Shown one piece after another: positions 1 to 64,000 of a DNA stretch of 64,000 nt. The notes beneath the pieces are model-generated. The model saw nothing but the letters and a program-made list of their open reading frames with translations, did no database searches and had not been told where the DNA came from. Position numbers and translations under genes: made by a program. This DNA comes from Euglena gracilis (Eukaryota). The stretch is from assembly GCA_039621445.1 (NCBI GenBank), contig CP154954.1, positions 38,425,703 through 38,489,702 of the forward strand. Direction: 5' to 3'. Positions within the stretch are counted from its first letter, which is position 1. Each line of letters opens with the position of its first letter.

Positions 1-657
1 TCGGATGTGGAGCTACACTCCGCCAGGGGGCATTAGCCCTAGGGTTCGAGGCACTCGAAGTCCTCCATCCCTTGCCTCAGCTCCTGATGCTTGGCGATGG
101 CGTGCTTGATAGGGGTTGCTTGTCTTTGGTGTCACTGCTCGGCCGAAGCCGCAATGGTTTAATCGTGACACGTCAGGTGGGCAAACGCCGTTGAATCTAT
201 GGTTCGCCGGCCCTTACCCATCAGGCACGCCAGGGTCGAGCCTCTGGTTGCTGATTTCTACCTCGGCGCCATCGGAACTTCCCGCCATACGGCAACCATT
301 CCTTACCCCGCCTGGCAGCGCCGTATGCCATGGCTGGTTCAAATCCCGTGCACCCCCGGATCGGAGTTTAGCTCATCGGGACTCGAAGCCGCGCGTCCAG
401 AAGATGGTACCGATCGAAGCCGGCCCTCGGGATGTAAATTTGTGATGCTGGCGCCATGTCAACGTCCTCACCCGCCACCGACGGGGGCTCTGCGGGCGGT
501 GGTGCAGCAGGAGGGATGGACATTTGTGATGCTGGCGCCATGTCAATATCCTCACACGGAACAAATGGTGGGTCTGTAGGAGGTCCGGGGTTACTTTCAA
601 TGTCCCCGCAGCTGAGTAAAGACCGTCCTCGGCCCGCTCCCCCCGATGCTGCCAGTG

Positions 658-2350
658 TGAAAGATCCGGGCAGCATGCCCACAATGGCAATTGCTGGCAT
701 GCAGATGGCAGCTTCCGCAACACTGGCATTCTTCAACCTTCAGAACACAGAACTTACACACCCAGCAGACTTTGCATAATCTCCCCTTTGAATTTGCCAG
801 GCACTTGGGACACCCAATCCCAGGGGACTTTCCCAATTCTTCTTCCCCTTGGCGCGCAGCATAAGCCAAATGCACAAATACAGCAGAACACTCCTTCAAG
901 TCCAGTCCACAGCGCCACGCAAACAAGTCATGGGATTTGCCCTACCAGCAAAATGAATTAGGAACTTGTCTGCTGGAAATCCTTAATTCACCAATCTGTA
1001 ATGCCACATGTTGTAATGCCACAGGCTGGCATGCCAAAAGTTGCTGTGCAGCAAGGCCACTCACACTCCCCTCTCCGGGCGAGCTTTGCTGGGTCCAACT
1101 CCCAACAAAGCGAGTCAAAAAATTAAAAAGTGGCCTTGGTTGCAGTCACACCCATAAAATAAAAAAATAGAAATTTTAAATACGGTTCGAAGTGTTGCAC
1201 CTGTCTTGGGGCAAAGCTCCCTCAGGTGGACACTCCTACAGCAAACACACAGGCAGGCTGCAGAGGAAGGGCACCCACACCCCCTTGGAACCTCCTCCCC
1301 TGATGACCTCTTCTTTTTCAGGGGAAGACATCCCAAAGATGCCCCTTGGACCATCATGGGTGGAAACCTACCCTTCCACCCAAAATGGCCCAGAGAGTTG
1401 GGTGGGGTCCCAAGCAGGGGGTGAAATGGGCAAACTGGGGCATTTAAATTCTAGTTAATTTGGTCAACCGCGGCTCACCACAACCCACTGTCGAGCCATT
1501 TAATGAGATTTCCACCCAGCAAACACCCACCGCGGCATGGCCACATGCCCTCAGCGGCCATCTCCCACAGACATGTGTAATTTATTGGGTTTACTGCCCC
1601 AGAATTGGCCACAGACACAGCACGCGGCATGCCACAAACATCAGCCAAATACCTCGAATCTGACCTGTCCAGCTTGCCATTACTTCCCCTTCACTTTCTT
1701 CCTCCTCTCTCTTCTTCCCCTTGTTCTGGCTTTTCCTTCTGTCTGCACCCCCTTGTCGCACATCTCGATTGCATGTCTGAATTTGGAATCTCCATGTCCA
1801 AAATTGTCTTCAACACTTCTGTCCGAAACCTTCCCATGACCAAATCTGGCATTGCAATCTTCAGCATGACTGCCCAGATCATGCACTTTCTGAGCATCTT
1901 GGGCAGAGAACTTGTTTGTACAGGCTGGACTGACTTGTTTGTGAAAGATCCGGGCAGCATGCCCACAATGGCAATTGCTGGCATGCAGATGGCAGCTTCC
2001 GCAACACTGGCATTCTTCAACCTTCAGAACACAGAACTTGCACACCCAGCAGACTTTGCATAATCTCCCCTTTGAATTTGCCAGGCACTTGGGACACCCA
2101 ATCCCAGGGGGACTTTCCCAATTCTTCTTCCCCTTGGCGCGCAGCATAAGCCAAATGCACAAATACAGCAGAACACTCCTTCAAGTCCAGTCCACAGCGC
2201 CACGCAAACAAGTCATGGGATTTGCCCTACCAGCAAAATGAATTAGGAACTTCTCTGCTGGAAATCCTTAATTCACCAATCTGTAATGCCACATGTTGTA
2301 ATGCCACAGGCTGGCATGCCAAAAGTTGCTGTGCAGCAAGGCCACTCACA
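658..2350 (-). mobile_element. Mini LTR retroelement 1 (non-autonomous, TRIM-like, putatively self-priming)
   Basis: Near-identical direct repeats at 658-1065 and 1942-2350 read TGTGAGTGG...TTCA on the minus strand. The 4-bp TSD AGTG is at 654-657 and 2351-2354. A PPT (GGAGAGGGGAG, minus) is at 1066-1076. The 11-nt PBS at 1931-1941 is complementary to LTR positions 2205-2215. No gag/pol. Confidence 0.9.
1590..2162 (-). pseudogene. Small Cys-rich/Arg-rich ORF of LTR element 1, with in-frame stops
   Basis: ORF 1680..2162 (CPKC..CKVCWVCKFC..KGVQTEGKARTRGRRERRK) continues past stops as WQAGQVRFE..GQFWG, matching the ORF of LTR element 2. Confidence 0.55.
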
Positions 2351-2656
2351 AGTGTAGGCTGTGTCCTGTATTTCGCAGGAGTGTAAGGCACAAGCACTTT
2401 TCTTTGTTTGGCCGACGTTGGGTGGTCTTTTCCGGTCAGCGGAGAGGTAACCTGGGGGTTGTCAAATTCATATTGCTGAGGGAAGGTTGAAGGCCAGCAG
2501 AATCTGGCAGAACTGGCTGGCTGCGGGGCCACTGTTGCAGACCAAAAAGTGGATGTGCTGTCTGGCTGGGTGGCCACTGTTGCAGGCCAAAATGTGGAGG
2601 AACGTGGTTCGCCAGTTCGTCGGGGGCTTTTCAAGCTGAGAGCAAAAATGGTGGCA

Positions 2657-3392
2657 GGGGGGGCCTTTGAAGGCCCATGGCCTTTGCAGGCCACTGGGAC
2701 AAAATGCTGCAACAGGACCAAAAGGTGTCACAGGGGGGCCTTTGCAGGCCCAGGGTCTTTGCAGGCCACTGGAGCAAAATGGCGTTGGAAGGGGGCCTTT
2801 GCAGGCCCATGGCCTTTAGGCCACTGGGGCAAAATGGTGCAACAGATCGAAATGGTTTCACAGGGGGGCCTTTGCAGGCCCAGTGACTTTGCAGGACACT
2901 GGGGTGAAACGGTGTCACTGAGGGGTTGAGGTGGCAAAATGTTTTTCAATTTCAAGTCAAACTGCTGCAAAAAGTGTCATTGAGGGGTTGGGGTGGCAAA
3001 ATGTTTGTCAATGTCAAGTCAAAACTGCTGCAAAATGTGTCACAGCTTTTGGTGTAACATGTGCTGTGAAAACTGGGGGTTTGCCACTTCAATTGATCAA
3101 AGGTTTGGGATGCAATGCAGAACACAGAAAATAAGACCTTGGAGCTGAAAGTAGCACTTAATGGTTGGCAGATGGGGGGCCTTTGCAGGCCCAAAGGGGG
3201 GGCCTTTGGAAGCCCAAGATGAGGGGCCTTTGCAGGCCCAAATGGAGGTGCCTTTGAAGGCCCAAAGGCGGGGGGGGGCTTTTCAGGCCCACTGGCTGGA
3301 CGGGCCTTGTCAGGCCCTGTAGCAGATGGGGCCTTTTCAGGCCCAGGGCCTTTTCAGGCCAGTGGTGGTGTTGAGGGGGCGTTTTCAGGCCT
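2657..3392. repeat. Dispersed array of the short hairpin motif GGGCCT-TTGC-AGGCCC
   Basis: More than a dozen variants of gggcctttgcaggccc in two clusters (about 2657-2890 and 3175-3392), upstream of and overlapping the start of the 2A ORF. Confidence 0.85.
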
Positions 3393-3427
3393 TTTTTTTG
3401 CTAGAATTAAGAGGACCAGAAAGCGAG

Positions 3428-3478
3428 AACGGTGGTGGGGCGAACCGAATCCACCGACCAGTGGCACAGCCTACTGGA
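3428..3478. repeat. 51-bp double-hairpin motif, copy 1
   Basis: aacggtggtggggcgaaccgaatccaccgaccagtggcacagcctactgga is identical to 13882-13932. Stems are cggtgg/ccaccg and ccagtggc/gcctactgg. Confidence 0.9.
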
Positions 3479-3552
3479 GTTGAAGGTCCGCAGGCGGTTA
3501 TGATAATTAATTTAATTTTTTATTTTAATTGTAATTTAATATTTTTTTTTTA

Positions 3553-4419
<867 letters not shown>

Positions 4420-5082
4420 TGTCGTCTTTTTGATCTTTGTCGGTCATAACTAACGCGGGTGATTGGTGGTGCCTGAAATTACATGGTGCCAGGATGGGCC
4501 AGCATGGTGGGCCAAATCCTGTTTTGTCTTCTTGCGTGAAGATGAAGTGTTTTCAGACCAGGCTTTTGTGACTCATCGTTTCTGGGATACGATGAGAATC
4601 CTGTGCAATGCAAATGCAAGCTGTTTGTTGTGACAGAGCTCTTTGTGTCCCAAGCCTTGTTTTCCCGATGTTGTTGGTCATGGCTGGAAGAGGTCCTGGG
4701 TGGCCAGTGGACCGCAAAGTGCAAAGTACATAGAGCAAGGGTGATGGGCCGGCGATGGGGGGACTGGAGGAGCTGAGGAAGTATTCTCAGACCGGTTTTT
4801 TTGTGCGTAATATGTTGGATTTCTGATCTTTGTCGGTTCTGGCTGCTGTCCCAAATTGTGGTATGTTGCTTACATACTATACTGCTGTTCATCATTGTGA
4901 TGGGACGGTCTCAGCAGTAGCCTTTGATTTTCAGCAGCCTGCGGGAAACATTCTTTGTGTCCTCCTGCAGGTTGTGCTTTAGTCCAGATTATAAGGTTGA
5001 TGCGCCAGAACAGGACTTTGCATATCTTCAGATCCCAGGCATTGAGCCCACGACAGTTGTCGACACACTTCTCGGGCCAACA

Positions 5083-6369
5083 TGTGAGTGGTCCAGGTGC
5101 ATTTTTATGGTCACCATGTAATCACAGGCTGAAGCCTAATTCAAACAGGCAGATCGTGATTCACAGAAAAAATGATGGCGCTGTCTGTAGGTAGCTGTCA
5201 ACATACACTGTTCACTCTATTGTCTGGGATTACTTTCCTGAGAGTGTATTTGTTTGATTTTGTCTGCGGCGCAAGTTTATTTCAAGTTTGGTCATTGCTG
5301 CTGGAAGTGGGATTTTGGGAAAGAGATTTCAGTGAAAGGGATGTCAAGTAAAGGAAGGGGCTCCAGAAGTCAGGTCCGTGGTAAGGGGACCTCGGACATT
5401 CATGAACAGTGTATCAGGACAGTGTCCCAGTCCAGTTCGAACAGGGGACGCCATCGAGATGTACAGCCAGATTTGGTGAGATGTCGTTCAGTTGCCTGCC
5501 AGACAGATTCTCTGAGACTGGAATCCGTGGCTTGCCAGACATTTTGCAAAAGGCGGACAAGGGCCAGACGGCTACAGCGGAGATGGCTCGACCACCAAAA
5601 AAGATTTGAAGGTTTGAAGATTGATGGACAAAATTGGGGACCAGATTGGACATTGCAAAGTGATTGTGATTGGTAATTACAATTTGCTGCAACTTTGATT
5701 GTGGTCGGCTGCTGGGTGTTTGTCTTTGACTGTGGCCTGACGCCGCGGTACTGTGTGTACACCTGTGGATCGGCTGCGAAAGAATTTATCCGATGTGGCC
5801 TGATGTCGCAGAAGTGTGCTGCAATTTGGCTGCTGATCATTCATTCGCTGTAACATAGTCACTCAGATCGTGTCACCCCTGTGTGCTGTGTAGTGTGTCG
5901 GTGGCAGGTGTGAAGGCAATCACCCAGGACAGTACCATTGCAATTTCAAATGGACCACTTTTTTGCCTGGCTCCCCCAAAAATTTCGATGCACCTGGCCC
6001 AAATTGGAGTCAGGTCAGATTGCCGAGGGCAATCTCTTGAGCAGGGGGGTGGGAGTGGTCCAGGTGCATTTTTATGGTCACCATGAAATCACAGGCTGAA
6101 GCCTAATTCAAACAGGCAGATCCTAATTCACAGAAAAAATGATGGTGCTGTCTGTAGGTGGCTGTCAACATACACTGTTCACTCTGTTGTCTGGGATTAC
6201 TTTCCTGAGAGTGTATTTGTTTGATTTTGTCTGCGGCGCAAGTTTATTTCAAGTTTGGTCATTGCTGCTGGAAGTGGGATTTTGGGAAAGAGATTTCAGT
6301 GAAAGGGATGTCAAGTAAAGGAAGGGGCTCCAGAAGTCAGGTCCGTTGTAAGGGGACCTCGGACATTCA
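5083..6369 (+). mobile_element. Mini LTR retroelement 2 (non-autonomous, TRIM-like, putatively self-priming)
   Basis: 320-bp LTRs at 5083-5402 and 6050-6369 (TGTGAGTGG/TGGGAGTGG...TTCA). The 4-bp TSD AACA is at 5079-5082 and 6370-6373; the empty site gggccaacacaatgc is visible in the sister repeats. A purine tract gagcagggggg is at 6039-6049. The PBS tgaacagtgtat (5403-5414) is complementary to 5203-5214. Confidence 0.92.
5254..5676 (+). CDS. Small basic ORF of LTR element 2
   Basis: Open frame from the 5' LTR into the internal region. SVACQT occurs twice, followed by KRRTRARR, WLDHQKRFE and GQNWG, shared with the element 1 ORF. The start codon is uncertain. Confidence 0.5.
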   Translation: MILSAAQVYFKFGHCCWKWDFGKEISVKGMSSKGRGSRSQVRGKGTSDIHEQCIRTVSQSSSNRGRHRDVQPDLVRCRSVACQTDSLRLESVACQTFCKRRTRARRLQRRWLDHQKRFEGLKIDGQNWGPDWTLQSDCDW

Positions 6370-8007
6370 AACACAATGCTTAGTCCTACTCTGCTTCGCA
6401 GGATCTTCTTTCCCAGGGCTCCTTCTGCCCCAGGATGGCTCGGATGCAGGTCCCCAAAAAGATTCTGCCTTCATCTCCAATGCCACCACGTGGAGTTACG
6501 GGTTCAATATATATGCGTAATGTACAAAGCCGTGTCACAGGGTAAGAGGGCCGTTGTCGATCTTTTTTGTGTCTCATGTGCCATATTTCCGATCTTTGTG
6601 GTCATAACTAACGCGGGTGATTGGTGGTGCCTCAAATTTCATGGTGCCAGGATGGGCCAGCATGGTGCTCCAAATCCTGTTTTGTCTTCTTGCGTGAAGA
6701 TGAAGTGTTTTCAGACCAGGCTTTTGTGACTCATCGTTTCTGGGATACGATGAGAATCGTGTGCAATGCAAATGCAAGCTGTTTGTTGTGACAGATCTCT
6801 TTGTGTCCCAAGCCTTGTTTTCCGGATGTTGTTGGTCATGGCTGGAAGAGTCCTGGGTGGCCAGTGGACCGCAAAGTGCAAAGTACATAGAGCAAGGGTG
6901 ATGGGCCGGCGATGGGGGGACTGGAGGAGCTGAGGAAGTATTCTCAGACCGGTTTTTTGTGTGTCATATGCTGGATTTCCGATCTTTGTCGGTTCTGGCT
7001 GCTGTCCCAAATTGTGGTATGTTGCTTACATACTATACTGCTGTTCATCATTGTGATGGGACGGTCTCAGCAGTAGCCTTTGATTTTCAGCAGCCTGCGG
7101 GAAACATTCTTTGTGTCCTCCTGCAGGTTGTGCTTTAGTCCAGATTATAAGGTTGATGCGCCAGAACAGGACTTTGCATATCTTCAGATCCCAGGCATTG
7201 AGCCCACAACAGTTGTCGACCCACTTCTCGGGCCAACACAATGCTTAGTCCTTGCCAGCACTCTGCTTCGCAGGATCTTCTTTCCCAGGGCTCCTTCTGC
7301 CCCAGGATGGCTCGGATGCAGGTCCCCAAAAAGATTCTGTCTTCATCTCCAAGGCCACCACGTGGAGTTACGGGTTCAATATATGTGCGTAATGTACAAA
7401 GCCGTGTCACAGGGTAAGGGGGCCGTTGTCGATCTTTTTTGTGTCTCATGTGCCATATTTCCGATCTTTGTGGTCATAACTAACGCGGGTGATTGGTGGT
7501 GCCTCAGATTACATGGTGCTAGGATGGGCTAGCATGGTGGGCCAGATCCTGTTTTGTCTTGTTGCGTGAAGATGAAGTGTTTTCAGACCAGGCTTTTGTG
7601 ACTCATCGTTTCTGGGATACGATGAGAATCGTGTGCAATGCAAATGCAAGCTGTTTGTTGTGACAGAGCTCTTTGTGTCCCAAGCCTTGTTTTCCCGATG
7701 TTGTTGGTCATGGCTGGAAGAGGTCCTGGGTGGCCAGTGGACCGCAAAGTGCAAAGTACATAGAGCAAGGGTGATGGGCCGGCGATGGGGGGACTGGAGG
7801 AGCTGAGGAAGCATTCTCAGACCGGTTTTTTGTGCGTCATATGCTGGATTTCCGATCTTTGTCGGTGCTGGCTGCTGTCCCAAATTGTGGTATGTTGCTT
7901 ACATACTATACTGCTGTTCATCATTGTGATGGGACGGTCTCAGCATTAGCCTTTGATTTTCAGCAGCCTGCGGGAAACATTCTTTGTGTCCTCCTGCAGG
8001 TTGTGCT

Positions 8008-11000
8008 TTAGTCCAGATTATAAGGTTGATGCGCCAGAACAGGACTTTGCATATCTTCAGATCCCAGGCATTGAGCCCACGACAGTTGTCGACCCACTTC
8101 TCGGGCCAACACAATGCTTTGTCCTTGCCAGCACTCTGCTTCGCAGGATCTTCTGTCCCAGGGCTCCTTCTGACCCAGGATGGCTCGGATGCAGGTCCCC
8201 AAAAAGATTCTGCCTTCATCACCAATGCCACCAAAATAATCCAGGACCAGGGGCACAAGTGACCATCCCAGCCTGCTGCATACATCTTTGTACTTTGTCA
8301 CTTTTTCTTTCTCCTGTCTTTCATGCCAGCGTTCCCAACTTTGATCAGTCACTGGGTGGGACGGCGCCAGTGGATGCCGCACTGAGACATCTATTGCAGC
8401 CGGGCCGTTTGCATCGAACCTAGTGATGAAAACATCCCCAGGTCGTCTTCCATCTCCAGTGCCCTCTTCACGCCGAGCAGTATAGCCTGCCGCCTGTGCC
8501 AGCTGCAGGATGAAGTTTTGAATTCCTGCATGTCGCCGTGCCAAATTGTTTTTTTGTGCAACAAACCAGGTGATTCCCTTGATCATCCATCACTGTCTCA
8601 CATCGTGGACACTTTGCCTCCAAACCTTCGTGTGGAGCTACAACAGTCATCCCAGAGTCCATTGTAGAACTGCTCGGAATTCACCTGGGGGCATCAATGT
8701 CTTTTTTGCTGCACAAGGGTTTGCTGCCACCCACGCCAATGCATGAGGTTTCTGTTGGCTCAAAATACGCACCTTGTCAGCCCCGGTGGAATGCGTTACC
8801 AAGTCAGCTCCTCGTTTCTCAGAGAGCTTGTCGTTCCAGAATTTCTGGGAACTTTCCACTTTCCCCAGGTGAGGAATCCGATTGGAGTCCTGTAGTATCA
8901 AAGTTGTCAAATGACTCTCCCCCGTGATTTGTTCGACTGTGCGACCTGTCAGAACGAAGTCTGATGGTAATAGCTCAAGTTCTTTCGGGAACGAGACACT
9001 GTGTTCTGCTCTTTTGCAGAAATCCAAAATAGCAGCCCATCTGGCCACTGGCCTGGTCTTTATTGCATCGTGCAGTCCCAGGCCTCCCAGTCGAATGGGG
9101 ATGGTGGATTGCTCCCATCGAGCTTTTCAGTGAGCTGTCTTCGTGCAATATTGCTCAAACTGTCACGGACCAGGGCAGAGAAGAGCCGTACCATATCTTC
9201 AGAAGAGTTCAAGCGTTGTTCCTCGTAGAAGATCATTTACTTTGCAGCTGGCAATGCACTGGCGCAACAGGTGGAAACGAATGTGGCCGGAAGGAATGAA
9301 CTGCAGCAAGTAGCACAATTTTTCACAAGCTTTCAATCTGTCCTGCCAAATGGATCGCGCAAACGTGTCATCTCCCGGGTACGTCACAGGTATCCCCAGG
9401 GCTTTGATTCCAGATCCCTCCACAAAGGATGTTGCCGGTATTCGTTGCAACACACTGCTTCCCTGTGGCAATCTGCGAAAGGAATCATTGACGGCTGGGC
9501 CCCACAGCCGACATTTGTCCATGTTCAGACTGACCCCAATCGCAGGACCGTCTGCCAAAAGCATGCGCACCACACGATCCAGCTGTTCCATGGATCCAAT
9601 TAGATGGCAGTCGTCCAGGTACCAGCACTGCCATGGCACCATTTCTGCAATTTTGTTGACCAAAGGTTGCACCGCAATGCAGAAAAGAGCCGGGCCACAA
9701 GGGTCCCCTTGTTGAACTCCCGTTTTGGACCTCAGGCTTGTGTTTCCACAATACAAAGGGGAATGTGAACCATGGCATGATTCAGTCCAAGCTGTCATGT
9801 GTGGTACCTGCTGTCGCACTTGATGTAACATGGGTTCCCGTTTCAATTGATTGAAGGCGTTTGCAAAATCCAGCTGCAGAACAGCCCATTCTGTTTTCCC
9901 TGCCTTTTGCAGTCCTTGAACAATTTGTTGCAGTGCAATACTGGTGAGAGCACAAGCGTCAGAATGGCCTACACCGACTTGCCCAGGCAGCCCGTCAATC
10001 AGAGTGTTTCGTACAGTGGCTTCTTTTAACAGAACTTTGGCAAGCAACCGTCTTAAAACTTCTCCTGCCGCAATTGGCCTGGTTCCTTCGTGTTGCAAAT
10101 CGTTGTCCGTATGCAGCATCACATTACCGGCAGCATCTGTTTGTGGTTTCTTCTTTCTCAACGGCGTCAGTCGTGCTCCTGCCAAGATGGACCCCATTTC
10201 CAAAGGCAGTCCTTGTTGGATTGCCGAGAAGACAAAGGCGGAGATTTCTTCCAGTAAATCATCACCACAGCCCGCAGCCTGTGCGGAGATCAATGTTTTG
10301 AGATGGTCAGCCCGCTCGGTCCTCCTGCTGTTTCGTTTTTGAAGGACAGGATGGCCCGTCTCACGGCCTTTTTCATGTGGGCGTCTCCTTCTTGTCCCTC
10401 AGGGACTGGCAGGCGCACTCTTCCGTCGGGGGGCCCTTTCCCGGGCGGATCTTCTGATGGGTGAAGCAGACGTAAACGCTCACGAATTTTTGCATCATTT
10501 GCATCTTGGACTCCGTCTGACAACATTGCCTGACGCGCCTTTGCCGTTGCCCCTCTTTCCACCAGTTTCTGCATTCTGTTGAGAAAGGCTTCTTGTTGGA
10601 TTTCCTCCTCTTTACTTTTTGCTGATCGGGTTTTGACGCTGGATCCGAAATTCGCTTCCGACGGCCTGGACGACTCCCAGCATTCATGGACGTCTTTTTC
10701 CAGGTACGCCTTGGCTCTGGTACACAGCAGCCGCCCAATTCTGGCCCAGTGGGATCGTCCACCCTGACCAGTGCTTGCCAGGACTGCCTTTGGAAAACAC
10801 CACAAAGAGTGAAAGGCCTCCCAAGAGCCTTCTTGTCGTAATCGTCTGAACAAGAGGGTCAGGGTTCGTGCCACTTCCCCCAGCGCTCCTCTGGGGATCA
10901 ATGTCAACGTGGTCCTCGGTCATGTGCAATGTCATCCCATGCAGGGCGCAAACCTTTGGGACACGGTCCTTGTAAGGTGTGACACCCCCCCAAGTCCACT

Positions 11001-11959
11001 TCCATGCTGCCTTCCATAGGCCCCGGATTCTGCTCCACATCACCATGGGTCAGAACACCTTCTTCCCGCCCAGTTTTCCCATGGCCACGTGCTTTTCTTT
11101 TGTGAGCTTCAGATTCCTTCCTGGGGCCCGGGTTCAGGGGGACATCACCGCTGAAAGCCACACCTTCCCTGCCTGTGGCTAGGTGTTCTTCTGGCACCTG
11201 CAGCAATGTGTTTCCCGGGCCGCAAAGAATGTCTTGTAATTCTGCACAATGCTGTACGTGGGACAAGCACCACCCAGAATTTATTCTTTGCCTTGACCAC
11301 CCACACAGGGTGCACTGTACCCAGAAGGCTTCTCTTTCCTGAAAGAGAGGTGACGTCCCGTCTGGTCCTTTTGCAGGCTCCTCATCCGCCCGTATTTTGA
11401 ACATGTCTTGTACTTGTTGTTCCACCAAGACATGCAGGAGATCACATTCACCACACGGGCCCGCCGTTGGTCCAGGCAGGGGGTTGATGTCACCAGAAAA
11501 AAGCAGCCCCCAAGAGCCCTTGGCCGGGATGTCACGATTTCGTCCCATCTGTTGCCATTGGTCCACGACTTTGGTCAATTTACGTGCCGCCCGCTCGTGG
11601 ACCAGCGTGCCCCCCTGCTGCCGTCGCTCCTGCCGCTGATGCAGGAATTTTTTCTTCCAGCTGCTGAAAGAGGTTTCCTGCAGTGGAGCATTTTCCGGGG
11701 AATTGGGCGGACCAGACCTCGGCTCCCGGCATTTTTCGTCAAACATGACGCCCGTTGGGTTTAACCACTGGCCTTCCACTTTCCAAATCTCTGTGTCAAA
11801 GACAGAGAAAATTTTGTATGGGCCTCCTGGTGCTGGCCGTCTTTTTTCTTGCACCGCCGGTTTTTTCTCCCTTGTGGGGGTACCTTTTTCCATCACTGGG
11901 GTTTGGGATTCCCTTTGTCCTTGCTCAGGCCCGAATTCCAGGGCAAGGGGGGTAATCAA
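8008..11959 (-). pseudogene. CRE polyprotein: 2A region, reverse transcriptase, CCHC knuckle and restriction-like endonuclease (several frameshifts)
   Basis: RT motifs ARLTPLRK, RPIAAGEVLRRL, QVGVG, LDFANAFN, GVQQGDPCGP, YLDD, LNMDKC and ALGIP. Then CPRC..DDQGNHLVCC, and RLE motifs RRH..E..RPGD..IDVSV..K..KY..PLVLDYFGG. Confidence 0.93.
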
Positions 11960-12139
11960 CTCATGGCCGAGTTTTTCTCCAACTGCAGTTGGGGGGGGGA
12001 TATCTTCCCCTCTCCTGGACTTTTGCTGCAGAAAATCTTGGGGGGGTCTTCAGCACGCACTGAGCCACACAATGGGAATGTTTCTTCTCCCTGTGTGTGG
12101 TCCGCTTCTTCATTTTTTGCTACTGTTCTTTCCTTTCTT

Positions 12140-13413
12140 TCAGCAAGTCCAAATCACTCCTTCATGGTCTGAAGGAAAGATAGGAGGCTGTTGTTGAGCT
12201 GTCTGATGGGAGGCTCCAGTCCTGTCTCCTCCCTCTCCCGAATGGCTTTGGCTCCTCCTCCTTCTTGGTAAGGAGGGGGGGGGTGCTGACCCCAGGCCCT
12301 CCAGAGGCTGGCTGGGCAGAGGACACTGCTGCTGAGGTGTTGACAGTTCCTGGGGGGATGGCATTGTGCCCCACCGAATGGCCCATCAACAGCTGGTACT
12401 TCCACCAGGGTAGGTCTGCAGACATTGCCCCAGAGGGGTCCACATAGTAAACAGGCTGGGGAGTCATATACATCTGGTTCTGGCCACACATTGTCTGGCC
12501 CTGGCCAAGCAAAACTGCAGCTTGTCCTGAAAGGCCTGCTGTGGCTGCAGCTGCTGGTGTATACATCACAGACTGGGGATGGGGTACTTGATGACCTGTG
12601 GCAGATGCTGCAGCAGAGGAGTCCAAACTGGAAGAAGGCTGAGGCAGTTGATAAAATGTTGTCCATGGAATAACCCCAGATGGCAGATGTACAGTGCCTG
12701 ACCTTCTCTGTGCAGGGTACTCTCTCTGCTGCCCATACTCCTGCTGCTGCAGGGCTCTTCTCTGTGCTGGGTAGTCTCTCTCCAGCTGCTCAAACTCGTG
12801 CTGTTGCTGCAGGGGTCTTCTCTGTGCTGGGTAGTCTCCCAACTGCTACTCATACTCCTGCTGCTGCTGCAGGGGTCTTCTCTGTGCAGAAGAATCTCTG
12901 ACCTGTCTCTCTTGGTCAGGCCACCTCCAGTCTGGAGGGAACTCAGCTGCACTCCTCCTGTCTGGAGGGTTTCCACCACGTTAAACATTGAATCTCTTTC
13001 TGTCAGGGCTTCTGCTGCGACTTCTGGTCTGTCTTCCCCAGTACTCAGCTCTTCTTTTCCTGTCAGCTTCCTTCTGTTCCCAACGCAGCTGGCGAGGTCG
13101 TTCTGGGCATATAAAATATATTTGCATATAAAATCCTTTCGGAGCTCCCGGATGTGCACTTTCCGATGGAGAGGACTTGGAGAATCTCCAACTCCACCGG
13201 GGAATTTTTTCATGCTGACAATGAGAAAAAATGATTATTCATGCTCATAAAAGCAACCATTTTGTTTACAAAAAAATTCGAAAAACGCCAAAAAATTCAC
13301 ATCACATACGAAGAACCCCACCTGCGTTTCAGATAGTTCTCATACTCATCTGCTTCAAGGAAACCTTCTCCTTCATCCTCCTCTCTGCTGTCTCGGCTCC
13401 AACGCCTTCTCAT
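12140..13413 (-). pseudogene. CRE N-terminal (ORF1-like) region with an in-frame intron at 13215-13321 and Q-rich repeats
   Basis: Exon 13413-13322 (MRRRWSRDSREEDEGEGFLEADEYENYLKR) splices in frame to ORF 12566..13213. About four YPAQRR-LQQQ repeats lie at ~12705-12895. Frameshifted. Confidence 0.6.
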
Positions 13414-13491
13414 GAAATGCCACAGTTTGTCGAACTCGGAGCTTCAAACTATACCCCTGGTGGGGCTTTCACTTGTCCGACATGTGATATG

Positions 13492-13518
13492 CGAAAAAAA
13501 AATAGACACTCAGAAAGT
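13492..13518 (-). other. Euglenid spliced-leader exon sequence (relict, not an SL RNA gene)
   Basis: The minus strand reads ACTTTCTGAGTGTCTATTTTTTTTTCG, matching the Euglena SL as I recall it with one extra T. It is followed by CATATCACATG, not a GT donor. Confidence 0.92.
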
Positions 13519-13881
13519 GCCACCAATTTAAATTTTTTTTTTGGGAATCCACCAGCATCCACAGGCGTCGGTGGGAGCGGGGAGAGTTGAGGGTGAAGTA
13601 GAAGGGCGGTGAGGGGCACAATACGGAGGGGGGATAGCGAGTGAGAGAGGAAAGTGTACAGCGGCAGGAAAGGTTCAATGGAACGGCCATGGGGACTGTT
13701 GAGTGTTGAGGTTGTGGCAGCGACAAGTTCAGGTTTTGGGGAGTTGGCGCAGGGAAGGCTCTGTTTTCAGTGCGGTAAGGGTTTGGACGTCTTTGTAGAC
13801 TTGGTCCATTCGTTGCAAGGTGTGATTTGCTTGTTTTTTGGTTTAATTAGTCTTGTGGTTGGTTATGCGTACACGGTAACA

Positions 13882-13932
13882 AACGGTGGTGGGGCGAACC
13901 GAATCCACCGACCAGTGGCACAGCCTACTGGA
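13882..13932. repeat. 51-bp double-hairpin motif, copy 2
   Basis: Identical to 3428-3478 and in the same orientation; the flanks are unrelated. Confidence 0.9.
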
Positions 13933-14244
13933 TTTGTTGTGTTCAGGGGAGTAAGGCTATGTACAGTGGATAGAGTCTGTGCGAGGAGAAGGAGGTGTGG
14001 GGGCAGGTAGGAAGTGCGAGCTTAGCAGCGAGAAACGAACATGCTGAAAAGCTGGGTGGCGGGGTGTTGGGAGTGAGACCGATGCCCCGGTGTTTCGATG
14101 GTGAGGTGGTGGGCATGCTCCGTCTATGCGTACGGTTATGCGTACGGTTGGTGTTAAAATTTAATCTAGAATTAAGAATCAAAACAAAAATATCGCGAGT
14201 TTCTTTCCGCACAGAAGCCTGCCAACCAAAAATTCTTCCCAGCC

Positions 14245-16278
14245 ATGTCAGAGGATGACTTTGCTGAGCTGAATTTAGTAGATCAAGCAAATACTGATCC
14301 TGGGATCCCTCGTCATATCCCAATTACTAAAGGCATCTTGAGGCTTGGACGGGTGTATGTTCCTTGCCTGTGCCAGTTGACTGTCTTGCTGAAACCCTTA
14401 ATACATGGGATTTTTTTCCACCATGGCCCTCCATCGATGGTCATTTATTTTGATTTTTGGCCGCATGGCCATTGTTTTTTGGGGGGGGCAGGTGGCCATA
14501 TACGTTATATAATATTCAGCAGGAGGGGGTCAATGGGGGGTGCTCATCTGTTACAGTTGGCATCTTCCTTTCCCTTTGTCCTCCTGCCTTTTTTTGCACT
14601 TGGGCCCTTCAAAATAACCCTGGAAAATGGGCCCAGGTGCTGGTGGCTTTCTGCCCATTTGTGTGAACACCCTTTGTGGGGGCCAAGGTGCGACAGGGCC
14701 ATTTTCACCAAACCCCATCCCTTCAAAATAACCCCAAATCACATGGAAATAAAACCAAACGGCACCAACCTGCTGCCTTCCATTCCATTCCATTCCATTC
14801 CCGTCCTTCCCTTCCAAATTACTACCCCCCCCCCTCTTATTTGACAGTATTTGTCTGTTAGTCGATTCACGGCAAAACAGGTCGATCCACACCTATTTTT
14901 GGCCTACTTTGGGTCACTGATGGACAGGGAAAGCACAAAACAGGATCAGAAGCTACGTCTGGTGTCGGCACAGGTCTGGAGAGTTTGTGGAGCCACACGC
15001 ATAGCCACCCACAGGTGCGGTTGCGGAACGCCCTATCCCTAACCCCATTCTTGACCCTATCCCTAACCCTAACCATGTCCCTACAGTCCCTAGCCGTAAA
15101 TTTCCCCCCCCCCCAGGGAGGGTTTTTTGGGCTCTTGACCAGGGGGGGGGGATTTTCGGCCGTTTCGGGCACTTTGTCCCGTCCCTTCTATTCTTTGAAG
15201 CCATGAAGCCGACCGGGATTCGGAATTCATTTGCCGTATGTTGTGGGGTTGTTATGGTATATTCCCGAACGCCTCTGTTCAGGGCGGTGGGTCTTATTGA
15301 TAGATACATGCCGGGGATGGTTCAATGGACAAAAAACCCCAAAGGATGCCAACTCCTCGACCCAGGGGCCATGCAAGTGGTGAAGCTGTGCTGCCCTTGC
15401 ATGTACAAAAAAAAAGTCCCAACCCACCTGCCTTAGCTGTTCCTCTGGGGCTGAAGGGGGGGGGGAAAGTTTTCGCCCGTTTCGGAGCCTTTTGCAAAAC
15501 CAGGAAAATTCCCAAATTTCAGGGGGGGGGAAATTTTCGGGGGGGGGACAATTTACGGCTAGGGACTGTAACCCTAACCATAAACCATAACCCTAATCCC
15601 TAACCCCAACCCTAACCCTACCCCTAACCCTAACCCTATTCCTAACCGTATCCTTAATCCTGGCCCTAACCCTAACCATATCCAAAACCCTATCCCTAAC
15701 TGTATCCCTGACCCTATCACCCCAAACCCAAACCCTATCCCTAACCTAACCCTAACCATTTACCTAACCCGAACCCCAAACAAAACCCAAACCCTAACCC
15801 AATCCCTAACCCTATCCCCAAGCCCTGTAGCCGGTTTCCTAACCATAATTGGTGTGAATCGACTAACAGACTTGATGCCGTGGATCGACTAACAGACAAG
15901 TAGGGGGTGTTCCCCCCGCGTCCCCCCGCGTCCCCCCGCGTCCCGGATTTTGGCCGGGCACGTTTTTTTGGTTGACCAAAGGAAAATTACACACAAATTT
16001 AGGTGACGCCAAAGAAAACGTGTGGGGGTGGTTGGGCCACGTCCCCCCGTGTCCCCCCCGCGCCCCCCCCCCCCGTGTCCCCCCCCCGCGTCCCGAACCA
16101 CCCCCATACCTATTTTGACCCCCCCCATTAATTGAGCATTTGGGTCTGGGAAGAATTTTTTTAGGCGCCAAAGGCGCTGAAAATTTTTTTCGTCCTCTAT
16201 CAAAGCCAAATTTCGACCCCCCCCTTAATTGACCCCCCCCCTGAACTGAGCATTTGGGGTCCTTTGGGCCACACACAT

Positions 16279-16327
<49 letters not shown>

Positions 16328-19300
16328 TCAGGGGGGAAATGCGTTTCGCATTTTTTTTTGCATTTTTGCGCATTTTTTCAAATTTTTTCGCATTTTTTTT
16401 TCGCATTTTTTTCCTTTTTTTCCGCACGTTTTTTTGCTTTTTGGCACAGTTTTTTGTGATTTTCCAAAATTTTCGCATTTTTTTGACCATTTTTGACCAT
16501 TTTTTGCAAAAATTTGAAAATTTTGACTTTTTTGAAACGTACATTTTCCTCATTATTACATAATTTCTTCAAATTTGGTGCCATTTTTGCACGTTTTTGG
16601 GTAATTTTTGCATTTTCGTGATTTTTGCGCATTTTTTCTCAGATTTTGCACATTTTTGCGCATTTTTCTCCAAAAATGCGCATTTTTTGTGCATTCTTTT
16701 GCGCATTTTTGCGCATTTTTTTCCGAGGCCGGGCGAGCGCATTTGCTCCCCTGCACACATTCCGAAGCACACATGCACACACCCACACCACATCATTTTT
16801 AATGAAAGATTTTTGCACCATATTTTCCAATGATCTCCCCAAATTCTTCTTTTCAATTTGCGAAACTGGTGGAAGATGGACAGCGCCAGAAAAAGATACA
16901 AAAACACCCCCTTTTCCATACTTTTGAGCATATTGCCCTTTTTGATCATTTTTCGATGTTTTGGTGTTTTATGAAAGATTTTCTATACAAAAATCGACCG
17001 ACACTAACAGATTCAGCAGGGGCGCCGGGCGCGAGCGAGCGAAGCGAGCCGCCCGGCGCCCCTGCTGAATCTGTTAGTGTCGGTCGATTTTTCTAAAACC
17101 TATTTTGTCTGGGCCCGACGCCTGTCTTGATATTCATTCGACCGAACCGCCTGGACGGAAATATGGTCAAAAAAGTGGTTTTTGGCCCATTAACGGGCGC
17201 CTGAATGGAAATCGACCGACACTAACGGGCGCCTGAATGGAAATCGACCGACACTAACGGGCGCCTGAATGGAAATCGACCAACACTAACGGACGCCTGA
17301 ATGGAAATCGACTGACATAAACGGTTTCCGATGTCTTGGAAATCGACCGACCTTTTGTGTCCTTTTTTTGAATGCCTTTTGTTCCGTTTCGGGACATTTT
17401 AGGTGTCAGCCTGAAATCCGTTAATGTCGACCCAACCTTTTGTTCCCTTTTTCGGAATGCAGCTTTTCTTCCATTTTGAAACAAACAATCTCTACATCAA
17501 GAACTGTGTCTTAAACGCAGACTCTGCATTTTTTCGGAATGCATTTTTTCTTCCATTTTGCCAAGAACAATCTCTACTACAAAAAAGGGGTGGCGGACGC
17601 CGGTTCTGTCCAAAACCCGGCGTTCCAAACGCCGGTTCCGTCCGAAGGACGGAACCGGCGTTTGGAACGCCGGGTTTTGGACAGAACCGGCGTCCGCCAC
17701 CCCTTGTTTAAAGCGGCGTTTTAGAGACGCCGGGTTCAGGACAGAACCGGCGTCCCCACCCTTCGGTCAAAGGACACTCCCAGGACCAATCTCCGACCAC
17801 TTATCTGCAATGTCACGCCACCTTGCATTTCACCAAATTCCGGCGATCGCGAGGGTATTTCTGGCTGTGTCGATCGCCTGGGTACAAACTCACCCCTCGA
17901 TCGAAAGCTCTTTTCATCAGACGACTGGCGATCACCACCAAATTCAGCGACGCCGCCTGGAGCTCTTACTTTCTGTCACTGGGAAATCCTAATTTCACAA
18001 CTCTGGTGCCCCCCAGAACCCCTCAGGTGGTCGCTTCGAAGAGAAGAAACGTTTCTGTAAGGTTTATTCAGCATCTTAAACCAAAAATCACTGAAAATTA
18101 CCACAAATTTCGACTAAGATTCTGGCCGATCCGACGATCGCGAGCGTATCTCTGGCTGCGTGCAACGTTAGGGTACCAAGTTACCCCTCGATCGAAAGCT
18201 CTTTTCAACAGACGACCAGCGGTGCTCATCAGACCTTTCCACGCCGCACGGTACTCTTTATCAAAATCTGGGCCAATTTCACGAAATTTGGACATCCACC
18301 CCACTGGTCCCCAAATGGCAAAAATCATTGTCCTACATGGTTAAAACAGTCATACCAGGAGCTTTGGGCCACTTTTGGGCACTTTTGGTGACATTTTTAG
18401 GAATGAAAATCGGACGCCGGGTTTTGGACAAAACCGGCGTTCCTAACGCCGGGTTTTACACAAAAATCGTCCATGTCACCCGGACACACCGTGTGTCCGG
18501 GTTATGGGCGCCGAAGGCGCCCATAACCCGGGTACACGGTGTGTCCGGGTTACAATGGACGATTTTTGTCTATATCCGTTGACTAAGAGGCCCAAGACAC
18601 ACACTGTGTCTCGTGGAACTTAGCCACGCAATGTCTACCCCGTATTTTTTTGCGATTTTTTGTCAAATTTTCAGTTCACGATGACACACACTGTGTCTCG
18701 TGGACTGCCAGTCCACGAGACACAGTGTGTGTCCTCGTGAACTGAAAAAAATCAAGAATTCCCACTGGTCCGACCAACAAGGGACAAGTTTTACCACATT
18801 CCGCTACCTGTCCTTGCAGTTTTTTCTTTCGGAAAATGAAGAAGACCGCAAACAGTGTGGACCGCATGCTCCCCCGACCCCCGAAACCAGATGAATTTGT
18901 TGCTACACTGGAAAAGTATTTGGTCGATTTGCAGAAGGGCCCTGCTGTTGACCCAATACACGGTACGTTGTTGGCCAACGTGTTGGAAGAGAAGCCAAAA
19001 GGGACCGCAATTGCTGAGCGTGTAGCTGTTACACGCCTGTTGGAGTTCCAGCAGGTGTGTAAACATCTGAACGCTCAGTATGAGGACCTGGATGGCTTTT
19101 TTTCCGCATGGGCTGGTTGGGTCATTGACCCCAGATATTTGTTTGATGAGGCTACCCTCATCAATCAAGCTGAGCAACAACGCCGGGGCACAGTGTGGCA
19201 CCACATTCAGTTTCGAGACATACCTGTACCATCTCAGCTGTTACAGCTCACGGTTGTCCGGTGACCATCTTTCCACTGCCCTGCTGCATTGCATTAGATG

Positions 19301-22300
19301 TAGAACACCTCGCATTTCTGGCAAACACCTTTTATTTTTCAGTCCACGAGACACAGTGTGTGTCCCAGTCCACGGGGACACACACTGTGTCTCGTGGACT
19401 CAGTCCACGAGACACAGTGTGTGTCTTGGGCCTCAGTCCACGGATATTAGGACAGAACCGGCGTCCGAAAACCCGTGGGGGGGGACGCCGGTTCTGTCCT
19501 GAACCCGGCGTCTCAAACGCCGGTTTTATCTCAAGAACTGTGCCTAAAACGCAGACTCTGCATTTTTTTAGAAACACAGATTTTGACCAAAGCCATGTTG
19601 CCAGGAACACAGCCTTGCAATAGAATAGAATTGCAATACAGGCGTCGAGCCCAGAAAATAGGTTTAACGTGGCCAAATTACTCCTCACCCGAAAGCTTTT
19701 CTTTCAGATGACCAGTGATAACAACTGGTTCAGGGCAAATTTGCCGAATGCTTTTTCTGAAGTCCCAGAAAATGATAATCTTCAGCTCCGTCCTTCCGTC
19801 TGTTCCATCAAAGTTCAGCCAGCTGTGATCACCTGACCACAAAATTTGGTTTTTTTCTGGTCCAAAACGCCTCCACAACCCCATAGGACCAAAAATGTCT
19901 TCAAAAAAGGGAGATCCAAAATGTCCAAAAAGTCACCAAAAATTCCCAATCTGACCAGCAACAGATTTCAATGGAATGGAAATCGACCGACATAAACGGG
20001 CGCCTGAATGGAAATCGACTGACATAAACGGGCGCCTGAATGGAAATCGACTGACATAAACGGGCGCCTGAATGGAAATCGACTGACACAAACAATTTCA
20101 GGCTGAAATCCGTTAATGTCAGTAGAATTTCAAGACAGGCGTCGGGCCCAGAAAATAGGTTTTAAGATTTTTCAAAAATGAGCATTTTTGGATTAATTTT
20201 CTACACACAAATTGTGGCTGAGCCCAGATTTCAGCCTGAAAACGTGTTCAGCCAGGGGGCCCCCGAAGGGGGCCCCCTGACGTTTTCAGGCTGAAATCTG
20301 GGCTCAGCCACAATTTGTTTGAAAACGTGCCTAACCACAGATGCCTTAATTGAAAACGTGTCATTGCCACAGATGCCCTCATTGAAAACGTGTCACCCCC
20401 CCCCTTTTTTTTTTTTTTTTCCCACTATGGCGAAACGCACGGCTAACTTTGTGAATGGTCTTTTGCCACCTCCCCCTAGGACGGAACTGTTCCTGGCTGC
20501 TCTCGCGGTATACCAGCAAGATGCCAAGAAGCCGAAGGTTGACCCCCTTCTGGCACCTTGCTGGCACAGGGCAACGTAAAGAAAAGGTCCGGCTCCGTGG
20601 GAGCAGAGGCTGCTGTTGCCAACTGTTTGGAGTTCGCCAAACTGTGTCAACATCGGAAGCATCTTATCCTGAGCTGCATGCTTTCTTTGTTGCCTGGATG
20701 GGATAGGAGCTGGAACCCAGCCTGTTGTTCGATGAGGCGAGCGTCATTTAACAATGTGTGGCTCAACGTGAGCAGCAGTCGGGAACTTTGTTCGTTTCAG
20801 GGAATTGTTCGGCAACCTCTTTTCTTCTTTGCCATTCCCAAAAATCCAAATTGGAGCTGAACAAAGTTGTGTGTGACGCCTGTGGTTTGGCATATCATTT
20901 TCATTGCCAAGATTTGCGGTGGCCACCAAAGTTTGGCTCTTTTTTTGTGTAAAGCGTGTCGTGTTCCGTGAGGTCCGCCACTCCGTGTCGTTGTGCTCCA
21001 AGGCAACCTAGCTTTCTGTTGTGTTTAGAGTGCCCTCGATCCGCCTCACTCGTTGAGGACCACCCGGCCTCGCAACCGCCCGCCGATTTTTCATGACAGC
21101 GTTTTTTGCTTTTTACTCAGGGTTGCCACAGATGCCTCATTGAAAACGTGCCTGACCACAGATGCCTTAATTGAAAACGTGTCATTGCCACAGATGCCCT
21201 CATTGAAAACGTGCCTAACCACAGATGCCTTAATTGAAAATGTGTCATTGCCACAGATGCCCTCATTGAAAACGTGTTCATGACCACGAATTTCAGGGCA
21301 GGCATTTGGCGGGCTGAACATGTTTTTAAGGCACGTTTTTAAAGAAATCAGGGATTTTTGAACAATTTTGCCCGATTTTCCAGCCGTTTGCCCGTCCACA
21401 AAACCAGCCCCCCCCCCAAATTTCGAGGTAGGGGGTGGGGGGGGGGGTCCCTCATCCATCCTCCCCGTCGGGCCAGGACTTTGGGAGATAAATAATACCC
21501 AGGGGTGTTCACCTCCTCCTCTGTCCCTCTACCCCCGGGGCACGAGGTATCAAAAAAAAAAAGTGGCAAGTTTTGGTTCATATCAGGTGGCCGCACCGTC
21601 CCCGGGCGGAATATTGGCCATGCTGGTTCTGGACGGGCCGACCTCTGGAGGTCGACAGAAATGGCCACTGACTGTGCTGCATTATCCCTCGGGCCGACCT
21701 AGTCAGCCCGACCTGTTGCTGCGGCCGCGCGAGGGGGGGGGGGCTCGGACCTGGCCAATCCACGCACCAATCCCCCATTGTATCTGCCGGCTGTAACTTC
21801 ACCTTCCAAAGCTGGTGTCTCCTCCGAGTCCCCCCCCCCACGTCCCAGACACACCCTATGGGTGGGGCGGGAGGGTCCAACCACACCCCACCATGCCGCA
21901 AAGGGGCAAAGCAACTCCCTGGAGATTTCACATCCAAGGACCTGATTGCCTCTTCATTCAACTGTTCCATTTCTTTCCTTTTCCCCCTCACAGAGAACAC
22001 CCAGATTATGCTGATGTTGCCATCAAGTCTGCCAAATTTGAGGCCATGGTGTCTCGAAAACATGCACCCAAGATGTCACAAAGCATCAATTTCTTCACCC
22101 CAATACCTCCTGGAACCCACAACCAGACAATGGCAAGGGAAAAGTCAAGGCTCAGCAAAAAAAATAATCTTCGCTCGGCCAGTGTCCTGGGACCACAAGG
22201 GGGGGGGGGGAATGACGGGGGGTTGCTTGGTTTTTTTTGCCATTTGAGAGAAAGTGAACTGGAGTGGGAGGAACATGGGGGGAGTGGGCAATAATTGAGG

Positions 22301-25300
22301 ACAAAGTGTCAAAATTCACTAGTAAGAAACACCATGTTTGCTTGGGGTTTTCACCAATGCTTTGATCCATTTGGTGTGGCAGAATCCAACGACGTTCCAA
22401 CCATCATCCATCCACCGCCATCACTGCCCTTTGCCATCTTGCAAGCAACAATCAAGAAAGTCACCAGAGGGTGGGCCATCATCGACAACAAGAGCACAAA
22501 TGGGGTCATGGTAAATCGCCAACCTATCCAGGCAGATGTGCCGATGCCCATCAAGTGTGTTCTGTCTTGTCAGGTTACCATGCTCCTCCTCATGAGACCC
22601 CCCCTGGCCAGCCAAAAGCAGGCCCTTTGACTGAAGCCAACCCCTCCCCCATTGATACCCTGGAATTCACCTGTTTGTGGAGCACCCACCCACCCACCCC
22701 TTGGGGTGCTCCCGGGGGGGGGAGGGGGGAGGCCCGGGGTTCATTCGGGAGCGTGATTTGGCCCTCCTTATTTTGCACACACAAGGGGATTTTGTTATTT
22801 TTGGCGGGGGTCCGGGGCATACAATTTCTTACCGACCCTGGGGGGGTCACTCCACTTTTTTAAAAACCAGTCAGTCACCCATTTTCAAAAAACCAGCCAG
22901 TCACTGCCCCCGGGGGGGGGGTCGGCCACTCAGAAAAACGGCCACTTTCCAGTTACTTTAGGCCATTTCAGGCCAAAAAAAAAATTTCCGGCGCCTTCGA
23001 CACCGGGGTCACTCAAGCCACTTTTGCCCGCTCCTGGCCGCCCCCCCCCCCGGGGGGGAGGGGGTCCGGGCCCAAAACCAGTCAGTCACTCTGAAGAAAC
23101 TAGTCACCCACCCCCCGGGGGGGGTCGGTCAGTGCTTTAGCAATTGCCTGGTCCGGGGGGGGGGGGGGGGGGGTGGCAGCCCCCCCCCCCCCCCCCGGAG
23201 GAGGCCGTAGGTCGACTAAGTTCGCATATTGGGGTTCATACGGGGGCGCGATTTGGCCCTCCTTATTTTTCACACACAAGGGGATTTTGTTATTTTGGGC
23301 GGGGGGGGGGGGTCCGGTGGGTGGCGCCCCCCCCCCCCCCCCCGGAGGCCGACTAAGTTCACATATCGGGGTTCATTTTTTGCAAATGGACCCCCGAACG
23401 GGGGGTTTCTGAAGGCATTTGGGTGGGTTTCGAGTCATTTTCCTCCATATTTGAATGAAAATTTTTGGAGGGGGGGGGCTTAAAATTTTTAGAGGGGGTA
23501 GACTGAAAATTGGTGGTCGGAGCGACTAGTCGCTCCGACCACCAATGGTCGCTAGGCCATCACCAACAGTCGCTAGCGACCACCAAAAAATCCATCACCA
23601 ATTTCCCGCAATGAGCCCATCACGGGCAAATACAGGGAGATGTTTAACCCCCCAAAATAACACCTTGATAATTGTGAACGGCCGGCAGCAAAAATTACTC
23701 GCCACTGGCGTCATGGTCCGAAGGCCAGGCCCCAGTCCTATTGAATGTCCAGGCCCTGGTCCCCCCTGGAGCCAAAAAAGCTTCAGTGGCAGAGAGCCAT
23801 GGGCAGACAGGGGGAAGCGCACCTGGGGGGGTTGCAGTCCTATGGCATACCCCTCTGGCGTCTTTGGCACCGCGGGGGTCAGTGGAATTTTGAAAGAAAA
23901 ATGGGGTTTGGTGGGCGGCCATTACACAAAAATCGTCCATGTCACCCGGACACACCGTGTGTCCGGGTTATGGGCGCCAAAGGCGCCCATAACCCGGGTA
24001 CACGGTGTGTCCGGGTTACAATGGACGATTTTTGTCTATATCCGTTGACTAAGAGGCCCAAGACACACACTGTGTCTCGTGGAACTTAGCCACGCAATGT
24101 CTACCCCGTATTTTTTTGCGATTTTTTGTCAAATTTTCAGTTCACGAGGACACACACTGCGCAGTGCCCTAATTCCCCCCCCAAATTAATGTGCAGTGCC
24201 CTGTTTGTGCGCACCCGCCAAAGGTCCGAAACTAGCTCCCTAAAAAGTGCGCACCCCCCCAAAGGAGAAACTGTCACATCTCAGGTCGGAAAGCACACAC
24301 AATTCTTCCATCCTCCAATCCCAAATTTGACACATTCCACCAGATGTGTCTCGTGGACTGGCAGTCCTCGAGACACAGTGTGTGTCCTCGTGAACTGAAA
24401 AAATCAAGAATTCCCACTGGTCCGACCAACAAGTGCCCCCCAATAACTTGGCCTTTCGGCAACTTTTGGCTTAGAGCATAAAGGTTTCTCGTGGACAAGT
24501 TTTACCACATTCCACTACCTGTCCTTGCAGTTTTTTCTTTCGGAAAATGAAGAAGACCGCAAACAGTGTGGACCGCATGCTCCCCCGACCCCCGAAACCA
24601 GATGAATATGTTGCTACACTGGAAAAGTATTTGGTCGATTTGCAGAAGGGCCCTGCTGTTGACCCAATACACGGTACGTTGTTGGCCAACGTGTTGGAAG
24701 AGAAGCCAAAAGGGACCGCAAAGGCTGAGCGTGTAGCTGTTACACGCCTGTTGGAGTTCCAGCAGGTGTGTAAACATCTGAACGCTCAGTATGAGGACCT
24801 GGATGGCTTTTTTCCCGCATGGGCTGGTTGGGTCATTGACCCCAGATATTTGTTTGATGAGGCTACCCTCATCAATCAAGCTGAGCAACAACGCCGGGCA
24901 CAGTGTGGCACCACATTCAACTTCGAGACATACCTGCCTTCTACCGTTTACAGCTCACGGTTGTCCGGTGACCATCTTTCCACTGCCCTGCTGCATTGCA
25001 TTAGATGTAGAACACCTCGCATTTCTGGCAAACACCTTTTATTTTTCAGTCCACGAGACACAGTGTGTGTCCCAGTCCACGGGGACACACACTGTGTCTC
25101 GTGGACTGCCAGTCCACGAGACACAGTGTGCGTCTTGGGCCTCAGTCCACGGATATTATCCCCAAAGGCTTTGACATCCTGCCGAAATACAACCAGATCT
25201 TACTTTGGTTTTGTGCCCATCATTTTCCCCTCCTACAGAGATGGCGATGTCATCACATTTGGAACCGACCAGTCAGACCTTGTGTACACTTTTGAGGTGT

Positions 25301-28300
25301 GTTCCAAGTTCATGTGGGTTCAGAGCCCAGCTGATTGTTCAATTGGTTTTGTCTGATTTTGCGGTATTAATGTAGTTTGCAATGTCAATTGGGGTTAACC
25401 ATGAGCCTTTTGCAATGCCTTGACCATGCCCCCCCCCCCCCCGACCTCCCCAAGCTATTCCCATAAGGGACAGGAATACCCCCCAAAGTGGCCACCCTCC
25501 AGGCACTGTGGGACCCCAAAATGGCCACTCTGGAGGGGGGGAGACACTTTGGGGGGGGGGTTCAAATTTTGGCCTTCAGTGCCTTTGGCGCCGAAGGAAA
25601 ATGGCCACTTTGAGGGGGGGGGGTGAACGAAAATTTGCCAAACCTTTTGGCTATTTTGGGGGGGTGAGGGTGGCTCACTGTCATAGCAGTTTTATGAGAG
25701 GTCAAAAAAAGTGCTCAAAATCGACGTTTTTTTGGACGCTTTTTGGACTTTTTTTTTTGGACGTGTTTTGCACATATGGCATAAAGTGGAACCCTTACAC
25801 TTACACCAAACACTCACAGTTTCGGGGATGTTTTGCCATGATTTTGGACACTTTTGCCAAAAATTTTGGAACCTTTTTGAAAATAAAAAGAATGGGGTTT
25901 TCAGAGATTTGGACTCCGTTTGGAACTTTTTTGCAAGTTTTTGGGACTTGCCAGTTTTTTTGTTCCCCTTTGCCTGCAGTGTGTTTTTTTTGAATACCTG
26001 TCCATCCAAACGCCGGCATAGCTGGCAGCTCGTGTAAAACGCAGCCAAAAAGATGGGTTTTTTTTGAAATATTTTTTATTATTTTTTTTTAAAAAAGCCA
26101 GGTACACCGGGTTGAATGCTGCACACGCAGCCCATTGACCAAGAGGGAGGTATCGCCGTCTGACCAAGGACAAACTGGAGGACATCTTATGCAGTAAAAC
26201 TGCGTCTTGTACGCATACTCTGTCCTGAGACTCAGACAGACTCAGGACGGAGTCCCCGGGGCCGGGGGGCCCACTAGCAGGGCTAGCTGGTGGAAAATTT
26301 TCAGTACCCACTTGCCTAAAATGCCCATTTTGGCAACAAATTCAGCCCAAAAAAACATGTCACCTGCACCCCCCTATTCCCCCCCAATTGGCTCATCGGC
26401 CTCCGGGACAAGACGACTGTTTCGAAAGTTTTAAAAATGTGCCAAATAAAGAAAAGTCATTGCAAATCCCACTATGCACAGGTCTTCCCCCTGTTTGTCC
26501 CCCCCCCCCCCGTAATGTTGCCACCACCTCACCCCACCCTCCCCACAGTGGCCACCCTTCAGGCACCGTGAGACCCCAAAATGGTCACTCTGGAGGAGCG
26601 GACACTTCGGGGGGGGAGGGGTCAAATTTTGGCCTCTTTGGCATCGAAGGCAATGGCCACTTTGAGGAGGGTAAACCAAACTTTGGCAAAAATTTTTGGC
26701 CACTTTGTTGGGGATCAGGGTATGATCTCATTTGATCAGCTGTGTTGCTCTTAAGAGCTGTGGGGTTGCACCGATTTGTTCAGAGATTGCACAGCCAGTG
26801 ATTTGTTGGATTTAGAGAGCTTTTGTAAAATGTCCCAACATTTTTTTTACTGCCAAGTGTCAAAGTCTCCATAACGGAATCTCAAAAATTTTGGTGAAAG
26901 GTCCCAGGCGTTTTGGCAAAAGAGCCCAAAATTATGGCAAAGTGGTCAACAATTTTGGCAGGAAGTCCCAAAATTGTGAGTGTTAGGTGTAAGTGTGGGG
27001 TGTGTGGGGGGATGTGTAGGGGGGAAACAGGCACCTATGCCGACCGCAGCCGACCGCGGCCGACCGCGGGTTTCAGGACTGTCATAGGTGGGGTGCCGAC
27101 CGCATCCGACCGCAGCCGACCGCGCAACTTTTTTCTAATTGATGTCAATTTTTCAGTGAGAATGAGGAATTAGGCTCATTTTTATCCCAGATGTTGAGAT
27201 TTTTCTGGCTCATCTGGCTCATGTTGTCACTTTTGGCCACTTTTTGCCATTTTTGGTCGCTTTTGTCCCCTTTTGGCCCATTTGCCACCATAATTCACCC
27301 ATTTTGACCTATTTTGACCGTTTTTGGCCACTTTTTGCCCACTTCTTGTAATTTTGGGCCATTTTGTCCTGCTCTTGGGCTCTGTGCTCGGAGGTGCCGC
27401 CAGCTGCGGAATGGTGAGCTTCTGCCTTGGCAGTGGGGCAAGGGGTGGAGGGATGGAGTCAGCAGCGGGGGCCATTGAGTCCGACGGCTCGTGTCGCATG
27501 ATGTTTTGATTGAACAAAGCATATGGCGGAGTTTCTCGATGAGGAGCACTTTTTCGCTGAGGCCGGCCAGCTTGGAGGTGGCATTCTGGGCCATTTTGGG
27601 CCATTTTTGACTATTTAAAGCCGCTTTCGACCTTTTCTTTTGTTATTTTTGCCCATTTTTTTGGTCTCTTTTTGGTCCAATTTGACCATTTTGAGCATTT
27701 TGCGCCAGTTTGTTGCCAAAAGTGAACAAAAGCTGCTAAAGTGACCCAAATTGGCCAAAAGCAGAGTCATTTTGGGCCATTTTGGGGGCATTTTTTTTGT
27801 TATTTTTGTCTGCTTTTGGAACTTTTGGCGATTTTAACCATGTTTTGCCACTTTTAGGCCATTCTTAGGTCAAGTTTGGCTGCTCTTGATGTCAAAAGCA
27901 ACAAAAAGATGTTTAAAGTGGCCTGAAAGTGGCCAGAAGTGGGTAAAAATGGCCAAAAGCAGAGAAAAGTAGTCAAAAGTGGGTTAAAGAGGCCAAAAGT
28001 GGTCAAAAGAGGTCAAAGCAAAGCAAAAGCTGGCCAAAAGCAGCCAAAACACAGCAAAAAGTGGGCAAAAGCAACAAAAGTGACCAAAACAAAGCAAAAG
28101 GCAGGAAATAATGGGCAAAGGCAGCAAAAGTCGACCAAAAGTCGGCAACAGTGGCCAAAAGCAGTCCAAAAGCATCAAAAGCTGGCCAAAAGCAGCGAAA
28201 AGTGGCCAAAAGTCGGCAACAGTGGATTGTGTGATTGTTATATATGCTCATTTTTTGTTGGCCTGCCCCCCCACCTACAGCCAACTACCTTGCTGACCGC

Positions 28301-31300
28301 AGCCGACCGCAGCCGACCGCGGCCGACCGCAGCCGACTGCAGGCTAAAATGTGGAATCTGTCAATAGGTGCTTGCTCGGGGGGGGGGGGGGGCTAGGTCC
28401 CCCCGAGCCATTCCCATACCCAATGTCAGACAATTACTCACTCCAATGTCGGGTCATTTTGAGTAATTTTTTGGGATGTTTGCAAAAATGAGCATATTAT
28501 CCAAAAACATTCAAAACATGAGAGATGTCGTCAGCACCCCCCCACCCCCCCCACTGTCCCACACACCCCTGCTGTCACCTCACACTTCGACGTCGTTGAA
28601 TGCCACTTTTGTGGGCAACTTTTTTGGCATCATTTTTTTTATTTACTCGGCCTTCCTCCTCGTCCGGGAGGGGCACCCCCTGGGACCTCCCCAGAACATC
28701 ATCCTTCTCTGTAAATGGCAAGGATCTATGTCCTTTTGTGCGCAAGTTCTTTTTTTACTTTTTTCGCGACTAATTTTGTTGGTGTGATGCATAAAGCTGG
28801 TTGTCTACTTTCGGACAAGATTTTGAGGTGAAAACCCAAAACAAGCACCAAAAACGGCCATCTTTGGCCATTTTGACCCTTTTTTTTGATGTTATTTTGT
28901 GCCCTCAAGAAGTTGAGAAACAAAGGGGATTGATTGACCCCCCAAAACATATGATGCAAATGTGCAATATTGTTTGTGAATGACACTTCTCAAAACTGAG
29001 TTTCCAGCGATTTCGGAACCCCCCCCCCCCCCGTGATCCCGCACATACCCCCCACACTCCCCCACACCCCCACTGTCACCACACACATGCCCATTCCTGG
29101 GAACAAAATGGGAACCCCCTAACAGTTTCAAGTTTGAGGGCCATATGACCGGTTCCCGTAGGCCCAGGTGAGCTGGCCCAGGGGTACCCTCATTTGGGGG
29201 TCCCCAGAGCACCCATCCAGTTTCTTTCAAAATTTGCAAGTTTCAGCATATCCGCATTTTTCCCACACCCCTGGGCACTAATCCTACCCAGGTTGCAGAC
29301 ATTTTCCTTTAATTCCCCGTCAATTTCAAGATATTTTCAAAAGATCAAAATTTTTGACTGGGAAATCCAAATGCCATGCCCCCCCCCCCCCAATCTGTTC
29401 CTATCCCGGACCCTGTGCGGCCCAATGGGAACAGTGTGGGGGGTAATGAAGCCCTTGAGACAACCTGTTCAACGGTATTTTGCTGCATTCCTGTTTTCCA
29501 TGTTTTGGGCTCTTACCATTTTCAGGCTATTTTGGAGTGAAAATATGGATTTTTAACACCATCTCAAAAATAATGGGCAGCCCTGAGTTGGTGCGACTGG
29601 GAAAAAAAAGTGAAGTGCGACCGCTGCAGAAATTTTGAAGTTTGTGCTGTGATCGTCACTGCATTTGTCAAAATTCTACCCATAAAACCCATAAAACACC
29701 CATAAAACTGTTGGGTGCTGCACTGCTGGTGCACAAAGCACAGGACGATATTTTAACCCCCCAAAATAACACCCTGACAATTGTGAACCAGCTGCTGGGG
29801 GGTTTAAAATGTCACCTTGTATTTTGTGAACCTTCTGCATGTTTTGCTGACCTGCAGCTTGGAGATTTGCTGCTTTGCATTTGTTCCATTTTTTTGATCT
29901 CATGCATTTGTTGTGTCGTGTCGGGCTGATCATTTTTTTGTCTTTTTGTTGCCATCATTTGTGCACAGTGGGGGGCATCATTTTTGTCCATATGGCCTTC
30001 TTGTTGTTGTTTTGAGTTATTCATGCCCATTTGGAGCCATTTTGTGTGTCCATCAACCGTAATTCTTTTTCAACAGGTGAATCGACGCCGAGCAGGCTGT
30101 GGGAGGCAAGAGCAAGTGGATGAAGAAATGCAGAAATTAAAGAAGCTTGCGGACGATGTATGACAATGCAATGGTTTTTGGATTGCATTATCAAAGCGTT
30201 TCCACCTGTGGAAATGGGCGTCATAACTGCCAGAGTGGGTTTTGGAACTTTGACAATCTTCCAGTGCCTCCCTCTCTATTTTCAATGTTGATTGTTGTTT
30301 GACAATTTTTTGACAAATTTGTGTTAACAGTTTATATGATTGTTTTAAATTCACAAATGCAGTGAATATGTATTGTAATTTTTAATTTTACATGTCACCG
30401 TCGGCCAGCTATGTGACTCACAGAAAAATGAGGTCATCCACATCTTCTGGTGCAGAAGCAATCTCCTCATCAATCTCCTTTCAAAATGATGATTTTCGTT
30501 GGTTGAGGCTGCATTTTTTTGGCCATTTTTCAGCCATTTTGTGTTTTTTCCCTGCTGATTTTTGTCAATTTTGCCAGCTTTGGAATTTTTTTGGCCAATT
30601 CCGAACATTTTTTTGGCCTTTTTTAGGGTGATTTCATGGTCACATTGAGGGATTTACTCCCAAAATATTTTAAAAATGACCAATGATTGCACATCAGATG
30701 TGTTGTGTTCTGTTTGCGCGAAATGTTAAAGTGACCAAGAACTGCCCAAACTAGCCGATCGCAGAATTCGAGAGCAAATTAGGAAATGGGGACCCAGCAG
30801 CAAACGTGGGCAGGGGTATGTCTTCTATGGCCAACCTCAGGTGGGGGGTGTCCCCCTCCTGGACCGGGGGGGGGACCCCCTTGGTTTGGTGTAACCAAGG
30901 GGGTCCCTTCCCCCCACCTAAGGGGGTCTGGACAGACGGGGGGGGGGGGGGGCCCCGGGACCGCCCAAAAAGGTCAAATTTTGTTTTTGGTGTTTGCGCC
31001 GAGAATTTTTTTGCGTTTTTGACAAATTAATGCTCAACGCTGTCCCCACAATAGCACATCTGGCCCTTTTGGGGGGGGACAGTCACCCAGACCGCGCAGT
31101 GTTCAGGTGGGGAGTGTCCCCCCCTTAGACCGGCGGGGAGGGGTCCGCCCCCGCCCCCACGTGCCCTTTTGTTGAAGGGCCAACCCAGATTTTTTGGCTT
31201 CTTTTGCCAGTTCTGTTCTTTTCAACCAGGTTAGGTTCAGGATTGTGGTTGGGGTGAGGAAAAGGGTCAGGGTCAGAAATCTGGCTAAAGCAGGCCAAAT

Positions 31301-32969
31301 CATTTCGATAATTGGGCAAATCAGGCCTGATATTAGGCCAAAAATTGACCCAAACCCGACCTCGCCTGCGCAAAAAGTTTCCCGAGGTTCCAAAGGGAAA
31401 TGGGGGGTCCAAGGAGTGTGGCCTGGTCGGACGGCAGTGCCCGGTGGATCACACTGTTGAGCCCCAGGGAGGACAGTTGCTGACGTTCCCCGAAAAGTAC
31501 ATAACCCCCCCAAATATAAAGCCTCCCCCGGCTGTATGTGTGGACAGGATTTCAAGACCCTCAGGAGGGGGGCCTTTAAATTTGGGTGGTTTATTTTGTC
31601 GAGGAATCTCATTTTTCTGAACCGGGTACCAGGCGTCGCTCACGCCGAAGTCCCATCCCCCGGGGAGGGGGGCCAGCCAACTGCCTTTTCCCAGCCCTGG
31701 CCCCTCCATCAACTTTTACAACTTTTACAACTTTTAATTATTTTCCAGCTCCTCAACGGCAGCTGGACGGTAGCAGATTTTTGGCTTTCGGAGGCGCGAA
31801 AATGGGCAAAGAAAATAAAAAAAATGGGCAAAAAATGGGTCGGATTTGGGCTCCCTGTGACTGCGGACCGTTCTGCACTGCTGGTTTCTTCCTGACCTTT
31901 GTGAATTTGAGCAGCGTCTTTATGCATTTCGTTGCTGCAGGGATGGTACAACAAGTCCGAGTATGACAATGCTCGTGCGCAGCTCCAGGACTGGGGTGCT
32001 CCGTCGAAGTGGATGGCGTGGGGCCAGGCTTGGGGGACTGAGTGGCTGGGGTTGAGGCGGTGCTTCGGAAACATTCGACCAGAAGGCTGGCAGGGAAATG
32101 GACAACGAGCCAGAGAGGCCGTTTCCTGCGGTTACCAAGCCTGCACATGATCGCACCCCAAAGAGGACCAGTGATATAAGAGGTGCTCTCCTCATTCCCT
32201 GGCTTGAAAGGAAGTGAAATGTCTGTCCCACTTTTCCCCCCACTGCATCAGAAGACCACACACATCATGGGTGCCAACCACAAGGAAGTATTGTTCTAAA
32301 TACAATTTTTCATAACCCACATCATTTGTGGTGATTGCAATATATTTTTTGGGGGGGTGTTCTTGTTTGTGAATTTCAATATCGTAATTTCAACATGTAA
32401 TTTCAACAATTTCTGAGACATCTTGTTTTTGTGTGGTTTTTTGTTGTTGGTTCACCCCAAGTGCATTTCTGCTGAGCCCTTGGTTGCTGCTGAGAAACCC
32501 TGTTTGAGGGCACCCGTTTCAGGTTTCCGCAGCCTTTCTGGATGAAATCAACGGCATGCATCGTGGGTCGTCAAAGAGACTCAAAGTGCAGAATGAGAAA
32601 CCAGAAATGCACCATCCTCTGTCAGGGATGTCTGACGGCCAACTGAAGGGTACCATGATGGAGAAGGTGTTCAAGTATACTTACAATTTCCACAAGAAGG
32701 ATTGGTTGAAGTCAGTTTGCCCAGGACCTGCCCTGTGGGGAAGTTTCCATTTGGGGTCAGTTCATGGAGGTGGGGGGAGTCAGGTGACAATAATAATAAC
32801 TTTGCGAAAACGGCCCTGAAGGCCTCTCACAGCAATGACCAACACTGCAATCTGTGGAAAAGCTTGTTCAAGGTATGATGATGGTGGTACAGGACAGCTT
32901 CCATTTGATATTTGATGCGAGTTTTGGTCAAGGTTTGTTCGTTTGGGGGAGGGGTTTCTATTTGGCAAT

Positions 32970-33004
<35 letters not shown>

Positions 33005-33680
33005 ATATGTATATATATTGTCAGAATCAATTTATCCATGCCAATTCCTGCAGTAAATTATAACAAATGAGCAAAAACAATCCTGAAAATACAGAAGAAT
33101 GGTGGAGTTTCCAAAAATGCCCAGGGATGGTCAATGGAGGTATCCCAATGGAATTTGATGCAATCTTGTCAGCAAGTTGTGAAGCAAGTCATGAGGTAAG
33201 AAGAGAAAGTTGAGGATGCACAAGAAAGTGTATTTAGAATAATAATAAAAGTCCCCAAGGAAAATTTTCAGGGGAGAAAATCCAAAGGAAGAGCAAGTCC
33301 CAAAAAAAAAAACCCTGTCCTCTGTTGAAGAGTTTTTTTCAACCTTTGGCGGGGTTCGTTACAAAGACTATCCCACACCATCCCTCCAGATCCCCAGGTG
33401 GGTGAGAAGTGAGGCCCAGTTCGGAATCAATGGGATCGGCTTGAATCACGTTTTGGTGGACTGGCAGGAGGCAAGATGGCTTTTCACATTTTTCCATTGC
33501 CTTCTTGTTGGAGCTCATCTTTTGAAGTGTTTTGGAAGAATGAACCTGGAATGGCAATTTGCACCTGGGCCCTGTTATTGTCTGATCACCATGGAAGCAA
33601 AGGCTTTCGACGAAGGAGCGATGAGATTATGCTACCGCATGACGGATTGGACAAAACCAGAAGGAGAGAGAGAATATGTG
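14245..33680 (+). CDS. Spliced FHA + SHOCT-like + alpha-kinase (eEF2K/MHCK family) protein; 3' exons not found
   Basis: Phase-compatible exons: 14245-14354 (..ILRLGR), 21994-22065 (..VSRKHA), 22447-22554 ([11 protein letters not shown]), 25239-25296 (DGDVITFG), 30077-30157 with 31941-31995 ([27 protein letters not shown]), 32533-~32718 ([12 protein letters not shown]) and ~33572-33680 ([16 protein letters not shown]). Confidence 0.8.
14848..15902. mobile_element. TIR element with an internal degenerate (CCCTAA)n tract
   Basis: 27-bp inverted ends at 14848-14874 and 15876-15902 (2 mismatches). Telomere-like hexamers lie at ~15030-15080 and 15570-15845. Confidence 0.8.
15084..15568. mobile_element. 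Tc1/mariner-like MITE nested in the previous element
   Basis: TIRs cagtccctagccgtaaatt / aatttacggctagggactg, flanked by TA on both sides. Confidence 0.85.
16329..16753. mobile_element. MITE with CAGGGG termini and a 7-bp TSD
   Basis: Reads caggggggaaatgcg...cgcatttgctcccctg. The TSD cacacat is at 16322-16328 and 16754-16760. The interior is made of tttttgc(g)cat repeats. Confidence 0.85.
18459..19446. mobile_element. Asymmetric hairpin element H3 (inside H2)
   Basis: Palindrome at 18460-18569 with a GAA loop. IR ~18572-18617 pairs with the right terminus. TTA flanks both sides, and a second copy is at 23925-25155. Confidence 0.88.
18836..19340 (+). pseudogene. H3 cargo ORF ([18 protein letters not shown]..), frameshifted near 19190
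   Basis: Near-identical to ORF 24547.. and homologous to the ORF at 20427. Confidence 0.7.
20204..21341. mobile_element. Asymmetric hairpin element H4
   Basis: Palindrome at 20207-20318 with a GAA loop. aaaacgtgcct (20322-20332) pairs with aggcacgtttt (21329-21339). Tandem ttgaaaacgtg..cacagatgcc repeats flank the ORF. Confidence 0.75.
20427..20970 (+). pseudogene. H4 cargo ORF, a diverged homologue of the H3 ORF with a C-terminal PHD-like finger
   Basis: Across frameshifts it reads [42 protein letters not shown], then [22 protein letters not shown](C..C). Confidence 0.7.
23925..25155. mobile_element. Second copy of H3, in intron 3 of the FHA gene
   Basis: Same hairpin, repeats and ORF (24547-~25050), with TTA on both flanks. 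It carries an extra insertion at ~24159-24345. Confidence 0.88.
27028..28374. mobile_element. Putative MITE with 11-bp TIRs and subterminal gccgaccgca repeats
   Basis: Ends caggcacctat / ataggtgcttg. The 10-mer repeats lie at 27039-27123 and 28292-28340. No TSD seen. Confidence 0.55.
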
Positions 33681-33867
33681 GTGTGTCCATGTGCCATGGC
33701 CCCCCCAATACCCCCTAGGACCCCCCCCCCCGGGGCTCGCTTGCCGTGGAGTTCCAGGAGCCTTCGGCGATTGTGCGGGGTCACCGTGTTCACCACACTA
33801 CTCAAGAGCCTTAAATATTGACCACTGCGAGGTGCCAGTCAACAAGGGTTCAGCTGTGCTGCCGTTT

Positions 33868-34537
<670 letters not shown>

Positions 34538-35478
34538 CACCAGCCTGTTTTTTAAGGTGGTGCCAACCCCACCCCGGGGGTGGTGCCTGCCTGGGCAGGC
34601 CCCCCAAGGCACTCCCGATCCGCCCCCCCCCCCCCCGGGGGAGGCCCCCAGGCAAAAAAGCCCCATCACAATCCCCGGTGTCTTTTTCACCTGGGAGCCA
34701 AAAGTGGCCTTTTTTCAAAGGAATTTGCCTGGGCGCAGGCTGAAATCCGACCCCCTGAGGGGGTCGGATTTCAGCCTGCGCCACGCACATTCCTTCGGAC
34801 CCCCCTCTCCCCCCGGGGTTGGTAAAAAAAAAACAGCCTGGCACGCACGCACACACGCACACACAACACCCCCAGACCCCCCCAGTCTCAAAACCTCATT
34901 ATATCTGGGTGTTTTTATTTTTTTGAGACTCCTTCTGGGTCTTTGCATAGAGCATAGAGCACTGTCCCCCGACGATCCAGGACCCCTCCCCCCCAGCAAT
35001 TGGTCCTGGTGGGGTCAAAAGGGCCATAAGTGGTGTCCATGTGGGTGACTTTTGAAATGAATTGAAATGATTTCAAATAAGATGCAATTAAATTGATGCA
35101 TGTAGATCCGTGGCCTCGATGTTGATTTGTCCCCAAAGAGAAACACATAGCAGCCCCACACCTCTGCCCCCCCCCCCCCGGGATGAAACTGTGTGACCTG
35201 GGGGTGGGTTACACGGATTGCACAAATCGCCGCTTTTACCACCATTTTGGATGAGGTTTTTGGTTTCATATAGGAATCAGGATTAGGATTATGATTTTCA
35301 TCCCTGTTTTGGGCGCTTTTTTTGACAAAATTAGGTTAAATTCGACGTAACTTTTCGTCCAACTACAGCTGAAATTTCCGGCCTAATTTAGGCCTAAAAC
35401 TCAAGAGGACCAAACCCCCGATTCCCAGGTTCCATCACCGGATTACTCTGAAATTCAGGGGTGCCAATGTGGTTGATG

Positions 35479-35906
35479 CAGGGGGGGGGGAATGCAACTT
35501 GCATAATTTGCTTTTTTTGCATAATCAGGTTTTCCCGAAATTTGCATTTTTTTGCATTTTTTTCATAAAATATTTTGCCCTGGAAAAAAAATTTGTATTT
35601 GGTTGCCGTATGTTTGGATTTTTTTTGCATTTTTTTGCATTTTTTTGATAAAATATTTTGCCCTTGAAAAAAATTTTGTAGTTGGTTGGCATATGTTTGG
35701 ATTTTTTTGGATTTTTTTTGGATTTTTTTGCATAAAATATTTTGCCCTGGAGAATTTTTTTTTATTTTAGGCAGCAAAGCTCTGTCATATTCCAGCTTTT
35801 TCTCAAGGTTTTCATGCAAGTTGCATTTTTTTGCATTTTTTTTGCATTTTTTTGCATTTCTTTGACTTGCATAATTTGAAGGGCCAAGTTGCATTTCCCC
35901 CCCCTG
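35479..35906. mobile_element. MITE with CAGGGG termini, related in plan to 16329-16753
   Basis: Reads caggggggggggaatgcaactt...aagttgcatttccccccccctg, with (g)ttgatg duplicated on both flanks. Confidence 0.8.
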
Positions 35907-38900
35907 TTGATGTCAATGTTGGGGTTAGAATTAGGTTTGAGGTTTGGGGGGGTCTGACTACCCCCTCCCCTCAGAACGCCTCTGGCCCCAGAGGTATGGG
36001 GCCGCAAGACATGCTCTGTGTTGGATAGCAAGTATTGCAGTAAATATGACAACAATAAATTAGAGGAGGTGCCCTGCAATTGATTTTCCAATCAGGGGTT
36101 TTCTCAAGGACTCCAGAAGAAGGGTCCATCTGGCCGGCTGTAAAAGGTGCTGGCTGGAAGCAGGCTTGTGCTTAGTCGGGTGCCTACCCCAAGGGGGGGT
36201 GCTAGGGGCAGGCACCCATAGCACCCGATCCGATCCCCCCCAGGGGGGGTAGGGTTTTGGGGGTGCCTGCCCCTAGCAGGCACCCCCCTCCGACTTAGGC
36301 GGCCTAATTCGCATTTAAGCTTTTTTTTCTTGCACTTTATTTTTTGCACTTGCGCAAATTTACGAATTTTTTGATCCTTCTTTGATTCGGCTGTGAAGGT
36401 CAGGGGAGTTTGAAAACACGTTGACAAGAGAGTGCAAAAGATGAGAAAAATTCTGATTTTGGCAGTATGACCCCCGGGACTTTGGCAAAAAATGGTGTTT
36501 TTGGGGTGTCCCAAAATGGACTTCGTACGTCAGTGTGGCATCGAATGAAGAATGGGCACAATTGACGGAAACTTTCATCATACCTTCACAAACATGTGAA
36601 ATGGATGCGTTGAATGAATCCAGCCATCCCTCCATCCCCCCCATCAGGGACATATGAATGAGGATGATGTATGGATGACCCTGGGGGGGTGGGAACATGC
36701 CATTGCTTACCAACCACGGGGGGGGGGGGTCACTTTCCTTTCAAAAACCAGCCAATCAATCTCACTTTCACTTTGTCAATGGATTCTGGCCAAACACCCC
36801 CCAAATTTTGGTGCCTTCGGTGCCAGGTGGCCACCTTCAGCCATTCCTGGCCAACCCAGGGGGGGGGGGGGTCCAAAAACCATTCAGCCACTCTGCAAAA
36901 ACCAGTCAGTCGCCTCCAAGGGGGGGGGGGTCAGACACAACTTAAGTAATGGTATGGTTGGGACAAGGGATGTTTTCAGACGGGGGGAGGGAGCACTGCC
37001 CAGGGGATGCTCCCACCCCCCAGGGGGTGCTCTCACCCCGGAGGGGGTCGTCCAGGGCAGACATTGGGGGATAAAAAATTTTTCCGGTGTCAAAAATGCG
37101 TTCCCCTCACTTATTTGCATCAAGGTGGGTCTTGATCTGGGGTCTGAGAAAATCGAGATTCTTGAGGAATCCCCCCTCGAGATTGCTGAGAAAGGGAGAT
37201 TTTTCGAGCTTATCCCCAAAAAATGGCAAAAAATGGTCAAAAATGGTCAAAATGGCCAAATGTGGCCAAAAAAGGCCAATAGTGGTCAAAAATAGCCAAA
37301 GGTGGGAAAAAAGGGTGCTAAAAAGTGACAAAGACAAAGCAGCAAAAAAATTGCCAAAGACAGCGAAAAGCAGCAAGAAGGAGCCAGAAGCAACAAACAC
37401 TGGCAAAAAATGGCCAAAAGTGGCCGAAAAATGGAAAGATTTTTGAGGGGCTTCAAAAAGTGCCCCACACTGCATTTTCACGCAAGTTTTCTCCCCCCGT
37501 ATTGACAAAGCAGATAATAACAACATGAGTTTTACGGTGCAAAACACATGTTCCCTAGTGCAAAGCAACTTCCCTGGTGCAAAGCGCTAGGGAGGATTTT
37601 CTTGGTACCAAGGGTAGCCCTCAGTAGGAGGGGAGGGGTGGTCCAGACCATTATTACCGATCCCGGGGGGTCACTTTCCACTTTCAAAAAACCAGTCATT
37701 CACTTTTCGGGAACCAGTCACCCACTTCCGCATCCCTACACCCAATTCTCCCCAGAGGGGTGAATGAAACGAGAACAAAAGGTGCGCGACGCCCCGGAAG
37801 CGGCGGGCATCGAGTGAGAACTCTAAAATTAAAAAAAAAAACATTGACCAGACTACCCTGAAATCAAATGTGAATAACTTCTGAAATATTTATGCGTGTG
37901 CAACTCCCCGGTGGCGTCAGAGAGATGAGAAATTCCGCACCGCACACTACAAGGCCGTGGTGCACTACATGTGGTTAGGCGAAGGTCAGGGGAAGAAGGC
38001 GGAAAAGGGCCAGCCTGGGTGTGCCCCATTCCCCGGTGCCAGAAGTGCAAAACAACGACGTGGTCCAATGACAGAACACCAACAACGAAGCAATGCAGAC
38101 ACCAAAAGAAAACCTCCACCCACCGGCGTCCTCCCACACATCAACAGTGACCCCTCGCGAGGGACCGCTGCGGGCCGACCCTGGGGTGAGGGGTGGGTGG
38201 GAATGGCCTTTGGGACACGGGTCAGCCTAGCCGCAGCCCGGGCATTTCGCCCGAAAGGGGACGGTGGCGTGTTCCTTCAAATGTTTCTACAAAACCAAAC
38301 CATAATAAGCCCCTCCCCCCCCATCCGACAACAACAACAACAACAACAGCAGCAGCAGCAGCAGCAGCAGCTGCAGCAGCAACACAACAACACCGCCCAT
38401 ATTTAAGACCCCCTGAAGGTGAGTGGTGGGAGAATTCACTGGAAATCCTATTTCCAGGCACAATAATGAAACTTCTGAGGTTCCTTTTTTCACACCAATT
38501 TCACATGGTACAAAGCGCCGATGGGGAAAATATACTTTTTGGAAATGAAATGATGGATTGGGTGGGGGGGGGGCAGGGTTGGCTGAAAACAAAAATAAAA
38601 AAACGTACCTCGAAAAGTTGGACCAGGGTCTGATTTGTGTTGTGAGAACTGTCTGATCTGTGTTGTATTGTGAGAACTGGCAAAATTTTGTTGTTGATAT
38701 CACCTCCCGGACCATCCCCCACCCGATGAGGAGCAGCAGAGAAGTGGGAGTGGTTGCCAGTCAAGTGACACTGTTGTTCAGGAAGCAGCCGGTGCCTCAC
38801 TGACTTTGAAGATGGCAATTGTGCGTGCTCAAATCAAAAGTCACAAATGCAGATGGTGGCTGAATAAAGCAAGGGCACAGCACCCTCCAAGAAGTTGCAT

Positions 38901-41319
38901 CCGAAGAATGGTTGAGAGAGTTGACCAGGAGTTGGGAAACACAAATGGCTCTGACGTTTCACAAGTTGAGCGCAAGTCAGCGACTCCGGGAGGGGCCTTC
39001 TTGAAAAATGGGGGGGGGGAGGGAAATGCGAGCATTTTGCCAGTGCTGAGACATTCAGGCGGGCATTCGAGGCGGTTGACCGCCGGGGACGGCCTGCCAC
39101 AGCCATGAAACGCCCGGGGCGGTATCGACAGGGGCAGGGCTCTGCCGCTGGGCAGGGGAAGGGGAGGATCAGAGGGGGCGGGAGAGGTGGGCCCCAGCGT
39201 GGGGCTCCAGGGGCTTGGATTTGGACCGCACCACGCAGGCCGTTGTCGGGGGGGGCGCGGGGGAGGTGTACTGTCGGCGGGAGGGGAGTGCTGTGGGGGG
39301 GGGGGGGGGAGAGGTAGTAACTTTTTTTTGGTGAGGGGGCGTTTGTGGGGGTTTGGCCCCAAACAGAAAACACATCAAACAATAATGGCCCTGCATCAAT
39401 ATGCACGAATTCCATCCGTGCTCGCATTTTTATGACTCGCACATGTTCTCAAATACAAAAATGCAAATATCACGACAACTGGAAACGATGTGTAAGAACG
39501 ATATTAAATAATCACCCATTTTGGGGTTCACTCTTGCAAGTTTTTTTTAAATGCGTCAATTTTGCTCAGGATTTTCATATTTACAGAAAAATTTTCGCTG
39601 AAAAATTGGCATTTGGCAATTCTTAGAACCTTTTTGTTTCCCATTTTCCTCACAGCACTTTGAGTGTGTTGGTAGCTTAAGGACCCCCGGGGGGGGGGAC
39701 TGGCTAGCCAATCAGCTAGACACTGGAAAAAGTGGACTAGCTAGACCCCCCCGGGGGGGGGGGGGGGTCCGGGGGTCCCCCGGACTGGAAAATTTTTTCC
39801 CCCGGCGCTGTGCGCCGGAGGAAAAATGAGGTTTTTAACAGGTTTTTGGCTAATTTTGTTCCAAAAATTCCCAAAAATGGCCAAAAACGGGCATTTTGGG
39901 CCATTTTGGGGGGTCCCAAAAAAATTTTCGGCACTTCGCGCCGGTCACTGGAAAAAAAAATTTCCACTAGCTAGCCCTGCTAACAGACCCCCCCCCGGGG
40001 GGGGGGTCTGCTAGCAGCTAGCAGCTAGCAGACCCCCCCGGGGGGGGTCTGCTAGAAAACCCACTAGCCAAATTTGGACTAGCTGCAGTCCAGCCCCCCC
40101 GGGGGGGTACTGCATTCCCTTAAGCAAAAGCCTGGTTGGTAGGGGACAAATTAAAATTCGGAGGGGGTGGAGGAAAATGCAGGGCAAATCATATAACCCC
40201 CCAAAAGACATCCCCCAGGCCGAGGCTCCACAAATATATGCATATTGCAGCTCCCACCCATATGCCCCCCCTTGGGGGCCATACGGTTGGATGATCAAAG
40301 GGGGGGTCATACGATGGGACCCAGGTCCGACTTTCCCGAAAAGTCGGTGTTATTGTTTGGGTTAGGGTCACGACTGGACCGCCGTAGGGGAACTATTGTA
40401 AAGAATTTAGGACAGGTTAGGCTGCGTTCCGGACGAATTTTTGGGGAACTTGGGCCGAATTTCAGGCATTTTGGAGGCAAACAAGTGACCAAAAAAATCT
40501 TCCCACAACGGGACCCTAACTTCCGGCCGAACTTGGTCCCCAAAAAGAGCCAAGTTTCGGCGCGCTATCCGAACCCTAACCCTATTCCTAAAAATGAGAG
40601 CCCACTCTCCCCGAATCCTCCGACAATCGCCGGAAACTGCGCGCTTCCCTGGCGCCGCTCTCCTCCTTTATGCCCATTTAGGAGTATCCAAATCGGTCCC
40701 CCCCTTCCAGGGTACAGTGCGGCTAAAAACTACGGAAGACAGAAACTTGGGCAAAATACCCAAATTTTGCCATATTTTTCTCTCTCGTAATTTTCTCACT
40801 CCGTCGGTTTCCGACGCCCTCTTCCAGCCCACTTCCGCTTTGTGCCCAAAAGAACACAATACTCATCCCAATTGAATGCCAGTTTCTTCAATGGTATATG
40901 CTCAGCAGCTCCTTGAAAAAACGGGCGACCGGCATCAAGCACCTGGGGAAAATCACAGCAAAAATCGCTCTGCATTAGAAATTACTGACACAATTCTATC
41001 AGAAGCTGCAGCGAACGGCCTCCATTCTGCTTCGCCAGCGAATATTTTGCCCATGCCTGACCGATCTTGAACGTTCCCCCATTTTTTTTGCAAGCGTTGC
41101 TGGGCGGGTACGTGCCACAACACCTCGAGCGATTGCAGCCACTGGGGGACAAAAAAATACGTTGAACACGCAACCAGGACAAAAATGTCGCTCACCTGTG
41201 CCGGAGGTCAATCCTTCATGGGGACCAGATTTTGCCAAAATGAATTTTTTCAAAATAAAAAGTTTGCCAAAATTTTTTTCTCATATTTTTTTTGCCGTAA
41301 TTTTTGTCTTCCGTAATTT

Positions 41320-42508
41320 TTAGTCACACTGTAGTGGGGGGAGCAATATGAGAACTCTGCCATACAGACGTACATCCATATCAAGACCCCCTGCGGTCAG
41401 GGGCCCCCAAAGCCTGACACCCTCCTTGCATTGACCTCCACCCCCATCCCCCACCCGTATGGCGCAGCCCTCGGCGCAGGGGGTACTTCGGTTGGCTGGA
41501 GGACCGCCGGGGCAGCGGCTGCCACCAGGGCTGTACGGGAGGGCCTGGCGGACCCCCCCCCCCCCCCAGCTGGGACCCCCCCACCCACCACAGCATAGTG
41601 CCAGCCAAAAGCTCTGACCGATAAATCGGCGCACCGGTCAACTCTGGAAGGCCTGGGGGTGGTGGGGGGGGGGGTCGGACACCCACCAGCATTCTGGGGA
41701 TTCCCGTACCGCCCTGGCTGTCGCGTCGACGCGCTGCTGCTGGAGGAGGACGAGGCGCGGGCGGCGGGGGCCGTGGTGTGGCTGTGGCTGGGCTTGGCCT
41801 TGGCGAGGGGCTGGGAGGCGGAGCGCATGCCTGCGGGGCGGGAGGAGGCAAGCAGCAGGGGGCTGGGCTGGCCCCCCGGTCGACTCGGGGGAAATACTGA
41901 AATAAACACTCCGTACAAAAATACAACATCATTTTTCGAATTTCATTCTCAAATCAAAATCTCAAAACTTGTCACATGGGCATATCATCGATCCTTTTCC
42001 ACTCTTGACCAACAAGCAAGCTCCTGGTTTTCCTTCAAAAAAAAGTGGCTTGCACCACACGCCGCAAACGATCCACACAGCCAGTCGCACCCGCAAGGTG
42101 CTAAAATGGAAACACGACTTTCCCCCTCATTCCGACCACGCTGACGTGATGGCGGTCCCCTTGGGTGTGCAGGGAGAGGAGCGGCACCGGTGGGCCGGGG
42201 GTCGTGGGAGTCAGCGACCAGGCGGAGCAGTGGCCGGCGGGGCGGCGCCGGCGCCGAGTGGGTGGTCGGCAGGGGGACCGGCGTCGTCACGGGGCGGTGG
42301 GCCGGGGCCGGCTGTGCGGGAGGCAGGCACGGCGCGGCGGAAAGCCCTGCTGGGGACTGCTGGATTGGGGGCATTTCTGGAGGGGAGGGTTTCTGCGGTC
42401 AGTTGTCAAGCAAACGCCTGAGCGGGTTTGCGTTGAGGGGCAATGCAGACGTGCACATGCGTGCAAACACAACGCCCACCCACCCACCCACCCACCCACC
42501 CACGCACG

Positions 42509-42544
<36 letters not shown>

Positions 42545-42574
42545 ACACCACACACACACCACACACACACATCA

Positions 42575-42606
<32 letters not shown>

Positions 42607-45600
42607 CACACCACACCCATCACACGCTCTCACGCTCACTGTTTGCTGGCCCCCGCTCGCTCGCTTTCTCACAGTCGCACGGCTGCGCACACCTTGTACG
42701 CGCCTTGGGCCCGCCAGTGCGAAATCGGGACGGGGGAGGCGGCGCACGGCACGGGGTGGCGGACGAGGGGCGGCGAGCCGCTGCGGCCCCCGCCCCGGCG
42801 CAGGACCGGGCCCGCCTCCGGGCGGGAGCGGCTGGCGGCCCGCGGGGAGGCCAGCAGGGGCGTCCGCCGCGGTGTGGAGGACTGCGGCGGACGCACACAG
42901 GAGGCGGGGGGGGGGGAGGGCGGCTGAGACTCGTCCAGCGCTGTGTGGGGTTCCTGCTGGCTGGACATTTGTGTCCTGCAGCACTCCCTGACAGCCTGCC
43001 CCCTCCCCCCCAAATGAACGTTCATACATCCTGAAGAAGGAACGAAAGCGTCATCGGCCTTTTCGTTGGAAAACTTCCACACACATGCCATTGAAATTTT
43101 ACAAGGATCACCCCCCCCGCATTGGGGGTTTTTCCTGCGAAAATGTGCAGGGCACCAGTATGTCCACGCCCCCCCCCCACCACACGCTTTTCAACGGAAT
43201 TTTCCTCCTTCTTTGCCAACTTCTCCATAGGCACCCAAATCCGCAAACACATAAAACACCAATTTGATTTCTGGGTTTTCAGAATCAGTGAGTAGCACCC
43301 CACCATTTGGGTTTGCCACATCGGGGGGGTGTTCAAGCTCACAATAACCCACCCTCTCCCATGGTTCAAAAAAATGCACCGTCAAATTTCTTTCACTGTA
43401 CATTGTAAGTGGCATGGTCAGATAGATAGGCTAGTGGATGTCAATCCCGACTTAGTGGGAATGGGCTTTTTGAAAGCTCGTGGAATCGAAACACGATCCA
43501 TCTATTCCAATTTAGGATTTTGATGGTTTTCCAATTTTGGAACACAATTATCAACACATATAAATAACCTTCAAAATTTTGTTCCACAAAAAAACTTTTT
43601 GTTCACAATCTGCTTTAAGAAGGTGGTTGGGAATTCCCCCTGCACTGCATTTCACAGCTGCCAACTATTTGGCGCCCCAGGGGGTGCACAAATTAGCCTA
43701 AAATTAGGCCGAACTCCTAACCCTGAACCTATTCCATCAACTGGGGGGGGGGCAAGTAGTAGGCAGCTGCCATATTGCATATATTACATATACCATATGT
43801 AATATATGCAATATGTATATGTATGTAAACATATATATGTACATATGTGTATATGTGGCAAGACTAACCCACTGAGCCCCCCCGGGGGAGGGCCCAGTGG
43901 TTTAACGTGGGGGTGGGGGTCCAGCTTCTTTCTTTCACCAACTCCAAATTTTGGTTTTCGCGCCGCGATTTGTATGTATTCCAGTTGATTTTGGGGTAGG
44001 GTTCGGGTTAAAATAAGGAATAGGGTTAGGGTTACGATTTAGGAAAGAAGTTAGGCCGAAATCGGGTCGAAATTGGTGTGAAAAATTGTCCCTCAAATTC
44101 GGCCCGAATTCGGCCGAAATCCGGCCTGATGGCCTGATTTACCCTAACCCTAACCCTCACCCTGAACCCCAACTTCACTCCCTCACCCGAACCCTAAGCC
44201 TATTCCTAAAAATAACCTCATATTTACTCCGCCGGCGAGAAAAAGTTTCTGGGTGTGGGGTTGGTTTCCCCAGAAAATCCAAGGGGGGGGGCCAGTAGTT
44301 TCACCTGGGCGGCCAAGTCCCCGCTAGGTACAACTACTGGGACCCCCCCGGGGGGGGGGCGGTGAGTTAATCTTGCCATAGAATTATATATATGTTGATG
44401 TACACATTTTTATGTATATATACATATACATATGTTGTATATGTATATGTGAAATGTATATATACAAAATGTAGTATGCATGATGTAATATATATGTATA
44501 TGTATATGTGTATGTTATGTATATTATATGTCTATGTATATGTATATGTATTGTATATGTAATATGTATATGTCTCTGTTATTCTATGTATATGTATTTA
44601 TATGTTCTCTTGATGGCTGTCTCTGTATATGCTCCGGGTTGTTCCTGTTGCGTATATGAGAAGTACTGTACATGTATATGTAAGTATATGTATATGTATA
44701 TGTATACTGTATATGTAATGTACCTTGTGTCTATGTCTCTGTATCTGGTCTAAATGTCTAGGTGTATGTATAATGTATCATTGTTATCCTACATGTTAAT
44801 CTATGTATTGCATTGTATCATTAATATGTCTCTGTCTCTGTAGAGTACTGTCTATGTCTCTGTACTAGTCTCTGTAGATGTCTATGTTAGGGTCTCTGTC
44901 CTTGTCCGCATGTCTGGTCTGGGCTTGTCTCTGTCTCTGTCTCTGTATCTGTCACTGCTGAGAAGAATCTTTTTTTTTTCTCTTCCAATCTATCTCTTTC
45001 TGTGATCCATGGCCATTATCTGTCTCTTCACTTTTTCTTTTTGTCCGTTGGGCGCTTCTCCACCGGTGTTTGTGGGCTTTCTTGGCCATTTGCGCCGCAC
45101 GAATGCCCCCCCTGGGTCACTCACCCTCCAGCAGAAACCCCCTTCAAAAAACACCCACCACCACTCCTGCCCACCCCCCCCGGACGCAAACACCGGCTGT
45201 CCCTCAATGGATTGGCTCGAGCAGTGTTCAAACTGGGCCCCCCCCCCCCCCCATGTGCATGGGCCCCCTTTAAGGACCTTCCCCCCCATGTGCACTTAAT
45301 TAAAGCACTCTACATAATGATTCTTTTCCCCATTTTTTTATTCGCAAATACTAGCATGATAGTTCACATCTTTCTCCCCTGTTTATATGCTATTCGTAAA
45401 AATCATCATTCTTTCCCCATCCCATTGTATTGTGACATGACATTTTTCCAACTTTGGGGGGTGCGCTTTTTTCCTGGTGGGGCGACATATTCGGCATCCT
45501 TGGGGGGGGGCACTATTAGGGCACAAAATGGGCATTGCGAATTATTAAGAGCTTGAACCCTTCCAAAAGCCCAACACCCATCCACACAGATCCGCACGTC

Positions 45601-48600
45601 CACGAACGTCGTGAGAAAAAAAAGAGACAACATTCTTTTTCTTTCCACATAGAAACATTATTCTTGGAGTTTCCAAAACATCACAATTCTAACTCTTCAA
45701 AATTTTTGAATTTGAAACAAATTTTGAAGAAGACCTGTCACAAATTAAAGGGGGGAACACAAATGGACCAAATAAATAAAAATCACCCCCAAAAACCCCC
45801 ATACCCAACCGAGCCAAAATAAAATCGAAATACCCCAAACCCAACGGAACCCCCACCACCAGACCCAACACCCCCCCCCAAAACACACACCACCCCCCCC
45901 CACCCCCCACCCCACCCCCCCCCACCCCCAGCAAAACCATCAAACCACAACCAGCAACACCGCAGAGTATTTTGGACGACCGCTTCAACTCCATTTTCGT
46001 GAAAAACAATGACAACCACAATCTCAACCACCCCAACCCAGAAACAACCCACAAAAAAAAAAAAAAAACGAACGAAAACTGCCCAAAAAAAAACAAACAA
46101 AAAAAACACAGTTGCACCCCGAAAAAACAAAACAAACCACCACCAACCCCACGTACAAAGCAAAGCACAACAACCCCCCCCCCCCCCCAACATCCCCCCC
46201 CCCCCCCCAGAAACACCCACACCCACCGGTCATAAACAATACCAGCAAATACCACCCCCCCACTGCCAAAAACAAATCCCAGCAAACACCCCACCTAAAC
46301 CAAAAAACACTCCAAAACAAAATAACCAGCCAACCAAAATAAGAAGTTGTCAACTTTACGGGACAGAAAGTGCGGTTGCAACCATACTCCAGACGAAATA
46401 AAACGGAGAGGGAATCCCCAACTGCGTCTGCACCAATCCCTGCCGCTTCCTGCGGTGGACCGGCTGTCACGAGCCGGGGGACACCTGGCTGCCGGCCTCA
46501 ATGGATTGGCTCGAGTTGGAGAGCACAGTGTTCATCCGCTGGGCGGGGGACCCCAGGCTTGACGAGGGCGACACCGGCCTGGGGGTTGGGTGGGGCAGAT
46601 GGGCCATGCGTAGCCCCCGCCCCCCAATAAGTGCACGGGGGCGCGCATTTTAAGGACGTAGTTTCGGACCCCAAGGGGTGCGCACTTATTAGGGCAGTGT
46701 GCACTTTTTAGGACAAAGCCGAAAATACTTACGTTTCCACCACTCTTTTTCAATTTTCCCCTGTTTTGCTACTTCAAGCTATGAGTCAAGTGATCATGTG
46801 TCAAATTTGGGCTTGGACGATAGAAATGTTTCGTCTGAGAAGGACAATTCTGAGAGTTGTGTGTGTTTTCCAACCTGAGGTGTGACAGTGATTTTTCCTT
46901 TGGGGGGGTGCGCATTTTTTTAGGGTTTGCATAGACAATGTTAGGCCAAAAAAATGACACTTTCAAAATATCTCCAAACTGGTTGGCAATCACAGCACTG
47001 GGACCTAAAATGAAGCCCAAGGGACCGGACCCTCTATCACCCCATATAGGCCCCCAGAGCGCCTGGAACTTGATACATCCCAATTTATATTGTTCTGGCC
47101 TGTTTCGACTTATGCGTTTTGGAGCTATTTTGGGTAAAATCAAAAATATCGAAATACCTCCAAAACGGCTGCCAACCAACGGAAACCGCCAGGGACCTAA
47201 CATTAAATACTAGAAACCTTCTGTTTTCAATTACCCATTTTGTCAACCAACATGGCATATGATCAGAATGAAAGCATCTAACGACCCTCCCCACTGGAAC
47301 CCCTTGTCGACCCGCGGGTCATCATCCCTTTCTTCCCCAATGCTACGCCCAGCAACGACCGCAAACAAGATGATCCACGGACAGTAATTTGAGGTGGGGG
47401 ATGGCGGAGACATCGTTTTGTGGTCCATATATTTTGGACTGTCGGCCCAACAGCATGGGGGGTTGTTCCAAGCGGAATAGAGAACTCCAATTGAACATCA
47501 TTTTCATGAAAAGTTTAAAACAAAAAGGAAAATTTATCGCATTTGTAGGGGATTGGCCGAATCTCATTCCCATGGGAGTGTCACCATCATGACAGGGAAA
47601 AATTGGATCCGAAACGTGGAATTTTTCGAAGTCAAAAACACAGAAAACCCCGAAGACTGCTGGGAAAAAAATAGTCACACAAAAAGCCTGGAAAAGCCAA
47701 AATTTACAAAATAAATGCAAAAAAAACACAAAAAGAGTTCATTGTCGCCCCCTGCACCAACCAAGGCAAGGCATACATCGGGGGGTGTGCGTCCCCGCGG
47801 CTGCTGATGGTGGTGCTGGTGCTGGTGCTGGCAGGAAAGCCTGGCAGGGGAGTCAACAAACCCACACGGATGGAGGAATTTGCAGTGGGTCCCCAGCAGC
47901 TGCCTCGAACAACACCCGTGGCCACCAGCCTTCCACCGGACAGTTATCGAGGCACCAACAGCCCCCCCAGGTAAGTCAATGAAGACGAGTGTTTGGTCGG
48001 TCTGGGGGTGTGGGGCGCCCCCCCCCAACTACGCCAGACCCCCCCGGACGCTGCTAATGCCGTTCTCCCCGGAGGACAGGTCCGCGGGCGGCGGTGGCGG
48101 CGGACGGGGGGCGGGGGAGGCGGGCGGCGGGGTGGCCGGGGCCGGGCCCGCCTTGGGCACCGGGCTGCGCACCGTGCGGAGGCCGGTGCTGCCGGACCGC
48201 TGGAGGGGCGCCGGCGAGGCGGGGGCGGAGGCACTGTGGATGCCCTGGCTGGCGGAGCGCGGCTTGGCGCTCTTGGCTGCGGAGATGGTCGCACAGGCTC
48301 CTGCGGAGCCCTCAACCCCCAGCTGACCTCCATCCACCCACACCCACCCACCAACAGAAAGAACATGAATGTGCGTAGACACACCCACCCACCCACCCAC
48401 CCACACTCATGCACACGCACGCACGCACACACACACACACACATACACACACATGAACCCACAGCATGTAAACCACCCCACTTTCTGGTTTGCTTGGTCG
48501 GCCAAAGGGGATTTTGTAGTCAAGGAAGGTTGGGGGAAACCGCCCCCAAAAGGATCCCAAAGACCCCACACTGTGACTTTTGAAGAAGAAAAAAACATCG

Positions 48601-49811
48601 AAAATGATACTTTTCATGTCGCTCTTCCTCATGAGCCTTTTTTTCTCTGGTGGGTCAACACGTTGTCCTTTGATTGGTCGGCCCTCGGGGGGGGGGGGAG
48701 TGGGCCAACAGGTGGAGGCTTTGTACGGCACGTTCACATCGACACACACAACACATGCGTGTGCACGTGTGGGAAACGGGCGCGTCGCAACCCGACACGC
48801 ACCTGGCGGGTCCAGCTTGATCCGGGCCGCGACGGACGCGGACTTGGCGGAGGGGGGCGTCGCGGGGTCGGAGCGGGCGGAGGTCGGGGGCCCGAGCAGC
48901 GGGTGCCCCTGCGGCAGGCCGGTGGGCGGCAGCGAGTAGCCGAGGTGGACCATGTCAACGTGGTGCGGGGAGCACAGCGAGTGCGGTGCCTGCCGGCCCG
49001 GGTGGGGGCGGGGGCAGGGCCGGGGCCGCCCTCCCTCGGCCCACATTGGCGGGGCCGTTCCTAGATTTGTTTATGGGCGAAAAGTGACAGCCGTGCTGAG
49101 CCCATTCCTGTCATATGCGGAATGATGAGAGTTGTGTCCAAAGACGGGATGACAGCCTGCGTGCTGTCATCCACCCGTGCAGTCAGACAAATATTGGAGT
49201 TCCTGCAGCCAAGACGGCCCGAGAGGCACTCAGGAGGAGTCCAGAGCGGCAATTGTCCGGCCTTGGGCCCTGGGCTGGGGCTGGGGGGAGAGCTGAAGGA
49301 GAGGGAGGTGCCCACGGCGAGGGGAGGGACGAGGCCCGGCGGGGCGGTCTCCCCCAGCATCTCCTGCCAGAACAGCGCCCGCAGCCGGCTGGCGGATGGG
49401 GTCGGGGCGGTGGCCGGGTGCGTGTGTGTGTTGTTTGTGTGTGCATGCGTGTGTTGTTTGTGTGTGTGTGTGTATGTGTGTGTGTGTGTGTATGCGTGTG
49501 TGCACACACATGCGTGCGTATGTATGTATGTGCATGCGTGCGTGCGTGCGTGCGTGGCAAACCCGTGAGGTGTGGTCATTAGGGAGGTGTGGCTGCCTCT
49601 TGAGCCTGCCCCCAACACCCAACGTCACTTTGGCCCATACCGCCCCGAACAGGTTTGCCCGATCGGAGGGCCACTGGAACTTCCGGTTGGCAGTGAACTC
49701 GTTGGCAGGGTTCTGCACAGGAGAGGAAGCGGTTTAATACCCGGGGCAACCCCAACCCTGCGCGGCATGACAAATTGCATATGTGTCATTGGAGGTGTGG
49801 ACAGAACTTGG

Positions 49812-49903
<92 letters not shown>

Positions 49904-50221
49904 GCAAACAAAACCCAGACGCCGCGGGAGATGAAATACTCAGTCAGCCTACAGTCCCGAACCATGTATCCCCCCCTAAATGTTTTTCGGCATTTTGGGA
50001 GGGAGCTTGACCTTTTCACCACACTATTCCCATTCTTGGACAAACAGAAGGGGTATATGTTCATGACTAAATTGCACAAAGCCTGTCTTCAAATGAGAAA
50101 TACACTGCGACTTCATCAGATAAAAGCTGCCTCTCCTTTATTAACGGCTGAATTTGTGGATTTTGGGGCTTTTTCTTTTGGTTGGGAAGAGGGGGAACTT
50201 TTGACCGGTTTGCCAAAGTTT

Positions 50222-50258
<37 letters not shown>

Positions 50259-53200
50259 AGCAAACAAAAAAAAAAAAAAACACAAGAAAAAAAAAAAACA
50301 AAAACAAAAGAGAAAAAAAAAAAAAAAAAAGACAGCCACACCCCAAAACCCCCAACAAAAACACAAAAACAACCAACAAAACAACAAACACTGACACAAA
50401 CCCCCCCAACCACAAACACAAAACGCACGAAGAAAAATGGCTTTCGGGGGGATATCCGCCTGAGGATTGTCAGAGCATCAGGGGCTTCAATGTGTATGTA
50501 ACCATGCGTAAGACCAGTTCTTTGTTTGGACTGCCCAGGGCTATTGAAACCTCTTGATGCCTCTTGCACCGTGGAACCTCCAATCACTGTGCATCCACTT
50601 ATTGTGGCTGCCGTAATGCTTTCACACCACCCCAAATATCCGCCAAGTTTGCACCTCCGTTTAATGGTTGGGGCGCTTGCTCTCTCGAACGGGGGTGAAT
50701 GGATTGGTGAATGAACTGGTTACAAGCATTGCCAAAGAGGGATTTGATTTGATATAATATGCATCCTCAACTGCCACAAAAACCGAGCTGTGCCAATTGT
50801 GCATGCGCACTGCAAAAAAAAACATACACACAAAAAATTATGAACAGGTGTTCACAGCATGGAACCACCAGAACCCCAAAGCCCCAAAAAACAACATCAA
50901 CACCACCCGGGCAACTGCCACACCTGCACCTTCTTCAGCCACGGGTTGCGCATCACCTCCGCCGCCGTGGGCCGCTTCGCCGGGTCCAGCGTGAGCAGCC
51001 GGGCGGCCAGCGTGACCCCCGCGGTGGCCATCTTGCCCTGCAGCTTCGCCTGCAGTGTGGTCCGCAGCGGCGGACGGCGGCAGTGCCCCCCCTTGGCTCT
51101 GGAGACCCAATCCTGCCCCCTCCCTCCGACCCGGTCCACCGCAGCCACCGCCACAGGGGGGAGGGGGGCGGTGGGCGGGCCCTGGGAAGTTGCGGCGCAG
51201 GAATTGTTGGGACTCGCTGGTCAGCCAGTCCAGCTCCGGGAACGGGGGCGGCGGCAGGGCGGCGGGCTAGGGGGAGGGGTCCGGGTTCTTTGGAGGACTG
51301 CGGGTGGCCCGGAACGTGCGTAACCCCTGGGCGGGGGAGGTTTGATTTTGGCGATTCGACCTGCTTTACGCCCGCCCGCAGCCCCTCACCCCGGCCCCAC
51401 TCCTGTCCATTCCTGACACCCGCATACAAATCTACACAAAAGAAGCGTCGGAGTTGGAAGGGTCCTTTGGGGCCGGCTCAGTGCAAGGGCAGACGCCCAG
51501 CGGTGGCCGAACCCCGGGCAGTCCGGCCACCCCTCAGGGGGGGGGGGCTTTCTCACTGAACTTGGGGCGTTCTCTCTGGGCGGGACCGCGAAACGATGGC
51601 GGGAGAGGGGGACCGCCGGCCCGGCCCTGGGGAGGGGGATGGTGCTCAGCACCCGCAGCAGGGTGTGCTTCGGCTTCTTGCCGGGGAAGAGCTGCTTGGC
51701 CGTCACCATCTGGAAATGGGAATGGGCAACAGGGCAGGGGAGGGGGAACCGGTCGGGACAAGGCGGCCGCTGTCCACTGCAACACAAGATACGGGTCCTA
51801 AAAAAATCTTCAAAAAACGCCTTGAAAGCTTGGCCAAAACGCTTAAAAATTTTGGGTGGAGGGACAATGTCCCAGCGATTGCAGAGATCAATCTCCCCCA
51901 GAGTTGGCTTGTTTTGCTGATAAATTTGCAATTTATTCTTTGCTCGAAACTTGAACGTTTTTCCAGAACGACTGTTTAAAGGTTTTGAAAAGTTTTAAAA
52001 GTTAACTCAAAACAATGTGTTGGTGTTTTTTGGTGGTTGGTTTTTTTGATTTTCAACAGACCGACGTTGGTTCAAGACTCTTTGATTGCCTTTGGAAAAT
52101 AGACACTTAAATTATTTTTTGAAAAAATGCCTGAAACCCCCTCAAAACAACTTTATAAAAACGTCCTAAACACCTGATTTATTGATTGATTTTTTTGCCT
52201 TAAAAAATAATGCCTTTATGGGAGAGCGTCGGCGCCTTTTGCCGGGAGGAGGCGGCGGCGGGGGGGGGGGGAGGGGGAGGCCCCGGCCCGGTGGCGGTGG
52301 GCCACACCTCGTACAGGATCCCACCGAGGGACCACATGTCCACCGCGCTGTTGTACGGCGCCTTGGTCTGCAGCAGCAGCTCCGGGGGCCGGTACGCCGC
52401 GCTGACCACGTCCCGGGTCATGTCCCGCCGCTGCATCTGTGGCAACCCGTGGGAGGGGGGGGGAGGGCAGTGGCCACAGGGTCAACGGAGCGGGAAATCG
52501 GGGGGAAATACCTGGGCCAAAATCAGTTGTGCACAGGACTTAGGCTTAATACGGGTTCCACTCGGAGGTGAAAAGGGTTCCCCCCTTTGGCCACCGGGGA
52601 CATAAATCCCGACAACAGCACCAAAACACCAAGCGTCTGGACCTGCAGTAGACCATACCATTGCTGACCGGCCCCCTGGGGGGGGGGTCACTTTCCACTG
52701 TCAAAAAAAACCAGTCGCTCACTTTTCAAAAACCAGCCACACACTTCCTCCCCCCTTGGGGGTCGGCAACTTGGCCAAAAATGGCCAAAAAGGATTTTGG
52801 GTCAAAACCCCCCAAAAATTTCTGTGCCTTCCACGCCGGTTGGCCACTTTCGGCCAAACCTGGCCGAGCCCACCCCGAGGGGGGGTCTGGAGCCAAACTA
52901 GTCAGTCACCTGGAGGGTAAGGTCGGATACACATTAAACAATGGTATGGTCTGGACGTGCGTTCCGTGGTTTATAAGGCCATTTGGAAGAATATTGTCTT
53001 AGGTTTATGACGTAATGTGGTACTCAATGTGGTTGATAGATGAAACAGAAACCTTGCATGACTTCGTGGTCTGAGTGTGGGACTCGCTTGGGGAACACAT
53101 GCAAACCTGTCTTCCAAAATGCTCGTTTTTTTGTCCAATGACCACTGGATAGTAGTTTAAACGGTCAAAACCATCTCCAACGGGCGGGGTCATTGGACAA

Positions 53201-54256
53201 GCGGCAGCACTCGGCGACATTTCAGGTGGAAAATGTGAAGACAAAATGCATATGACAAGTTGGGAATGATGAGGAGCAAGGGTGCCTTTGAAGAACACAA
53301 TGACACAATTTTGCACACATCTCAGCTTTGAAATTACTTCATGTAAAGCACAAATGAGTCTGTGACTGACAGTGAAAAACTTGTGAACAAAGGAGCGGGG
53401 ACAAATGGTATGGGGCATCCCTGGTCATCGGGTGAACACCATTGTTGGCAAGTAGTACGTTGTCAGGAGGATGGGCACATTTCAAAATCATCAACAACGA
53501 GCATAGAGGGTCAGAGACAGGGTATTAAACGAGGGGAGGTGATCCCGGATCCCCCTCCCCCTGGGGTGGGGGTTGACTCCTCAATCCTTGGAGGAAAATA
53601 CGGTGCGAAATGCCATAAATTTCTGCGGGGGGTTTCAATGAACAAATGCCCAAAAACTGTGCTTTCAGGTGATTTTCAGGTGATTTCTGATGAATCGACA
53701 AAAACACAACAAAAAAACCTTTGACTCAAAAGCCCCAGGAAAGAAACCTTTTGGTTTCCAGGGGGTCCTTGGACCCCCTCTGGGGGGGTCTTGGGGGGGG
53801 GAGGTCCCCTCCCCCTTTGGAGGGGGGTCCCACAATCCCCAATACCCTGGTCAAAGATCAGTTGCCACACTCATCGGTCAAATTTATCGCAACGTGCCAC
53901 TCTCGTGCCAACATTTGCCATAAACCACCCCTCCGCCCCAAAATAAGACCCCGGTCAACTTTTTGAGTCCATTGCTGAAAATCGTATGTTTGGGGGTCTA
54001 CTTTTGGATCTTTGCTGAAGAATTTGACCCAAAAAAAGCATTCCCGCGGGAGGGTTCAAAATAGGTCAAAAAGGGGTATTTATTGGCAATGAACAAAAAT
54101 TTTATAAATGCTTATATTATCGCATGCAAAATGCAAAAAAAAAAAAAAAAAAACAAAACAAAAAAAAAAAAAAAAAAACACAGCACACAAAAACAAACAA
54201 AAAAAAAACAAGAAATGAAAAAAAAGGAAAAAAAAAAAAAAAAGGGGGGAAAAAAA

Positions 54257-54298
<42 letters not shown>

Positions 54299-57200
54299 AA
54301 AAAAATAATATATAGCAGTGGCAAAAAACCAATGGGCAAAAGGTAAAAAATGAAAATGCCCTTTGGGGGCATTCTCACAGTTTTAGGGGGGGGTCTATCT
54401 TTTGGATTTCCCCTGAAAATCCCGAGGGGGGACTTATTTTGGGGGTCTGATTTTTTTCGGATATTTGCTGAAAATAAGCAGGGGGATCTTTTGGGGGGGG
54501 GTCATACTATTTGGTGTGTGTGTGGGGGGTATTTACCACTGCTCAACTGCAACTGACGTACAACAAAAACATTCCTATCTTGGGAAACTTTGTTCATCTT
54601 TTTTGCACAATTCAAATTTGGGTGGTGTTGCGGGGATTTGTTGGGATTTGTCCGGATTTGTTGCTGGAGGCGCTTGGATATGGGGGTATGAACTGCATAT
54701 GTTGCTCTTTCTGTTTCCCTCTGTTTCCTTTTTGAAATTAATTGCAACTTTGGACCCACCTGGCCGGTACCACCCTTTTTTAAAAAAAAAAGTCTTCTAC
54801 AGATATCCACACAAGAAAACAAACACATAGGATAATTGTTAGAGGGGTTCCACTTCTGACTCACAAAGTGACTGCAGCGCACCTGACGAGACAAATTGAA
54901 ATCGCAGATCTTCGCGACGATTTGGTTGTTTTTGACGTTCAGAAGAATGTTGTCCGGCTTGCCGCTTGGAGCTCCCGTTTGCCACCTCATCATGCCAAAC
55001 CACCTCAGCATGCCCATCCAACTGGGTGCAAATACTGCTGGTCTCCATCCCCGTGTAAACAGGAGCAAATGATATGCACCAAATGATGTGAAACCAAATG
55101 ACAGGACACCAAATGATACGACACCAAATGATGTGGCACCCAATGGCACCCAATACACTATCCCTCCTGGTTCCCTGCAAATATGGGAGGGAGGCCAGGG
55201 GGCCCCATGGCAACACCATCGCCCCTGTCCCAGGCAAGGCACCTGGGTAACAACACCTCCGTGTCAAGATAATAAGGTTGGAACGTAGCCATGTCTTCGA
55301 CAAGGGGCCAACCCCCCGCCTGGCCACCGGTTTGGGGCATCCAACGCGAGGTCCCGATGGATCACTTCCGCGGAGTGGATGTAGTTCAGGCCGCATGCGA
55401 CCTGGTAGAAGATGCTTTGGTACGAGTCCTCGTCCAGGGGGCCCACGCTGGAGGGGAGGGGGTGAGGGTGGGACCGGATCCGTGCCCGGAAGAACATGCA
55501 GACAAAAAAAGACACCTGGTGGAATGCTGAATCGAGATACCAACGTTTCCCATTGCAATTCGCCGGGAGAAAAACAATCCGACCACTTGATGCCTCTGAC
55601 TCGAGCATTTGATGCATAAAAATTTTGAAAATTTTGAGAAAAATTATTTGTGGACACCAACTTCAACTGCCAAAAAAAAAGAAGAAAGAAATGCCCCATC
55701 ATACAGACAGCTGTCATACAGACAGCCACGGCACACTCCGGGGGCATACACAAGCAGGAGCTCCTTCAAGTCCATGTCGAGGAACTCCGTCAGGATGTAC
55801 ACGTCCAGGAACTGCGGCGACCGGGGCGGCAGCAGTCCCCGCGTGCGGACGAGGTTGGGCAGGGAGGCGGCGGTCCGACCCTGCTCTCACTGCACCCCTG
55901 GCAGTGGGACCCAGGTCCTGTTTTTCTTCAGGCACCTTTGAAAACCACGCCTTGAAATGCCTTTAATTTTTTAAAGAAATCCGTTTGGCAGAAGTCTTCG
56001 GACCGAGCAAAAATGAAATCTCAAAAAAAAACGAGCCAACTCGGGGAAGAACAGTGATTTCCACATCAACGGTGATGTGGCATCGTTGGAACACTATCCA
56101 TCCACCCAAAACTCGGAAAAATGGGTTTTCAACATACTTTTCGATGTTCGGTGCCCGGAAAAAATATATATTTAACTTCGAAACCCCTTTCAAAACCTTT
56201 TTTTATTATTAAAAAAACAGCTTTTTGAAAGATTTTATTCCCGAAATTTTCGGAAAATTTTCTGGCTTATGAATAGACTGGTGAAAACCCCCCGCAACGC
56301 CTACAACCTGCCCTCCCCCCCCCAACGCCTACACCTGCGCTTTCCACCCCTCCTCTGGCTTTTCCATTGCCTTGTGGTGGGGTTTTGGAGGGCCCCACTC
56401 CAGTGGGGGGGTCTGTAGGTGGACTTTTTGAAAGTGGGCAGAAGCTAGGCCTTCCTGGCTCCTAGTGCCTTGGACATGGGAATGCCTGCTGGGCACTGTT
56501 GACCAGGGAACCACCCCCATGGTACCCGGTGCTGTGGACCGATGCCTTGGGGGGGGGATAAAAGAGAACTTGTTAGCCCGCTACCCCCTGCAAAGGCATT
56601 TGGGTTCACAAAGCTTTGGGGGGGGGGGCAGTGCAAAGTTGCTTGGGGTTAGTTTGCCGGCCCTGGCAGCACTGACCGGGCGGTCCACGCCTGTCACAGT
56701 GGGGCCCGGGATGAACGGCTGGCAGCGGCAGCGGCGCTGTCCGGACGAGGTGACAGTGGACCGCGGCCTCGCCGGGGTGGTCGAAGAACTGCAGCAGCTT
56801 GATCTCCCGCAGCACGCGCTTCCCGTCCTCCGGGTGTTGGAAGAGCTGGTCGCACTTCTTGATGGCGATGGTCTCCCCCGAGCTGTGGTCGTACGCGGAG
56901 AGCACCGCGGCGTACGACCCTGTATGGCGGACAACGCGCAGGGAGCGCAAGGCGGCATGGCATGGTGCGTTAAGAAGTGATGCGCATGTCGTGTGTGTGG
57001 GGTGTTCGTGTGCAAACATCTGGAATTCCACACACCAGCAGGCAGGGCGTTGCTTAACTACCGCTCCCCCCGGGGGGGTCCAGCTCAATGGCTGGAAAAT
57101 TTGGGTGGGTGGGTGGGTGGTTGCCCCCGGGGGGGGGGGGTTGCGCGTGAGTGGGTTTTTGGAAAAAGTGGGTGGGTGTCCCGGGGGGTAACTACGTTAA

Positions 57201-59277
57201 TCTATGCTCCAGACCCCCCCCATCAATGAGTTTTGTTTATTCCAGATACCCAAAGGGTTTTCGCTTTGGGAAATGCCGGAAAATTTTTCCGGCCCGGCCT
57301 TTGGCTGGGCAAAAACCTGACCTGGTGCACCCCCCAGGGGGGTCCCAGGGCCCCAAACCACCCGCCCCCAGGGGGAGGGGCCAGGGGGAGCAACGCAAGA
57401 GCACTGGTATAAGGGGTCCCTGGCCAACTCACTACACAAACTGGGCCAGAAGCGAAGTTAGCGCCGGCCATAAATAGACAACAAGCCTCGGTGCAACTAA
57501 GGGGGAAGGGACCACCCAGGTGTTCAACGAATCTATGGTCCGGGGCTGGAAAGGGGCTGCTGCCCCCCCCCCCCGGGGTTGTGGGTCATATTTTCTGAGC
57601 AGCGCCCTCCAAGCAGGCCACCCAACATTTGAAAACCTCGGGGGGGGGCTGAGCAAGCAGGACTGGGAGGAAACACCACAGACACACGCTCGACGCAACG
57701 CTGCGGTGGGGGCAACCCCGGCCCCCTGGCCGCCACGCCGCAGGGCCCGAGGGCGCGACAGGGGGTCACACCCGTGCCCAGTTCCTCCTTCACTCGGTAT
57801 CGCTTCGGAAGGATGAACTTCATCCCGTTGGTGGCTTCGTACGTGTACCTGCACAGCGCGGCGCGGCGCGGCTGTCTTCTCGCGACTCGTTTTCAAATTC
57901 TGGAGAACGATAAAACCCCCTCCCAAAAACTGACGGTGTTGCATCAAACCCTGACAAAATATGCAACGTCAAATTACGAAATGAAGCAGACCCCCCTCAT
58001 CTGCCGACCATATGTTTCAAAAAAAAATATTGATTTGTTGAAAAAATTCGAGCTGTCAAAAAAAATGTTTAAAACTGACAAGGAAGGGAAGCTGGGCCCC
58101 ATTTACATACTGCAGTGTTGATTCAGCCAAAATTCTGACCCCAACAAATACGTCCCTTCCCCTCCACCAGCAACCAGAAAAAAATCTGAAAATCGAAGGG
58201 CCAAAAGTGCCGGTTGATCCCCCTTCTGGTGCCTCTGCCAGCACCGTTCACATAACGACCGGCAATGCCATCAAACGCACATCAAAATCACACTACGAGG
58301 TGGGGGCGGCGCCCAAGGTCGCCATCCGGAGCCGCACGGAGGCAAGGCTCCACACAACCCGCACAACGCGCGGAGAGGATGCACGGCCGCGCTTCGGACC
58401 GCGCCAGACAGGGGGCGGCCGGCCACACACCACTCGTCGTCCAGCGGGTGGTACGTGCCGGGGGCCTCCATGTCGATGTCGGCGCGGCTGATGAAGCCCT
58501 GGAGGAGGGGGCCCGCCGGCTCCGCGGCGCCGCGGCTGCTGCTGGACCGGGCGCTGAGCTCCAGCCCCTCGGGGGCTGGGGGGGCCTCGAGGCCGTGGTC
58601 GGCCAGGCCCCTGAGGGGTGGGGGGGCGAGCCATTGAAAATTTTTGAATCCTTCAGGAAAAACTGGTGACAGAATGGTACTTTGAATGTTCTTTTGCTTC
58701 TCCTCAAAAAACTGACTGAATTTTTTTTTACCCATGGTGACCTATGACTTCTGGGTTTGGGCCTCTTTTAGGGATCCTTTTTTTCTGTTGCAAAGCGCCA
58801 AAACATTTGACCCCGGAATGGACCCCTTCAGTGGGGTCCCCTCAAAGTCCCCTCCTTGGGTTTTTTTTTTTTAAAAAAACCTCTCTTCTGAGGTGGTTGA
58901 TGGTTGGTGGGTCGATTGTGGTTGGCCGGCCCCGATCGGCCGCCATCCGACTCTGCCGGAACGTGGCTTGACCGAAAAATTTCGGACAGCCCAACTCGAC
59001 TGAACTTGGCCTAGCTTTTTTTTCAGTGGATCCTTGGGGGGTCGGCAGCCCACCTAGGAGCTGTTCACTGGAAAAGGCACCGAGGCACTGGCCAACTGGA
59101 CTCGGCTGGTTAAAGGTAAAAGGGAGGGGTCCCGACCCTAGGGGTTGTTGTTGCCGACCCCGGGGGCAGAACAGCGCGGGAGAGGGCCAGGCATGCAGCA
59201 GAAAGGGCACACTCTTCCACATCGATGTCCACGATGCTGAGCTCGCCCATCTCGCCCGGCTCCTCCATCTCACCCAT
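41320..59277 (-). CDS. Spliced MAPK-like (CMGC) kinase with a long Pro/Ser/Ala-rich C-terminus
   Basis: Exons 59277-59213, 58610-58431, 57848-57772 (PKRYRVKEELGT), 56919-~56774 (GSYAAV..IAIKK..RVLREIKLL), ~55857-55755, ~55448-55348 (IHSAEVIHRDL), 54960-~54883 (KPDNILL..DFNLSR), ~52436-52308 (MTRDVVSAAYRPPE..DMWSLG), ~51710-51630 and ~51085-50925 (LLTLDPAKRPTA). GC-rich tail exons run down to 41390-41320 and are less certain. Confidence 0.88.
43856..44378. mobile_element. MITE with internal telomere-like gggtta/taaccc motifs, inserted in a TA-rich tract
   Basis: Imperfect TIRs tggcaagactaacccact / ggtgagttaatcttgcca. Confidence 0.65.
49808..49904. repeat. (GTT)n microsatellite
   Basis: Read directly from the sequence. 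Confidence 0.97.
52650..52952. mobile_element. MITE of a locally abundant family (aaaaccagtca motifs)
   Basis: TIRs agaccataccattg / caatggtatggtct. Related interiors occur at ~22830-23140, ~36700-36960 and ~37640-37730. Confidence 0.65.
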
Positions 59278-61290
59278 GTGAGCGGAGTGGCAAAACCATG
59301 CTAAGGGCTGCAGGAATCAACAATGGGACAGAAATGGTCCTTGGGCTGCTGGGCTTAGATTCCATACAGCCTTGATCAGGGAGGAAAATGCGCCAACCGG
59401 GCTCGAATGAGCACAAACGAGCAAAAAAAAGCACAAAAAAATGCGCAGTTTGGAAAGTGTGCAGAAATGCGCAAAAAATCTGAGTGAAAAAAAGCAAAAA
59501 TTGCCAAAATGAAAAAAATATTCAAAAATTGTTCCAAATCCAAAAATACAAAAATGGGTGACCTCACCCTAACCCTAACCCCCCCCCCCAAATAGTATTG
59601 CACCCGCAGCTCTATTGGACGGCCGCCTCCGCCGGGGGGGGGTGCAGCACTATTTGGACCCGCAGCACTATTGGACTGGGTGCCTCTTAGTCCCGGCCTA
59701 TCACCACCACAGGCACCCTTTTTGTCTGCTCAATGTCCTTCTCTGAGGCAGTGAGGTCGTGTGGTTCATCTTCGGACGACTTCTGTGAGTTGCTCGGGTG
59801 GGAATTTGCCCCCTTTCCCATCTCTGTGGATTAAAAAAGGTGCCTGCAGTAGGCTGCACCAGCTTCTACGCACTTCACATTGCTGTGATTTGGGGGGGTG
59901 CAGCACTATTGGACGCTCGCTTCATCCGGCAGGGGGTGCAGCACTATTTGGACCCGCAGCTCTATTGGCCCCGCAGCACTATTAGGGGGGGGGTTACGCC
60001 CTTCACTAACCCCAGGGTACCCGGGTGGCCATCGTGGGGTGAACTTTAGTACCACCTGGGGGGTACTAAAATTCCCACCTGCCATAAAAGAATATTTACA
60101 CATAAATGGAATATACCCAAATATCAAGCAAAAAAGCAAGCAAAAAAGTGCACCATGCTTTTAAGTGGGGGGGGGGGCATTTTTTGTCCTTTTTGCACAC
60201 GGAAGATTCGCCTTTTTAAAACCCGCCAAGGAGAGGGTGGGGGGTCCAGAGCCCCCTTCAACTTCTGGGGGGTTAGCCTGGACCCCCCCCCCCCCGACCA
60301 CCTTGACCCCCAGGGGGGGGGTCAGGACATACACTCACCTTGTGTGGTTGGTGTGGTTCCTGTGGGTGGGTCTACATCCTTGCGCCCCGGTGCTGCTCTT
60401 GCCTCCTGCCCTCTTCCCACCTTTCTGTGTGGGGGATGAATGGCGCGGGAACAACACCATGACTTGAAAATTCCAGTGTGGCCTCACGGTCCCGCGGTTT
60501 CGGTAAACCCGGGTTACCAAGTCTCGGCCTTAGGGCCGGTGGCAGGTGGGTAGTGTGCTGCTGGGTACCAGTAGTTCCTTACGTTCTGGTACCCGCGCTC
60601 CATGCCCTGTCTGGGGTTGGTTTGGGCGGTCCACTGCCTCGCGGGTGGGTCCTCTCTGCTGGCTCCCCTTTGGGGTTGGGTTGCTGGGGGTGTGCTCCTC
60701 CTAGGCCGGCGAGCCCGAAGACCCCCTGCCATATCCCCCGGGCGGTCGCACGAAGCGCCATGCCCCCCGACAGAGGCATCGGAGTCGCATTTTCAGCTGT
60801 TGGTCTCCACAGCGGTTCCCTCTTTCTTCCCCTCGCTCCCCCCATTTTCCCTTCTGGCCACAGGAGTGGCCATAGGGGGGCATTCGCCCCCCTACGAAAG
60901 GGGCACCTGACGCATGACGTGGGATATCACAAGGGTCAGCACCCACCCTGCCTCCCCCCCCCAAGCCGCAGATGCAACCTAACCACAAATTTTGTGTTTG
61001 CAACCTAACCACAAAATATGGAGAAACACTGTTGTTTTGGTTGGCTAAGCACCTCCAAGAATGCACACTACCCAGAGGTTCTTTCTGATTGTGCCGGGGG
61101 CAACTGGCAATCGGGAAAATGCATGAAAACTCAGACACATACAATCCACACAAATCAAATCTTGCACATTCAGCAGTCTTCTGAAATAGCCGACACTTGC
61201 TAATATTCAAGGGTGTAAACATGCTTCTCAACAATCTGTTCATTGAGAACCCATCCATCTATCTATTCTATCTATCTATCTGTTATCTAC

Positions 61291-61358
<68 letters not shown>

Positions 61359-62140
61359 TCCTGTCTATCTGTCTGTCTATCTAGCTAGCTAGTCATCTAT
61401 CCGGAAAATAAACGGAACATAAACTCATTGGAGAAAACTCAATTCAATTTTTTTTTTGCTCACCAAAACCTCAAATGCTCAATTGGTCCGAGGGAAAATG
61501 TGCATTGCCTCACAGGGCACATATCTCAGGCAAAAATACCTCTTTCCCAGACCTCACCCCTGGAGCAGATCTCTTCAGCCATCGATGCGGACCAGAAGAG
61601 GCAACATGATGAAAAGGAGGAATCAAAAAGAACCCGCATGCTGTACTGTGCTGTGCTGTCGTGCATCGAACCGTCGCACACCACAGCAGGCAACATTGCA
61701 TCAAAGGGACTACAAACATGCACCTACCAGGGAATTGCTTCAGGACCCAGGAGGGTCCAGCCAGCCGGCTGGACAAAGGTACTGGCTGGCTGGATCAGTG
61801 GTCCGGGGGGCGAGTACTATGGCTGCCGTGTGGCACCCAGCTGGTCCCCGAAAACGGGGCGAAAACTGCCCAAATCCAGCTGGGGTTTTCTTCAGCAAAA
61901 TTTTCAGATGACGATGGCCATTTGACCCTTTTTGAAAAAAAAATTCAATGCTTTGCATCGAAAGTTCTTCGGTCCGGGCTACAAACTTTATTTACCTGAA
62001 TAAAGGGGGCTCCACAGCTCAGCTCAGTTGGGAGATGGCTGGAAAAAAAGTGCTGGCTTGCTGGCTGGACCATTCCCCCTGCCCCCTCTGGGGGTAGGGT
62101 GGGGTCCGGCTTCAGAAATTCCCTGGCATACACCCATGGG

Positions 62141-63554
62141 TCAGCACACGGTGCAGTCGCCCTTCCGCCCGGGCTTCCCGTCAGAAGTCCGCCCGCCCTT
62201 GGCCAGCGCCGCCTGCACCTCCTCCGCCACCGCCGGGGGAAGGTCCAGACCGCGGGCCAGCATGAGGGGGTCCCCCGGCTGCAGCTCCGGCGCCAGCGAG
62301 GCCAGCGTCGCACTGCGGCGGACCGGTCGAGGCCATCCGGGTTCCGCTGGCGGTTACGGGGGGAGGGGGGCTGGACTGGCCCGGGGGGGGGGGGTGGTTG
62401 GAGGTGAGAGGCAGAAGGAAGGTAGCCCAACCCTATGGGGGCTATGGGGGGGGGGGGCGACACACTTGCCCGGCAGCGGCACACAGAACTTCAGGTTGAA
62501 CAGCCGGTACTGCTCCTCCTCTGGCACGCGGTTGTTCTCGTTCTTGAGTTTGGCTGCACAGAGCGGCGGCAACAATTATGTCCAAATGATTGCAAAAATG
62601 CGCAAAGGAAGAAGCCTCATTCTATTTTCTCTGGGTAGCTTCCTCTTGAAATGAAACAACCCCCCCCAAATGACCTGGCAGGGCGCCCAACTCCTGGAAC
62701 CATCATTTTGGCTTGCCCCTCGCCAAGTTATTTGCCAGGGGCAAGGACCCAACTAGTTTATTTGGGGGTTACAGGAGCGAAAACAGGTGTAACCGCACAT
62801 TTGTGATCCTCCAACCCAAAGGTGTTGAGGGAATACAAAACATTTCCAGGTGGATGTGGGGGTCCAGAACCCCGTTGGTGTCCTGTGCATGACACTCTTT
62901 CCTTGAATGCATTATACAACTCCCATTGAATGTGGTTTCAGTCGTTTGCCTTTTCATGCTGCCATGACCTCTGGAAACTCATTCCTCACTCCTGGAGGCA
63001 CACATACGTTGGCGAGAGATACACAGGTTGGGGCAAATGTGAAAAAATTGACAGATGGCAAACCAATGTGGCCACCATTGGCACCCAGGTGACCAATTGA
63101 CAACTTCGGTGACTCACCCACTGCCCTCTATCCCTCCAGGTTGTTACGTGAAAGATCAGCAGGTTCAGGATTGGCAATACCTTTCTGGGAGGCATGACTG
63201 CAAAAGATTCGTCACGGTGAAAAATGGCCATCGAAATCCGCGAAAACTGAGAATGCCCTCTCCCCCGAGCCCAGCGGCCCAAATCCCCACGTCGAGCAGG
63301 CCGAGGCACACCTTGGGCGCAGACCTGGTCCACCACTTTGCCCACCACCCACCGCCGGCTGAAGTACATGTGGCACGGGGCCAGGGCCGGGAGGGCCGGG
63401 CGAGGGAAGGCGGGACGGAGAGGGAGGGCGGGCAATCCCTAACGGCTCAAACACGCCCCCCCCCCCCCCTGTGGCCGGGCGGGGCGGGCCGCCGGGCCCT
63501 GGGAGGGGGCGCGGCGATCTCGGGGGCGAAGTAGACCGGGAACACGACGCGGTC
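62141..63554 (-). CDS. 3' exons of a ZFAND1/Cuz1-like (AN1 zinc-finger family) protein, ending in a CaaX-like CTVC
   Basis: Spliced peptides DRVVFPVYFAPE, CHMYFSRRWVVGKVVDQVCAQ, AKLKNENNRVPEEEQYRLFNL and LQPGDPLML..KGDCTVC* resemble the ZFAND1 C-terminal ubiquitin-like domain (W-S/V-GK-xD..LKNxNN). The AN1 fingers are not seen in the window. Confidence 0.75.
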
Positions 63555-64000
63555 CTGAGAGGACGATGGCGGAGGCACAGGGGGTGAGCCAGAATGGACC
63601 TCGGCATAAAAAGGCAAACAAAGCTCGAAAAACAACAACAAAGCAAACAAAGCAAATGGGGGGGGGGAGGGGGCAGCTCACAGTTTATGCCTTTTGGAGG
63701 TCCAGGCATGACACCCGGGTACAAACTGGTTCTATGGCATGCACCAATTACTTGTACAACGTCACACAAATATCATTTAGAGGGTCCCACATCACTCCAG
63801 TTTGAAACTCCGCAAATGCAAATTTATTTTTTGTAGCATTTAAATATTTAAATACAACAAAGAGACCAGATTTCTGGCCTGAATTTGGGCATGGCTGTTG
63901 AGCCTGTGAAAACCATTTTTTTGACCCCTGAAACATCAAAGTAAATGGCACTTCGAGGTTTTCTCCTTAAAATTGAGTTTAAAGGTGCCTTTACCCTCCA

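Follow-up and report, generated by a model that had tools for sequence, protein, structure and literature searches.

Two small LTR-retrotransposon families appear to share an arginine-rich peptide core, and one of them probably encodes a small protein

Introduction

The terminal-repeat retrotransposons in miniature (TRIMs) are by definition non-coding, and the small non-autonomous LTR elements are usually seen as pure RNA parasites of autonomous partners. The stretch of DNA analysed here, a window of 64,000 nucleotides, carries two small LTR-bounded elements. A sequence-only reading of it had claimed that both encode the same small protein, possibly with an arginine-rich RNA-binding segment and a binding site for the dynein light chain LC8. 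The question raised by this locus is whether either element carries a gene at all, and whether the two genes are the same.

Results

Element 1 lies on the minus strand at 656-2350. Its 5' LTR of 411 nt (1940..2350), read on that strand, starts with TGTGAGTGG and ends with TTTCACA, and it is followed by an internal region of 874 nt (1066..1939) and a 3' LTR of 410 nt (656..1065). The two LTRs are 99.3% identical over 411 aligned nt, and a 1-nt indel together with 2 substitutions accounts for the difference. Next to the 3' LTR lies GGAGAGGGGAG (1066-1076, reverse-complemented), a run of purines that resembles a polypurine tract. No target-site duplication was seen in the flanks, which read CACT and CTGG.

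Element 2 lies on the plus strand at 5083-6369. It consists of a 5' LTR of 320 nt (5083..5402) starting with TGTGAGTGG and ending with ATTCA, an internal region of 647 nt (5403..6049) and a 3' LTR (6050..6369) starting with TGGGAGTGG. The LTRs are 97.5% identical over 320 nt with 8 substitutions, and the G-rich tract GAGCAGGGGGG at 6039-6049, upstream of the 3' LTR, counts as a polypurine tract. The element is flanked by a 4-nt target-site duplication, AACA, at 5079..5082 on the left and 6370-6373 on the right. The empty site is present in uninterrupted paralogous units as ggccAACAcaatgc near 7233-7246, and contigs that bridge the insertion join 5082 to 6388.

The family of element 2 is high-copy in the organism coded A. 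Run X5 matched 928 contigs, of which 312 show a likeness of 99% or more, 352 of 95-99%, 187 of 90-95% and 77 of under 90%, and the contig depth over the internal region equals that over the LTRs. Past 5402, contigs (10 from run X1, 4 from run X13) diverge into dissimilar sequence with little mutual agreement, so 5402 is the true element end at many insertion sites. Separately, the metatranscriptome RNA run X15 gave contigs at 5270-5421 and 5840-6263 at a depth of 2-4, which may be LTR transcript or DNA carry-over.

Both LTR pairs have TG...CA termini. Exact TGTGAGTGG sites number three in the window, every one an LTR start, and the TGTGAGTGG...TTCA ends alike in both elements are the integrase-facing termini. 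There is otherwise no alignable DNA between the elements, in the LTRs or internally. Neither leader begins with TGG as a tRNA-primer site, and a tRNA scan of the 64-kb window returned no tRNA genes. Gag, protease, reverse transcriptase and integrase domains are absent from both elements in any frame (Pfam on the six-frame translation of 1-8400, E up to 0.1), and Pfam over other long ORFs of the window and over the six frames of 17000-26000 gave nothing relevant. A neighbouring reverse-transcriptase ORF has ESM Atlas matches to eukaryotic reverse-transcriptase clusters only. We take elements 1 and 2 to belong to two distinct families of small, non-autonomous LTR retrotransposons.

The ORFs starting in the 5' LTRs and the motif strings that had been quoted for them are all present. 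In element 1, the ORF (1680..2147, minus strand, 155 aa, the stop at 1680-1682 included in the coordinates) starts from an ATG at 2147, inside the 5' LTR, and ends in ...GVQTEGKARTRGRRERRKKVKGK. Its core motif VQTEGKARTRGRRERR occupies 1701..1748, and the frame reaches a stop six codons past the core. Beyond this first stop, the frame reads WQAGQVRFEVFG, meets a second in-frame stop at 1641-1643 and continues to ...GQFWG at 1596-1610, so the two interruptions described earlier are real. For the corresponding ATG in the 3' LTR, the 1-nt indel by which the LTRs differ leaves an ORF of just 40 aa.

The ORF of element 2 (5341..5676, plus strand, 111 aa) reads ACQTFCKRRTRARR..WLDHQKRFE..GQNWG. Its ATG at 5341, the first one after 5175, is 62 nt ahead of the LTR end, and the ORF spans that end and terminates in the internal region. 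The core motif CQTFCKRRTRARRLQR lies at 5533..5580 with a duplicated ACQTDS unit upstream, and the arginine-rich stretch KRRTRARRLQRR holds 8 Arg/Lys in 12 residues. The N-terminal 130 residues of the element 1 ORF are unrelated to those of element 2.

Such ORFs are common in this DNA. ATG-ORFs of 111 aa or longer number 94 in the window, its stop trinucleotides are at 2.7% against 4.5% expected, and on a given strand an ATG-ORF of that length or more occurs in 1014 of 3000 random 1-kb pieces. The ORFs in question are themselves overlapped by antisense ORFs as long or nearly so, one at 5400..5840 with 146 aa and one at 1629..2063 with 144 aa. In a window so poor in stops, ORF length by itself is no evidence for coding. 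These statistics favor an explanation by chance and composition, in which the ORFs arise from the stop-poor genome and the core of element 1 is an accidental basic peptide of a purine tract.

The direct comparison of the two peptides also leaves room for chance. Their BLASTP E is 1.1, and their Smith-Waterman score of 48 was attained in 7 of 2000 trials when the residues of both internal translations were shuffled, and by none of 2000 random window segments against each element. With dinucleotide shuffles of the first 400 nt past each 5' LTR, the observed score was attained in 2 of 600 over the 9 sense frame pairs. When whole elements were shuffled, it was attained in 46 of 150 over the 9 sense frame pairs and in 122 of 150 over all 36, and in the real elements an antisense pairing of frames that is clearly spurious reaches 49. 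The match is thus borderline and depends on the search space. A null from random pairs of real window segments (maximum 217) was dropped, as true repeats inflate its scores.

An outside relative was found for element 2. A phmmer search with its 111-aa ORF against 1.84 billion representatives gave two matches at E of 0.001 or below. One is P0001, a hypothetical protein of 126 aa on a 1441-nt JGI contig, in a cluster of one member and one contig, with a library-wide E of 5.8e-8 and 41% identity over residues 9-109. The other, P0002, is an immunoglobulin-like repeat protein of 1890 aa matched by five summed stretches and was judged spurious. Pairwise BLASTP of the ORF with P0001 gave 1e-17, and the whole ORF aligns with it over about 115 residues without a change of frame.

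This homology extends well outside the core. The score upstream of the core is 76, attained by 0 of 2000 shuffles, and that downstream is 45, attained by 6 of 2000. Significance on both sides means that one reading frame has been kept between element 2 and P0001 across several indels, which speaks against P0001 being a fortuitously open, diverged non-coding copy, as the explanation by chance would have it. Moreover, the C-terminal end of P0001 equals the stop of element 2 to within one residue.

Further searches for relatives came back empty, and having a single database relative counts in favor of chance. The element 2 ORF met nothing at E up to 1 among proteins of near lengths in a 5.8-billion-protein library, the element 1 read-through met nothing in the same library, and a profile of element 2, P0001 and element 1 recovered P0001 alone. 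The protein-seeded scan of metagenome contigs gave 581 pattern matches with 0 confirmed, a 24-nt DNA pattern of element 1 gave 0 matches in metagenome contigs, and scans of viral_contigs and of genome_contigs with alignment A3 had none confirmed. ESM Atlas returned no usable match for the element 2 ORF.

Simulated neutral drift argues for a maintained frame. With substitutions only, and drifting to 42% residue and about 67% nucleotide identity, the frame stays open in 21 of 2000 simulations, which again counts against chance. Conservative replacements make up 0.327 of the mismatches between element 2 and P0001, compared with 0.219 ± 0.051 expected under neutral drift. Since P0001 was drawn from a protein library, its frame is open by the way it was selected.

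Copies within the family of element 2 give a mixed picture. Among the 40 of 135 family variant places listed, the majority letters match the P0001 residues at 5398, where Ile20 becomes Phe, and at 5545, where Cys69 becomes Gly in nearly all aligned contigs. At 5612, the majority codes for Asp, unlike the Gly of P0001, and the window copy agrees with P0001. The listed diverged contigs covering at least 200 nt of the ORF (X13 records 9 and 10, X5 record 25 and X1 record 1, which equals X5 record 26) each have a single gap with a net one-base length change, so the frame is not kept in these older copies. Dead copies of any element would show such one-base changes too.

Element 1 meets P0001 in its core. 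The 16 residues common to all three sequences read VQTxGKxRTRxRRxxR, and the core of element 1 scores 63 against P0001, attained by 0 of 2000 shuffles; BLASTP of the element 1 reading, with X at the stops, gave E 6e-7. A six-frame scan of the window with P0001, in 1278 chunks, placed element 2 first (173) and element 1 second (71), both in the frames that had been predicted for them, with a best background of 56 and a median of 27. The roughly 900-nt GA/TA/CT microsatellite (3540-4440) had no chunk among the best 15 of the 1278 (lowest listed score 47). By this translated comparison, P0001 raises the arginine-rich core of both elements above chance.

The weak tblastn value of P0001 against element 1 in the window, E 7.6, fits the explanation by chance, although it arises because stops cut the alignment. 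The frame and equivalent position of the second-ranked match in the whole scan, together with the microsatellite control, do not. On balance, we consider chance and composition a rather unlikely account of the whole.

Outside the core, element 1 does not follow P0001. The observed scores were attained by shuffles in 795 of 2000 cases upstream and 1346 of 2000 downstream. Such chance levels make it too strong to say that the two elements carry the same small protein. What holds of that claim is the arginine-rich core with its preceding xQT at the equivalent place; the remainder fails, as the rest of element 1 is at chance, the N-terminal parts differ and the stop follows so soon. Likewise, the second and third motifs said to be conserved get no support from P0001, and the score between elements 1 and 2 downstream of the core was attained in 120 of 2000 shuffles.

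Could the core be a cis-acting nucleic-acid signal, for packaging, dimerisation or as an internal polypurine site, that looks like a peptide only on translation? It is purine-rich and lies 130-200 nt past the 5' LTR in both elements, as such a signal might. However, the core nucleotides are identical at 25 of 48 positions, and 2 of the 4 conserved Arg codons are AGA in one and CGG in the other, which together place the conservation at the residue level rather than the base level. The internal DNA is also unalignable, with a best local score of 26 compared with 21.3 ± 2.1 (maximum 28) for shuffles, and the Rfam scan found no family at gathering score anywhere in the window. A cis-acting signal is thus very improbable.

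Domain searches bear on whether the motif is a piece of Gag. Pfam had no match at E up to 0.01 for the element ORFs and none at E up to 1 for P0001, and the PDB profile search returned a designed repeat protein only, at E 0.12. As far as these searches go, the conserved motif belongs to no described Gag, and the sequence-only reading withstands this check. AlphaFold2 predicts for element 2 a helix over residues 71-90, which is the arginine-rich stretch, and disorder around the xQT units, in a poor model (mean pLDDT 45.8, helix 56-63).

Discussion

We favor, at a probability of about one half, that these are two mini-LTR families of which that of element 2 has a genuine small gene, while element 1 has a truncated, chimeric or decaying core. 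The earlier interpretation is thus borne out in part, namely in a conserved element at the peptide level and an element 2 ORF with a significant relative, P0001, which is the one outside homolog. The family of element 2 probably has a real small protein of its own, whose arginine-rich helix probably binds RNA. Element 1, with its match confined to 16 residues, its unrelated N-terminal part and its stop six codons later, is apparently a truncated, chimeric or decaying version and not the same protein.

The gene of element 2 would have about 110 codons and start in the U5-side part of the LTR. Its predicted product is basic and for the most part disordered, and has two [A/G][V/C]QT units, directly followed by the arginine-rich K-x-RTRARR-x-QR-x-W. 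If translated, its arginine-rich stretch would most likely be an RNA-binding helix as in Rev, Tat and the phage lambda N. It could then act on its own transcript, in packaging into the particles of a partner or in nuclear export, and may thereby aid the hitch-hiking of the mini-element.

A different origin is that the motif belongs to the first ORF of the partner, and that the elements are internal-deletion derivatives of related autonomous LTR retrotransposons with selection in the parents only. The first 100 codons or so would then have been retained because the packaging signal overlaps them. The common LTR termini point to integrases, and so to parents, that are related, and both the stops in the copy of element 1 and the net one-base indels in the listed diverged copies of element 2 agree with this origin. 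Non-autonomous elements retaining gag are also known, as Chaparro et al. 2015 (PMC4350172) describe for TR-GAG. However, the near coincidence of the ORF ends in element 2 and P0001 is more in keeping with a small gene of its own than with a gag cut short. Moreover, neither element has a Gag, protease, reverse transcriptase or integrase domain in any frame, and phmmer without a length filter matched the ORF to no longer protein or polyprotein. We find the origin from a partner unlikely, and prefer the small gene of element 2.

As a class, both elements resemble the TRIMs in the short LTR pair, the TG..CA ends, the purine tract before the 3' LTR and the internal region of 647-874 nt without pol, as well as, in element 2, in the high copy number and the target duplication. 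They differ in that element 2 seems to have a conserved gene of 111 codons. The classical TRIM LTRs are also shorter than the 320-411 nt ones here. The TR-GAG elements of plants, as defined by Chaparro et al. 2015 (PMC4350172), are short non-autonomous LTR elements of under 4 kb whose single ORF encodes a recognisable GAG with kinship to that of Copia or Gypsy. The elements here are likewise short and non-autonomous with one ORF and no enzymatic machinery, but that ORF of about 110 codons has no Gag domain that we could find, so it is not a recognisable GAG.

Known RNA-binding proteins with an arginine-rich motif include HIV Rev and Tat, HERV-K Rec and lambda N. In the C. elegans element Cer1, CERV is reported to be required for the export of the Cer1 genomic RNA (PMC10309623). 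The element 2 protein would resemble these in having a short arginine-rich, predicted-helical stretch in a small, otherwise disordered retroelement protein with a proposed action on its own RNA. Its sequence shows no homology to these proteins, and it is carried by a non-autonomous mini-element rather than by a full retrovirus or retrotransposon.

The xQT units partly resemble the LC8 motif as given by Jespersen et al. 2019 (PMC6607443). Position 0 is Q and position +1 is T, with Val, a hydrophobic residue of medium size, at -1 in P0001 and element 1, and Asp/Glu at +2 in 3 of the 5 units; two units are 12 residues apart and predicted to be disordered. The anchors are VQT or CQT, whereas the canonical one is TQT, and many peptides with a perfect anchor fail to bind, according to the same paper. 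A bolder version is that the mini-LTR lineage has its own non-Gag adaptor of about 110 residues, with a Rev- or lambda-N-like helix on the element RNA and twin VQT units recruiting LC8 for dimerisation or dynein transport, so that the machinery of the partner serves for export, movement and packaging. We regard this adaptor as doubtful.

If the ORF is a mere relic of the first gene of a partner, the finding is ordinary. If the small gene of element 2 is real and its product binds RNA, that protein would be the mini-element's own contribution to the hitch-hiking. It would also define a new coding class of non-autonomous elements between the TRIMs with no ORF and TR-GAG with a Gag ORF, and would offer a short, easily tested candidate for a Rev-type accessory RNA-handling protein outside the retroviruses.

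Anatomy of the two LTR elements

The two small elements are LTR-type retroelements, because both have direct-repeat ends and tracts before the 3′ LTR, and element 2 has a duplication and an empty site. Element 2 occupies 5083–6369 on the plus strand, and the direct repeats bounding it are LTRs of 320 nt (5083–5402 and 6050–6369, plus strand) that are 97.5% identical with 8 substitutions. Its 5′ LTR begins TGTGAGTGG and finishes ATTCA, its internal region is 647 nt, and a G-rich tract stands directly before its 3′ LTR. The 4-nt duplication AACA is present on both sides. The element is inserted in an 872-nt tandem repeat whose remaining units carry the uninterrupted site, and contigs from public sequencing runs connect 5082 to 6388 at the empty site. 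This repeat (4432–8233, at least three units of about 872 nt, 96–98% alike), with element 2 in its first unit, is itself high-copy among the contigs aligned from those runs.

Element 1 lies at 656–2350 on the minus strand, also bounded by direct repeats. Its LTRs (656–1065 and 1940–2350, minus strand) align over 411 nt with 99.3% identity, the differences being 2 substitutions and a 1-nt indel. In minus-strand orientation the LTR begins TGTGAGTGG and finishes TTTCACA, the purine tract GGAGAGGGGAG adjoins the 3′ LTR, and the internal region is 874 nt. No target-site duplication is seen at this element, the flanks being CACT and CTGG.

By sequence comparison the two elements belong to different families. 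Their LTRs do not align (best local score reached in 244 of 500 shuffles), and neither does their internal DNA (score 26 vs 21.3 ± 2.1 for shuffles). They have the first nine LTR bases in common, and this 9-mer occurs exactly three times in the window, each time as the start of an LTR, which points to related integrases.

In structure both resemble TRIMs, and the Pfam search of six-frame translations found no gag or pol domain in either element in any frame. By content, the nearest known kind to element 2 is TR-GAG, although TR-GAG elements are defined by a recognisable GAG (PMC4350172), which element 2 lacks.

Other features of the window

Just past the 3′ LTR of element 1, ORF 368..700 contains a 2A-like ribosome-skipping motif ...SLLSCGDIESNPGP (581–604, minus strand), and behind it two 84-nt repeats encode ED(V/I)DMAPASQ. 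2A sequences occur at the beginning of non-LTR retrotransposon ORFs, and this ORF may be such a start. An array of short repeats on GGGGCCTTTGCAGGCCC, spaced by 23–75 nt, lies at 2640–3370 between element 1 and a symmetrical compound microsatellite of about 900 nt (3540–4440), which passes from a (GA)n-rich part through (TA)n to (TC)n and has halves that are roughly reverse complements.

A minus-strand ORF at 9199–10398 has a reverse-transcriptase domain (RVT_1, E 9.8e-16), and its neighbouring long ORFs have no further retroelement domain in Pfam. In direct orientation and some 5.5 kb from each other, two blocks at 18456–19449 and 23922–25158 are 97–99% identical; either a segmental duplication or a larger LTR-type element could account for them. 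Pfam found no domain in the six frames of 17000–26000 except a sub-threshold FHA match.

Open frames and direct comparison of the peptides

The sequence-only reading had both elements encode one small protein from an ORF that starts in the 5′ LTR and keeps three ordered motifs, with two stops in element 1. These ORFs, LTR starts, motif strings and stops were found exactly as described. The element 2 ORF (5341..5676, plus strand, 111 aa) contains ACQTFCKRRTRARR..WLDHQKRFE..GQNWG. The element 1 ORF (1680..2147, minus strand, 155 aa) ends with ...GVQTEGKARTRGRRERRKKVKGK, and past its stop the same frame reads WQAGQVRFEVFG, a second stop and then ...GQFWG. Both ATGs are inside the 5′ LTR and both frames run across the LTR end.

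The ORF length is not meaningful, and long ORFs are no gene evidence in the Euglena gracilis genome, because the window is stop-poor and ORFs are abundant. Base composition predicts 4.5% stop trinucleotides, and the window has 2.7%. Across its 64 kb, 94 ATG-ORFs reach 111 aa or more, and such an ORF is present on a given strand in 1014 of 3000 random 1-kb pieces. The two claimed ORFs are overlapped by antisense ORFs of 146 and 144 aa. The window also holds 99 frames that run for 150 codons or more from stop to stop, and nearly all its long ORFs are without a Pfam family.

The LTR-encoded N-terminal part of the element 1 ORF (1940–2147, minus strand) is very abundant in Cys and His (CPKC...CKVCWVCKFC...CQCCGSCHLH...CHCGH) and has no Pfam match. 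Its frame is interrupted in the 3′ LTR by the 1-nt indel. The richness probably reflects the TGC/TGG-rich LTR sequence.

Compared directly, the two peptides give a BLASTP E of 1.1 and a Smith-Waterman score of 48. This score is reached in 7 of 2000 residue shuffles and in 2 of 600 trials in which the first 400 nt past each 5′ LTR were dinucleotide-shuffled; none of 2000 random window segments attains it against either element. With whole elements shuffled, it is reached in 46/150 over the 9 sense frame pairs and 122/150 over all 36, and the real elements score 49 in an antisense frame pair that has no meaning. Taken alone, the similarity is borderline against chance. The second and third motifs did not hold up as a likeness between the elements, their score being reached in 120 of 2000 shuffles.

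An outside relative and the shared core

Among 1.84 billion representative proteins searched with phmmer, two matched the element 2 ORF, P0001 and P0002. The latter, an immunoglobulin-like repeat protein with its score summed over five repeats, was discarded as a relative. P0001, the only member of its cluster and from one 1441-nt contig, is a JGI/IMG entry of 126 aa annotated 'hypothetical protein'. It matches residues 9–109 with 41% identity and an E of 5.8e-8 over the whole library; the pairwise BLASTP E is 1e-17, and in tblastn a single frame of the window matches, with E 4e-9. A profile search found no relative beyond it, and none was found in Pfam, PDB or Atlas. As the sole outside relative comes from a protein library, its frame is open by ascertainment.

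The match extends to both sides of a 16-residue Arg-rich core. It is significant separately upstream (score 76, 0/2000 shuffles) and downstream (score 45, 6/2000), and therefore one frame has been kept across several indels. A duplicated unit is also common to the two (AAVQTDSPQLVEMAVQTYGK vs VACQTDSLRLESVACQTFCK). The main rival explanation, less probable but still possible, is that the element 2 ORF is a relic of the first gene of a partner element; against it speaks the conserved ORF end, the C-terminus of P0001 falling at most one residue from the stop of element 2.

Element 1, with X at its stops, matches P0001 with a BLASTP E of 6e-7. Scanning the window in six frames (1278 chunks) with P0001 scored element 2 at 173 and element 1 at 71, the latter exactly in the proposed frame. 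The background had a best score of 56 and a median of 27, with matches in other parts of P0001, and the GA-rich microsatellite of about 900 nt gave no chunk among the best 15 of the 1278.

This similarity is restricted to the core, VQTEGKARTRGRRERR vs VQTYGKPRTRARRKQR (score 63, 0/2000 shuffles), and is at chance upstream (795/2000) and downstream (1346/2000). The core DNA of the two elements is identical at 25 of 48 positions, and two conserved arginines differ in codon between the elements, AGA against CGG, so the peptide is shared rather than the base sequence. Thus, the claim of one small protein in both elements survives for the 16 residues and not for the remainder of element 1.

Coding signs within the element 2 family

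Neutral divergence was simulated with substitutions only, until 42% of the residues (some 67% of the nucleotides) were still identical. The frame stayed open in 21 of 2000 runs, and conservative mismatches between P0001 and element 2 are 0.327 observed vs 0.219 ± 0.051 simulated.

Among the 40 of 135 variant places listed from public-run contigs, nearly all family contigs differ from the window at 5398 and 5545, giving Phe20 and Gly69, the residues of P0001. Position 5612 is opposite, with Asp in the family majority and Gly in the window copy and P0001, and the change at 5490 is synonymous. The listed diverged contigs spanning at least 200 nt of the ORF (X13 records 9 and 10, X5 record 25, and X1 record 1, the same as X5 record 26) each have a single gap with a net one-base length change. 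Old copies of element 2 have not kept the frame, and dead copies of any element behave likewise.

The AlphaFold2 model of the product is poor (mean pLDDT 45.8), with one better feature, a helix of residues 71–90 in the Arg-rich stretch (pLDDT 56–63).

Implications

In the LC8 literature (PMC6607443), the anchor TQT has Gln at 0, mid-sized residues at −1/+1 and a preference for Asp, Glu or Pro at +2, and many perfect-anchor peptides lack LC8 binding. VQTD and VQTE fit this motif loosely and CQTF less well.

The comparisons argue, with moderate and thin support since the outside homolog is single, for a small conserved protein-coding ORF in a TRIM-like element without a recognisable GAG. The element 2 family would encode a small basic protein, mostly disordered, with a conserved heart of two [A/G][V/C]QT units followed by K-x-RTRARR-x-QR-x-W. 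Element 1 keeps the core alone, at the C-terminus of a largely LTR-encoded ORF that is unrelated in its other parts, and its version may be truncated or decaying.

Rev, Tat and lambda N are arginine-rich-motif proteins, and the nematode element Cer1 reportedly has an accessory export protein, CERV (PMC10309623). By analogy with these, the element 2 protein may bind the element's own RNA and would aid either its export or its packaging into the particles of a partner.

Follow-up and report, generated by a model that had tools for sequence, protein, structure and literature searches.

In LTR retrotransposons that are primed by a tRNA, the primer binding site (PBS) begins with TGG, the complement of the 3' CCA end of the tRNA. 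Other elements are described as priming reverse transcription with their own RNA. In Tf1, bases 1–11 of the RNA anneal to the PBS, and RNase H cleaves right behind them, between bases 11 and 12 (PMC7175516); the same self-priming layout is reported for Tj1 of S. japonicus (PMC4600332). Self-priming has also been predicted in fungal and vertebrate Tf1/sushi elements, in the Tcn1 clade that mosses and club-mosses carry and in the TAR lineage of Ty1/copia, and 12% of the plant elements surveyed in the same work were predicted to prime themselves (PMC6317226). TRIM elements have been defined as shorter than 1000 bp, with repeats of 100–250 bp and a PBS complementary to a tRNA (PMC6934838).

Here we analyze two elements, A (658–2350, minus strand) and B (5083–6369, plus strand), from a 64-kb stretch of Euglena gracilis DNA, hereafter the window. 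Our search of the literature for self-priming or a Ty3 PBS in Euglena found no description. The novelty that an earlier note on this DNA had seen in the elements was nonetheless overstated, given the range of fungal, vertebrate, moss, club-moss and TAR Ty1/copia elements for which the mechanism had already been predicted (PMC6317226). The mechanism itself is not new, and A and B add a member to a known self-priming kind.

Two non-autonomous LTR retrotransposons

Both elements are real LTR retrotransposon insertions, of 1693 bp (A) and 1287 bp (B), and the coordinates of their parts are given in Table 1. The LTRs have TG..CA ends in both elements (TGTGAG...TTCA), and those of B differ from each other at 8 positions. 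For element B, the insertion is also documented by two uninterrupted paralogous targets within the window; the insertion of element A is recognized from its LTRs, its target site duplication (TSD) and its polypurine tract (PPT). The earlier note had described two LTR elements with 4-bp TSDs and PPTs, and the coordinates of the LTRs, of the AGTG and AACA duplications and of the PPTs all hold. It had also given the two elements shared LTR termini. The common ends were confirmed, with two small corrections for B: its 3' LTR begins with TGGGAGTGG, a private change at place 6052 where the family consensus has T, and its LTR ends in ATTCA in the window copy as opposed to TTTCA in the family consensus (place 5398). 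Searching the window for TGTGAGTGG with at most one mismatch gave 43 matches, and the three exact ones lie only at the known LTRs. A self-comparison revealed no further TG..CA LTR pair in the window.

Table 1. Coordinates of elements A and B and of the empty target sites of B in the window.
Feature	Position	Strand	Sequence or evidence
Element A 5' LTR	1942-2350 (reads 2350..1942), 409 nt	-	TGTGAGTGG...GGATCTTTCA
Element A 3' LTR	658-1065, 408 nt	-	99.3% identity to 1942-2350
Element A TSD AGTG, upstream copy	2351-2354	.	same 4 bases at 654-657
Element A TSD AGTG, downstream copy in element orientation	654-657	.	matches 2351-2354
Element A PPT	1066-1076 (reads 1076..1066)	-	GGAGAGGGGAG; abuts 3' LTR; read directly
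Element A PBS, predicted	1931-1941	-	CAAACAAGTCA; adjoins 5' LTR; exact reverse complement of 2205-2215
Element A predicted self-primer (LTR nt 136-146), putative U3/R boundary	2205-2215	-	exact 11-nt complement of the PBS
Element A 3'-LTR copy of primer-like site	920-930	-	exact word match
Element A internal region, no recognizable gag/pol	1077-1930	-	ORF list and Pfam scan
Element B 5' LTR	5083-5402, 320 nt	+	97.5% identity to 6050-6369
Element B 3' LTR	6050-6369, 320 nt	+	97.5% identity to 5' LTR
Element B TSD AACA, first copy	5079-5082	.	repeated at 6370-6373; one AACA in the empty paralogous sites
Element B TSD AACA, second copy	6370-6373	.	matches 5079-5082
Element B PPT	6039-6049	+	GAGCAGGGGGG; read directly
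Element B PBS, predicted	5403-5414	+	TGAACAGTGTAT; exact reverse complement of 5203-5214
Element B predicted self-primer (LTR nt 121-132), putative U3/R boundary	5203-5214	+	exact 12-nt complement of 5403-5414
Element B 3'-LTR copy of primer-like site	6170-6181	+	word match
Element B internal region, non-coding	5415-6038	+	ORF list and Pfam scan
Empty paralogous target site for B, single AACA	7235-7238	.	4432-5082 vs 6591-7238, 97.5%; tandem copy of flanking unit
Second empty paralogous target site for B, single AACA	8108-8111	.	4432-5082 vs 7463-8111, 97.5%

As the earlier note had proposed, the elements are non-autonomous: neither the ORF list nor a Pfam scan of the 143 ORFs of at least 125 aa across the window gave a gag or pol domain in the ORFs of A or B. 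The Pfam matches among those 143 ORFs were only RVT_1, outside both elements, and kinase exons. Pfam on additional ORFs gave no match diagnostic of the host, an atlas search yielded eukaryotic reverse transcriptase clusters only, and a homologue search gave 13 hits, none above 56% identity. The sole reverse transcriptase in the window (9199–10398, minus strand) was considered as an autonomous partner and rejected, being of the R2 non-LTR type and without LTRs. No Ty3/gypsy or Ty1/copia pol, and no autonomous element with the termini of A and B, was found within the window. A and B are genuine non-autonomous LTR retroelements, and they belong to two different families.

Copies and variants of family B

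Public-run sequences were aligned as assembled contigs from four runs. Family B is present in very high copy with many different flanks, and 844 contigs of the DNA run X3 were placed on it. Loose ends of X3 contigs with unlike letters (agreement 0.46–0.48) begin exactly at 5083 on the side before the LTR and at 5402 on the side behind it. Family B is mobile and abundant.

Among the 40 variant places listed, with 34 further rows beyond the list, none falls in 5203–5214, 5403–5414 or 6170–6181, and minority copies may still differ at these sites. In contig 1 of run X15 (5345–5460) the PBS of B is unchanged, both of its differences lying elsewhere, and nine of the ten differences of contig 26 of run X5 (5202–5722) are listed, those nine being outside both the primer and the PBS sites. 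The start of this last contig at 5202 was rejected as a transcript start, as it reflects the 30 nt by which its unitig overlaps contigs 28 and 29. Gaps in the coverage of the 5' LTR by X15 and X18 are uninformative, because LTR contigs are assigned to one of the two copies. Two sets of matches in public collections were discarded as chance: 16 metagenome loci resembling the LTR end of B over only 18–22 nt around the pattern, and 12 Pseudomonas loci that shared only a word of 21–22 nt in a genome-contig scan with the LTR/PBS junction. A scan of viral contigs for copies of the elements gave 0 matches.

The PBS of each element is complementary to its own LTR

In element A, the 11 nt that follow the 5' LTR (1941..1931) pair 11/11 with LTR nt 136–146 (2215..2205), and in element B the 12 nt in the same place (5403–5414) pair 12/12 with LTR nt 121–132 (5203–5214). 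Both helices start at the first base past the LTR (offset 0), the geometry needed for the 3' end of a primer to begin copying the last base of U5. They are exactly 11 bp (A) and 12 bp (B) long, with the next pair mismatched on both sides, and the LTR site lies at a similar depth in the two families (nt 136 in A and nt 121 in B). The LTRs of A and B can be aligned only over their first 9 nt and last few bases, and all 11–12 paired positions differ between the families. Since the LTRs have just their termini in common and the paired sequences differ, it is the pairing that has been kept and not the sequence. The perfect complementarity and its conservation in place of the sequence had both been claimed in the earlier note, and they stand as described. 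So does the claim that a tRNA-type primer site is missing: the stretches after the 5' LTR do not start with TGG in A (CAAACAAGTCAG) or in B (TGAACAGTGTAT).

Farther downstream, partial second PBS cores are present in both elements, CAAACAAGT in A, 24 nt after the start of the first, and ACAGTGT in B, 14 nt further on.

The putative R-U5-PBS RNA was also folded. In the minimum free energy (MFE) folds the 5' end closes onto the PBS in both elements, as it does in the centroid fold of element B, a closure that is largely due to the choice of fragment. The whole-fragment folds are not more stable than shuffled sequences (z of -1.44 and +0.57), and the small U5-IR-like hairpins beside the PBS are not significant either (z of +0.05 and -1.20 vs shuffles). 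In the MFE folds these hairpins stop 16 nt (A) and 5 nt (B) before the end of the LTR.

Alternative explanations for the complementarity

The analytic chance expectation per match is 9.5e-5 for A and 1.8e-5 for B. Inverted repeats are unusually common in the window and bring the chance background up to just below 1% per site, as an empirical count showed: of 62,481 positions, 551 (0.88%) have an 11-mer whose reverse complement occurs in the 409 nt before it, and of 62,569 positions, 419 (0.67%) have a 12-mer whose reverse complement occurs in the 320 nt before it. One could argue from this high background that both matches are due to chance in inverted-repeat-rich sequence. However, two independent matches at offset 0 have a joint chance of approximately 6e-5 when measured against the window's own background, their depth in the LTR is similar in both elements and the PBS is unchanged in the X15 contig of family B, which leaves a chance origin very improbable. 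The match to the LTR might also be secondary, with a host tRNA fragment, or a small host RNA of some other kind, fitting the post-LTR stretch and acting as the actual primer. There is precedent for this in the half-tRNA PBSs reported for several plant copia lineages (PMC6317226), but two families with the same termini would then need two different small RNAs, and each of these RNAs would have to be copied by coincidence in the respective LTR as well, again at comparable depths (nt 121 in B and nt 136 in A). Neither ARAGORN nor Rfam, moreover, detected anything resembling a tRNA anywhere in the window, including the LTRs (0 tRNAs). We regard priming by such a host RNA as quite unlikely.

A remaining explanation accepts the pairing and gives it another role, that of a long-range RNA stem for leader masking, packaging, dimerization or help in strand transfer, with something else as the true primer. 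The LTR site could sit within R or U5 instead of at the 5' end of the RNA, and the partial second PBS cores hint at a more elaborate RNA pairing. Against this, in both families the helix begins right where the LTR ends (offset 0), a position that the 3' end of a primer requires and that a stem can do without, and behind the LTRs there is no alternative PBS starting with TGG. We therefore consider it unlikely that the complementarity serves a stem and not a primer.

A model for self-primed reverse transcription

A and B are best read as elements with self-primed reverse transcription, which we consider probable from the layout of the two sequences. Transcription would start inside the 5' LTR, at approximately LTR nt 136 in A or 121 in B, and the first 11–12 nt of the RNA would fold back on the complementary stretch directly after U5. 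The RNase H of a putative partner reverse transcriptase would then cut past the paired stretch, and the freed 3' end would be extended through U5 and R to give the minus-strand strong-stop DNA. The PPT beside the 3' LTR would prime the plus strand, and integration would give rise to the 4-bp duplication. Because A and B share the LTR termini that an integrase recognizes, they are probably mobilized in trans by related, as yet unseen autonomous elements.

Comparison with known systems

A PBS that is complementary to the element's own upstream LTR, and not to a tRNA, is likewise reported for Tf1 and Tf2 of Schizosaccharomyces pombe, for Tj1 and for the Tf1/sushi chromoviruses of the Ty3/gypsy type (PMC7175516, PMC4600332), and the duplex of 11–12 nt in A and B compares with one of 11 nt in Tf1 (PMC7175516). 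Unlike the Tf1/sushi elements, with their fungal and vertebrate hosts, A and B come from a euglenid and have no gag or pol, and the likeness rests on the layout of primer and PBS, not on phylogeny. Their TSDs measure 4 bp, whereas the TSD of Tf1 is 5 bp. For the Tcn1 clade and the TAR lineage (Houba, Osr-1) self-priming was, as here, deduced from sequence alone, but the elements in question are autonomous and were placed by RT/RH/INT phylogeny, while A and B are non-autonomous (PMC6317226). With TRIMs and small LARDs, A and B share terminal direct repeats, the position of the PBS, a PPT, a TSD, the absence of coding sequence and, presumably, mobilization in trans. They fall outside the TRIM definition in total length (1693 and 1287 bp), in LTR length (409 and 320 nt) and in their self-complementary PBS (PMC6934838).

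Implications

Families A and B offer a clean case of natural covariation, in which every paired position differs and the pairing is retained. If the predicted start sites hold, self-priming would take in a new host lineage as well as elements that are non-autonomous and very abundant. A pipeline that searches for LTR elements and demands a tRNA-type PBS could overlook elements of this sort or fail to classify them; unclassified repeats are reported to make up 32.7% in the published E. gracilis assembly (PMC11252322).

More tentatively, self-priming may be the standard mode of a whole group of LTR elements in a euglenid, all of them with TGTGAGTGG...TTTCA termini, whose very high-copy derivatives without proteins would retain nothing but these termini, the primer/PBS pair and the PPT. 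Were this wider reading true, such derivatives would naturally define the minimal cis requirements of self-primed retrotransposition, and primer and PBS would covary from family to family in a host outside the fungi, vertebrates and land plants, the lineages for which the papers cited here describe self-priming.

Two LTR elements with four-base target duplications

The earlier note described two mini LTR elements, A (658-2350, minus strand) and B (5083-6369, plus strand), with 4-bp target-site duplications (TSDs), a polypurine tract (PPT) and largely dissimilar LTRs with common termini. Each of these features was recovered. The two LTRs of A are 99.3% identical, with ends TGTGAGTGG...GGATCTTTCA, and both elements have the TSDs and purine tracts listed in the table. 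An ORF listing and a Pfam scan of A and B found no recognisable protein domains, and a word search and self-comparison of the window found no further copies of either. Six of the eight differences between the B LTRs fall within the first 120 nt, the putative U3 (binomial ~0.04, calculated by hand).

Features of the window
Feature	Position	Strand	Description
A 5' LTR	2350..1942	minus	409 nt
A 3' LTR	1065..658	minus	408 nt
A TSD	654-657 and 2351-2354		AGTG, same four bases on either side
A PPT	1076..1066	minus	GGAGAGGGGAG, 11 purines, adjoins 3' LTR
A primer-binding site (PBS)	1941..1931	minus	CAAACAAGTCA, 11 nt
A candidate self-primer	2215..2205	minus	LTR nt 136-146
B LTRs	5083-5402 and 6050-6369	plus	320 nt each, 8 differences between copies
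B TSD	5079-5082 and 6370-6373		AACA
B PPT	6039-6049	plus	GAGCAGGGGGG
B PBS	5403-5414	plus	TGAACAGTGTAT, 12 nt
B candidate self-primer	5203-5214	plus	LTR nt 121-132
Minisatellite arrays	2500-3400		GGGGCCTTTGCAGGCCC-like motif; 19-nt core, 11 copies
Compound microsatellite	3540-4440		~900 bp; (GA)n, (TA)n, (TC)n in this order
Tandem triplication	4432-8233		unit ~870 bp, on the 3' side of the R2-like retroelement; B in one unit
Non-LTR retrotransposon	8008-13234	minus	long broken frame; reverse transcriptase (RT) at 9199-10398
Direct repeats	18456-19449 and 23922-25158		~1 kb, 97-99% identical, ~5.5 kb apart; extra ~330 bp block in the second
Host protein-kinase gene	54505-57196	minus	small exons; Pkinase profile positions 9-58, 93-124, 125-152

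B lies in one unit of a tandem triplication, and the part of this unit at 4432-5082 matches 6591-7238 and 7463-8111 at 97.5%. Since each of the two B-free units holds a single, uninterrupted AACA (7235-7238 and 8108-8111), B is a true insertion with a 4-bp duplication. Contigs from public sequencing runs that link 5080/5082 to 6388/6390 represent the empty paralogous units.

The LTRs of A and B can be aligned only over nine bases at the start and a few at the end, and comparing the two elements in full by short words gave nothing but scattered 8-12-mers, in numbers close to chance. The consensus of the B family ends in ...GGACTTTCA (at place 5398, where run contigs vary from the window sequence) and starts with TGTGAGTGG (place 6052), bringing both termini near those of A. 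These common termini point to related integrases and, through them, to related autonomous partners. The two U3 regions also have in common the word CCTAATTCA (A LTR nt 104-112; B LTR nt 53-61, and again at 72-80 in the B 3' LTR only), and A/T-rich stretches lie ~20-37 nt upstream of the predicted starts in both elements; word and stretches are possible promoter pieces.

The primer-binding site is complementary to the LTR

In both elements, the nucleotides directly after the 5' LTR are the exact reverse complement of a stretch inside that LTR (see table); the helices begin at base 1 after the LTR, and the flanking pairs on each side are mismatched. Both post-LTR stretches lack the initial TGG that pairing with a tRNA 3' end would call for. 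The analytic chance of a single such match was 9.5e-5 for A and 1.8e-5 for B. As the window is rich in inverted repeats, we also measured the background in the window itself, where an 11-mer had its reverse complement within 409 nt at 551 of 62,481 positions (0.88%) and a 12-mer within 320 nt at 419 of 62,569 (0.67%). From these values, the joint chance of both matches at offset 0 is ~6e-5. The pairing described in the earlier note clearly exceeds chance and is confirmed, and so is the claim in that note that it is the pairing and not the sequence that is kept: the primer/PBS pair of A differs from that of B at every position. This argues for selection on the pairing itself and is our strongest argument. 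The PBS core is repeated slightly downstream, as CAAACAAGT in A (1907-1915, minus) and ACAGTGT in B (5420-5426, plus).

Family B in public sequencing runs

We compared four public runs, each in the form of contigs, with 4900-6500; such contigs carry no RNA-start information. The DNA run X3 gave 844 contigs in this region, whose depths add up to 1e4-1e5 in most bins. Family B is very abundant. Loose ends of X3 contigs with unlike letters (agreement 0.46-0.48) set in precisely at 5083 (before) and at 5402 (behind). This is compatible with many insertion sites, and the B LTR borders are confirmed by it. Among the 40 listed of the 74 places that vary, none falls in 5203-5214, 5403-5414 or 6170-6181. 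Contig 1 of run X15 (5345-5460) differs from the window at 5350 and 5398 only, and its PBS is therefore intact. Contig 26 of run X5 (5202-5722) has 10 differences, and the nine listed are outside the self-primer and the PBS. A single X5 contig (contig 29, depth 3.2) has 17 adapter-like letters immediately ahead of 6169 (LTR position 120, the base preceding the predicted self-primer); these could be due to chance or to copies of one short fragment, and we give them no weight as evidence. Three public contig collections yielded no related copies.

Other features of the window

The only clear proteins in the window are an R2-like reverse transcriptase and the split exons of a kinase, whose introns measure at least several hundred bases. 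An RVT_1 domain was recognised in the RT (E 1e-15). Among relatives of solved structure, R2 proteins come closest to it (E 2e-7), and its closest database homologues are at most 56% identical. Downstream of it, we take the stretch PGDVF...AAIDVSV to resemble an R2-type restriction-like endonuclease. The compound microsatellite amounts to a very large imperfect palindrome, whose arms reach 166 nt at 77-91% complementarity. The ~1 kb direct repeats have neither TG..CA ends nor an evident TSD, and may represent either a segmental duplication or an element of a different type.

Self-primed reverse transcription as the best reading

Self-primed reverse transcription is the best reading of A and B and, judging from their sequences, a probable one. 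Chance is very improbable as the source of the matches, given the joint value measured against the window background. It is unlikely, if less so, that the primer is a tRNA fragment or another small host RNA. Slightly more credit goes to a structural leader stem, with something else as the primer, a reading we still consider improbable. In minimum-energy folds of the putative R-U5-PBS RNA, the 5' end closes onto the PBS in A and B, as it does in the centroid fold of B, largely because of the choice of fragment; the total energies were no better than those of shuffles (z of -1.44 and +0.57). A small hairpin that ends 16 nt (A) or 5 nt (B) before the LTR end in minimum-energy folds was not significant either (z of +0.05 and -1.20).

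From the self-priming reading we infer a start site, a cut and a partner. The U3/R border would be at LTR nt 136 in A and nt 121 in B, with predicted RNA starts at ~2215 and ~5203, respectively, and A and B, as non-autonomous elements, would ride on autonomous ones that prime themselves.

In Tf1, the PBS is bound by bases 1-11 of the element's RNA, and RNase H cleaves between 11 and 12 (PMC7175516). Excerpts of the literature describe the same primer/PBS arrangement for Tj1 (PMC4600332), and report self-priming, described or predicted, in Tf1/sushi elements of fungi and vertebrates, in Tcn1-clade elements of mosses and club-mosses and in the TAR lineage of Ty1/copia, with a prediction for 12% of surveyed plant elements (PMC6317226). 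The likeness of A and B to these groups is one of priming layout, as they have no pol gene for clade placement; both are longer than TRIMs as defined in an excerpt of PMC6934838. A literature search on self-priming or the PBS in Euglena found nothing relevant. According to excerpts on E. gracilis, LTR elements make up 21.8-32.8% of the genome and unclassified repeats 32.7% (PMC11252322), and its RT repertoire is diverse (bioRxiv 10.64898/2026.05.21.726589). Self-priming is not rare, and A and B would add to a known mechanism.

Follow-up and report, generated by a model that had tools for sequence, protein, structure and literature searches.

A decayed R2-like retrotransposon copy of Euglena gracilis with three 2A-like motifs upstream of its reverse transcriptase: a putative StopGo polyprotein

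Does the retrotransposon at this locus of Euglena gracilis encode a polyprotein that is divided by several 2A-like sites lying upstream of its reverse transcriptase (RT)? In StopGo translation, the sequence ...D(V/I)ExNPG is made and, with Pro-tRNA in the A site, the chain is released and synthesis continues from the proline, as described in PMC12846837 and in the Baral 2026 preprint. We analysed a window of 64,000 nucleotides (all positions below are counted from its first letter), for which a first-pass annotation had proposed such a strategy in an element with a restriction-like endonuclease (RLE). From the comparisons described here, we consider it likely that the locus is a decayed copy of a highly repeated, single-ORF, RLE-type (R2-like) LINE, the ORF of which would be built as a StopGo polyprotein.

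The 2A-like motifs and the modules between them

Translation of the window placed three 2A-like motifs on the minus strand in a common frame, that of ORF A (12049..10907, 381 codons, with the stop at 10906-10904), which corresponds to the N-terminal accessory part of the putative polyprotein. ORF A is a stop-to-stop frame, and the repeat continues beyond 12300; the Met codons of this frame lie at 11893, 11746, 11548, 11404, 11017 and 11005. Motif 1 is GDINPLPGP (core 11494..11468, context GSWGLLFSGDINPLPGP) and motif 2 is GDVPLNPGP (core 11149..11123, context GREGVAFSGDVPLNPGP), in which a proline occupies the Glu position. Motif 3, GDVEQNPGP (core 11044..11018, context GREEGVLTHGDVEQNPGP-M), has the canonical D(V/I)ExNPGP followed by Met. 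All three motifs announced by the first-pass annotation were therefore found in a single frame, and the positions that it gave span the nine-residue cores rather than the 13 residues that it quoted.

Class A 2A peptides are defined by the core D(V/I)ExNPGP, or in the extended form by (D/G/C/N)(V/I)ExNPGP, according to PMC12846837. The octapeptide DVEQNPGP of motif 3 is an exact class A core. DVPLNPGP of motif 2 does not fit this core, having P at the E position, and is a candidate for a one-deviation 'class X' peptide; DINPLPGP of motif 1 departs from it at two positions (N in place of E, and L in place of N). A Gly directly precedes the core in motifs 1, 2 and 3. The stretches upstream of the cores are LLFSG, VAFSG and VLTHG, respectively, and their resemblance to the LLLLSG-like class was judged by eye only. 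Motifs 1 and 2 have in common an unusual Pro-Leu pair that is identical also at the DNA level.

The frequency of these patterns was compared with that in 300 random 64-kb sequences having the dinucleotide make-up of the window. The pattern D[VI]E.NPGP is present twice in the window and in none of the 300 random sequences, which indicates that the three motifs are not attributable to chance. Likewise, GD[VI]...PGP appears four times in the window, with a random mean of 0.017 and a maximum of 1 (n=300). The bare NPGP is unremarkable, with seven occurrences in the window against a random mean of 3.08, and 12 of the 300 random sequences reaching seven. The second canonical 2A of the window, LLSCGDIESNPGP (core 604..581, minus strand), belongs to a separate fragment at 563..700 that resembles the N-terminus of P0003, one of the relatives of ORF A described below.

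Between motifs 1 and 2 there is a zinc-type module of 106 residues (11150..11467, minus strand) with the arrangement GPCG...F...GPDG...CxxC...H...C, in which CTLC is encoded by 11314..11303 and HVQHC (HxxxC) by 11260..11246. Motifs 2 and 3 are separated by a Lys/Arg-rich linker of 26 residues (11045..11122, minus strand), which also forms the upstream portion of the third 2A peptide; skipping at both site 2 and site 3 would set free a piece of 35 residues. These two segments agree with the earlier description of a CxxC..H..HC module and a short basic peptide bracketed by the motifs. In an alignment of eight sequences, the columns G, P, G, F, P, C, C, H and C of the zinc module are invariant. 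Its AlphaFold model reached a pLDDT of 80-90 in the core (mean 60.9). The best Foldseek match of this fold in the PDB was unconvincing (E 0.87), a wide structure search with VIA gave a best Z of 3.5 with scattered dsRBD and zinc-finger matches below the noise level, and the best ESM Atlas scores were those of chance, both for the zinc module (0.82) and for the N-terminal 185 residues (0.80). Neither Pfam, NCBIfam nor PHROG contained a family matching ORF A, and the sole match of the 185 residues that precede motif 1 was a stretch of 33 residues common to P0001. Judged by its position, the zinc module would be an ORF1-like partner of the enzyme.

The enzyme, the type of element and the reading frame of the family

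As had been proposed, the RT is encoded downstream of the motifs: ORF A precedes, on the minus strand, the RT frame (9202..10398, 399 codons), in which Pfam RVT_1 was recognised over 10086..9502 (E 9.8e-16). ORF B (10293..10919, 209 codons, minus strand) represents the conserved region of the RT protein that follows the last 2A, and its tblastn matches correspond to residues 764-964 of P0007, 871-1071 of P0008 and 41-241 of P0006, with 39-44% identity. The C-terminal part (8008..9201, minus strand) comprises the thumb/linker, a CCHC knuckle and the restriction-like endonuclease. Here the RT frame continues as two pieces, 9126..8650 and 8589..8011, the latter with RPGD...IDVSV...K; the CCHC knuckle of the window copy is disrupted by a local frame slip (about 8650 to 8549).

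With the RT ORF of the window alone, the best solved relatives in the PDB were R2 proteins (E 2.4e-7). A clade profile constructed from seven related proteins also had R2 as its best PDB match (2.3e-25 overall; 2.4e-8 for L1 ORF2p), and this match covered two separate domains, the RT and the CCHC+RLE. The second of them aligned with residues 920-1132 of R2 (E 5.7e-9), including C..C...H...C and RPgD...vDvTV...K. The RLE piece alone and P0007 alone gave no PDB sequence match, and of these three queries R2 was reached by the clade profile only. No Pfam match to the APE domain (Exo_endo_phos) was detected in the five ORF pieces of the element, which matched RVT_1 only, nor in P0007 and P0008, which matched RVT_1, SLBP_RNA_bind and Dam. 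Since the RT and CCHC/RLE domains match R2 and no APE domain was detected, the element is, by its predicted domains, an RLE-type, R2-like non-LTR retrotransposon, which bears out the RLE type given by the first-pass annotation. Its narrower CRE label is that of a candidate clade, the nearest solved proteins being those of R2, the only RLE clade represented in the PDB. At the N-terminus, no DNA-binding part of the zinc-finger or Myb type was recognised in the window.

The 3' end of the element is reiterated in tandem at 6370..8233 (minus strand), with a period of about 873 bases that includes the last ~226 bases of the ORF and ~650 bases downstream, and an additional partial copy is present at 4432-5082. 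Pfam searches with 23 further ORFs of the window gave nothing above the cut-off, and the same was true for four plus-strand ORFs over the element and for two minus-strand ORFs upstream of it. No Rfam family and no HDV-like ribozyme was detected in the whole window at the gathering score, or in 11400-14500 with E up to 1, and no tRNA was detected; a search for a dinoflagellate spliced-leader motif gave no match within 3 mismatches.

In the window copy, ORF A, ORF B and the RT each occupy a different frame, and the motifs are out of frame with the RT. Given that these three frames all differ and that stops interrupt the RT frame (between 9199-9126 and between 8647-8589), we consider this copy broken. 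The first frame break, from ORF A to ORF B, is located at 10904..10919, and the second, from ORF B to the RT frame, at 10299..10314, both on the minus strand. Family sequences were obtained by aligning contigs of four public runs to 8000-12300 at 80% likeness; 797, 371, 229 and 14 contigs aligned per run, showing that the family is highly repeated, and the window copy is about 97% like the main contigs. Most family contigs carry an extra base at 10915, in the first break. By summed word depth, which in run X1 reaches the thousands, this base is supported by 3822.7 of 4040.4 in X1, 183 of 195.1 in X11 and 56.7 of 56.7 in X13. In the second break, family contigs carry seven extra bases at 10308, with a depth of 156.6 of 185.5 in X11 and 85.3 of 107 in X13, and of only 256.5 of 1061.8 in X1. 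The offsets between the ORF frames are 1130 and 521 bases, and the additional one and seven bases turn both into multiples of three. Each break is bridged by one contig: in X13, record 22 spans 10360-11423 with a sole gap of 1, and record 21 spans 9626-10389 with seven gap letters only.

The intact relatives led to the same frame. The tblastn alignment of P0007 is colinear across both breaks, with residues 182-329 matching 11545-11018, residues 764-964 matching 10916-10308 and residues 965-1734 matching 10314-8020. Residues 964 and 965 are contiguous across the second break, and the homology to P0007 and P0008 is uninterrupted across the first one. Further downstream, the length differences come in pairs (9211 with 9124, and 8650 with 8549), indicating that the downstream stops arose from local frame slips.

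An alternative explanation for the two breaks is that they are sites of programmed −1 frameshifting placed between the motifs and the RT, the motifs then belonging to a separate ORF1. In its favour, the two breaks shift the frame in the same direction, and the overlaps between the frames measure 15 and 108 bases; however, the extra bases found at both breaks in most family contigs restore one frame, the intact relatives are single ORFs with residue-by-residue homology across the breaks, and the same copy has four more indels as well as in-frame stops downstream. Programmed frameshifting at both breaks was rejected given the single frame of the family contigs and the intact relatives, and we regard it as highly improbable. 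With the extra one and seven bases, the RT is read in the frame of the motifs, and the indel tables suggest that this holds for most family contigs. The objection anticipated by the first-pass annotation, that the motifs might not be in frame with the RT, therefore applies to the decayed copy in the window and not to the family.

The substitutions that distinguish the window copy from the family contigs number 487, 40 of which were listed. Among these 40, the only difference in motif 3 is at 11024; it is present in all contigs and is synonymous (Pro is kept). None of the 40 listed falls in motifs 1 or 2, and the family-wide spelling of these two motifs is probably the same as in the window. 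With regard to the conservation that the first-pass annotation had asked about, the core of motif 3 is kept, while motifs 1 and 2, with no difference among the 40 of 487 substitutions listed, are off-consensus when compared with the relatives. The one clear RNA run (X18, a metatranscriptome) covered 16 of 30 bins, none of them over the motifs.

Relatives and the distribution of the 2A sites

A phmmer search with ORF A among 1.84 billion representatives retrieved five matches (E 1.6e-19 to 3.3e-4), so the sample of relatives is small. The zinc module, GP.G...F...GP.G...C..C...H...C, is common to the five. It is flanked by canonical cores in P0002, P0003 and P0004 and by two degenerate sites in P0001; P0005, with its C-terminus cut off, has no GD core in the available part. 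Motif 1 aligns with the canonical GD(V/I)ExNPGP of the relatives, and the first motif of P0002 reads GDINPNPGP. In P0003 the two sites are in frame and the protein reads on into its own RT. The search with the RT frame retrieved P0007 (1736 aa, 46% identity) and P0008 (1849 aa, 45% identity), each of which contains three exact GD(V/I)ExNPGP sites in frame with RT-CCHC-RLE. Both are arranged as SLBP-like domain / 2A / zinc module / 2A / NPPF-motif segment / 2A / RT protein. The SLBP-like RNA-binding domain was recognised by Pfam in P0008 (E 2e-13). The NPPF segment weakly matches models of N6-adenine DNA methyltransferases (Pfam Dam 6.4e-6, TIGR01712 4.3e-5, PHROG 111 1.3e-7), with all of these matches under the curated cut-offs and covering about 47 residues; we tentatively consider it a Dam-like methyltransferase segment.

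Taken over the seven module-bearing relatives (P0001-P0005, P0007 and P0008), at least two exact D[VI]ExNPGP sites (two or three) flank the module in five. The 2A core is nearly invariant among relatives, whereas the module is merely 29-38% identical. The 2A / zinc module / 2A layout thus recurs outside the window, and it is in frame with the RT in the three relatives that reach it (P0003, P0007 and P0008). The 2A sites of the relatives fit the class with a Leu-rich upstream stretch and presumably resemble the 2A of Thosea asigna virus. Concerning the five closest RT proteins (P0006-P0010), two extend upstream and both have 2As, and two are cut off. P0006 (42% RT identity) begins at a conserved Met-x-V-D immediately after the point where the last 2A would lie, and its available part contains no 2A, which leaves room for an RT protein made without StopGo.

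More distant proteins lack these sites: none of P0011-P0020 has a 2A site, and neither the strict nor the loose motif was found on either strand of 80 metagenome loci that are 23-33% identical (414,580 bases in total, 61 of the loci having at least 500 bases upstream of the match). These results suggest that the 2A trait marks a close clade within the wider RLE-type group. Word-index searches found no longer relatives of ORF A or ORF B, and none was found in IMG/VR with P0007.

This distribution also bears on the idea that the family has inherited the motifs as relics without function, the RT protein being produced from the conserved Met directly after motif 3, whether through leaky scanning, through reinitiation or from a shorter transcript. 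The NPGP-M of the window, the Met-x-V-D located within 11 residues in P0007 and P0008, the beginning of P0006 at this same place and the lack of 2A in distant relatives are all consistent with it. Against it, the canonical core of motif 3 is kept in the family with the synonymous change only (again, among the 40 of 487 substitutions listed), a core is kept in five of seven relatives despite the low overall identity, and all three relatives long enough to include the RT have their 2A in frame with it. We therefore consider a relic quite unlikely, and favour a StopGo site that is still in use.

Proposed translation of the element and comparison with known systems

In the StopGo polyprotein that we favour, translation would begin upstream and proceed in a single frame. 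At motif 3, the ribosome would release at GDVEQNPG|P an N-terminal accessory product, composed of the uncharacterised region and the small zinc module, and would resume at the proline of the motif to make the RT-CCHC-RLE protein. Having one frame, the element would therefore make both an ORF1-like product and the enzyme. We took motif 3 as the boundary between the accessory part and the RT-RLE part because of its exact fit to the core, the preceding Gly and its conservation, and skipping at this third site probably works. Motifs 1 and 2 occupy the places of the canonical sites that in the relatives would separate further cargo. Since their substitutions are outside the published functional variants, these motifs are probably poorly active or inactive, with greater certainty for motif 1. 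In P0007 and P0008 the methyltransferase-like cargo lies between sites 2 and 3, and here the corresponding space is only 26 residues, so that the two sites are back to back; loss of the cargo may have been followed by relaxed constraint on motif 2, which would be redundant given the canonical site 35 residues further on.

A different possibility, close to the one advanced by the first-pass annotation, is that all three sites skip with differing efficiencies, yielding four products in ratios that set the stoichiometry between accessory protein and RT. G-D-(V/I) and PGP are retained in the three motifs, and the upstream stretch of motif 1, LLFSG, is Leu-rich. In addition, the Pro-Leu codons common to motifs 1 and 2, together with the GDINPNPGP of P0002, suggest that the deviations may be kept variants and not decay, and in one preprint, natural 'class X' peptides that deviate only by an Ala or a Ser in place of the Glu are reported to be 74% and 39% active. 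Published scans of P2A and F2A point in the opposite direction: as reported there, only E14H, among the substitutions of D12, E14 and N16, attained the 0.6 threshold, and activity was lost altogether with N16A. Moreover, the 2,465 viral octapeptides described have almost exclusively E and N at these positions, with a rare H only. Motif 1 is off at both the Glu and the Asn positions, and motif 2 sits 35 residues ahead of a canonical site. Graded skipping at the three sites appears to us unlikely, and a single working site, motif 3, remains the preferred reading for this family.

A broader interpretation is that the single ORF of this RLE-type clade is a virus-like StopGo polyprotein in which Leu-rich 2As are the boundaries of cassettes, so that accessory genes (an SLBP-like domain, the new zinc module, a Dam-like adenine methyltransferase) could be gained, swapped or lost. 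The window family would then represent a state of cargo loss, and its D(V/I)-Pro-Leu variants may be tuned signals of low efficiency. Taken as a whole we hold this interpretation to be possible but rather doubtful.

2A sites are known in APE-type LINEs. PMC3708506 (Odon 2013) describes them in L1Tc/Ingi of trypanosomes (Heras 2006, as cited there) and in Rex1, L2, Crack and CR1 of animals, and the remark of the first-pass annotation that APE-type elements such as L1Tc carry 2A is correct according to PMC3708506 and PMC3894237. In the same two articles, the RLE clades are described as plain single-ORF elements, and the ORF1 protein and the 2A sites are both tied to the younger APE-type lineages. 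As in the APE-type LINEs described, the element of the window has a class A 2A within a long ORF and upstream of the enzymatic domains. In some of those LINEs, the 2A and the enzyme are separated by a small zinc-type domain (PHD), comparable to the zinc module here, and degenerate 2A variants occur among their copies, likewise as here. In contrast to them, with their APE and usually one 2A, the clade described here has a C-terminal CCHC and RLE and up to three sites that bound modules. The R2 elements (9nl3, 9dou R2Tg, 9nl2 and 8gh6 R2Bm) have in common with it the RT, the CCHC knuckle, the PD...D...K endonuclease and the single ORF; compared with R2, the clade of the window is only distantly related, its copy number is very high and its N-terminus consists of accessory modules delimited by 2As.

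Polyproteins with multiple 2As, and natural tandem 2As placed back to back, are reported in RNA viruses (PMC11512398; Baral 2026 preprint, H15A/B). The similarity lies in the several StopGo sites per ORF, possibly only a few tens of residues apart. Unlike these viruses, the element is a cellular retrotransposon, and its tandem pair is formed by one canonical and one off-consensus site. Accessory cargo at the N-terminus of ORF2p-like proteins, delimited by 2A, has been described in Haematococcus (deubiquitinase/PPR, including Dualen/RandI) and, as an OTU domain, in an ORF2p of Symbiodinium (bioRxiv 10.64898/2026.06.17.732966). There, as here, the 2A sets a captured accessory domain apart from the RT protein. 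The cargo differs, as the window has the zinc module and the relatives carry segments of the SLBP-like and Dam-like kind, and the endonuclease here is of the RLE type only. The DAM-carrying retrotransposons reported in bioRxiv 10.64898/2026.05.21.726589 are DIRS and LTR elements, and not LINE-like RLE elements. The NPPF segment of P0007 and P0008, with its weak matches to N6-adenine methyltransferases, is comparable to their cargo and is absent from the element of the window. SymbioLINE-Dnmt was considered as a counterpart and rejected, because it is of the APE type with a separate ORF1.

Recent surveys indicate how widespread these peptides are: about 2,200 unique 2A peptides were predicted, occurring 35,974 times and numbering up to three in a eukaryotic gene (PMC12338488), and 2A is present in 580 reverse-transcribing contigs, of which about 79% are non-LTR-like (Baral 2026 preprint). 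No RLE-only element with a 2A is named in the passages of the 2025-2026 surveys considered here, and our literature search on 2A in RLE-type elements yielded nothing beyond PMC3708506 and PMC3894237; the supplements of those surveys may list such cases.

StopGo in a clade of RLE-type LINEs, with several sites that bound modules, would be a new form of a known phenomenon. If the broader, cassette-based interpretation is true, it would be the first description of 2A use in RLE lineages regarded as 'ancient' and the first case of a LINE carrying an adenine methyltransferase as cargo, and the interest of the family would be greater should both this interpretation and the methyltransferase cargo of the relatives hold. 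Through this methyltransferase-like cargo, the clade also relates to ongoing studies of retrotransposons equipped with DNA-modifying enzymes. In addition, the canonical core, the Glu-to-Pro variant and the variant with both Glu-to-Asn and Asn-to-Leu changes stand side by side in one ORF, offering a natural test of the tolerance of the StopGo core. RLE-type LINEs are commonly viewed as simple, ancestral, one-protein retrotransposons; an RLE-type ORF split by StopGo would be a second route to an ORF1-like partner, and this family would show how such elements acquire and drop cargo.

A second canonical 2A site near the start of the window

An exact copy of the 2A ribosome-skipping motif (LLSCGDIESNPGP), additional to those of the decayed RLE-type element, lies on the minus strand within a fragment at 563-700, with its core at 604..581 and the residues GRGRS just before it. 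This fragment shares 50% identity with the first 36 residues of P0003, a module-bearing relative of the element, and its 2A is similar to the third 2A site of P0007, a full-length relative. The fragment, whose start coincides with the end of a duplicated segment (656-826, equivalent to 1940-2110), probably represents the 5' part of a related element; no RT was found downstream of this 2A within the window.

Sequences flanking the 2A sites in the relatives

Immediately after the last 2A of the window copy there is a methionine (11003-11017), and in P0007 and P0008, the other full-length relative, a Met-x-V-D string is found at most 11 residues past the last 2A. Residue 1 of P0006, a relative that has no 2A, is located at this same string. 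These methionines may represent an alternative start of the RT protein.

Upstream of the first 2A, both P0007 and P0008 carry an SLBP-type RNA-binding domain. Between the second and third 2A, they contain a segment with an NPPF motif (residues 370-418 of P0007 and 463-509 of P0008), which showed a weak match to N6-adenine DNA methyltransferase models from Pfam, NCBIfam and PHROGs. A 2026 preprint on retrotransposons carrying DAM reports them among DIRS and LTR elements rather than among LINE-like elements (bioRxiv 10.64898/2026.05.21.726589).

Repeats within the window

The 3' end of the element is reiterated head-to-tail at 6370-8233 with a period of ~873 bases, each unit comprising the last ~226 bases of the ORF and ~650 bases downstream. 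The units are 96.7% identical, and an extra partial copy (97.5% identity) is present at 4432-5082. This arrangement may consist of 5'-truncated copies arrayed in tandem, or stem from a preference of the element for its own 3' region as a target site.

Two direct repeats of ~1 kb (18456-19400 and 23922-25107; 99-100% identity, 5.5-5.7 kb apart) have the appearance of LTRs from a different element, or of a segment that was duplicated recently. The ORFs tested between them (21672-22244) and over the second copy (24475-25353) matched no Pfam family. Long simple-sequence arrays occupy 3550-4450, 33787-34400, 50193-50440 and 54087-54368; they are made up of (CT)n, and of 8-10-base units with 55 overlapping copies. 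Inverted repeats of ~160 bases occur around 3700-4440, and the CpG observed/expected ratio is 0.58 in the window and the element alike.

Spread of the family

Contigs ~97% identical to the element (8000-12300) were detected in sequencing runs whose labels name three distinct coded organisms (A, B and C), and pieces 90-99% alike were detected in a leaf-litter metatranscriptome. Given their presence in all these runs, the family is common to several labelled sources.

Follow-up and report, generated by a model that had tools for sequence, protein, structure and literature searches.

A genome-encoded spliced leader near the 5' end of an R2-like retrotransposon of Euglena gracilis may derive from trans-spliced template RNA

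How does a complete spliced leader (SL) come to be written in genomic DNA just ahead of a retrotransposon? The question is raised by a locus in a 64-kb stretch of Euglena gracilis DNA, the whole of which we call the window, where a sequence-only reading had claimed a full euglenid SL on the element's coding strand with no GT donor after it. These claims held, with one correction to the sequence. The minus strand at 13518->13492 reads ACTTTCTGAGTGTCTA followed by T9 and CG, 27 nt in all, and the published E. gracilis SL, as given in PMC6242988, is ACTTTCTGAGTGTCTATTTTTTTTCG, 26 nt with T8; an SL primer with 2 additional 5' bases is given in an excerpt of PMC5654406. Every published base is kept (26/26), and the homopolymer is T9 rather than T8. 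The base after the SL is C, giving the junction CG/CATATC without a GT donor, and the end of the SL coincides with the exon end of the published 26-nt sequence. A reverse transcriptase (RT) domain, RVT_1 (E = 9.8e-16, 10086->9502), lies on the same strand. The SL and the leader that follows it are placed as follows.

13492..13518, minus strand: hard-coded SL, 27 nt, consisting of the 26-nt E. gracilis SL and one extra T
13414..13491, minus strand: 78-nt leader running from the SL to the ATG of the first long ORF, starting CATATC (no GT) and holding a 4-codon uORF

This SL is the only one in the window. A 22-nt SL core, searched on both strands of the 64 kb with up to three mismatches (<=3), matched once; it found matches in 0/100 dinucleotide shuffles, so that none would be expected by chance. 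Searches with the two halves of the SL (<=2 mismatches) revealed no second or relict SL in the window, each half yielding one further, unrelated 2-mismatch match, at 45614 and at 1885, and local alignment of the SL to the 1.4 kb downstream and the 1 kb upstream returned trivial T-rich matches only. The tandem 3' units of the element, described below, differ by 1.2% per lineage, a level of divergence at which about 0.3 substitutions are expected over 27 nt; because so few are expected, the intactness of the SL is uninformative on selection.

Nor is the SL at 13518->13492 part of an SL RNA gene, an outcome that would have told against the sequence-only reading. Going by the title of Keller et al. 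1992, cited in PMC10679874, Euglena SL RNA genes are arranged in tandem with 5S rRNA genes. At this locus no GT donor follows the exon, a single SL is present in 64 kb, and neither 5S rRNA nor any other Rfam family was detected in the 64 kb at gathering score. As to the structured intron part with an Sm site that a true SL RNA gene would have, an Rfam search of positions 13000-14000 gave no SL-RNA-like match around the SL at E<=10, a result to be read with the possibility that Rfam holds no euglenid SL RNA model, and the fold of the 115 nt from the SL onward (SL plus leader) was unexceptional (z = -1.26).

A hard-coded SL without an adjacent donor is found at a second locus. When prokaryote-labelled genome contigs were searched with a 24-nt SL string, one locus was recovered (L001; JALQXU010000217.1, 988 nt), probably a eukaryotic contaminant. 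It carries the exact 26-nt SL, followed by ATCTTC and, 68 nt after the SL, by an ATG; degenerate TAGGGG-type repeats lie upstream of the SL. No GT adjoins the SL, the nearest one noted being 10 nt after it. L001 has no Rfam match and its fold is not unusual, and besides the SL it has nothing in common with the window. L001 is thus a second example of the same arrangement.

Downstream of the leader, the minus strand carries two reading-frame regions, with these parts.

12162..13413, minus strand: ORF1-like region, ATG at 13413, stop at 12164->12162
8008..12113, minus strand: ORF2 polyprotein, decayed, ATG at 12113, stop at 8010->8008
11494->11468, 11149->11123 and 11044->11018, minus strand: 2A-like motifs (motif match)
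11455->11246, minus strand: zinc-finger-like module
10086->9502, minus strand: RVT_1, E = 9.8e-16
about 8535->8239, minus strand: RLE core

The identity of the element rests on ORF2. All PDB sequence matches of the RT are R2 proteins (5/5). Residues 1-651 of P0005 align with 9939->8020 in one frame, and database relatives likewise align without a break over the stretch that begins at the RT and closes with the reading frame at 8020; these relatives number 28, of which 25 are unnamed and 3 are annotated 'hypothetical protein'. The relatives carry the motifs CPxC...HxxxCC and RPGD...D...K. A structural model of the C-terminal 193 residues (mean pLDDT 77.4), compared with PDB using Foldseek, had R2 proteins as its top 7 matches; spliceosome entries that contain Prp8 ranked next, together with archaeal Hjc resolvases, and 2 matches had E<=0.001. 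In the RLE alignment, R49, P50, D52, D67 and K96 are invariant, and the CCHC cysteines are intact in the relatives and mutated in the window copy. No APE endonuclease was found as an Exo_endo_phos match, either in 8 minus-strand ORFs at E<=0.1 or in relatives P0014-P0016. A non-LTR-type RT with a C-terminal CCHC motif (in the relatives) and a PD-(D/E)XK endonuclease, and with no APE domain, is the combination that defines RLE-type elements. On the RT matches, the motifs of the relatives and the C-terminal fold, we class the element as an RLE-type, R2-like non-LTR retrotransposon.

Upstream of the RT, ORF 12049->10904 holds three 2A-like motifs and the zinc-finger-like module. Against the consensus D(V/I)ExNPGP, one of the three motifs in the window is canonical (GDVEQNPGP) and the others, GDVPLNPGP and GDINPLPGP, deviate, and P0015 and P0016, two of the relatives, each show 3 motifs of canonical form; we regard the three window motifs as putative 2A-like peptides. 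In P0015 and P0016 the order is an SLBP-like RNA-binding module, 2A, zinc finger, 2A, a Dam-like module, 2A, RT and RLE. The 2A-zinc finger-2A part of these proteins aligns with the region of ORF 12049->10904 by tblastn, and the Dam-like module is missing from the window copy. The N-terminal 381 aa of ORF2 had no near-length homologue among 2,738 candidates, and this segment is tied to the family solely through the tblastn matches of the long relatives. Six in-frame stops in 10398->8011 and frame changes near 10310, 10919 and 12045 leave the window copy dead, and from this burden of stops and frameshifts the template of the copy may itself already have been defective. Elsewhere, the 24 other long ORFs of the window matched no Pfam family above cut-off.

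The sequence-only reading had placed the SL about 80 nt before the ATG of an ORF1 belonging to the element. The distance was confirmed, the next ATG after the SL being 13413->13411, 78 nt downstream; the family membership was not, as the region has no detectable relatives. It gave 0 matches in a phmmer search of 1.84 billion representatives, no significant family in Pfam (a DUF4592 match was sub-threshold only) and no usable lead in Atlas. Within its 1.25 kb, a 60-bp unit is repeated in tandem (12887->12703), the frame shifts at least once and an in-frame TAG occurs. The region also holds a candidate intron of good GT-AG form at 13321->13215 (107 nt, GC 0.32 against 0.43-0.49 in its flanks), whose removal would bring the opening 92 coding nt into frame with the ORF that starts at 13213. 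The ORF1 stop (12162) is followed by a 48-nt spacer and the ORF2 ATG (12113), which is the customary two-ORF LINE layout, and the ORF1-like region presumably belongs to the element.

If the SL arrived with the element, it should lie inside the boundaries of the inserted DNA. The features that bear on those boundaries are these.

13525..13542, minus strand: 5' copy of a candidate target-site duplication, A10TTTAAATT (regex, local match)
13519..13524, minus strand: GGTGGC, a 6-nt filler that separates the SL from the duplication and, counting the T before it, reads TGGTGGC
3533..3551, minus strand: 3' copy of the candidate target-site duplication, A10TATTAAATT (regex, local match)
13882..13936, minus strand: outer 55-bp direct repeat, copy 1 (50-mer exact, 55 bp at 98%)
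3428..3482, minus strand: outer 55-bp direct repeat, copy 2 (50-mer exact, 55 bp at 98%)

On the minus strand, the SL is directly preceded by CCC, A10, TTTAAATT and GGTGGC, in that order. The 3' end has some 840 bp of (GA)n, (AT)n and (TC)n repeats, after which come GAGAGAGCT, A10, TATTAAATT and ACAATT. A direct repeat of 18/19 nt thus adjoins both ends of a 9,973-bp unit (13524->3552), and we interpret the pair as a candidate target-site duplication around an insertion of that length. An exact k-mer search with the last 45 nt of the 5' flank had returned the A10T match only, and the gapped repeat was recognized by eye and by regular expression: A{6,}T.{0,2}TTAAATT has 2 matches in all over the two strands of the window, the 5' flank site and 3551->3533. 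Among the 37 listed A>=9 runs (12 on the minus strand and 25 on the plus strand), a TTAAATT-type tail is found only on the two copies of the duplication. When the 30-nt 5' flank was aligned locally, the 3' site was its best non-self match in the window, with a score of 32 against 30 for the next best, so that the statistical margin of the duplication scored alone is modest.

Other readings of these flanks were considered and rejected. The outer 55-bp repeat (as an exact 50-mer it has 2 matches against 0 expected) was set aside as the element's own duplication because the 55-mers stand away from the ends of the unit, each of which is directly adjoined by the 18/19-nt repeat. With about 407 bp of sequence, the 55-bp repeat encloses the AT-rich site that received the SL-bearing unit. 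Insertion targeted to a microsatellite was likewise rejected, the 5' side having no microsatellite.

As set by the candidate duplication, the 5' boundary of the insertion lies 6 nt outside the SL, so the leader would have come in with the inserted unit, that is, with its RNA template. As in a retrocopy, the SL is at the 5' end and ends at the exon boundary, and a duplication brackets the SL and the 3' tail, here with 6 extra nt before the SL. The sequence-only reading, which put the SL at the 5' end of the retrotransposon, needs one correction here: GGTGGC (6 nt) separates the SL from the inferred insertion boundary.

The same heptamer recurs at the other end of the element, which is built of repeated 3' parts.

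6370..8233, minus strand: tandem repeats of the 3' part of the element, period 873 bp (8233->7361, 7360->6489 and a partial unit 6488->6370)
5083..6369, minus strand: nested LTR-like insertion, 1,287 bp, with two 320-bp TG...CA direct repeats, 97.5% identical, and a 647-bp core
4432..5082, minus strand: rest of the third 3' unit, a 650-bp block
3552..4431, minus strand: 3' tail, a short A-rich stretch followed by (GA)n, (AT)n and (TC)n, ending in GAGAGAGCT

Each tandem 3' unit starts with TGGTGGC and comprises the last ~75 ORF2 codons and the 3' UTR. The first two units are 97.25% identical, and the third is split by the LTR-like insertion (6369->5083), its remainder lying at 5082->4432. Compared in pairs, the three 650-bp blocks prove equidistant, with 97.5% identity and 13-15 substitutions, a pattern that fits a simultaneous origin of the blocks. 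TGGTGGC is invariant in 4/4 junction contexts, namely at the tandem 3' units and directly before the SL. As a string it is not enriched in the window (14 observed on both strands against 18.2 expected), and only its positions are notable. Apart from the tandem 3' units, self-BLAST found no other copies of the element in the window.

R2 reverse transcriptase is capable of end-to-end template jumping. Our best guess is that the RT jumped between element RNAs, aided by TGGTGGC homology, and so laid down a full-length copy and then truncated ones within one duplication pair, a filler of 6-7 nt being left by the final jump. The alternative is that (T)GGTGGC is the true start of the family RNA and that a cis-encoded SL comes next. 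A template-jump filler and an RNA starting with (T)GGTGGC give opposite answers to whether the SL reflects fresh trans-splicing or a cis-encoded leader.

The sequence-only reading had offered two origins, namely trans-splicing of the element RNA with reverse transcription up to its 5' end, or an SL encoded by the family itself. Both need an SL near the edge of the inserted unit, which is what we found, and this position does not choose between them. We favour the former, giving it about an even chance: the SL would be the 5' end of the template RNA of the 9,973-bp insertion, the RNA of that copy having been trans-spliced and then copied to its 5' end. In this scheme, Pol II would make the RNA of an RLE-type (R2-like) non-LTR retrotransposon, and the host SL would replace the 5' outron of the element RNA through trans-splicing. 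Target-primed reverse transcription of the SL-bearing RNA would follow at an A/T-rich site, and the RT would copy up to the capped 5' end, whereby the leader would become DNA. The trans-splicing would probably have acted on the template RNA of this very copy rather than in an ancestor, and template jumps by the R2-like RT would account for GGTGGC (6 nt) as well as for the 5'-truncated 3' units in tandem.

Several lines of evidence argue for this favoured reading. The SL, the RT and the RLE coding sequence run continuously on one strand with no internal poly(A). The boundary between SL and body falls at the exact exon end, which supports trans-splicing because trans-splicing must yield it; an element inserted into an SL gene, an RT that switched to SL RNA as its template or any capture at the DNA level would arrive at the exact exon boundary only by luck. 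In addition, the abstract of PMC10679874 estimates that more than 70% of the transcripts of E. gracilis receive the SL by trans-splicing, so that an element RNA made by Pol II would be expected to be trans-spliced as well.

Other observations count against the trans-spliced template. GGTGGC stands before the SL and, if it was present in the RNA, the SL was not at the extreme 5' end. The homopolymer is T9 instead of T8. The candidate GT-AG intron at 13321->13215 is still in place, although full processing of an mRNA should have removed it. ORF1 is an orphan and the long relatives P0015 and P0016 start with the SLBP-like module, so that the SL-proximal 1.3 kb may not be family sequence. The margin of the duplication is modest when it is taken alone (32 against 30). 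The 6 in-frame stops and several frameshifts, too, leave room for a template that was defective from the start. The favoured reading is drawn from a single copy and its flanks.

The strongest rival, which we consider possible and somewhat tentative, is that the leader was inherited in cis. An ancestor would have gained the SL, probably through a trans-splice and a copy, and the SL would now be part of the family 5' UTR, passed on to the window copy and transcribed from a start at or just upstream of it, for example at (T)GGTGGC. With GGTGGC between the duplication and the SL, and TGGTGGC at the junction of each tandem 3' unit, the heptamer would fit a short terminal redundancy of the RNA. Retention of the candidate intron speaks for this rival as well, and T9 in place of T8 fits a leader that evolves as ordinary DNA. 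Against such inheritance, repeated recycling would leave a partial or relict second SL downstream, and there is none; moreover, 6 or 7 nt offer very little room for a start site, and the SL is otherwise intact at 26/26 bases.

The orphan status of the ORF1-like region lends itself to another account, that of a chimeric retrocopy, which we judge unlikely. The RT would have left the element RNA for a trans-spliced host mRNA unrelated to it, and the SL together with the ORF1-like 1.3 kb would be host sequence, joined to the element in a single insertion event. The region indeed has no relatives, whether among element proteins or others, the long ORF2 relatives start with a different N-terminal module, and the tandem truncated units are signs of a jump-prone RT in the same insertion. 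R2-type RTs, however, jump to the 3' ends of acceptor RNAs, and a poly(A) tract would remain at the switch. No poly(A) junction of a chimera is visible, because there is no A-run >7 between the SL and the ORF2 stop, and the succession of ORF1 stop, 48-nt spacer and ORF2 ATG is the usual two-ORF LINE layout.

A SLACS-like origin is more improbable still. Here the family would target SL RNA genes and be co-transcribed from the SL RNA promoter, its RNA would start at SL nt 1, and the window copy would be an off-target insertion. Such an origin would suit an RLE-type element in a euglenozoan host, the setting of SLACS, CZAR and CRE, but the leader is whole and stops where the exon does, an AT-rich duplicated site rather than an SL/5S array flanks the unit, and neither Rfam at E<=10 nor the fold z score showed SL-RNA intron-like sequence or structure. 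An artefact, whether an assembly chimera from a cDNA-like or misjoined read or a fortuitous match, is hardly credible: a 10-bp homopolymer lies a few bases upstream of the junction and a 9-bp run lies within the SL, but chance is excluded by the shuffles (0/100), and a misjoin at one place would not explain why the SL lies between two matching copies of a duplication 10 kb apart.

A genome-encoded SL is a molecular tag of the passage of DNA through processed RNA. If SLs prove common on this family, euglenid retrotransposon RNAs would enter the host trans-splicing pathway, the element RT would reach the capped 5' end, and hard-coded SLs could be used to count and date retroposition events across the Euglena genome, which is very large and rich in repeats, much as relict DinoSLs do in dinoflagellates, going by portions of PMC5585692 and PMC12014239. 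A more far-reaching scheme, which we think doubtful, is that the family is promoterless. Host read-through and SL trans-splicing would give its RNA a capped, translatable 5' end, full-length reverse transcription would write the leader into new copies, and the encoded T-rich SL with a downstream AG could act as a trans-splice acceptor region or as a cis leader. This would be a general solution to the loss of a promoter, open to euglenid retrotransposons and to retrocopies such as the one on L001.

The closest precedent for the SL itself comes from dinoflagellates, in which DNA-encoded relict SLs mark retroposed mRNAs, as described in parts of PMC5585692 and PMC12014239; the former cites Slamovits and Keeling 2008 for the DinoSL relicts. 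The window SL shares with them, so far as those parts describe them, a DNA-encoded SL at the 5' end, an RNA intermediate, an end at the exon boundary, the absence of a donor and the role of a tag of retroposition. It differs in that the host is a euglenid and that an autonomous-type retrotransposon is tagged rather than a host gene; there is also one complete SL with no stacked truncated relicts, and the candidate intron is kept. We take the window SL as a variant of the known relict-SL retrocopy, here in a euglenid and on a retrotransposon, with a candidate target-site duplication anchoring it. The literature searched, which left most subscription journals outside its scope, contained no report of SL-tagged retrocopies or retrotransposons in euglenids. 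Terms for trans-spliced retrotransposon transcripts are absent from PMC5776459, and a 2026 preprint on Dam-bearing retrotransposons, which covers Euglena elements with LINE-like RTs, nowhere mentions 'spliced leader'.

In its protein-coding part, the element is most like R2 (R2Bm, R2Tg and turtle R2), which supplies its closest solved RTs (5/5 PDB matches) and the closest folds of its C-terminal endonuclease (top 7). Its relatives, like R2, have a CCHC motif before the RLE, and its concatemer-like 5'-truncated units are compatible with end-to-end template jumping. Unlike R2, it lies outside rDNA, an ORF1-like region precedes its ORF2, its 2A-like motifs number three and its tail is a long run of microsatellites; its relatives also carry SLBP-like and Dam-like modules. 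L1Tc of Trypanosoma cruzi is a 2A-containing non-LTR retrotransposon of the APE type. With 2A-containing elements such as L1Tc the window element shares D(V/I)ExNPGP-type motifs in the N-terminal part of the polyprotein; unlike L1Tc, it has three 2A-like motifs separating several modules and is of the RLE type.

The most instructive comparison is with the RLE-type elements already linked to SLs. SLACS, CZAR and CRE1 interrupt the leader, their insertion point lying between nt 11 and 12. RLE clades and the use of SL exons as a target are described in a section of PMC4640811. On that description, the window element resembles SLACS, CZAR and CRE1/2 of trypanosomatids and NeSL-1 of nematodes in being RLE-type, in being linked to the SL and in having a trans-splicing host. 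Those elements lie inside SL RNA genes, whereas the window element has a whole SL upstream of it and an AT-rich, non-SL target, and so lacks the insertion inside the SL exon of SL RNA genes that marks the CRE clade. Its link to the SL appears to run through RNA processing and not through target choice. Euglenozoan RLE elements would then be tied to the SL in two contrasting ways, by the choice of target in SLACS, CZAR and CRE and apparently by the processing of RNA in the element described here.

The 7-mer TGGTGGC immediately precedes the spliced leader (SL) that heads the retrotransposon insertion and also opens every tandem 5′-truncated 3′ unit in the window, always on the minus strand:

13525-13519, minus strand, TGGTGGC directly before the SL
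8233-8227, minus strand, TGGTGGC at a unit junction
7360-7354, minus strand, TGGTGGC at a unit junction
6488-6482, minus strand, TGGTGGC at a unit junction

These positions could reflect template jumping by the reverse transcriptase (RT) or terminal redundancy of the element RNA. Downstream of the SL lies a candidate conventional intron with a polypyrimidine tract ahead of its AG, removal of which would fuse the exon beginning at ATG 13413 in frame with the open reading frame starting at 13213:

13215-13321, minus strand, candidate GT-AG intron of 107 nt, GC 0.32

A second DNA-encoded SL was found in L001, a 988-nt public contig (JALQXU010000217.1) filed under a bacterial metagenome-assembled genome (MAG). 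There, positions 601-626 hold an exact 26-nt SL (T8), followed by ATCTTCTCAG and then GTAACC, with an ATG 68 nt after the SL; L001 and the window had no similarity apart from the SL. Degenerate TAGGGG-type repeats occur within 90 nt upstream of the SL in L001, and their relative orientation matches that of an interstitial telomere-like array in the window:

15569-15818, plus strand, (TAACCC)41, 2 kb from the SL

The whole region is framed by a direct repeat, near both copies of which the same 12-mer, TCTTAATTCTAG, is present (14166-14177 and 3400-3411):

13882-13936 and 3428-3482, exact 55-bp direct repeat, one copy on each side

The insertion site is either a locally repetitive stretch or the interior of an older insertion of about 400 bp. 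Within the region, a nested LTR-like insertion has a core of 647 bp bounded on each side by a TG...CA direct repeat of 320 bp; the two repeat copies share 97.5% identity, and a TGT duplication marks the site of this insertion. A compound microsatellite forms the 3′ tail of the retrotransposon insertion:

5083-6369, minus strand, nested LTR-like, TRIM-like insertion of 1,287 bp (paired direct repeats and core)
3581-4420, about 840 bp, compound microsatellite, in plus-strand reading (GA)172, (AT)82, (TC)171

Elsewhere, two long interrupted poly(A) tracts might be the tails of other retroposed sequences; a search of the 64-kb window found no SL upstream of either. Short palindromes and segmental repeats cluster at 17000-25200, and a further segmental pair lies outside this cluster:

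50223-50330, plus strand, interrupted poly(A), runs of up to 35 A
54135-54294, plus strand, interrupted poly(A), runs of up to 37 A
23922-24159 versus 18456-18693, example pair from the cluster, 99%
24493-25158 versus 18782-19449, example pair from the cluster, 97%
1940-2350 versus 656-1065, further pair, 99%

In the window copy, the N-terminal part of ORF2 is split by three 2A-like motifs:

11494-11468, minus strand, GDINPLPGP
11149-11123, minus strand, GDVPLNPGP
11044-11018, minus strand, GDVEQNPGP

Its long database relatives P0015 and P0016, known here as proteins only, each carry three canonical D(V/I)ExNPGP motifs. Between these, upstream of the RT and the restriction-like endonuclease (RLE), both have SLBP_RNA_bind-like and Dam-like (NPPF motif) modules; the SLBP module exceeds the Pfam cut-off in P0016, and the Dam-like module falls below it. 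Just 26 residues occupy the position expected for the Dam-like module in the window copy. Judged from their protein sequences, P0015 and P0016 would represent an RLE-type non-LTR element with an adenine-methyltransferase-like module.

What the first reader, a model, noticed from the sequence alone, without database searches (positions are those of the whole stretch)
16988..21341. Four different elements share one asymmetric plan: giant palindrome + subterminal IR ... terminal IR
Seen: H1, H2, H3 and H4 differ in sequence, but each begins TA-CA(CA)nAAA and then has a 100-120-bp palindrome with GAA at the tip (inside a GAGC-rich loop in H1). Next comes an inverted repeat whose partner is the far terminus, ending in TTA. 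Each has iteron-like short repeats whose motif recurs in its own hairpin. Known: an asymmetric IR plus a terminal hairpin is the Helentron/Helitron2 (DINE/HINE) plan, but those hairpins are typically much shorter. Inference: a diversified rolling-circle or hairpin-primed element group with family-specific binding sites.
Basis: partly seen in the sequence, partly recalled or inferred. Interest (0 to 1): 0.85.

Follow-up and report, generated by a model that had tools for sequence, protein, structure and literature searches.

The report
Hairpin-ended tyrosine-recombinase mobile elements
Four repeat families with no shared DNA sequence, three nested inside one another and a fourth 39 bases away, have the same lopsided end design and two of them carry remnants of a Cre-like recombinase gene, which points to a poorly known kind of jumping DNA rather than a Helitron.

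Summary
Four elements each start with a 104-133-nt near-perfect palindrome (DNA fold z -15.7 to -21.4), then an inverted repeat whose partner is the far terminus. H1 is 16986-20164, H2 is nested in H1, H3 is nested in H2, and H4 is 20204-21341. A second H3 copy lies at 23925-25158.

All four palindrome tips are C-GAA-G triloops. Each palindrome arm reuses its own family's end motifs.

Contigs from public runs give paralogous empty sites. These show that palindrome plus body insert as one unit, with TA (H2) or TTA (H3) present once before insertion and twice after. The families are very high copy.

The Helitron2/rolling-circle reading is not supported. The only coding remnant (both H3 copies and H4, same position and orientation) is the N-terminal ~135 aa of a ~440-490-aa protein family. 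Its predicted fold matches Cre/Xer/Tn1549 tyrosine recombinases (VIA Z 18.5), and its conserved Tyr falls about where Cre's catalytic Tyr lies, judged from alignment end points.

Best reading: non-autonomous and deleted members of a tyrosine-recombinase element group. Their joined ends would rebuild a ~200-260-bp palindrome, with crossover at TA. They differ from Cryptons, which have no inverted repeats.

No autonomous copy could be fetched, so the mechanism is inferred.

The parts
16986..20164 (+). H1, outermost element (about 3.18 kb including the nested H2 and H3), flanked by TA at 16984-16985 and ending in TA at 20163-20164
   Evidence: Sequence. IR pair I13. A joint 16970->20174 seen in 10-12 contigs per DNA run lies within 8-15 bp of these ends but is not base-exact, because the letters between are unknown.
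16986..17095 (+). H1 terminal palindrome (46-nt arms, 18-nt GAGC-rich loop with a GAA tip). Its arms contain the H1 iteron.
   Evidence: I3. Fold -61.5 kcal/mol, z -18.3. D5.
17096..17135 (+). H1 subterminal inverted repeat, directly after the palindrome
   Evidence: I13. The end comparison shows the match runs to the terminus, with a 2-nt indel.
20125..20164 (+). H1 terminal inverted repeat (partner of 17096-17135)
   Evidence: I13.
17209..17322 (+). H1 left iteron array, 4 x 32 bp
   Evidence: D1 and D5.
19980..20093 (+). H1 right iteron array, 4 x 32 bp, in the same (direct) orientation as the left array
   Evidence: D1 and D5.
17577..19528 (+). H2, nested in H1 (1952 bp counted with one TA)
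   Evidence: Joint 17574->19527 skips 1952 with 2 shared letters (TA), in 1, 0, 1 and 1 contigs of runs X1, X2, X4 and X15. One loose end at 17576 in X1 and one in X2.
17581..17709 (+). H2 terminal palindrome (63-nt arms, GAA triloop). The left arm resembles the right end and the right arm resembles the subterminal IR, both in direct orientation.
   Evidence: I1. Fold -91.3 kcal/mol, z -21.4. D7 (81%) and D4 (74%); z 22.1 and 23.9.
17711..17761 (+). H2 subterminal inverted repeat
   Evidence: I5 (41 nt, 95%).
19477..19528 (+). H2 terminal inverted repeat
   Evidence: I5 and I2.
18459..19449 (+). H3 copy a, nested in an H2 iteron (991 bp counted with one TTA)
   Evidence: Joint 18455->19447 skips 991 with 3 shared letters (TTA), in 8, 9, 9 and 0 contigs of X1, X2, X4 and X15. 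97-99% identical to copy b.
18459..18570 (+). H3a terminal palindrome (GAA triloop)
   Evidence: I8. Fold -62.4 kcal/mol, z -15.7.
18573..18617 (+). H3a subterminal inverted repeat
   Evidence: I12 (31 nt, 100%). In the whole-element fold it pairs with the 3' end.
19404..19449 (+). H3a terminal inverted repeat
   Evidence: I12.
18836..19234 (+). H3a remnant of the recombinase gene (N-terminal ~130 codons, frameshifted near codon 117)
   Evidence: tblastn; translations.
23925..25158 (+). H3 copy b (1234 bp): same palindrome, IRs and ORF, with two extra internal insertions
24547..24969 (+). H3b recombinase N-terminal ORF remnant (open; 97% identical over 134 aa to a transcript-derived protein)
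20204..21341 (+). H4 element, 39 bp to the right of H1, flanked by TA at 20202-20203 and ending in TA at 21340-21341
   Evidence: Summed depth falls from 940,099 to 13,271 across 21343/21344 in run X1. A joint 20201->21345 is seen in 3-4 contigs per DNA run, with the letters between unknown.
20204..20321 (+). H4 terminal palindrome (42-nt arms plus an inner G/C stem, GAA triloop)
   Evidence: I4. Fold -67.3 kcal/mol, z -18.8.
20427..20823 (+). H4 decayed remnant of the same recombinase N-terminal domain (stops and frameshifts)
   Evidence: tblastn (37-47% identity to family members).
21126..21277 (+). H4 right iteron array. The left array at 20319-20393 has the same orientation.
   Evidence: D2 and D3.

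Best explanation
H1-H4 are members of one group of mobile elements moved by a Cre-fold tyrosine recombinase (YR). H1 and H2 are fully non-autonomous. H3 and H4 are internal-deletion derivatives.

**Element plan.** Each element reads TA, palindrome P, TA (TG in H4), subterminal inverted repeat, body, terminal inverted repeat, TA.

**Shown here.**
- The plan itself.
- P plus body is present or absent as one unit.
- TA/TTA occurs once in empty sites and twice in filled sites.
- Both H3 copies and H4 carry the N-terminal domain of a YR family, downstream of P and in the same orientation.
- A single strand of H3 folds so that its 5' and 3' ends abut.

**Inferred.**
- The element moves as a circle whose joined ends rebuild one ~200-260-bp palindrome: terminal IR, TA, P, TA, subterminal IR.
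- The cognate YR binds the family-specific motifs shared by P, the IRs and the iteron arrays.
- Strand exchange takes place at the TA next to the base of P, with a TA (often YTA) target. This leaves TA on both sides.
- The C-GAA-G tip, kept in all four otherwise unrelated palindromes, suggests P works in a folded state, either as a hairpin on single-stranded DNA or as a cruciform. Integron attC sites and the CTX phage site work this way with bacterial YRs.
For: **Geometry and significance.**

**Unit insertion and TA/TTA.** One search gives the H2 joint in 3 contigs across 3 of 4 runs, and the H3 joint in 26 contigs across the 3 DNA runs. The two H3 copies share P and body.

**Coding remnant.**
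- tblastn finds the protein's first ~135-150 residues only in H3a, H3b and H4, and nowhere else in the window.
- 75 representative homologues all match by their N-terminus. 11 of the 75 are >=300 aa, the longest 491 aa.

**YR identity.**
- AlphaFold model of P0007: pLDDT 75.8.
- Foldseek: Cre 1nzb_A at E 4.2e-6, and every row listed among the 49 hits at E<=1e-3 is a YR.
- VIA-align: Z 18.5 with 289 of 320 residues aligned. Model 54..394 maps on Cre 37..326. From those end points alone, invariant Y392 falls about at Cre residue 324, which I recall to be Cre's catalytic Tyr.
- R234, K267, R361/R362 and Y392 are invariant in 6 of 6 full-length proteins.
- Weak Pfam Phage_integrase hits in 2 of 19 proteins.
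- ESM look-alike cluster carrying ALOG and Phage_integrase domains (a lead only).

**P shares its own family's end motifs.** Within-family z = 8.0, 22.1, 4.0 and 7.7. The 12 cross-family comparisons give -1.1 to 4.2.

**Folding.** The whole-H3 single-strand fold places P, then 2 nt, then a stem between the subterminal IR and the 3' end.

**Tips.** GAA is the tip in 3 of the 13 perfect triloop hairpins of the window, and all three are P tips. H1 has GAA in a 2-bp mini-stem.

**Copy number.** Summed contig depth in the 13 element bins (17002-21343) is 84,996-1,149,097, against 115-356 in unique flank in run X1. The tool warns this is not a copy number.
Against: - No autonomous copy with both ends was seen. 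Four locus searches found nothing. The link between the YR gene and these ends therefore rests on two families in one window.
- H1 and H2 carry no YR remnant.
- The YR assignment is structural. A profile search of PDB sequences, PHROGs and NCBIfam gave nothing, and the usual His of the H-x-x-R motif is not evident.
- The sequences either side of the crossover TA are not inverted repeats of each other, unlike a canonical YR core site. A 2-3-bp shared core is shorter than the usual 6-8 bp.
- A TA duplication is also the hallmark of Tc1/mariner DDE elements.
- The H1 and H4 empty-site joints are not base-exact.
- All contigs come from one coded organism, so they are not independent of the window.
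- No circle junction was seen among the 15 of 995 joints shown in table 5.
Confidence: 0.5

Rival explanations
1. DIRS-like route. The same YR integrates a circle, but the circle is made from a cDNA. The stretch 'right arm of P plus subterminal IR' acts like the DIRS-1 internal complementary region, a splint complementary to both element termini that lets a single-stranded copy close on itself.
For: - The stretch is complementary to both the extreme 5' end and the extreme 3' end. That is the property given for the DIRS-1 ICR in passages of PMC5633606.
- DIRS-like elements are reported in Euglena gracilis (passages of bioRxiv 10.64898/2026.05.21.726589).
- The closest protein match to the H3 ORF is a transcript-derived protein.
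- An RVT_1 ORF exists elsewhere in the window.
Against: - There is no RT or RNase H remnant in any of the five copies.
- The YR ORF starts ~380 bp from the left end, with no gag-like ORF before it.
- Full-length homologues sit on contigs of only 1.5-2.9 kb.
- No longer fused forms were found. The tool calls this weak evidence.
Confidence: 0.15
2. Tc1/mariner-type (DDE) TA-duplicating MITEs. The IR-bounded body is an ordinary TIR element flanked by TA. The palindrome is a separate foldback element that sits at the neighbouring TA. The YR fragment is cargo, as in the mariner-Crypton fusion MarCry-1_FO.
For: - There is a TA on both sides of the body, and also on both sides of P in H1, H2 and H3.
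- TA appears once in the H2 empty site.
- MarCry-1_FO, with 16-bp TIRs and TA duplications, is described in passages of PMC3212892.
Against: - The outer left terminus is not an inverted copy of the right terminus in any family.
- Empty sites lack P and body together, and both H3 copies have both.
- P is family-specific, not one shared foldback element.
- P lies on the same side relative to the ORF in 3 of 3 ORF-bearing copies (2 families).
- No DDE domain was found in 64 of 64 ORFs of >=150 aa.
Confidence: 0.15
3. Helitron2/Helentron-like or other HUH rolling-circle element. Read on the minus strand, the 5' terminal repeat pairs with a 3' subterminal repeat that precedes a 3' terminal hairpin acting as terminator or primer. 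The YR piece is captured DNA.
For: - The minus-strand geometry matches the order 5' ATIR, then 3' ATIR, then hairpin, then end given in PMC3627910.
- The conserved GAA triloop and the abutting ends favour a single-stranded stage.
Against: - No Rep or helicase remnant was found.
- Two families with no detectable nucleotide similarity keep the same YR fragment at the same place.
- IRs are ~13-57 nt against 8-15 nt, and hairpins 104-133 nt against a hairpin that fits within 20-30 bp of the end.
- TA/TTA is duplicated or shared at the junctions, instead of insertion between T-T or A-T.
Confidence: 0.1

Closest known systems
Cryptons (eukaryotic DNA transposons that encode only a tyrosine recombinase)
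   Same: - Element-borne YR gene.
- Full-length homologues of ~395-491 aa with no other domain found.
- Short direct repeat at both junctions, compatible with circle-by-target recombination.
   Different: - Cryptons are described as lacking terminal inverted repeats and long repeats, with 4-6-bp terminal direct repeats (passages of PMC3212892, and of PMC3627910).
- Here there are ~13-57-nt inverted repeats, a 104-133-nt terminal palindrome, iteron arrays, and only TA/TTA shared.
- No sequence-level link to a named Crypton was tested, because no reference sequence was available.
DIRS-1-type tyrosine-recombinase retroelements
   Same: - YR enzyme.
- Inverted end repeats plus an internal stretch complementary to both extreme termini.
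- A tendency to land in other copies: three nested insertions here. DIRS-1 is reported to target its own copies.
   Different: - No RT, RNase H or gag remnant.
- The complementary stretch lies at the left end, not before the right repeat.
- The elements are short.
Helitron2 / Helentron
   Same: Asymmetric terminal inverted repeat with a hairpin between the subterminal repeat and the end.
   Different: - The coding remnant is a YR, not RepHel.
- Repeat and hairpin sizes are several-fold larger.
- TA/TTA lies at both junctions.
Integron attC sites and the CTX-phage single-strand attachment site (recalled from the literature; IntI structure 2a3v is among the fold matches)
   Same: - A YR acting with an imperfect palindrome of ~60-140 nt that lies at one end of the integrated unit.
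- Crossover near the base of the stem.
- Mismatched bases near the stem base.
   Different: - Those are bacterial systems.
- No evidence here that the folded form is the substrate.
- The targets here are many TA sites, not one attachment site.
Tc1/mariner Stowaway-like MITEs
   Same: TA at both junctions; IR-bounded body.
   Different: The outer left end is a palindrome unrelated to the right end, and no DDE gene is present.

Membership tests
Helitron2/Helentron | Autonomous copies encode a RepHel (HUH endonuclease plus helicase) | tested here: not met
   0 of 64 window ORFs of >=150 aa hit a Rep or helicase family. The element-borne remnant is a YR. Autonomous copies themselves were not seen.
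Helitron2/Helentron | Short ATIRs (8-15 bp), with the 3' ATIR 20-30 bp from the end and upstream of a short hairpin (PMC3627910 passages) | tested here: not met
   The order of parts is the same on the minus strand. However, the IRs are 31-57 nt (about 13 nt in H4) and the hairpin is 104-133 nt.
Helitron2/Helentron | No target duplication; insertion between T and T (or A and T) | tested here: not met
   Empty-site joints share TA (H2) and TTA (H3) with both junctions.
Crypton | Encodes a tyrosine recombinase as its only enzyme | tested here: inconclusive
   The YR fold is well supported for full-length homologues. Only N-terminal fragments lie in the elements. No autonomous copy was fetched.
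Crypton | No terminal inverted repeats; 4-6-bp terminal direct repeats | tested here: not met
   Long IRs and a terminal palindrome are present. The shared junction letters are 2-3 bp.
Tyrosine recombinase superfamily (the protein) | Two-domain Cre/Int fold with the catalytic R...K...R...Y residues | tested here: met
   VIA Z 18.5 to Tre/Cre over model residues 31-422. By the end points of the row model 54..394 on Cre 37..326, Y392 falls about at Cre residue 324; that this is the catalytic Tyr is recalled. R234, K267, R361/R362 and Y392 are invariant in 6 of 6. The His of the H-x-x-R motif is not evident. No Pfam hit reaches threshold.
DIRS-like retroelements | RT/RNase H together with the YR | tested here: not met
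   blastx against the YR family and the Pfam scan of the ORF at 17823-18344 find no RT in the five copies. No longer fused proteins were found, which is weak evidence.
DIRS-like retroelements | Inverted end repeats plus an internal region complementary to both termini | tested here: met
   Whole-element fold, compared with the description in PMC5633606. The position of the region differs.
Tc1/mariner MITE | TA duplication with inverted repeats at both outer termini | tested here: not met
   TA is met for H2 and H3. The outer left terminus is not an inverted copy of the right terminus in 4 of 4 families.

The most novel reading that the evidence does not exclude
A eukaryotic tyrosine-recombinase transposon group whose recombination site is a folded DNA structure. 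The joined ends form a ~200-260-bp palindrome with a GAA-capped hairpin or cruciform, and the enzyme exchanges strands at a TA at the base of the inner stem. This would be a eukaryotic counterpart of integron attC or CTX-phage single-strand recombination. Because the fold brings both element borders together on one strand, such elements could also be the long-sought MITE-like source of the euglenid nonconventional introns, which likewise pair their two ends.
Probability: 0.15. Interest if true: 0.85.

Novelty: new variant of a known kind. Interest (0 to 1): 0.66.

Why it matters
Tyrosine-recombinase DNA transposons of eukaryotes (Cryptons) are described as having no structured ends, and how they move has never been shown. 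A very high-copy group would change that if it combines a Cre-fold recombinase with precise TA junctions, family-specific iterons and a conserved foldable palindrome. It would give defined DNA sites to test binding, cleavage and circle formation.

The host appears to be a euglenid-type genome. A 2013 paper stated that no transposable elements had yet been identified in euglenid genomes (PMC3935182 passages). [quoted passage not shown]

I found no description of these elements in four full-text searches. Crypton termini are listed in Additional file 1 of PMC3212892. Recombinases abundant across the Euglena genome are shown in Supplementary Fig. S5 of PMC12455990. Either file may bear on novelty.

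Tried and rejected
**DNA of autonomous copies.** With the 6-row alignment or with P0083 it found no relative in metagenome contigs, viral contigs or prokaryote genome contigs.

**Sequence-level family assignment of the protein.**
- Pfam: only sub-threshold Phage_integrase hits (2 of 19 proteins) and weak HTH hits.
- PDB sequence profile: one chance hit at E 2.1.
- PHROGs and NCBIfam: nothing relevant.

**Other searches.**
- Longer fused forms: none (the tool calls this weak evidence).
- Rfam on the whole window: 0 matches.
- Nucleotide similarity between families: none at E<=1e-3.

**Ideas set aside.**
- Replitrons: short direct terminal repeats and an HUH Rep (passages of PMC10288648). Rejected as unlike.
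- The euglenid eccDNA preprint and the giant-virus paper mention no such elements in the passages I read.
- Nonconventional-intron consensus positions (CA at +4,+5 and TG at -7,-6) do not fit the H3 ends by eye, so the intron link is kept only as speculation.
- A circle junction or an alternative orientation of P could not be read. Only 15 of 995 joints were shown, and the 'opposite strands' joint 20329->21315 is explained equally well by other H4 copies having a longer subterminal repeat.

Full report
**1. What is there**

The stretch 16986-21341 holds four elements.
- H1 runs 16986-20164 and contains H2.
- H2 runs 17577-19528 and contains H3a.
- H3a runs 18459-19449.
- H4 runs 20204-21341, starting 39 bp to the right of H1.
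- A second H3 copy, H3b, lies at 23925-25158. It is 97-99% identical apart from two internal insertions.

blastn of the region against the window finds no further copy of H1, H2 or H4. There is no nucleotide similarity between families at E<=1e-3.

**2. The shared plan**

Each element starts, just after a flanking TA, with a C/A-rich run. That run is the outer arm of a 104-133-nt palindrome.
- Folded as single-stranded DNA the four palindromes give -61.5, -91.3, -62.4 and -67.3 kcal/mol. The z-scores are -18.3, -21.4, -15.7 and -18.8, and none of 200 shuffles matched any of them.
- A TA follows the palindrome directly (TG in H4). Then comes a repeat whose inverted partner is the far terminus. 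It is 31 nt at 94% in H1, 41 nt at 95% in H2, and 31 nt at 100% in H3. In this copy of H4 it is about 13 nt, read by eye.
- All four elements end in TTA.
- The plan is therefore TA, palindrome, TA, subterminal repeat, body, terminal repeat, TA.

All four tips are GAA triloops closed by C:G.
- The window has 13 perfect triloop hairpins with stems of 9 or more. GAA occurs in three of them, and all three are palindrome tips.
- H1 has GAA in a 2-bp mini-stem inside its loop.
- H3b has AAA.
- The stems share no sequence. I read a tip kept in all four families as a sign that the folded form matters. This is an inference. I recall that GNA triloops closed by C:G are unusually stable DNA mini-hairpins.

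**3. The palindrome belongs to its element**

Each palindrome's left arm resembles its own element's right-end region in direct orientation. The z-scores are 8.0, 22.1, 4.0 and 7.7. The 12 cross-family comparisons give -1.1 to 4.2.
- In H2 the two arms are 81% and 74% copies of the right end and of the subterminal repeat (D7 and D4). Its palindrome looks like a copy of the two ends joined head to head.
- The iteron arrays of H1 and H4 are in the same orientation at both ends (D1, D2, D5).

If the element's ends were joined, they would form one long palindrome of ~200-260 bp: terminal repeat, TA, palindrome, TA, subterminal repeat. It would contain two symmetric TA sites. This follows from the sequence.

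A fold of the whole of H3a as one DNA strand gives the following order: the palindrome, then 2 nt, then a stem between the subterminal repeat and the 3' end. The 5' and 3' termini therefore abut across a continuous strand (z -24 against 20 shuffles).

**4. It moves as a unit, and TA is shared**

Contigs of four public runs of one coded organism were laid on 16000-26000.
- A joint 17574->19527 skips 1952 bases with 2 shared letters (TA). It appears in 1, 0, 1 and 1 contigs of X1, X2, X4 and X15. There is also one loose end at 17576 in X1 and one in X2.
- A joint 18455->19447 skips 991 bases with 3 shared letters (TTA). It appears in 8, 9, 9 and 0 contigs.
- These are paralogous empty sites, meaning other copies of the host element that lack the insertion. 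They remove palindrome and body together.
- The joints near H1 (16970->20174, 10-12 contigs per DNA run) and H4 (20201->21345, 3-4 contigs) lie within 3-15 bp of the ends. The letters between are unknown, so they are not base-exact.
- Summed contig depth in the 13 element bins of run X1 (17002-21343) is 84,996-1,149,097. In the unique bins 21678-22679 it is 115-356. The tool warns that this is not a copy number, but the families are clearly very abundant.
- Comparing empty and filled sites cannot separate a TA duplication from a TA crossover.

**5. The enzyme**

H3a, H3b and H4 each carry an ORF remnant downstream of the palindrome, reading away from it.
- With the first 135 residues of the H3b ORF, a search of 1.84 billion representatives found 75 proteins at E<=1e-3. 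All match by their N-terminus.
- 11 of the 75 are >=300 aa, the longest 491 aa. The other 64 are shorter; they may be truncated copies like H3, or cut contigs.
- The best hit is 97% identical and is a transcript-derived Euglena gracilis protein in EukProt. The window is therefore probably euglenid.
- tblastn with ten family members finds only the first ~135-175 residues, and only in H3a, H3b and H4.

Full-length members have no Pfam family above threshold. Phage_integrase appears at 17.9 and 19.3 bits in 2 of 19 proteins. PDB sequences, PHROGs and NCBIfam give nothing.

The structural evidence is stronger.
- An AlphaFold model of P0007 with 13 aligned sequences has pLDDT 75.8.
- Foldseek places Cre first (E 4.2e-6, probability 1.0). 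All rows listed among the 49 hits at E<=1e-3 are tyrosine recombinases.
- VIA-align gives Z 18.5 over model residues 31-422, with 289 of 320 residues aligned. The row model 54..394 on Cre 37..326 puts the invariant Tyr392 about at Cre residue 324. This is judged from the end points only, and that residue 324 is the catalytic Tyr is recalled.
- R234, K267, R361/R362 and Y392 are invariant in 6 of 6 full-length proteins.

The fragment kept in H3 and H4 is thus the N-terminal, DNA-binding half of a Cre-fold recombinase. Two families with no detectable nucleotide similarity keep it at the same place. This argues that it is the elements' own gene and not cargo (an inference).

**6. Mechanism**

My best reading (confidence 0.5) is a tyrosine-recombinase element that integrates as a circle.
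- Its joined ends form the long palindrome.
- The recombinase binds the family-specific motifs.
- Strands are exchanged at the TA next to the base of the inner palindrome, with a TA target. The five targets here read YTA or TTA.
- The GAA tip and the abutting-ends fold suggest a hairpin or cruciform state, as in integron attC or CTX-phage recombination. That comparison is recalled, not tested.
- I recall that some bacterial conjugative-transposon integrases need only about 2 bp of identity. If so, a 2-bp core would not be without precedent.

Points against:
- No autonomous copy was seen.
- The crossover TA is not flanked by inverted repeats.
- A TA duplication is also typical of mariner-type elements.

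**7. Rivals**

A DIRS-like cDNA route (0.15) fits the 'complementary to both termini' feature and the reported presence of DIRS-like elements in E. gracilis. It lacks any RT remnant.

A mariner-type MITE with a separate foldback element (0.15) fits the TA sites. It does not fit the non-inverted outer ends, the insertion as one unit, or the family-specific palindromes.

A Helitron2-like rolling-circle element (0.10) fits the order of parts on the minus strand. It does not fit the coding remnant, the sizes or the junctions.

**8. Comparison and novelty**

Cryptons are described as lacking inverted repeats and having 4-6-bp direct repeats. These elements fail that feature, so I do not file them as ordinary Cryptons. 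I treat them as a new structural variant of tyrosine-recombinase elements.

Full-text searches found no description of them:
- 'tyrosine recombinase' with 'Euglena': 6 papers.
- 'Euglena' with 'Crypton': 3 papers.
- 'Euglena' with 'miniature inverted-repeat': 11 papers.
- 'tyrosine recombinase', 'transposon', 'cruciform' and 'eukaryot': 4 papers.

For these I saw the listings and, for the papers cited above, passages only. Supplements were closed.

Noticed in passing
window 9199-11959 (-): Three consecutive ORFs. The 364-aa ORF at 9199-10293 hits RVT_1 (E 7.8e-16). This is a retroelement unrelated to the finding.
   Followed up: partly
window 24160-24344 and about 24434-24493: H3b carries a ~185-bp insertion inside its second internal hairpin and a ~60-bp insertion upstream of the ORF, relative to H3a. 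The nature of the inserts is unknown.
   Followed up: no
window 18668-18748, 19341-19400, 25047-25108: The H3 body holds further near-perfect hairpins built from its own ~25-nt motif. That motif is itself partly palindromic and recurs in both orientations.
   Followed up: partly
window 34732-34782: A 24-bp-stem hairpin with a TGA loop. Its arm shares a ~12-nt motif with H1 (17406-17428, 20098-20120) and with the H4 palindrome arms. No matching end repeats were seen around it.
   Followed up: partly
window 20850-20960 (+, second frame): Downstream of the decayed recombinase remnant, H4 encodes a Cys/His-rich stretch that looks like a PHD-type zinc-finger pattern. It was not matched to any of the 83 fetched proteins.
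   Followed up: no
window 16334-16985, 20165-20203, 21342-21420; also 22680-23347: H1 and H4 sit 39 bp apart in a T-rich repeat that is itself very abundant (summed depth 2e5-9e5). 22680-23347 is another very high-depth repeat. Together with the triple nesting, this suggests insertions cluster in repeats.
   Followed up: partly
proteins P0001-P0075, P0045: 64 of 75 representative homologues are under 300 aa and match only by the N-terminal domain. One full-length member is filed under the carnivorous plant Genlisea aurea on a 1.9-kb contig, possibly a contaminant from a protist.
   Followed up: no
window 43771-43815, 23509-23546, 39984-40067: Other perfect hairpins: an AT-rich one with a 21-bp stem, one with a 17-bp stem and CTAG loop, and G/C-run stems. 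None has the element plan around it.
   Followed up: no
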